Shown here: positions 1 through 19,654 of the stretch, one piece after another
How positions within the stretch are numbered: the first letter of the stretch is position 1
Layout of the letters: each line of letters begins with the position of its first letter
Assembly: GCA_031459915.1 (NCBI GenBank)
Contig: JAVKHO010000028.1
Coordinates: forward strand, 1 to 19,654
Reading direction: 5' to 3'
Length of the DNA: 19,654 bases
Source of the DNA: Candidatus Tepidifontimicrobium thermophilum
GTDB lineage: Bacteria > Sysuimicrobiota > Sysuimicrobiia > Sysuimicrobiales > Sysuimicrobiaceae
Made by a program: the position numbers and the translations under genes
The notes under the pieces: model-generated
Seen by the model: only the letters and a program-made list of their open reading frames with translations
Told to the model about the DNA's origin: nothing
Databases searched by the model: none

Positions 1-287
1 TGTCCGGTGAGGTGGTAGCGGCGGTTGTGCCACTGGGCAAAGCGTCCGTGGAGGTCGCGCATGAAGGCTGGAAGGGCTGCTGCGGGGGCGCGGAGGAGGA
101 GGTGGACGTGGTTGGGCATCAGCACGTAGGCCAGCACGTCCACGCCGTAGCGCTCGGACAGGCGGCGGAGCAGCTTCAGGTACTCCTCGAAGGCATCAGG
201 GGTGTGGAACAGTCGCTCGCGGCGGTTGCCGCGGCTAGTGACGTGGTAGACGCCCTCGGGCAGCACTCCCCTGAGCCGGCGTGGCAC
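1..287 (-). mobile_element. REP-associated tyrosine transposase (RAYT / IS200-like Y1 HUH transposase), 5' part only, runs off the window edge
   Basis: Translated by hand from GTG at 287-285 (GAGGA RBS just upstream): MPRRLRGVLPEGVYHVTSRGNRRERLFHTPDAFEEYLKLLRRLSERYGVDVLAYVLMPNHVHLLLRAPAAALPAFMRDLHGRFAQWHNRRYHLTG..., open to base 1. It has the YHVxxRGN, LMPNHxHLL (HUH) and NRRY-x-x-x-G motifs of Y1_Tnp/RAYT proteins. It is missing from the ORF track because its stop is outside the window. Confidence 0.9.
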
Positions 288-347
288 GGCTTCCTCACCC
301 ACCGCTTCCGTCGTCCCACTGAATGAACGCAGCTGGCTGGCGTTTTG

Positions 348-403
348 GGGCCCTGTCCCCAGGGGACAGGGCCCAGAGGGACGGAACCCAGGGGGACAGG
401 GCC
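348..403. repeat. REP-like GC-rich palindrome plus extra arm copies next to the RAYT gene
   Basis: Perfect 13-bp inverted repeat GGGCCCTGTCCCC-A-GGGGACAGGGCCC (348-374), a degenerate GGGACGGAACCC unit (378-389) and a second copy of the right arm GGGGACAGGGCC (392-403). It lies about 60 nt upstream of the transposase start. Confidence 0.7.
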
Positions 404-407
404 GTGG

Positions 408-1079
408 CTACCGACGGGCCACCCGGAGGCCCACGACTAGGGCCGCAGCGAGGAAGCCGAAGGGAGGCAGGGCTTCCGGCCGGTGGACCCGGAGCTCGCC
501 GTTCCGGGGACGCGACCAGACGCTGGCGGACCACACGATGTCCGCGAGGGGAACGCCCAGGGGGTCGCGGAGCTGGTAGTGCAGGTCCCGCATGACCCAC
601 GGCTGCAGGGTGTGGAGGGTGGCGAGGGCCCGTCCGTCCGGCGCTACTACTACGAGGCGCTGACCCCGCAGAGGCAGCCCGAACCACCGACGGGGAAAGC
701 GCTGGAACATCAAGAGGCCGGCACCGGACGGTCTGAGCGCGCGCACGGGTTTGCGGTCCAGCCAGTCCCACTCCCGCTGGACGGTGAACGCGGGGCTGCC
801 GTCTGCAGCTTCCACGTGGAGGACCAGAGGGGTTAAGAGTCGCAGCTCGGTGTATTTGAGCCACCGCAACCACCGGTGGTCGCACCGCTCCACCGCCCGC
901 CCCGCCAGCTCCCCCTCCGGGGTGCGGATCTCAAACAGAGCGGTGGGGTCCAGAGCCCGATCCCCGCGGTGGATCCGCAGGTGCGGCCGGGTGAGGGGAT
1001 CCAGCGAGGGGGGCACGCCCAGCCACCCGCCCCACGCCCCCGGCCCCGTCAGACCTGCGGTCAGCTCCTCACCGGCCAT
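408..1079 (-). CDS. Scramblase / LURP-one-related (tubby C-terminal-like) protein, about 223 aa
   Basis: C-terminal part of track ORF 408..1553; likely start is ATG at 1079 (MAGEELTAG...). Repeated beta-hairpin pattern FEIRTPEGELAG / LHVEAADGSPAFTVQR / LVVVAPDGRALA / YQLRDPLGVPLA and a terminal hydrophobic helix (FGFLAAALVVGL) fit this fold. Confidence 0.6.
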   Translation of the reverse strand: MAGEELTAGLTGPGAWGGWLGVPPSLDPLTRPHLRIHRGDRALDPTALFEIRTPEGELAGRAVERCDHRWLRWLKYTELRLLTPLVLHVEAADGSPAFTVQREWDWLDRKPVRALRPSGAGLLMFQRFPRRWFGLPLRGQRLVVVAPDGRALATLHTLQPWVMRDLHYQLRDPLGVPLADIVWSASVWSRPRNGELRVHRPEALPPFGFLAAALVVGLRVARR

Positions 1080-1111
1080 CGTCCCCGACCTGGGTTGCTG
1101 TCTTAGGCTGC

Positions 1112-1140
1112 AGGGTAGTAAAGCGTCCGCCGTACCGCAA
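1112..1140 (-). promoter_or_regulatory. Putative sigma70-type promoter for the scramblase-like gene
   Basis: Minus strand TTGCGG (1140-1135), 17 nt, TACCCT (1117-1112), about 30 nt upstream of the ATG at 1079. Confidence 0.4.
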
Positions 1141-1334
1141 GGCCCAGACCGCGGGGCTGCGGACGCTGCGAGGGGAGTGGGTGAAGGTGGTATGGGATAC
1201 TCGTCCGCGGGTAGCGGGAACAGGTGGACCCCGGCCTGCGGAGCAGGCGCCGCGACGCGACGGGCGGCGAGGGCGAGCAGGAGAGCACGCGGATCAGGGC
1301 GAAGGCACCATTCACGGCAGGCGGGGGTGAGGGT

Positions 1335-2138
1335 ATGGAGGCACCGGTACAGCCCCTGACGTACGGACGGTACCTGCGGGTGCCCGAGCTGCTGTCCCTG
1401 CAGGCCCGCCTGAGCGAGGCCCACGACGAGCTGCAGTTCATCGTGGTCCACCAGGTCTTCGAGCTGTGGTTCAAGCTGGCCCTCTTCGAGCTGGAGGCAG
1501 CGCGGCAGAGCCTGGACCACGACCAGCTGCGTGAGGCGGCACGGCTGCTGCACCGGTCCACGGCGGTGCTTCGGACCGCCACCTCGGCCTTCGACGTTCT
1601 GGAGACTATGCGTCCGTGGGACTTCCTGGAGTTCCGGTCGCGGCTGAAGCCGGCCAGCGGATTCCAGAGCCGCCAGTTCCGAGAGCTGGAGTTTCTCTCA
1701 GGGCTCAAGGACCCGCGCTACCTGCGAAACTTCGAGTCCGACCCCGAAGACTGGACCGCGCTGCAGCGCCGCCTCCATGAGCCCAGCCTGTGGGACGCTT
1801 TCGTGGGGGTGCTCCGGCGGCAGGGGCTGCCGGCTGACGAGGAGCCCCGACTCCTTGAAGCCCTCATCCGGGTGCTCCGGGACTCTGGGTCAGAACTGAA
1901 CCGGCTGTGCGAGGTCCTCGTGGAGTACGACGAGACGCTGGCCCTGTGGCGGTACCGTCACCTGCTGATGGTGGAGCGGGTGATCGGGGCCCGCCCCGGC
2001 ACGGGAGCGGAGGACGTGCACAGAGCCTTCCAGGACTCCCGGGATTACTTCACGGGCGTGGGCTACCTGCGGGACACGCTGTCCAAGCGGTGCTTCCCCC
2101 TGCTGTGGGAGGCCCGGACCTTCGTGGAGCGGGAATGA
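1335..2138 (+). CDS. kynA: Tryptophan 2,3-dioxygenase, about 267 aa
   Basis: ATG 1335 after GGTGAGGG. TDO motifs LTYGRYL, HDELQFIVVHQVFELWFK, FLEFRSRLKPASGFQSRQFRELEF, WRYRHLLMVERVIG (proximal haem His) and FPLLWEART. Confidence 0.95.
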   Translation: MEAPVQPLTYGRYLRVPELLSLQARLSEAHDELQFIVVHQVFELWFKLALFELEAARQSLDHDQLREAARLLHRSTAVLRTATSAFDVLETMRPWDFLEFRSRLKPASGFQSRQFRELEFLSGLKDPRYLRNFESDPEDWTALQRRLHEPSLWDAFVGVLRRQGLPADEEPRLLEALIRVLRDSGSELNRLCEVLVEYDETLALWRYRHLLMVERVIGARPGTGAEDVHRAFQDSRDYFTGVGYLRDTLSKRCFPLLWEARTFVERE

Positions 2139-3289
2139 TGGAAGACGTCCTTTTGCGGTGGAGACGGGAGTTTCCGATCCTTGAGCGCACCACGTACCTC
2201 GTCTCCCACTCCATGGGAGCGATGCCGCACTCCGCGCGCGTGTGGGTCCAGCGCTACCTGGACGCGTGGGAGACAGAGGGCGTGACCGCGTGGGAGACGT
2301 GGGAGGCGTACCTCCGGGACCACGCGGACCGGATCGCGCAGCTCATCGGGGCTCCACCGGGCAGCGTGGTGATGCACCAGAACGTCACCACCCTGTTCGG
2401 CGCCCTGCTGTCGGCCCTGGTCCGGCCGGGGCGAAGGCGCAAGGTCGTCGCCACGGACCTGAACTTCCCGTCCCTCCTGTACACGGTCCGCGCCCACGAG
2501 TCTTTGGGGCTGCAGCTGGAGCTGATCCACAGCCCCGACGGCGCCACGATCCCCGTGGACGCCTGGGCGCAGGCGGTGGACACCCGGACTCTGGCCGTCC
2601 TGGTGGACCACGGGATTTTCCGGTCGGGTTTCTTGCAGGACGTAGTAGCCATCGGGGAGCTGGCCCGTCGACGCGGGGCGTGGGTGGTGGTGGACGCGTA
2701 CCAGACGGCCGGCTGCGTCCCCTTTGACGTCCGGGACTGGCCCGTGGACGTGGTTTTGGGAGGGTCGCACAAGTGGCTGTGCGGGGGCCCGGGGGCCGCC
2801 TGGATGTACGTGGCCCCGGAGCAGGCAGACCGGCTGGAACCCGCGCTGGCAGGCTGGTTCGGGCACCGCGAGCCGTTCGCCTTCGACCTGGAGCTGAGCT
2901 ACGCAGCCGGGGCGATGCGGTTTGCCACCGGCACCCCGGGGATGGCGGCCCTGTTCGCGGCTCGAGCCGGACTGGAGGTCGTCCTGGAAGTGGGCGTACG
3001 GGCGATCCGGGAGTGGTCTCAAGCCCTCGGCCAGCAGATGGTGGACCGCGCGGACTCCCTCGGGCTGGAAGTCCGGAGCCCCCGAAACCCGGAACTCAGG
3101 ACGGGCATGGTGGTGGTGGACTTCCCGGGTGCGGAGGAGACTGCACGGGACCTGGTGGCCCGGAAGATTCTGGTGGACTACCGCCCGGGAGCCGGCATCC
3201 GTATGTCCGCGCACTTCTACACTCACCCGCAAGAGGTGCAGGCGGCCTTCGAGGTCATCGGCGACCTGGCGCGACGCGTTCGCCGGTAG
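2135..3289 (+). CDS. kynU: Kynureninase-like PLP enzyme (aminotransferase class V fold), about 384 aa
   Basis: ATGA overlap with the kynA stop. RREFPIL..TYLVSHSMG, VVVDAYQ, GGSHKWLCGGPG (PLP Lys), LEPALAGWFGH..PFAF, RFATGTP, VDYRPGAGIRMSAHFY. The fold is certain; the kynU assignment rests on these motifs plus coupling to TDO. Confidence 0.8.
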   Translation: MMEDVLLRWRREFPILERTTYLVSHSMGAMPHSARVWVQRYLDAWETEGVTAWETWEAYLRDHADRIAQLIGAPPGSVVMHQNVTTLFGALLSALVRPGRRRKVVATDLNFPSLLYTVRAHESLGLQLELIHSPDGATIPVDAWAQAVDTRTLAVLVDHGIFRSGFLQDVVAIGELARRRGAWVVVDAYQTAGCVPFDVRDWPVDVVLGGSHKWLCGGPGAAWMYVAPEQADRLEPALAGWFGHREPFAFDLELSYAAGAMRFATGTPGMAALFAARAGLEVVLEVGVRAIREWSQALGQQMVDRADSLGLEVRSPRNPELRTGMVVVDFPGAEETARDLVARKILVDYRPGAGIRMSAHFYTHPQEVQAAFEVIGDLARRVRR

Positions 3290-3343
3290 CCGGAGGGGGA
3301 ACGGACGTCACGATCCTCAGGGGTGGGTCCGCACGGTAGATAG

Positions 3344-3373
3344 TTGACAAGTCAAAATTTGACCCGTTAGAGT
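3344..3373 (+). promoter_or_regulatory. Sigma70-type promoter of the abm operon overlapped by palindromic operator(s)
   Basis: Consensus TTGACA (3344-3349), 18 nt, TAGAGT (3368-3373) in a strongly AT-rich patch. Inverted repeats TTGAC-AA-GTCAA (3344-3355) and GTCAAA-A-TTTGAC (3351-3363). RBS GGAGG at 3400-3404. Confidence 0.75.
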
Positions 3374-3414
3374 TGAGCCAAGTCCACGAGACGGTCGACG
3401 GAGGTCGCGGGGCC

Positions 3415-5811
3415 ATGCGGGTGGTGTGTGTCGGTGGTGGTCCCGGGGGGTTGTACGCGGCCATCCTCCTGCGGAAGCTGGACCCCCGCTGTCGGGTGGT
3501 GGTCTACGAACGCAACCGGCCCGACGACACCTTCGGGTGGGGCGTGGTCCTCTCGGACAGCACCCTCGGCAGCCTGCAGGTCGCGGACCGCGAGAGCTAC
3601 GACGAGATCCAGCGGGCCTTCTACCACTGGGACGACATCGAGATTCACTTCCGGGGGCGGGTGATCCGGTCCGGCGGACACGGCTTCGCCGGGATCGCCC
3701 GGACGACCCTGCTGCGCATCCTGCAGGACCGCGCCCGGTCCCTGGGCGCGGAGCTGGTGTTCCAGCACGAGGTGGAGGACGTGGAGGAGCTCGCCCGGGA
3801 CGCGGACCTGGTGGTGGCGGCGGACGGCGTGAACAGCCGGACCCGCAGCCGCTACGGGGACGCCTTCGGGGCGGAGGTGGAGTGGGGCCGGTGCCGCTAC
3901 GTGTGGCTGGGAACCCACCGCCCCTTCGACGCCTTCACCTTCGCGTTCCAGGAGACCCCGTGGGGATGGTTCACCGTGCACGCGTACCCCTTCGACGGCG
4001 GGACCAGCACCTTCATCGTGGAGACCCCCGAGGAGGTGTGGCGCGCCGCGGGCCTGGACCGTATGGACAAGGACGAGTCCATCGCCTTCTGCGAGGCGCT
4101 GTTCGGCTGGCTCCTGCAGGGGCACCGGCTGATGTCCAACGCCGCGCACCTGCGGGGTTCGGCCCACTGGCTGCGTTTTCCCTGGCTGCAGTGCCGTCGG
4201 TGGGTCCACGCCCTGGAGGTGGACGGCCGGCGCGTCCCCCTGGTCCTGTTGGGAGACGCCGCACACACCGTTCACTTCTCCGTGGGTTCTGGCACGCGGC
4301 TGGCCATGGAGGACGCCATCGGGCTCGCCAAGGCCCTGGCCCAGCACGGCTGGCAGGACCGGGACTCCCTGCAGGCGGCGGTGGAGCGGTACGAGGCGGA
4401 GCGCCAGACGGAGCTGCTGCGCCTGCGCAACGCCGGCCGGAATTCCGCGGAGTGGTTCGAGAACGTCCGCCGCTACGTGCACCTCGAGCCGGAGCAGTTC
4501 GCGTACACCCTCCTGACCCGGTCCCAACGGCTGTTCCACGAGGAGCTGCGGCGGAGGGACCCGCAGTACGTGGCGTCCTTCGAGCGGTGGTTCGCCGGCC
4601 GGTGCGGCCTCGGGGAGCGGCCCGTCCCTCCCATGTTCACGCCCTTCCAGCTCCGGGGGGTCCGGCTGAAGAACCGGGTGGTGGTCTCGCCCATGGCGAT
4701 GTACTCCGCGGAGGACGGCACCGTAGGCGACTTCCACCTGGTCCACCTGGGTGCTCGGGCGCTCGGCGGCGCGGCGCTGGTGTTCACCGAGATGACGTGC
4801 GTGTCCCGCGAGGGGCGTATCAGCCCGGGCTGCGCGGGGCTGTACAAGCCGGAGCACGTGGAGGCCTGGCGGCGGATCGTGCAGTTCGTGCACCAGCACA
4901 CCGACGCCAGGATCGGGATCCAGCTGGGCCACTCGGGGCCCAAGGGCTCCACCCGGGTGGGCTGGGAGGGCTACCACGAGCCCCTTCCAGAGGGGAACTG
5001 GCCCGTGATGGGACCCTCCCCGATCCCCTGGGGGCCGGGGAACCAAATTCCGCGCGAGATGACCCGGGAGGACATGGACCGCGTGGTGGCGGAGTTCGTC
5101 CGGGCGACCCGGTGGGCCGCGGAGTGCGGGTTCGACTGGCTGGAGGTCCACTGCGCTCACGGGTACCTGCTGTCCGCCTTCATCAGCCCCCTTACGAACC
5201 GCAGGACCGACGCGTACGGGGGGAGCCTGGAGAACCGCATGCGGTTTCCCCTGGAGGTGGTGCGCGCGGTGCGGGACGTCTGGCCGGACCACCTGCCGCT
5301 GTCGGTCCGCATCTCCGCCCACGACTGGGCGCCCGGCGGCGTCACACCGGACGACGCGGTGCAGATCGCGCGGATGTTCAAAGAGGTGGGGGTGGATCTC
5401 ATCGACGTGTCCAGCGGCCAGACCACCCGGGACGCCCGGCCCGCCTACGGCCGCCTGTACCAGACGCCGTTTGCGGACCGCATCCGCCACGAGGTGGGGA
5501 TCGCCACCATGGCGGTGGGATCCATCTACGAGGCAGACCATGTGAACTCCATCATCGCCGCCGGTCGGGCTGACCTGTGCGCCATCGCGCGTCCCCACCT
5601 GGCGAACCCCCACTGGACCTTGGTGGAGGCGGCGCGGATCGGCTACCCGGACGTGCCTTGGCCCAAGCAGTACCTGGACGGCAAGGACCAGCTGGAGCGC
5701 TTGATGGCCCGCGCCCGGGCGGCCGAGGAGGGCGGACGGGCGGCTCTGGAGGAGCTGGAGAGGGTGCTGGCCCGCGCGGCGCAGGACCGGGCGCGGGTGA
5801 CGGTGGGCTAG
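3415..5811 (+). CDS. abmA: 2-aminobenzoyl-CoA (anthraniloyl-CoA) monooxygenase/reductase (bifunctional salicylyl-CoA 5-hydroxylase/oxidoreductase family), about 798 aa
   Basis: ATG 3415 after GGAGG. N-terminal FAD monooxygenase ([50 protein letters not shown]) fused to an Old Yellow Enzyme-type flavin reductase ([39 protein letters not shown]). Confidence 0.93.
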
Positions 5812-5823
5812 CCGGAGGTCCCG

Positions 5824-6345
5824 GTGCCGTCGAGGAAGCATGGGGCGGTGGAGCTTCTGGGGCTGGAAGCCCGCGCTACGGAGGAGGACCACAAGTCCAT
5901 CCGGCTGTGGCTGCGGCTCCTGTCGGCCACCAATCTGGTGAAGAACGAGGTGCAGTCGCGGTTGAGGCGCACCTTCGGGACCACCCTGGCCCGGTTCGAC
6001 CTGCTGGCGCAGCTGGAACGGCACCCGGAAGGGCTGGCCATGGGGCCGCTTTCGAAGCGCATGATGGTGACCGCGGGCAACGTGACGCGGCTGGTGGACC
6101 AGCTGGAGGCCGAGGGTCTGGTGACCCGTGTCCCGGACCCGCGGGACCGCCGGACGGTCCGGGTGCGCCTGACCGCGGAGGGGCGGCGGCGGTTCGCCGC
6201 GATGGCCGCGGTCCACGAGGGCTGGATCGTAGAACTGTTCCGGGGACTGTCCCGGGAGGACCGCGAGCAACTGTACGGGCTGCTGGCGGCACTCAAGCAG
6301 AGCGTGGCGCGGGCGCTGGCACGGGAGGGAGGTCGGGCGGGATGA
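5824..6345 (+). CDS. MarR-family transcriptional regulator, 173 aa
   Basis: GTG after GGAGG (5814-5818). [42 protein letters not shown]...VRLTAEGRR winged-helix signature. Confidence 0.93.
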
Positions 6346-7202
6346 CGGAGTGGACGCGGTTCATGAGACCTGTCTGGATGCCGGGGGACACAGGGGGTCT
6401 AGAGGGGTTCCGGCCCGAGCACGTGGACTGGTCGGTAGACGACGGGGTGGGGACTGTGACCCTACGCCGGCCCCACCGGAAGAACGCCCTGACCTTCGAC
6501 AGCTACGGTGAGCTACGGGACCTGTTCACGCGCCTAGCCGCTGCCCCGGAGGTCCGCGTGGTGGTGCTGACCGGAGCGGGCGGGGAGTTCTCTTCGGGCG
6601 GGGACGTGTTCGACATCATCGGCCGGCTGGTGGAGACGGACATGCCGGGGCTAGTGCGCTTCACCCGCATGACCACGGAGGTGGTCCGGCAGATGCGCCG
6701 GTGCCCGCAACCCCTCATCGCGGCGGTGGACGGGGTGTGCGCGGGCGCGGGCGCGGCCCTGGCCCTGGCCTGCGACCTGCGGGTCGGGACCCCGCGCAGC
6801 CGGGTGGGTTTCCTGTTCACCCGCGTGGGCCTGGCGGGCTGCGACATGGGAGCCTGCGCCCTACTGCCGCGGGTAGTGGGAGCCGGCCGGGCCGCGGAGC
6901 TCCTGTACACCGGCCGCATGCTGGAGGCGGAGGAGGCGGAGCGCTGGGGGTTCTTCAACCGCGTGGTGCCGTCGGAGGAACTGATGCCCGCGGCGTGGGA
7001 GCTGGCGCGGGAGCTGGCTACTGGCCCTTCGTTCGCGCTGGCCATGACCAAGCGGATGCTGATGCAGGAGTGGAGCCTAGGCGTGGACGAGGCGCTGGAG
7101 GCGGAGGCGCAGGCGCAGGCCATCTGCATGGCCACCCGGGACTTCGACCGGGCGTACCGGGCTTTCGCCTCCCGGGCGAAACCTGAGTTCCAGGGGGACT
7201 GA
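6342..7202 (+). CDS. Enoyl-CoA hydratase/isomerase (crotonase) family protein, about 286 aa
   Basis: ATGA overlap with the marR stop, [68 protein letters not shown]. Confidence 0.92.
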
Positions 7203-7208
7203 CCGCGG

Positions 7209-8429
7209 ATGCGGGGTCCGGACTTCCTGGACTGGCCCTTCTTCGAGCCGCACCACCGCGTGCTGTGCGCGGACCTGGAGGGCTGGGCCCGGGAGGCGTT
7301 GCGGTGGAGCGAGCCGGAGGACGTGGACGCGGCCTGCCGGCGCCTCGTGACGGACCTCGGCCGGGCGGGCTGGCTGCGTTACGCGGTATGCGGCCGGGAG
7401 TTCGGGGCGGCGCAGGACGCCCTGGACGTCCGCAGCCTGTGTCTGATCCGGGACACCCTCGCGTACCACCACGGCCTTGCGGACTTCGCTTTCGCCCTTC
7501 AGGGACTGGGCTCCGGGCCCCTGAGCCTGTTCGGCAGCGAAGCGCAGCGCCGACGGTACCTACCCAGGGTGGCGGCCGGGGAGTGGGTGGCGGCGTTCGC
7601 GCTCACGGAACCGGAGGCCGGCTCCGACGCGGCCGCCCTGCGGTGCGAGGCAAAGCCTGCGGACGGCGGCTACCTGCTCAACGGCACCAAGACCTTCGTG
7701 TCCAACGGGGGGATCGCGGACTTCTACGTGGTGTTCGCGCGGACCGGCGAGGCACCGGGCGCGCGCGGGATCACCGCCTTCGTGGTGGACTCAGGTAGCG
7801 CGGGAGTTGAGGTAGCCGAGCGCATCCAGACTTCCGCGCCTCACCCCCTTGCGAGGCTGCGCTTTTCCGACTGCTGGATCCCCTCCACACAGCGGGTGGG
7901 AGGCCCGGGCGAGGGGTTCCGGATCGCCATGCGGACCCTGGACGTGTTCCGGACCACGGTGGCCGCCGCGGCCGTGGGTTTTGCCCGCCGCGCCCTGGAG
8001 GAAGCCCTGGACCGGGCGGTGGCCCGGCGGCTGTTCGGCGGGACCCTGGCCGACCTGCAGCTCACCCAGGCCCGGCTGGCGGACATGGCAGCGCGGGTGG
8101 ATGCCTCCGCCCTGCTCACGTACCGGGCTAGTTGGCTGCACGACCGCGGGGCCCGAGCGGTGAGGGAAGCTGCTATGGCCAAGATGGTGGCCACCGAGAA
8201 CGCCCAGCAGGTGGTGGACGCGGCGGTCCAGCTGTGGGGAGGGCTGGGGGTCACCCGGGGCACCGTGGTGGAGTCCCTGTACCGGTACGTGCGGGCCCTG
8301 CGCATCTACGAGGGCGCTACGGAGGTCCAGCAGCTGGTGGTGGCGAGGGAGCTGCTGCGTGGCCGGCACACCGCGGAGGAGGGGGGAGAGCATGGCACAG
8401 ACGGCTCTGGTGGACCGGTTCGTCCTTGA
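7209..8429 (+). CDS. Acyl-CoA dehydrogenase family protein, 406 aa
   Basis: [58 protein letters not shown] (catalytic Glu position). Confidence 0.95.
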
Positions 8430-10020
8430 CCGCTTGCCGCCTCCCGAGCTGCTGCCGGAGTTCCTGTTCGAGCTGCCGGAGCTGCAGTACCCGGAGCGCC
8501 TGAACTGCGCCGGCCCGCTGCTGGACCGGTGGGTCGCCACCGGCGGTGGGGAGCGGGTGGCTCTGCGGGCGCCCGGACTGACCTGGACGTACCGGGACCT
8601 GTGGGTGCACGCGAACCGCGTCGCCCGGGTGCTGACCGAGGATTTCGCGCTGCAGCCCGGAAACCGCGTGCTCCTGAGGGCCCCCAACCACCCCATGCTG
8701 GCTGCGTGCTGGTTCGGGGTGGTGAAGGCCGGTGGCGTGGTGGTCACCACCATGCCTTTGCTCCGGCAGAAGGAACTGACCGACATCCTCACCAAGGCGG
8801 AGGTCAGCCACGTGGTGTGCGACGTCCGGCTGCGGGAGGAGCTGGACGCCGCGGTGGCGCGGTGCCCCTGGGTCCGCGAGGTGGTGTACTTCGGGGACGA
8901 CGCTCCGGGCAGTCTCGAGGCCCGCATGGCGCGTAAAACCCAGGACTTCCAGAACGTGGACACCGCCTGCGACGACCCGGTTCTCATCGCCTTCACCTCG
9001 GGGACCACGGGCAAGCCCAAAGGGTGCGTGCACTTCCACCGGGACGTGCTGGCCATCTGCGACACCTTCGCCCGGCACGTGGTCCGGGCCACGCCGGACG
9101 ACGTGTTCATCGGAAGCCCGCCCCTGGCCTTCACCTACGGGCTGGGAGGGCTCCTGGTGTTCCCCCTGCGGATCGGGGCCAGCAGCGTGCTGCTGGAGCG
9201 GGCGGGGCCGGACGAGCTGCTGGAGGGGATCGAGCGGTACGGCGCCACGGTGTGCTTCACCGCTCCCACCGCGTACCGGGCCATGGCCCCCAAGACGGGC
9301 GGACGCAGGCCTGGACAGCTCCGGAAGTGCGTGTCCGCGGGTGAAGTCCTGCCGGCGTCCACGCGGCTGCAGTGGCGCGAGGCCACGGGGATCGAGATCC
9401 TCGACGGCATCGGGTCCACGGAGATGCTGCACATCTTCATCTCCCACACGGAGGAGGAGGCGAAGCCCGGGGCCACGGGGAAGCCCGTGCCCGGCTACCG
9501 GGCCTGCGTGCTGGACGACGAGGGCCGCCCGCTGCCTGCGGGCACGGTGGGCCGGCTGGCGGTGAGGGGCCCTACGGGGTGCCGCTACCTGGACGACCCG
9601 CGGCAGCGGGACTACGTGCAGGGCGGGTGGAACGTGACGGGCGACGCGTATCTGGTGGACGAGGACGGCTACTTCGTGTACCAGGCCCGGACCGACGACC
9701 TCATCATCTCCGCCGGGTACAACATCGCGCCCGCGGAGGTGGAGGAGGCCCTGCTGACCCACCCCGCGGTCGCGGAGTGCGGGGTGGTGGGCGTCCCGGA
9801 CCCGGAGCGGGGCCAGGTGGTGCGGGCCTACGTGGTCCTGCGTCCGGGGTTCGCGCGAGGTCCGGAGATGGTGCGCGAGCTGCAGGAGCACGTGAAGGCC
9901 CGACTTGCCCCGTACAAGTACCCGCGGCAGGTGGAGTTCTGCGGGGAGCTGCCCAGGACGGAGACAGGCAAACTCCAGCGCTTCCGGCTCCGGGAGTGGG
10001 CCCGCGGGGGAGTCCAGTAG
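8392..10020 (+). CDS. abmG: 2-aminobenzoate (anthranilate)-CoA ligase, benzoate-CoA ligase family, about 542 aa
   Basis: ATG 8392 after GGAGGGGGGAG. N-terminus [17 protein letters not shown]...[12 protein letters not shown]-loop [62 protein letters not shown]. Context with abmA supports the substrate call. Confidence 0.85.
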
Positions 10021-10048
10021 AGGGCTTCGGTGGAAGCGGAGGGACCCG

Positions 10049-10516
10049 ATGGAGATCCTGCAGCCCGTGCGGTGGAAGCGGCCCCGGGGCTACAGCCACG
10101 GCGTGGTGGCCCGGGGAACGTGGGTGTTCGTGGCCGGGATGGTGGGCTGGGACAACGCCTGTGAGGAGTTCGACAGCCTGGACTTCGTGGACCAGGCCCG
10201 CCGGGCGCTGGAGAACATCGTGGCGGTCCTGGAGGAGGCAGGGGCTCGACCCGAGCACCTGGTCCGGCTCACCTGGTACGTCACGGACCGGGACGAGTAC
10301 CTGAGCTCCCTGGAGCGGCTCGGCCAGGTGTACCGGGAGGTGATCGGCCGTCACTACCCCGCCATGTCCGTGGTGGAGGTGAAGGGGCTCGTGGAGCCCG
10401 GGGCCAAGGTGGAGATCGAGGCCACCGCGGTGATCCCGGACGGCGAGGGCGAACCCGGGCGGCCAGCGGTTTTTGGCGAAAACAGAAACACCCACGGAAG
10501 GGGGGAAGACACGTGA
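10049..10516 (+). CDS. Rid (YjgF/YER057c/UK114) family protein, about 155 aa
   Basis: ATG 10049 after GGAGGGA. PRGYSHGV, VFVAGMVGWD, QARRALENI..VLEEAG, YPAMSVVEVKGLVEPGAKVEIEATAV. Confidence 0.92.
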   Translation: MEILQPVRWKRPRGYSHGVVARGTWVFVAGMVGWDNACEEFDSLDFVDQARRALENIVAVLEEAGARPEHLVRLTWYVTDRDEYLSSLERLGQVYREVIGRHYPAMSVVEVKGLVEPGAKVEIEATAVIPDGEGEPGRPAVFGENRNTHGRGEDT

Positions 10517-11694
10517 GGAGCAGGTGGGTAGTCGGCGTGGTGGTGGTGCTGGCCAGCTCGCTCCTGGTGTCCGGGATGGCGGGTGGCCAGGCCCGGACGC
10601 TCCGGGTCGGGTTCGTCAGCACCCTGTCGGGAGGTGGTGCGGCACTGGGGCAGGACGTTCTGGACGCCTTCCAGCTGGCCGTCCGTCACCTGGGCGGGCG
10701 GCTGGGCGGCCTGCCCGTGGAGGTGCTGACCGCGGACGACCAGCTGAACCCGGACGTGGCCCGTGCCGCGGTGGAGCGGTTCCTGCGCAGGGACCGGGTG
10801 GACCTGGTGACGGGCATCATCTTCTCCAACGTGCTCCTGGCGGTGGGAGACCTGGTGTTCAGTAGCGGGGTCTTCTACATCAGCCCCAACGCCGGCCCGT
10901 CCGAGTACGCGGGGGAGCAGTGCAACCTGCACTTCCTCAACGTGGCGTGGCAGAACGACAACATGCACGAGGCCATGGGGCACTACGCGACCCTGAAGAA
11001 CTACGAGACCGCCTTCATCCTGGCCCCCAACTACCCCGCGGGCCGGGACGCCCTGGCCGGGTTCAAGCGGTTCTACAAGGGGCGCGTGGTCAGCGAGGTC
11101 TACACGAGGCTCGGACAGCTGGACTACTCCGCGGAGATCGCGCAGATCCGGGCCGCCCGGCCCCGGGCCGTCTACGCCTTCTACCCGGGAGCCATGGGGG
11201 TGAACTTCATCAAGCAGTACGCGGAGGCGGGCCTCATGCAGCAGGTGCAGCTACTGGTGCCGGGCTTCTCCGCGGACGCGGACGTGATCCGCGCGGTGGG
11301 CAAGCCCATGGTGGGGGTATTCAACAGCTCCCACTGGGCGCTGGAGCTGTTTAACCCCATCAACCGCCGGTTCGTGGAGGACTTCCGGCGCAGCTACGGG
11401 CGGATCCCGACCCTGTACGCGGCGCAGGGGTACGACACCGCCCTGGCCATCGACCACGGGCTGCGGGCGGTGGCCGGGGACCTGGGCCGGAAGGCGGAGT
11501 TCCGCAAGGCCATCCTGTCGGGGTTCGACAGCACCCGGGGCCGGGTGCGGTTCAGCAAGAACGGCTACCCGATCCAGGACTACTACCTGAGGCAGGTGGT
11601 GGAGCTGCCGAACGGGGAGATTGTGAACCGGCTGCGGGGGACCATCTTCCGCAACCACGGGGATGCCTACGTGGAGAAGTGCCGGCTCCCCTGA
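10513..11694 (+). CDS. ABC transporter substrate-binding protein (Liv/HAAT class, aromatic-acid type), 393 aa
   Basis: GTGA overlap. Sec-type signal peptide (MRSRWVVGVVVVLASSLLVSGMAGGQA); VGFVSTLSG, IIFSNVLLAV, YISPNAGPS, AWQND, PNYPAGRD, YAAQGYD. Confidence 0.9.
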   Translation: MRSRWVVGVVVVLASSLLVSGMAGGQARTLRVGFVSTLSGGGAALGQDVLDAFQLAVRHLGGRLGGLPVEVLTADDQLNPDVARAAVERFLRRDRVDLVTGIIFSNVLLAVGDLVFSSGVFYISPNAGPSEYAGEQCNLHFLNVAWQNDNMHEAMGHYATLKNYETAFILAPNYPAGRDALAGFKRFYKGRVVSEVYTRLGQLDYSAEIAQIRAARPRAVYAFYPGAMGVNFIKQYAEAGLMQQVQLLVPGFSADADVIRAVGKPMVGVFNSSHWALELFNPINRRFVEDFRRSYGRIPTLYAAQGYDTALAIDHGLRAVAGDLGRKAEFRKAILSGFDSTRGRVRFSKNGYPIQDYYLRQVVELPNGEIVNRLRGTIFRNHGDAYVEKCRLP

Positions 11695-11719
11695 AGCGGG
11701 CTCCTGAGCGGAGGGTCCC

Positions 11720-12640
11720 GTGCCCGTCTCCCTGGTGCTGGAGCAGCTGCTGAACGGCCTGCAGTTCGGGCTGATGCTGTTCCTCCTGTCCGCGGGGCTG
11801 ACCCTGGTCCTCGGGATGATGGACGTGGTCAACCTGGCGCAGGGGTCCCTTTACATGCTGGGCGCGTACTTCGCTGCCACGCTGGCTGCTGCCACCGGCT
11901 CCTTCTGGGCCGGGCTGGCGGGTGCGGTGCTGGCCACCGCCCTGGTGGCGCTGCTGCTGGAGGCCTCCGTCCTGCGGCGGGTGTACGGGGCTGACCACCT
12001 GACCCAGGTGCTGGCCACCTTCGCCCTGATCCTGGTGTTCAACGAGGCGGTGCGCGCCCTCTGGGGCCCGCAGGCGCTGCTGCTGTCCGTGCCTCCCGAG
12101 CTGGCGCGTCCGGTGACGCTGCTGCCCGGACTCAGCTACTCCGCATACCGGCTGACCGTCATCGGGGCGGGTGCGCTTTTTGCGGTGGGGATGTTCCTGT
12201 TCATCCACCGGACCCGGGTGGGGATGTGGGTGCGGGCGGGCGCGTCCAACCGGCGCATGGCGCAGGCCATGGGGGTGCCCATCCGCAGGGTTTTTACGGG
12301 CGTGTTCGTGACGGGCGCGGCTCTCAGCGCGGTGGCCGGCGCGCTCCTGGGCCCCATCTTCGCCGTCCAGGTGGGCATGGGGGAGGATGTGCTGATCCTG
12401 GCCTTCGTGGCCATCGTGATCGGCGGCATCGGCTCGGTGAAGGGGTCCCTGGTGGGTTCGTTGCTGGTGGGCGTGGTGGACACCGCGGGCCGCGCGTTTC
12501 TCCCCTCAGCGTTCGGCCTTCTGTTCGCCCCTGAAGTGGCCTCCAACCTCGGGCCCACGGTGGCGTCGGTGCTCATCTACCTGCTGATGGCGGTGGTCCT
12601 GTTCGTGCGTCCCAGGGGCCTGTTTCCCGTGCACGGGTAG
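11720..12640 (+). CDS. ABC transporter permease, LivH-like, 306 aa
   Basis: QLLNGLQFG.MLFLLSAGLTLVLGMMDVVNLAQGSLYM, TRVGMWVRAGASN, AFVAIVIGGIGS, RPRGLF; multiple TM segments. Confidence 0.92.
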   Translation: MPVSLVLEQLLNGLQFGLMLFLLSAGLTLVLGMMDVVNLAQGSLYMLGAYFAATLAAATGSFWAGLAGAVLATALVALLLEASVLRRVYGADHLTQVLATFALILVFNEAVRALWGPQALLLSVPPELARPVTLLPGLSYSAYRLTVIGAGALFAVGMFLFIHRTRVGMWVRAGASNRRMAQAMGVPIRRVFTGVFVTGAALSAVAGALLGPIFAVQVGMGEDVLILAFVAIVIGGIGSVKGSLVGSLLVGVVDTAGRAFLPSAFGLLFAPEVASNLGPTVASVLIYLLMAVVLFVRPRGLFPVHG

Positions 12641-12643
12641 CCG

Positions 12644-13620
12644 ATGCGGGCCCGGGACCTTTCCGTGGAGCAGGCCCGGCGCGCCGGCGTGGCGCTGCCC
12701 CGGGCCTTCGTCCTCTGGGGGGCAGGCTCGGTGGCCGGGCTGGTCCTCCTGGCGTTTCCTGCTCTGGCTCAAGCGCTGGAGTGGTCCTACTACCTCAGCC
12801 TGGCCACCAAGGCCCTGATCCTGGTCCTGGCCGCCAGCGCCCTGAACCTCGTTTTGGGCTACGGCGGGCTGGTGAGCTTCGGGCACGCCACCTACTACGG
12901 GCTGGGTGCGTACACCGTGGCGGTCCTGGCCCGGGAAGGGGTCCGTCAGGCGTGGCTGGTGTGGCCCGCGGCGGTGGCCGTGGCGGCCCTGGCGGCTCTG
13001 GCCATCGGGGCGGTGTGCCTGCGCACCCGGGGCCTGTACTTCATCATGATCACCCTGGCGTTCGCGCAGATGGTGTACTACTTCGTGGTCTCCTTCAAGC
13101 AGTACGGGGGCCAGGACGGGCTGCGGGCGCCGCGCACCGACTTCGGCCTCCCCCTGGGGGACGCGGAGGTGTACTACCTGAGCCTCCTCCTGGTGGCCGC
13201 GAGCCTGTTCTTCCTCTGGCGGCTGGTGCACGCCCGCTTCGGCCGGGCCCTGCAGGCAGCCCGGGACAACGAGGTGCGGGCCACCACGGTGGGCTTCCCC
13301 GTGTACCGGATCCAGCTGGTGGCGTTCGTGATCTCGGGAGCCCTCACCGGGCTTGCGGGCGCCCTGATGGCGCACCACACCCAGTACGTCTCGCCCGCCA
13401 TGTTGAGCTGGCCGCAGTCGGGCCACTTCATGTTCATGGTCATCCTGGGCGGGGTGGGGCGGTTCTGGGCCGGGCTGCTGGGAGCGGGAGCCATGGTCCT
13501 GATCGAGGAACTGTTCCACTCCCTCACCGTGTCCTGGCAGCTGTACGTGGGCCTGACGCTGCTGGCGGTGGTCCTGCTGGCCCCGAGGGGGCTCGCGGGG
13601 CTGGTGGAGGGACGGCGGCG

Positions 13621-13624
<4 letters not shown>
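12644..13624 (+). CDS. ABC transporter permease, LivM-like, 326 aa
   Basis: LNLVLGYGGLVSFGHA, RTRGLYFIMITLAFAQM, GGQDGL, FGRALQAARDNE, MVILGG, APRGLAG. The start could be slightly downstream. Confidence 0.92.
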
Positions 13625-15122
<1,498 letters not shown>

Positions 15123-15126
<4 letters not shown>

Positions 15127-15908
15127 GCAGCACGGACCTGGTCGGGCGCGTGGCGGTGGTCACAGGGGGAGGCCGTGGGGTGGGCCGCGCGTGCGCGTTA
15201 GAGCTGGCACAGCGGGGAGCCTCGGTGGCGGTGCTGAGCCGTACGGCGGAACAGGTCCGCCGGGTGGCGGAGGAGGTGCAGGCCATCGGGAGCCCTGGCC
15301 TGGCTGTCGCCTGCGACGTGACCCACCGCGGACAGGTGGAGGAAGCCCTGAGGCAGGTGCGCAGCCAGCTGGGGCCGGTGACGGTCCTGGTGGCTGCGGC
15401 CGGCGTGGCCCGCGGCAGTCCGTTTCTCGAGACCTCCGACGAGGACTGGGAGGAGCACCTTCGGACCAACGTCACGGGCGCCTTCTACGCCATCCGGGCG
15501 GCCCTGCCGGACATGCTGGCGGCAGGTTGGGGACGGGTGGTGGCCGTGGCCAGCGTCGCGTCGAAGGCGGGTTCCCGCTACACCGCGGCGTACACCGCGT
15601 CCAAGCATGCGCTGCTGGGTCTGGTGCGTTGCGTGGCGGTGGAGTTCGCCGACCGCGGGATCACCGCCAACGCGGTGTGCCCGGGCTACCTGGACACGGA
15701 CATGACGGAGGCCAACGTGCACCGCATCGCTGCGCGCACGGGCAGACCGCCGGAGGAAGTGCGGCGGGCGCTGGAACGCACGAGCCCTCAGGGCCGCCTG
15801 TTCACGCCCGAGGAGGTGGCCTCCCTGGTGGGGTACCTGTGCTCGGAGGCCGCTGCGGGCGTCAACGGTCAGGGGATCGTGCTGGACGGCGGTGCCGTGC
15901 AGTCGTGA
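15123..15908 (+). CDS. Short-chain dehydrogenase/reductase (3-hydroxyacyl-CoA dehydrogenase-like), about 261 aa
   Basis: GTGA overlap with the ATPase stop. VVTGGGRGVG, CDVT, VASVAS, YTASK, NAVCPGYLDTDM, NGQGIVLDGG. Confidence 0.93.
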
Positions 15909-15920
15909 GGGGGTGGGCTG

Positions 15921-17531
15921 ATGGTGACCTATGAGGACGTGCCGCAGCGGTTCAACGTGGCCCGCTACTTCCTCCACCGCCACCTGGAGGAGGGCCGTGC
16001 GGACCGCCCGGCCCTGTACAGCGGAGACCGGGCGGTCACCTACCGGGAGCTGGCGGAGCTTTCGAACCGCACCGCCCATGTGCTGCGGGAGCTGGGGGTG
16101 GAGCCCGAGGACCGGGTGCTGCTCGCGCTTTCGGACGGCGTGGAGTTCGTGGCCGCTTGGTACGCGGTGGTGGGGATGGGTGCGGTCTCCGCAGAAGTGT
16201 ACACGTACCTCCACGCTCACGACTACGCCTACTACCTGGACTACGCCCGGCCCCGGGTGGTGCTGACGGACGCCACCACGCACGGGCGCGTGCGGGAGGC
16301 GGCGCGGGAGGTGGGCTTCCGCGGGAAGCTAGTGGCGGTGGGCGTCTCGGAGCTGGAGCCTGGAGAGGTGGACTTCCACCACGCGGTCTGTGGGGCGCCC
16401 GTAGAGCCGATCCTGGCGGACACCCCCAAGGACCAGTTCGCCCTGTGGAAGTTCACCACCGGCACCACGGGCCGGCCCAAGGCCGTGGTGCACTGCCACT
16501 ACGCCCCTTACCTGAGCTTCTGGAACTACGCCCAGGAGGTCATCCGGTACACTCCGGAGGACGTGGTGCTGCCGGTGCCCAAGCTGTTCTTCGGATACGC
16601 GCGGGACTGCACGGCCCTGTTCCCGTTCGGGGTGGGTGCCGCGGGCGTGGTGTTCCCGGAGCGCTCCACCCCCGAGCGGATCTTCGAGCTGGTGGCGCGG
16701 TACCGGCCCACGGTGCTGGTGCAGGTCCCCACCATGATGCGGGCCATGGTCGAGCACCCCGAAGCGCACCGTTACGACCTCTCGTGCGTTCGCCTTGCCA
16801 CCTCTGCGGGGGAGGCGCTACCCGCGGAGCTGTACGCCCGGTGGAAGCAGAAGTTCGGCGTGGAGGTGGTGGACGGCATCGGCTCGTCGGAGCTGTACCA
16901 CATCTACATCTCAAACCGGCCCGGAGAAGTCCGCCCCGGGAGCGTGGGCCGCCCGTGCCCGGGCTACCGGGCGGAGGTCCGGGACCCCGAGGGCCACCCC
17001 CTGCCCGCGGGAGAGGTCGGGGAGCTGTGGGTGTGGGGAGAGACCGCGGCGGTGATGTACTGGCTGGACCGCGGGAAGTCTGTGCGGACCTTCCACGGGA
17101 ACTGGGTGCGCACGGGCGACCTGTTCCGACAGGACGCGGACGGCTTCCTGTGGTACCAGGGCCGCGCGGACGACCTCATGAAGGTAGGCGGCGTGTGGGT
17201 GGCTCCCCTCGAAGTGGAGGAGTGCCTACTCCGGCACCCCCTGGTGCGGGAGTGCGCGGTGGTCCCGGAACTCCGCGGGGGCCTGACCGTACCGGTGGCG
17301 TACGTGGCGCCTCGGGACCCCGCGGAGGCAGGGCCTGAACTCGCCCGGCAGCTCCAGCAGTACGTGCGGGAACACCTCAGCCCCCACAAGTACCCCCGGG
17401 AGGTGCGGTTCGTGGAGGCGTTGCCGCGCACGCCCTCAGGCAAGGTGGACCGCAGGAAGCTGCGGGAGACGGCGGAGCCTTCAGGGGCTGCGGCCGAACC
17501 GGCCGGGCCGGTCTCGGCCTCGCCCTTCTAG
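15921..17531 (+). CDS. Second benzoate-CoA ligase family (aryl-CoA ligase) protein, 536 aa
   Basis: FNVARYFL, WKFTTGTTGRPKAVVH, PKLFFGY, SAGEALP, DGIGSSELYHIYISN, TGDLF, GRADDLMKVGG.WV.P.EVE, HKYPR, PRTPSGK. Confidence 0.9.
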   Translation: MVTYEDVPQRFNVARYFLHRHLEEGRADRPALYSGDRAVTYRELAELSNRTAHVLRELGVEPEDRVLLALSDGVEFVAAWYAVVGMGAVSAEVYTYLHAHDYAYYLDYARPRVVLTDATTHGRVREAAREVGFRGKLVAVGVSELEPGEVDFHHAVCGAPVEPILADTPKDQFALWKFTTGTTGRPKAVVHCHYAPYLSFWNYAQEVIRYTPEDVVLPVPKLFFGYARDCTALFPFGVGAAGVVFPERSTPERIFELVARYRPTVLVQVPTMMRAMVEHPEAHRYDLSCVRLATSAGEALPAELYARWKQKFGVEVVDGIGSSELYHIYISNRPGEVRPGSVGRPCPGYRAEVRDPEGHPLPAGEVGELWVWGETAAVMYWLDRGKSVRTFHGNWVRTGDLFRQDADGFLWYQGRADDLMKVGGVWVAPLEVEECLLRHPLVRECAVVPELRGGLTVPVAYVAPRDPAEAGPELARQLQQYVREHLSPHKYPREVRFVEALPRTPSGKVDRRKLRETAEPSGAAAEPAGPVSASPF

Positions 17532-18287
17532 CACCGCGCGGATCGTGTCCACGAGTAGGTCCGTGAGGGTCTCGAAGGTGCCACGCCCCTCCTCCTGGGT
17601 GGCCGCGGCCGGCGATCCGCAGTAGGCCTGCTCCATCCCCATGGCCTGGAAGTCCCGGAGCCCCGACCTCAGGGCCCCAGGCAGGTCCACAGGCACGTCC
17701 GGAAGAGCCCGCATGGCCTGCACGTCCACCAGCTCGGGACGTTCCGCCAGGACCAGGGAGGTCTCGTAGCGGCCGGCGTGGCAGGAACCGCTGCGGAACT
17801 CTTCCCCCAGCAGCTCCGCCCGCGCCCGACGGGTGAGGTCCAGGTAGCCCACCACCACGCCGGTGCTGGCCTCCACGGCGTCCAGGGCCGCGTGCAGCGC
17901 CTGGACGTGTTCTGGTTCGAAGTGGTTGTTGACCACCACGATCCAGCGGAACCCCTGGCGGACGAGGGAGGTGCACACGTCCGTCACGAGGGCCTGCAGG
18001 CTCTGTGGGGCGATGCCCACCGTGCCGGGAAACCCGGAAGCGCACCGGGTGACACCGTACGCGACAGGAGGCAGGACCAACACCCGGACCTGGGGGTCGT
18101 CCCGGAGCCGTTCTGCGGCCCGCCGGCACATGCCCAGGGAGATGAAAAGGTCGGTGCCCAGGGGGGCGTGCGGCCCGTGGGCCTCCACCGCGCCCACGGG
18201 CAGCAGGAGGACCGGCCTGCGGTGGTGAGAGAGCAGCTCCCGCGCCGCCGGCCAGGACAGGTCTGCGAAGCCGTGGTCCGTCGCCAC
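17481..18287 (-). CDS. Creatininase-family metal-dependent amidohydrolase, 268 aa
   Basis: GTG 18287 after GGGGAA. LSWP, LLLPVGAVEAHGPHAPLGTD, YG...FPGT, VNNHFEPEH, CHAGRYETS: the binuclear metal ligand pattern of the creatininase/ArfB/MftE family. Confidence 0.9.
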   Translation of the reverse strand: MATDHGFADLSWPAARELLSHHRRPVLLLPVGAVEAHGPHAPLGTDLFISLGMCRRAAERLRDDPQVRVLVLPPVAYGVTRCASGFPGTVGIAPQSLQALVTDVCTSLVRQGFRWIVVVNNHFEPEHVQALHAALDAVEASTGVVVGYLDLTRRARAELLGEEFRSGSCHAGRYETSLVLAERPELVDVQAMRALPDVPVDLPGALRSGLRDFQAMGMEQAYCGSPAAATQEEGRGTFETLTDLLVDTIRAVLEGRGRDRPGRFGRSP

Positions 18288-18459
18288 CGGGTTCCCCGCA
18301 GGCCGAAGGGGCCGCCGTGTCCGGCAGCACCGACCTCGCCCTGCACGCTGGCTCGCTGGTTCGCCACCGGGACCGCCAGCTCCTGCGCCAGCGCTCGGAT
18401 GCCAGGCACCGCCTGCGGGTGTTGCGGCGCGCTGCAGGTAGACTCTTCCGCGTAGACAC

Positions 18460-18488
18460 TTGCACGCGCCCTGCCGGCTCCCTAGGCT
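18460..18488 (+). promoter_or_regulatory. Putative sigma70-type promoter of the HTH-peptidase pair
   Basis: TTGCAC (18460-18465), 17 nt, TAGGCT (18483-18488), ending 11 nt before the ATG at 18500. Confidence 0.6.
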
Positions 18489-18499
18489 TGTAAGCGGAC

Positions 18500-18865
18500 A
18501 TGCGCAGGCCCGGCGAGACCGAGACCCTCGGCGCTTACGTCCGTCAGGCCAGGGTGCGGCGGGGCGTGACTTTGCGCCAGCTGGCAGGCCAGCTCGGGAT
18601 CACCCCTTCTTACTTGAGCGACATCGAGAACGACCGGCGCGTGCCCTCTCAGGAGGTGCTGGAGGGGATCTCCCGCCACCTGCGTCTGGACCTGGACGAG
18701 CTGCTGGCGAGGGCGGGCCGGCTGGATCCGGAGACGCAGGAGTACTTGAAGCGCTCCCCGGCCGCCATCCGGCTGTTCCGGAGGATCGCCGCGCACCGGC
18801 TGGACGAGGAGGCTCTGGCGAAGCTGGAGAAGAGCGCGGAGCAGCTCGGGCAGCGGAAGAAATGA
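18500..18865 (+). CDS. XRE-family helix-turn-helix repressor (ImmR/CapH-like), 121 aa
   Basis: LGAYVRQARVRRGVTLRQLAGQLGITPSYLSDIENDRRVPS...LDELLARAGR is a typical HTH_XRE domain. Confidence 0.92.
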   Translation: MRRPGETETLGAYVRQARVRRGVTLRQLAGQLGITPSYLSDIENDRRVPSQEVLEGISRHLRLDLDELLARAGRLDPETQEYLKRSPAAIRLFRRIAAHRLDEEALAKLEKSAEQLGQRKK

Positions 18866-19581
18866 GGCGGTACCGCCACCGGGACGGCTCCCTGCGCGTC
18901 TGGTTCGGTCCGGAGGAGATCGACCAGATGGCGGAGGAGGCCCTGCACAGGGCCGGCCTTCTGCCCCGACTGGAAGCGCCAGTGGTGGACGTGGAGCGGT
19001 TCCTGGAGGGCTACCTGGGGGCGGACCTGGACCAGTATGCCCCGTTGCCCCACGACGTGCTGGGCGCGACGGAGTTCCGGCCCGGAGTTCCTCCCCTGGT
19101 CCAGGTCAACGCGGCCCTCACCCGCGCCGCCCTGGACGACCCGCACCCGCCTCCGGGGAGCCGGGGCCGCTGGCGCGCCACGCTTGCTCACGAGGCCGGA
19201 CACGTCCTCCTCCACCGGGCCCTGGTGGAGCCCGACCCTTCCCAGACCTCGCTCTTCGACCCGCCCGACCGGCTGTTCCGCTGCCTCCAGCGGGAGGTGG
19301 CGTTCGGGGGAGGCAGTGACTGGCGGGAGGTTCAGGCGAACCGGTTCATGGCCGCGCTGCTGATGCCGAAGTCGGTGTTCGTTGCCGCGGTGGTCCGGGC
19401 CAAGCGGCAGGAGGGCCTCCTGCTGACGGACCCGGTCGGGACGGGATCTGTAGAAAGGGTAGCCCGCACGCTCGCCCGGTGGTTTGACGTCTCCCGCCAG
19501 GCCGCGCGCATTCGTCTGCTGGAGCTGGGGCTTGTGGAGACTCCGGGCCAACGTAACCTGTATGCTCCCCGGTTTCCTTGA
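18862..19581 (+). CDS. ImmA/IrrE (DUF955) family zinc metallopeptidase, about 239 aa
   Basis: ATGA overlap with the HTH stop. DVLGATEF, RWRATLAHEAGHVLLH (HExxH), WREVQANRFMAALLMP (third-ligand Glu), C-terminal LARWFDVSRQAARIRLLELG. Confidence 0.92.
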   Translation: MRRYRHRDGSLRVWFGPEEIDQMAEEALHRAGLLPRLEAPVVDVERFLEGYLGADLDQYAPLPHDVLGATEFRPGVPPLVQVNAALTRAALDDPHPPPGSRGRWRATLAHEAGHVLLHRALVEPDPSQTSLFDPPDRLFRCLQREVAFGGGSDWREVQANRFMAALLMPKSVFVAAVVRAKRQEGLLLTDPVGTGSVERVARTLARWFDVSRQAARIRLLELGLVETPGQRNLYAPRFP

Positions 19582-19584
19582 GTC

Positions 19585-19610
19585 GGGCGTGGAAACGCCC
19601 CGCCGGGCGT
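19585..19610. repeat. Short three-arm inverted repeat directly after the peptidase stop
   Basis: GGGCGT-GGAA-ACGCCC-CGCC-GGGCGT; no U-tract follows, so it is not a canonical intrinsic terminator. Confidence 0.35.
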
Positions 19611-19654
19611 GCAAGGCGTACCACCGACGGGCGCGCGTGGGTACGCGTGGGTAT

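Follow-up and report, generated by a model that had tools for sequence, protein, structure and literature searches.

The CoA-dependent route of anthranilate degradation with beta-oxidation is an established pathway in Azoarcus evansii. With the abm cluster of that organism, the locus studied here shares an AbmA-type flavoenzyme, an anthranilate-CoA ligase, a crotonase, an acyl-CoA dehydrogenase, a Rid protein and a binding protein, whereas kynA, kynU, a second type of ligase, a short-chain dehydrogenase/reductase (SDR) and a creatininase-fold hydrolase are additions. These aerobic 2-aminobenzoate (abm) clusters of A. evansii are treated in a passage of a review (PMC8388817, after Schuhle 2001). 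An excerpt of PMC4243253 describes KynB as the kynurenine formamidase of the cyclase fold (PF04199, TIGR03035). Our creatininase-fold candidate would likely share with KynB the pathway and the kind of chemistry, in which a pair of metals serves to hydrolyze a formamide, but it belongs to another fold and family, may act one step later and is carried by genomes mostly devoid of KynB-like genes. Alpha/beta-hydrolase kynurenine formamidases (the eukaryotic KFase and that of Streptomyces) have a serine hydrolase fold; they occupy the same place in other actinobacterial kynA-kynU loci but were never found in one locus with the creatininase gene. The Streptomyces kynA-kynU neighbor was identified by position and Pfam, and we take it to be SCO3644. 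Archaeal ArfB is counted here, as our assumption, in the same family as creatininase. It carries out the same reaction as BrbF of Sinorhizobium meliloti, a protein annotated as creatininase that takes the formyl group off an aryl-type formamide (an excerpt of PMC9478397), although both act in riboflavin synthesis on a nucleotide substrate and are likened to our candidate by description, not by sequence. In the literature covered by our searches, which leaves out most subscription papers, we found no report linking a creatininase-family protein to this pathway.

The window (the whole stretch of 19,654 nt analyzed; Table 1) comes from a hot-spring-type bacterium. All the genes named in an earlier sequence-only reading lie where it had put them, with kynA and kynU, encoding a tryptophan 2,3-dioxygenase (TDO) and a kynureninase-like protein, directly before an abm-type operon that combines a bifunctional AbmA-type flavoenzyme with a ligase, a crotonase, an acyl-CoA dehydrogenase and a Rid protein. 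The kynA product, from the sole copy in the genome, passes the Pfam PF03301 cut-off but not that of TIGR03036 (219 bits versus 391). The profile matched by AbmA, PRK08255, is itself named for salicylyl-CoA 5-hydroxylase; because kynA-kynU is linked, we infer anthraniloyl-CoA, not salicylyl-CoA, as its substrate. The grouping is not due to chance, since this gene set is found assembled again in Sysuimicrobiota, Actinomycetota and Gemmatimonadota. The creatininase gene and ligase 2 are convergent, tail to tail, with a 51-base overlap at the 3' end of ligase 2. The earlier claim of a self-contained locus has to be qualified, as the creatininase gene, being on the minus strand, forms a separate transcription unit here and is not cotranscribed with the operon. 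RNA contigs from one run covered every bin of the locus, so that a DNA origin is possible; raw reads from one run agreed with the predicted strands, with a depth of just 0.26 in the creatininase bin. Conservation of the region upstream of the creatininase gene was limited to the closest relatives.

Table 1. Features of the locus, with positions in the window
Feature	Position	Strand	Evidence
kynA, tryptophan 2,3-dioxygenase, divergent	1335..2138	+	PF03301 E 1e-49, 170 bits vs 34.9
kynU, divergent kynureninase	2135..3289	+	PF00266 and PF22580 (KYNU_C); overlaps kynA stop
Sigma-70-like promoter match upstream of abmA, weak evidence	3344..3373	+	10/12 match; 1 found vs 0.5 expected by chance
abmA, bifunctional flavoenzyme of anthraniloyl-CoA monooxygenase/reductase type	3415..5811	+	PRK08255 1293 bits, above cut-off of 1078; FAD_binding_3 and Oxidored_FMN
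MarR regulator	5824..6345	+	PF12802
Crotonase-family hydratase/hydrolase	6342..7202	+	PRK08258 438 bits, above cut-off
Acyl-CoA dehydrogenase	7209..8429	+	Four Acyl-CoA_dh domains
Ligase 1, likely AbmG-type anthranilate-CoA ligase	8392..10020	+	TIGR02262 391 bits; best PDB match 4wv3
Rid-family imine deaminase	10049..10516	+	PF01042
LivKHMGF-type ABC importer, whole	10513..15126	+	
Importer binding protein	10513-11694	+	
Importer permeases	11720-12640 and 12644-13624	+	
Importer fused double ATPase	13621-15126	+	
Short-chain dehydrogenase/reductase (SDR)	15123..15908	+	PF00106, PF13561
Ligase 2, aryl-CoA ligase	15921..17531	+	TIGR02262 477 bits; constant partner of creatininase gene
Creatininase-fold metal amidohydrolase, candidate deformylase	17481..18287	-	PF02633 E 8e-56

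In agreement with the sequence-only reading, the window encodes neither a cyclase such as KynB nor any alpha/beta hydrolase. Its proposed search of the whole genome, which is 96% complete, gave no recognizable kynB either: the two cyclases present scored 53.7 and 37.2 bits on TIGR03035 (cut-off, 223). Both carry KynB-like metal motifs, and one has a TAT export signal. Alpha/beta-hydrolase formamidases of the Streptomyces or IDO-linked type had no tblastn match in the genome at an E value of 1e-4, and no profile match to alpha/beta-hydrolase formamidases was obtained at 1e-8. We also considered as the missing formamidase an Abhydrolase_6 gene found near kynA in some Pseudonocardiaceae, which was rejected with only 2 of 80 creatininase loci having it and no match in the source genome. 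A kynA-kynU locus without kynB is not itself rare, and many of 40 kynU and 60 kynA actinobacterial loci lacked a known formamidase as well as the creatininase in their neighborhood. Judging from its gene content, the cluster likely degrades tryptophan via anthranilate without a recognized formamidase.

The neighborhood of the creatininase gene was compared across phyla. At the 80 closest creatininase loci, ligase 2 was present in 69, kynA in 49, kynU in 42 and abmA in 41, while cyclases and alpha/beta formamidases were found at none. Among the Gemmatimonadota sampled, 61 of 201 had the creatininase family; at 27 loci of this phylum, the partner ligase was always adjacent, accompanied by abmA (26/27), kynA (22/27) and a kynU of the His type described below (23/27), with no match to a known formamidase. 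A KynB-like gene (at least 150 bits) was found in 0 of 15 Gemmatimonadota carriers (best score, 68 bits). Of the 14 non-carriers, 11 had such a gene, and there was one split match besides. TIGR03035 scores were 87 bits or less in 45 of 48 distinct carrier genomes, although these carrier counts represent about three lineages, related genomes not being independent; in the other three, the creatininase locus shows no kyn genes. Within the Pseudonocardiaceae, the creatininase was present in 36 of 141 genomes, all 36 with TDO and 35 of them within 4.9 kb of it, and none of the 12 (out of 60) TDO loci with an alpha/beta formamidase-type gene had it. A sample of the class Actinomycetes yielded the creatininase in the centre genome alone (1/221), which makes it useless for co-occurrence yet shows that the gene is patchy. 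Plasmids gave no creatininase or KynU match at the thresholds used. The creatininase and ligase 2 are, as had been anticipated, strongly linked to kyn and abm genes in genomes that mostly lack KynB-like genes; what the sequence-only reading had named as telling against it, a kynB elsewhere in the genome and no conserved linkage, is not what we found.

The creatininase-fold protein falls in the creatininase/MftE/formamide hydrolase superfamily (PF02633, 189.6 bits; cut-off, 31.3) and scores below the cut-offs for both creatininase proper (TIGR04448, 102.6 bits versus 235) and MftE (TIGR03964, 103.6 bits versus 172). Its predicted model (pLDDT, 94) has the creatininase fold, with a TM score of 0.73 to the Pseudomonas putida enzyme (1j2t), whose metal-site residues E34, H36, D45, H120 and E183 align with E35, H37, D46, H122 and E175. 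These five residues, together with E124 and H170 (equivalents of E122 and H178), are at least 95% conserved in 80 homologues, and their metal-site and catalytic roles are presumably those of creatininase. A true creatininase lying next to the cluster by accident would be in keeping with the database names and with creatininase being the best PDB and fold match, but it is barely conceivable given the score below the family cut-off, an identity of about 26%, the replacement of both W154 and W174, which we take to be the creatinine-binding tryptophans, and a linkage conserved across three phyla. Two further creatininase paralogues are present in the source genome. The sister clade of G035 (41 to 45%) was not counted as orthologous, kyn and abm genes being absent from its 13 mostly short metagenome loci. 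The creatininase and KynU trees are quick trees without bootstrap, the former omitting row L022.

KynU scores below its family cut-off (TIGR01814, 124 bits versus 246). It has the PLP lysine motif and the KYNU_C domain, adjoins the TDO gene and finds its best PDB match in the kynureninase of Pseudomonas fluorescens (1qz9; E value, 3e-40). Its His24 replaces the Asn of the G-N-S-L-G motif, a substitution seen in 59/59 KynU proteins from creatininase/ligase loci versus 0/26 from alpha/beta-hydrolase loci and 7/51 others, as well as in all 115 scorable sequences of the 120 closest homologues, which were taken without gene context. No His-type KynU was found among the 30 best Chloroflexota loci. 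As a predictor of KynB absence, a test set beforehand, the His/Asn position failed: of the four Gemmatimonadota that lack the creatininase but encode a His-type KynU resembling that of the window, three possess a KynB-like gene. Kynureninases can cleave N-formylkynurenine directly.

In the route that we favor, TDO, so assigned by family, would produce N-formylkynurenine, and KynU, to judge from the His substitution and the gene distribution, would split it into alanine and N-formylanthranilate. Formate would then be split off N-formylanthranilate, the putative substrate of the creatininase-fold enzyme, at a two-metal site (E35/H37/D46/H122/E175, plus E124/H170), leaving anthranilate. Either of the two ligases, or both, may form anthraniloyl-CoA, which AbmA would hydroxylate and reduce, and the crotonase, Rid, SDR and acyl-CoA dehydrogenase would continue by beta-oxidation as in A. 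evansii. A precedent within the family is the creatininase-annotated BrbF, which deformylates a formamidopyrimidine (an excerpt of PMC9478397). We consider it quite probable that the creatininase-fold enzyme is the deformylase of the pathway, whichever its position, and a third family of formamidases; the two cyclases and two creatininase paralogues of the genome could moonlight in this role. To the late order we give about even odds, N-formylanthranilate, after cleavage of N-formylkynurenine by the His-type KynU, being a more likely substrate than N-formylkynurenine. The late order is favored because the creatininase has its most constant neighbor in the ligase rather than in kynA; because in four genomes without a ligase 2 orthologue, the creatininase has lost site residues and suffered deletions while kynA stays beside it (with kynU too in two of them); because five loci hold kynA and a His-type kynU in genomes without the creatininase; and because His marks every linked KynU and none at the alpha/beta-hydrolase loci. 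The non-canonical branch of the sequence-only reading is thereby favored in its N-formylanthranilate order, but its version through N-formylanthraniloyl-CoA is unsupported.

A plain N-formylkynurenine formamidase, non-orthologous to KynB and a third type beside it, working in the textbook order of steps, seems to us rather unlikely, and the four decayed genes beside kynA and the five creatininase-free loci argue against it, as does a genome (G069) with a kynB-kynU pair and a separate creatininase-ligase module. The genome-level exclusion with KynB-like genes would nevertheless fit it equally, and so would three same-family genomes with the creatininase about 6 kb from kynA-kynU and abmA on another contig (along with ligase 2, in the one examined), an arrangement that counts against the late order. 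Further points for the early step are a creatininase gene directly divergent from kynA in G009, the W/G/T residues that KynU retains in alignment with P. fluorescens KynU, and the acetone-carboxylase gamma domain at hydantoinase-type creatininase loci, which would fit N-formyl-aminophenyl ketone substrates. These loci (17/80), with a hydantoinase/acetone-carboxylase pair instead of kyn genes, imply that the family may serve other substrates and are an argument for a different job in the cluster, either a reaction following AbmA or the opening of a lactam or amide that belongs to another source of anthranilate, with deformylation being spontaneous or due to a cyclase or other paralogue. We regard this as improbable. 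It would agree with the many kynA-kynU loci without a nearby formamidase, with the metal motifs of the two cyclases and with the separate minus-strand unit, but it hardly explains the exclusion of KynB-like genes in Gemmatimonadota, the cyclases are far below the KynB cut-off and one appears exported, and two genomes (G064 and G067) have kynU-kynA-creatininase-ligase loci and no AbmA match, which takes out a post-AbmA step. One genome (G078) runs against our main reading, pairing a ligase 2-kynU-kynA locus and a KynB-like gene (218 bits) with an unlinked creatininase.

The two ligases are 38.5% identical. Ligase 1 has the pocket F-T-Y-G-L-G-G, with its Thr in common with the anthranilate-CoA ligase AuaEII (4wv3), while the F-G-Y-A-R-D pocket of ligase 2 was conserved in 67/67 full-length orthologue matches. 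At the positions of its invariant R228-D229, benzoate ligases have L-G, PqsA (5oe3) M-G and the Gemmatimonadota partner ligase T-G or M-G. A single-sequence structure of ligase 2 (pLDDT, 46) was discarded. Activated N-acylanthranilates tend to form benzoxazinones by cyclization, which speaks against activation of N-formylanthranilate by ligase 2 followed by deformylation of the CoA ester. The invariant R-D, the retention of both ligases not only in the window but also in G009 and three further genomes of the same genus, and the creatininase decay that tracks ligase loss could be explained that way; we find it quite improbable, however, with R-D missing from the Gemmatimonadota partner, F-G-Y matching the anthranilate ligase PqsA (an excerpt of PMC7593710) and ligase 2 occurring with kynA-kynU-abmA in a creatininase-free genome (G307), where the creatininase must be dispensable. 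In five actinobacterial genomes having this cluster type, moreover, no aryl-CoA ligase other than ligase 2 was found. The idea that it is an extra branch enzyme is unsupported on these grounds; ligase 2 is probably the anthranilate ligase proper to clusters of this type and redundant in the present one.

Taken as a whole, a widespread reordered route in Sysuimicrobiota, Actinomycetota and Gemmatimonadota can be put forward tentatively, at somewhat less than even confidence: a His-type "formylkynureninase" with no kynurenine made, a creatininase-fold N-formylanthranilate deformylase and a dedicated PqsA-like ligase, with these last two enzymes serving, in addition, a second anthranilate source via a hydantoinase/acetone-carboxylase-like enzyme. 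If the deformylase role is true, it would close a gap in the pathway of the many soil and sediment bacteria whose TDO, kynureninase and anthraniloyl-CoA route come with no formamidase. Deformylation would then be known from a third fold, and a large family that at present bears the label "creatininase" would gain a function. With the late order, these bacteria would not pass through kynurenine, which is a bioactive metabolite, and predictions from kynA and kynU as to which organisms make it would need revision. Cultured carriers of the creatininase gene exist.

The window has a G+C content of ca. 70% throughout and is the complete contig C21 of a 2.6-Mb genome (96% complete), whose nearest named relatives are Candidatus Sysuimicrobiota. 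Gene calls on its plus strand placed kynA and kynU directly upstream of an abm-type operon, as the sequence-only reading had described. Most genes from kynA to ligase 2 abut or overlap, and the lower pathway corresponds to the abm route of Azoarcus evansii (available text of PMC8388817). The creatininase-family gene shares 51 bases with the 3' end of ligase 2 on the opposite strand and therefore forms its own transcription unit here, while in three relatives (loci L008 and L010 and genome G006) it is the final gene of a different ABC-importer operon. Repressor-metallopeptidase pairs such as the one at the contig end usually control prophages or integrative elements, and this one may have replaced the original upstream operon.

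Features of the window and of other loci mentioned in the text
Feature	Location	Strand	Remark
Beginning of IS200-like Y1 transposase domain (PF01797)	3-302	-	window contig edge
230-aa frame	408-1100	-	upstream of kynA; no Pfam match
kynA	1335-2138	+	
kynU	2135-3289	+	
abmA	3415-5811	+	
marR, crotonase, acyl-CoA dehydrogenase	between abmA and ligase 1	+	
Ligase 1	8392-10020	+	
Rid, LivKHMGF-type importer, SDR	between ligases 1 and 2	+	
Ligase 2	15921-17531	+	
Creatininase-family gene	17481-18287	-	
HTH_3 repressor, then IrrE/ImmA-like metallopeptidase (PF06114)	18500-19581	+	window contig end, directly upstream of creatininase
Cyclase-family protein with TAT export signal	L001:1324-2211	-	H-x-G-T-H-x-D-A-P-x-H motif intact
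Second aromatic-CoA region of the genome	G000:C2 ~37000-94000 (L141-L143)		four additional aryl/acyl-CoA ligases
kynA, class I/II aminotransferase, cyclase	L131:9686-12302		G026; no kynU match in 20 kb
AbmA with shortened or diverged reductase half	L036:7099-9986, L144, L126		luciferase-like gene before; 35/80 loci
Creatininase-hydantoinase B-ligase 2-hydantoinase A module	L014, L016, L030, L050, L051, L063 + 11 more		conserved
Degenerate but open creatininase genes	L186-L189 (G377, G346, G425, G407)		head to head with kynA; 25-45 residues deleted

Known formamidases are the cyclase-fold KynB and the alpha/beta-hydrolase KFase (available text of PMC4243253). The lack of both, previously noted for the window, held for the whole genome: its two cyclase-family genes (one with a TAT signal, the other preceding a CoA-transferase gene) scored 53.7 and 37.2 bits against TIGR03035 (cut-off, 223), and hydrolases adjoining kynU in other actinobacteria, used as queries, gave no alpha/beta-hydrolase formamidase match. 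The gap is thus real as far as known families go. Locus-level absence is common by itself, since a nearby formamidase was lacking in many cases among 40 kynU loci and 60 kynA loci, and either the two cyclases or two further creatininase paralogues of the genome could moonlight in this role. Many canonical kynureninase genes of actinobacteria (L090-L094, L113-L118) have no kynA within 7 kb.

The creatininase is the candidate for the missing enzyme. A species-genome collection contained 507 confirmed relatives, and within up to 10 kb around the best 80 loci (contigs were often short), ligase 2 was found in 69, kynA in 49, kynU in 42, and abmA in 41, with no match to a cyclase or alpha/beta formamidase. 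Of 41 kin genomes, 12 belong to the family; the orthologue (at least 63%) occurs in 11 of these and in one genome outside the family, whereas TDO and AbmA occur in all 12 and few others. In G026, a genome without the orthologue, a cyclase lies two genes away from kynA, an arrangement that possibly represents a kynurenic-acid route. Of 141 evenly sampled Pseudonocardiaceae genomes, 112 had TDO, among them all 36 carriers, 35 of which had it at ≤4.9 kb from the creatininase. The interpretation drawn from the sequence alone is supported in part, and this linkage belongs to the supported part. None of the 12 loci with an alpha/beta formamidase-type gene, among 60 Pseudonocardiaceae TDO loci picked across the score range, had a creatininase. 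An even sample of 201 Gemmatimonadota contained 61 carriers, 60 of them in a separate clade (39 to 47% identity), where the 27 loci examined had an adjacent ligase in every case, abmA in 26, kynA in 22, and kynU with His for Asn in the G-N-S-L-G motif (His-type) in 23, typically in the order creatininase-sdr-rid-crotonase-acad-abmA-kynA-kynU. Given that only 1 of 221 genomes (the centre genome) in a class-wide Actinomycetes sample carried the creatininase, versus 167 with a kynureninase-like match, the gene is patchily distributed and represents one of several solutions. Genomes flagged as unpublished (G023, G099, G104, G691, G731, G826, G886, and G911) were counted in tallies only, and the conclusions are independent of them.

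Creatininase and KynB-like genes tended to exclude each other. TIGR03035 scores were ≤87 bits in 45 of 48 distinct carrier genomes, and in the other three (192 to 237 bits), the creatininase locus showed no kyn genes. No orthologue of the Streptomyces-type hydrolase was found in these carriers (best, 147 bits, versus 529 to 554 in two controls; in large genomes, scoring was limited to 48 candidates). KynB-like genes were found in 0 of 15 Gemmatimonadota carriers (best, 68 bits) and 11 of 14 non-carriers (152 to 195 bits; one more had a split match and two had none). The Fisher value (ca. 1e-5) is overstated, given that all of these genes score below the curated cut-off, that non-carriers were selected as best matches to the window KynU, that most of the genomes are MAGs, and that related genomes do not count as independent.

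The predicted model (37 sequences; pLDDT, 94) has a creatininase fold (TM 0.73 to 1j2t). Residues E35, H37, D46, H122, E124, H170, and E175, conserved at ≥95% in 80 relatives, align with creatininase E34, H36, D45, H120, E122, H178, and E183, the metal ligands and catalytic residues of that enzyme. W154 and W174 of creatininase proper are not kept, and the protein scores below the family cut-offs for both creatininase and MftE. The chemistry has a precedent in BrbF, annotated as a creatininase, which is proven to hydrolyse a formamide in riboflavin synthesis (available text of PMC9478397). The candidate likely represents a third family of formamidases within an established pathway. A literature search, with subscription papers and supplements outside its scope, found no creatininase-family protein tied to tryptophan or anthranilate breakdown, nor did the available text of PMC7730936, PMC13094657, and PMC7461572.

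Three observations point to deformylation after kynureninase: ligase constancy, creatininase decay, and the His in KynU. The ligase is a steadier creatininase neighbour than kynA. The four weakest Pseudonocardiaceae creatininases have lost site residues and suffered deletions, yet still adjoin kynA (and, in two cases, kynU); all four genomes lack a ligase 2 orthologue, and five more loci retain kynA and the same KynU in genomes without creatininase. The His occurred in 59/59 KynU of creatininase/ligase loci, 0/26 of alpha/beta-hydrolase loci, and 7/51 others; His-type KynU form two distant clades (ca. 28% identical), and a quick tree was compatible with one or two origins. His-type KynU would then act first, and the creatininase would deformylate free N-formylanthranilate to anthranilate.

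Several observations weigh against this late order. His-type KynU, set beforehand as a predictor of KynB absence, failed, since a KynB-like gene was present in three of four creatininase-free Gemmatimonadota whose KynU is His-type and resembles that of the window. The His was also present in 115/115 scorable close KynU homologues, taken irrespective of gene context. In three genomes of the window's family, moreover, the creatininase has remained with kynA-kynU, and abmA lies on a different contig. On balance, we put late deformylation of the free acid at roughly one in two, and a departure of the pathway order from the textbook is as likely as not; the textbook order, with deformylation before kynureninase, seems rather unlikely. 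Of the N-formylanthranilate branch proposed from sequence, the free-acid version has these even odds, and deformylation at the CoA ester stage is improbable.

The two ligases are 38.5% identical. Ligase 1 has an F-T-Y motif, and its closest match is the anthranilate-CoA ligase 4wv3. For ligase 2, the motif is F-G-Y-A-R-D in 67/67 full-length matches, where F-G-Y fits anthranilate because the PqsA pocket has F209-G210-Y211 (available text of PMC7593710), while R-D replaces M213-G214 of PqsA and is unusual. The Gemmatimonadota partner ligase carries T-G or M-G at this position. Searches of five actinobacterial carriers gave no ligase 1 type (the best match, where any, was ligase 2 itself), and G307 has kynA, kynU, abmA, and ligase 2 without creatininase. 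Given this pocket and distribution, ligase 2, earlier taken for an extra branch enzyme, is best read from sequence as the anthranilate ligase of this cluster type. The window cluster also looks like a merger, since its AbmA is 85 to 97% identical within the genus and ca. 50% identical to the AbmA found elsewhere in the family. The latter type follows a luciferase-like gene, as it does in actinobacteria. The altered AbmA reductase half is seen in actinobacteria and other genera of the family.

In 17/80 loci, creatininase and ligase 2 accompany hydantoinase genes without kyn genes, so that, judged by gene content, the creatininase and ligase 2 pair seems to work on another source of anthranilate as well; the substrate may be an aminoacetophenone or a bicyclic lactam. 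The C-terminal end of the hydantoinase B subunit has a weak acetone-carboxylase gamma domain, and one such genome (G069) has a separate kynB-kynU pair. In the second aromatic-CoA region of the window's genome, crotonase and acyl-CoA dehydrogenase are 66% and 57% identical to their window counterparts. In relatives (L010), a block resembling this region adjoins the creatininase and includes putative benzoyl-CoA reductase subunit genes, judged by their sequence ends.

Follow-up and report, generated by a model that had tools for sequence, protein, structure and literature searches.

A creatininase-family subfamily associated with a CoA ligase in tryptophan and 2-aminobenzoyl-CoA gene clusters, a predicted aryl-formamidase

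The gene at positions 17481 to 18287 on the minus strand of the 19,654-nt stretch of DNA analysed here (the window) encodes CRN, a creatininase-fold metalloamidohydrolase of an N-x-H-[FL]-[ED]-P subfamily. This subfamily is new and uncharacterised within a known enzyme family. Across genomes, CRN tracks one CoA-ligase subfamily rather than tryptophan 2,3-dioxygenase (TDO) and kynureninase (KynU). From sequence and gene context we lean toward a reading in which CRN would deformylate N-formylanthranilate or the CoA ester of this acid, in a tryptophan route that is independent of KynB and has a dedicated CoA ligase. The CoA ester, N-formylanthraniloyl-CoA, is tentatively put forward as the substrate; the free acid, N-formylanthranilate, is put forward with slightly less assurance. 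The subfamily probably marks a known pathway run in a changed order. No paper linking it to tryptophan or anthranilate was found in the literature within reach, which excluded most subscription journals.

The genes preceding CRN all lie on the plus strand. They begin with TDO (1335 to 2138; PF03301), which scores 218.6 against TIGR03036, below the cut-off of 390.7; its start is taken from a relative, and the longest ORF begins at 1224. A divergent kynureninase follows (2135 to 3289; best PDB match 1qz9, E 2.9e-40), with SHSMG instead of the canonical GNSLG and a TIGR01814 score of 124.3, below 246.4. Next come an AbmA-type 2-aminobenzoyl-CoA monooxygenase/reductase (3415 to 5811; NF006101 score 1293, above 1078) and, identified by domain search, a MarR regulator (5824 to 6345), an enoyl-CoA hydratase family protein (ECH; 6342 to 7202) and an acyl-CoA dehydrogenase (ACAD; 7209 to 8429). 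LIG1 (8392 to 10020) is an AbmG-type anthranilate-CoA ligase with the pocket motifs AFTYGLG and STEMLH, and its best PDB match is the anthranilate-CoA ligase 4wv3. It is followed by a RidA-family protein (10049 to 10516; PF01042), a branched-chain-type ABC importer (10513 to 15126; PF13458, PF02653) made up of a binding protein, two permeases and a fused double ATPase that was assigned from the ORF list and relatives, and an SDR dehydrogenase (15123 to 15908; domain search). The last gene before CRN is LIG2 (15921 to 17531; TIGR02262 score 476.7, above 375.25), the benzoate-CoA-ligase-family partner of CRN, with the pocket motifs FFGYARD and SSELYH and Gly at the position of BadA Ala227. The window thus holds AbmA, SDR, ECH, ACAD, RidA, an AbmG-type ligase and a binding protein, as do the abm clusters of the Azoarcus/Aromatoleum evansii type, whose genes we take to serve aerobic 2-aminobenzoyl-CoA degradation. 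However, orthologs of CRN or of the Gly-pocket ligase occur in none of 80 AbmG-type anthranilate loci fetched as a control set with LIG1 as query, whereas the window carries both modules.

The CRN ORF starts with GTG, ends with TGA and encodes 268 aa. A codon model ranks its frame best of the six, with GC1/2/3 of 0.77/0.51/0.88. Its stop codon lies inside the 3' end of the convergent LIG2 gene, and the 51-bp overlap with this terminal CoA ligase agrees with an earlier reading, made from the sequence alone, that CRN adjoins the end of the abm operon. A motif scan found no sigma-70 promoter or terminator match around the gene. One of three raw-read RNA runs gave a depth of about 0.5x inside CRN, too sparse to show expression; the reads within the gene, possibly from a related strain, had only the orientation opposite to that of most reads over the plus-strand operon. 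The protein belongs to PF02633 (189.6 bits; Pfam cut-off 31.3) and matched no other Pfam family. Its AF2 model has a pLDDT of 95.2, with creatininase 1j2t as the top Foldseek match (E 1.4e-16, TM 0.73), and its ESM Atlas matches were to creatininase-family clusters only. The motifs are E35-x-H37, D46, NNHFEPEH (N120 to H127) and CHAGRYET (C169 to T176). In 86 aligned sequences E35, H37, H40, D46, N120, H122, H170 and E175 are invariant, and position 124 is E in 77 sequences and D in nine. The conserved residues are presumably the ligands of a binuclear metal site, and their invariance upholds the sequence-only reading in its claim that the metal-ligand motifs are intact. The same reading had singled out the NNHFEPEH loop as a variant of NGHGGN, which we take to be the common form in the family. 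The variant is present as described, but it is not unique, since it aligns with NGHYEN of Pseudomonas putida creatininase, where H120 and E122 correspond to H122 and E124 of CRN. In solved structures of creatininase, E122 is a mutated residue. W154 and W174, the two Trp residues of creatininase that have been studied, are replaced by L149 and G167 in what is a low-identity alignment. CRN appears to be an intact hydrolase, but one whose pocket differs; its pocket and those of the ligases discussed below were judged from alignments alone.

CRN can be set apart from three named members of its family, creatininase, MftE and IolN. It shares its fold with P. putida creatininase (1J2T; TIGR04448), and creatininase residues E34, H36, D45, H120, E122, H178 and E183 align to E35, H37, D46, H122, E124, H170 and E175 of CRN; but identity is about 26%, the score is 102.6 against a cut-off of 235, and the two Trp residues are replaced. 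MftE (TIGR03964) and IolN (NF041098) belong to the same Pfam family, and CRN scores 103.6 against a cut-off of 172 for the former and 53.9 against 245 for the latter. No inositol context was found around CRN. Archaeal ArfB, a formamide hydrolase of riboflavin synthesis, is also a creatininase-family member; no NCBIfam model named for ArfB or BrbF matched CRN at E <= 1. The accessible part of PMC9478397 describes measured release of formate from the formylamino-pyrimidine of riboflavin synthesis by BrbF (SMc02977), which was first annotated as a creatininase, and states that BrbF and ArfB have no sequence similarity to each other. BrbF, as a creatininase-annotated formamide hydrolase, is a precedent within the family for the chemistry predicted for CRN. 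The folds of KynB (cyclase fold; TIGR03035/PF04199) and of the alpha/beta-hydrolase arylformamidases are unrelated to that of CRN. Arylformamidase activity, the release of formate from an N-formyl arylamine, we take to be EC 3.5.1.9, and CRN would, like KynB, supply the deformylation needed between TDO and anthranilate. Unlike KynB, it is predicted to act after kynureninase, and the gene that it is inherited with encodes a CoA ligase rather than TDO or KynU.

The gene neighbourhood of CRN was examined in the best 80 relatives of the window protein and the best 80 found with an acidobacterial homolog as query, a non-independent sample of 160 loci in which Pseudonocardiaceae and Gemmatimonadota predominate. 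The ORF caller mis-starts some genes in these loci (for example in L044 and L080). Linkage of CRN to kyn/abm genes is kept across Actinomycetota, Sysuimicrobiota/Armatimonadota, Gemmatimonadota, Acidobacteriota and Chloroflexota, often with CRN as a co-directional member of the operon. Among the matches listed, the first set of 80 has LIG2 in 69 loci, SDR in 44, ECH in 51, AbmA in 42 and TDO in 49; the corresponding numbers for the second set are 53, 66, 61, 38 and 31. Over both best-80 sets, SDR is found in 110 of the 160 loci, and TDO and a kynureninase homolog in 81 each. In Pseudonocardiaceae, KynU-TDO-PaaX is divergent from LLM-AbmA-CRN-LIG2-SDR-ECH-RidA-ACAD, and some loci are reduced to KynU-TDO-CRN-LIG2. 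In Gemmatimonadota, CRN heads an operon that ends with TDO-KynU, and the ligase is divergent. Fusions of CRN to SDR, RidA, ligase, AbmA and kynureninase exist. Those to SDR recur (for example P0003 and P0022), the Gemmatimonadota copies being linked or fused to SDR, and the in-frame fusion to kynureninase is a single sequence (P0067). Fusion to so many pathway proteins confirms that CRN belongs to the pathway, but not at which step. A scan of 31 CRN representatives found no mycofactocin, riboflavin or creatine gene as a conserved neighbour. The neighbourhood analysis that the sequence-only reading had proposed therefore places CRN homologs beside kyn/abm genes and not beside mycofactocin, riboflavin or creatinine genes, in loci where no KynB was found.

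LIG2 is the constant partner of CRN. It is present in 122 of the 160 loci (best 80 plus best 80); of the 38 loci without it, a genome-wide search covered 35 and was positive in 33, which places LIG2 in the locus or the genome for 155 of the 160, with two not found and three outside the genome search. Among 49 genomes with TDO, seven had both CRN and LIG2, none had CRN alone, two had LIG2 alone and 40 had neither. Of the two LIG2-only cases, one is a contig that breaks off at the ligase, and the other belongs to a biosynthetic cluster of Sphaerisporangium that has an alpha/beta-hydrolase close by. CRN was found in 12 of 31 relatives of the window genome. All 12 have the LIG2 ortholog, as does one further genome that is 72% complete; the two genes are retained together even when on different contigs. 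These genomes are related to one another and many are incomplete, which means that the co-occurrence counts overstate independence. The CRN-linked ligases have the pocket motif FFGYARD or [YF]FGYA[TM]G, in which Gly stands in place of the ortho-blocking Ala227 of BadA, as compared with FFAYGLG in BadA, FFTFGTG in 4wv3, the solved anthranilate ligase, and AFT[YF]GLG in the AbmG type. The accessible text of PMC10803450, citing Thornburg 2015, reports that BadA is more active on ortho-substituted substrates when it carries A227G. From what is accessible of PMC3869250, AntF, the antimycin ligase, activates anthranilate but leaves N-formylanthranilate unactivated, so the formylated acid can be rejected by ordinary anthranilate ligases. 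LIG1 and LIG2 are both kept in the window and in three relatives, which suggests non-redundant substrates. In some relatives LIG2 is the only one of the two found; this fits CRN acting before or after LIG2, and LIG2 may be a plain anthranilate ligase co-inherited through cluster history.

The kynureninases also fall into types. Those of CRN loci have His at a position that presumably borders the substrate site, in the form GHSHQ or AHSHQ in 99 records and SHSMG in one record and the window (duplicates counted). The kynureninases adjacent to KynB (eight records, seven genes) have GNSLG, with Asn instead of His. The position was located by alignment to 1qz9. The His-type kynureninases of CRN loci come from two divergent lineages, and His-type enzymes also occur without CRN. 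A database-derived route from N-formylkynurenine to formylanthranilate by kynureninase appears in the accessible part of PMC9058172.

KynB was absent from all 160 CRN loci (best 80 plus best 80) when searched with three KynB-like, three other cyclase and one alpha/beta-hydrolase queries, and nothing above 37 bits was found in the window genome, which is 96% complete; the TIGR03035 scores of its two cyclases are 36.8 and 34.2, the cut-off being 223. Divergent cyclases escape that model, for example the ones next to the AbmG-type clusters L185 and L188, so the absence of KynB means that it was not found with TIGR03035. In the AbmG-type control loci, CRN occurs in none of 80 and KynB in five of the seven that carry TDO. 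At the level of whole genomes, KynB-like matches were found in 11 of 97 CRN genomes (4 of 50 and 7 of 47), against 5 of 42 genomes that have TDO and lack CRN (Fisher p = 1). The argument that absence of KynB proves replacement by CRN was discarded, this rarity not being specific. Many genomes with TDO and KynU have neither CRN nor KynB by the queries used, and many with His-type KynU have neither CRN nor a TIGR03035 match, so some other deformylase would be needed there. Some genomes hold both CRN and KynB; one of them (G016) has a canonical KynB-KynU pair together with CRN, hydantoinase genes and LIG2.

The substrate given to each enzyme in the route we favor is a prediction. TDO, by annotation, would convert tryptophan to N-formylkynurenine, which the His-type kynureninase may cleave directly to N-formylanthranilate and alanine. 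LIG2, with what is probably a widened ortho pocket, would form N-formylanthraniloyl-CoA, and CRN would release formate by means of a metal-bound hydroxide with Glu124 and His170, as suggested by the creatininase alignment; alternatively, CRN could act before LIG2. Judging from their families, AbmA, SDR, ECH, ACAD and RidA would take the breakdown on from anthraniloyl-CoA. Because CRN follows LIG2 and not TDO or KynU, because 42 of the 49 TDO genomes without CRN in the TDO locus are without it genome-wide, and because CRN and KynB coexist in some genomes, the substrate appears to be at the level of anthranilate and not N-formylkynurenine. The sequence-only reading had cast CRN as the aryl-formamidase for the missing step. 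The linkage to kyn/abm genes and the lack of a detected KynB in the 160 loci and the window genome are in keeping with this, but CRN does not behave as a drop-in KynB. Three observations run against the favored reading: the hydantoinase-type loci of the clade to which the window CRN belongs, where CRN sits with ATP-dependent lactamase genes, are without TDO and KynU, CRN is linked to SDR in Gemmatimonadota and Acidobacteriota, and KynB is equally rare in genomes without CRN.

A role for CRN as a non-orthologous KynB, converting N-formylkynurenine to kynurenine before kynureninase and leaving LIG2 as an ordinary anthranilate-CoA ligase, is rather unlikely. Such a role would suit the exclusion seen at the locus level, where none of the 81 TDO-bearing CRN loci (best 80 plus best 80) has KynB, as against the control frequency given above; it would also suit the minimal loci of the form KynU-TDO-(PaaX)-CRN-LIG2 (for example L022, L078, L084 and L085), the CRN-KynU fusion and the occurrence of TDO in 47 of 50 CRN genomes. 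However, in L086 and L089 CRN was lost together with LIG2 while TDO-KynU stayed, most TDO genomes do without CRN, G016 has a KynB-KynU pair as well as CRN, and G016, G019 and G036, which are MAGs and possibly incomplete, have CRN and no TDO match. It is unlikely, too, that CRN is a broader N-acyl-, N-carbamoyl- or N-formimidoyl-anthranilate amidase that finishes the ring opening of an imported bicyclic lactam, with tryptophan as one feed only. Hydantoinase/oxoprolinase A and B homologs are found in 16 of the best 80 nearest loci, usually interleaved as CRN-HyuB-LIG2-HyuA with ABC importers and no TDO or KynU. The window CRN groups with this hydantoinase-linked subclade and shares its C-terminal tail: in a quick IQ-TREE tree of 119 rows, which sampled 30 of 80 clade-B loci and has three long-branch outgroups, it is placed, with 99% support, in a clade of 26 rows; 17 of these were labelled hydantoinase-type and come from loci without TDO or KynU. 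The subclade keeps alive the alternative of another amide or lactam feed that the sequence-only reading had raised, but no ortholog of that HyuAB is encoded in the window genome, where the best matches have 26-32% identity, and TDO and KynU are found in about half of the 160 listed CRN loci. This alternative also overlaps with the favored one if the lactam product is N-formylanthranilate.

A step after AbmA, in which CRN would deaminate 2-amino-5-oxocyclohexene-carbonyl-CoA or open its ring in the way that IolN opens a cyclic diketone, is quite unlikely. The same downstream genes run without CRN in 80 of 80 AbmG-type loci (AbmA in 55, ECH in 61, ACAD in 59, SDR in 46 and RidA in 74) and, at the subfamily level, in 55 of 55 AbmG-type genomes, one of which had a match of 182 bits as compared with 284-412 for members. 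This weakens an explanation that would otherwise agree with the CRN>SDR>RidA>ECH>ACAD operons of Gemmatimonadota and Acidobacteriota, where SDR is a commoner in-locus partner than LIG2 (66 versus 53 of the best 80), with the CRN-SDR, CRN-RidA and AbmA-CRN fusions, and with the AbmA-like match, partial in some cases, in 47 of 50 CRN genomes. The IolN score is 54 of 245, and the minimal CRN loci have no SDR, ECH or AbmA. Finally, that CRN is an unrelated amidase of the creatininase, MftE or ArfB type, beside the operon by accident, is highly improbable. The opposite strand of the gene had led to the caution that its linkage might be accidental, and there are relatives in which CRN and LIG2 are found on separate contigs. 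Linkage conserved across phyla contradicts this, as do co-retention even when the genes are unlinked and scores below all three equivalog cut-offs; accidental linkage was rejected on the neighbourhood data. The opposite-strand arrangement is itself common to close relatives of the window.

A wider form of the favored reading is possible, though speculative. A "formyl-carrying" tryptophan pathway may be widespread in Actinomycetota, Gemmatimonadota, Acidobacteriota and Sysuimicrobiota, in which the His-type kynureninase would cleave N-formylkynurenine, the Gly-pocket ligase activate N-formylanthranilate and CRN deformylate the CoA thioester; the same CRN-LIG2 module might also act behind an ATP-dependent lactamase for a bicyclic N-heterocycle. 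If the formamidase reading is correct, it would supply the formyl-removing step for many bacteria of soil, sediment and hot springs in which TDO and kynureninase occur without KynB, add a third fold for arylformamidase chemistry, and assign three unannotated subfamilies that can be recognised by their motifs, namely CRN, the FFGYARD/YFGYATG ligase and the His-type kynureninase. A ligase for bulky ortho-acylamino benzoates would be a useful biocatalyst. Of the two cyclases of the window genome, one carries a Tat-like signal and shares 36% identity with the cyclase of L188, so that a side activity is conceivable.

The gene cluster at 1335-17531 of the window looks, from sequence comparison, like a hybrid of parts from AbmG-type clusters, the ordinary anthranilate clusters without CRN (the creatininase-fold metal hydrolase), and from CRN-type clusters, which carry CRN and the benzoate-CoA-ligase-family protein LIG2. 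Its AbmA, ECH, ACAD, RidA and anthranilate-CoA ligase LIG1 are mostly nearer to AbmG-type clusters (~50-70%) than to CRN-type actinobacterial ones (~35-50%), whereas SDR, LIG2 and CRN show the opposite trend. Two more benzoate-CoA-ligase-family paralogs, 42-43% to LIG2, lie elsewhere in the genome that holds the window (G000:C2:71516-81124).

AbmA of the actinobacterial CRN clusters is shortened to ~680 aa, with a weak OYE domain; against NF006101 the shortened form scored 765, below the cut-off of 1078. Among the matches listed, 31 loci have an LLM-class oxidoreductase gene ahead of it (coordinates L036:7935-9986 with L062:7090-7917), and the same pair occurs as a fusion at L014:7035-9941. 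This oxidoreductase may supply the reductase step beside the shortened AbmA. CRN itself forms in-frame fusions: with kynureninase (P0067) and with RidA (P0023), each in a single sequence, and with SDR (P0003 and P0022) in two clusters from several contigs.

A CRN-HyuB-LIG2-HyuA arrangement was seen at L050:6165-11300 and in 15 further loci among the best 80. Caprolactamase is the nearest named model for these HyuA and HyuB proteins (PF02538/PF01968), with a score far under the cut-off. ABC importers are present in these clusters, and TDO and KynU are absent from the locus.

In Ca. Sysuimicrobium calidum (L010:12748-17743), CRN is the last gene of an ABC operon near TDO-KynU, with BadF/G and HGD-D type genes also nearby; LIG2 lies on a different contig, together with a short AbmA and LLM. 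In Sphaerisporangium sp. B11E5 (L126:1-13861), LIG2 is accompanied by TDO, a His-type KynU, a P450, four methyltransferases, an acyltransferase, an FAD oxidase and an alpha/beta-hydrolase, and a search of the genome found CRN nowhere. The gene content of this cluster appears biosynthetic, and it might use a formylanthraniloyl unit.

In Nocardioides and Amycolatopsis, divergent cyclase-family genes (L185:16232-16999; L188:18137-18910) adjoin AbmG-type clusters that lack CRN; these genes are possible formamidases of those clusters.

At the window edges, genes for an XRE-family HTH protein and then an IrrE/ImmA-like Peptidase_M78 protein (18500-19581, + strand) are divergent from CRN. Just one of the best 80 related loci contains a close homolog of the HTH protein, which is thus not part of the CRN module. 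At the opposite end of the window are an upstream ORF lacking a Pfam match (408-about 1180, - strand) and, at the contig edge, a fragment of an IS200-like Y1_Tnp gene (3-302, - strand).
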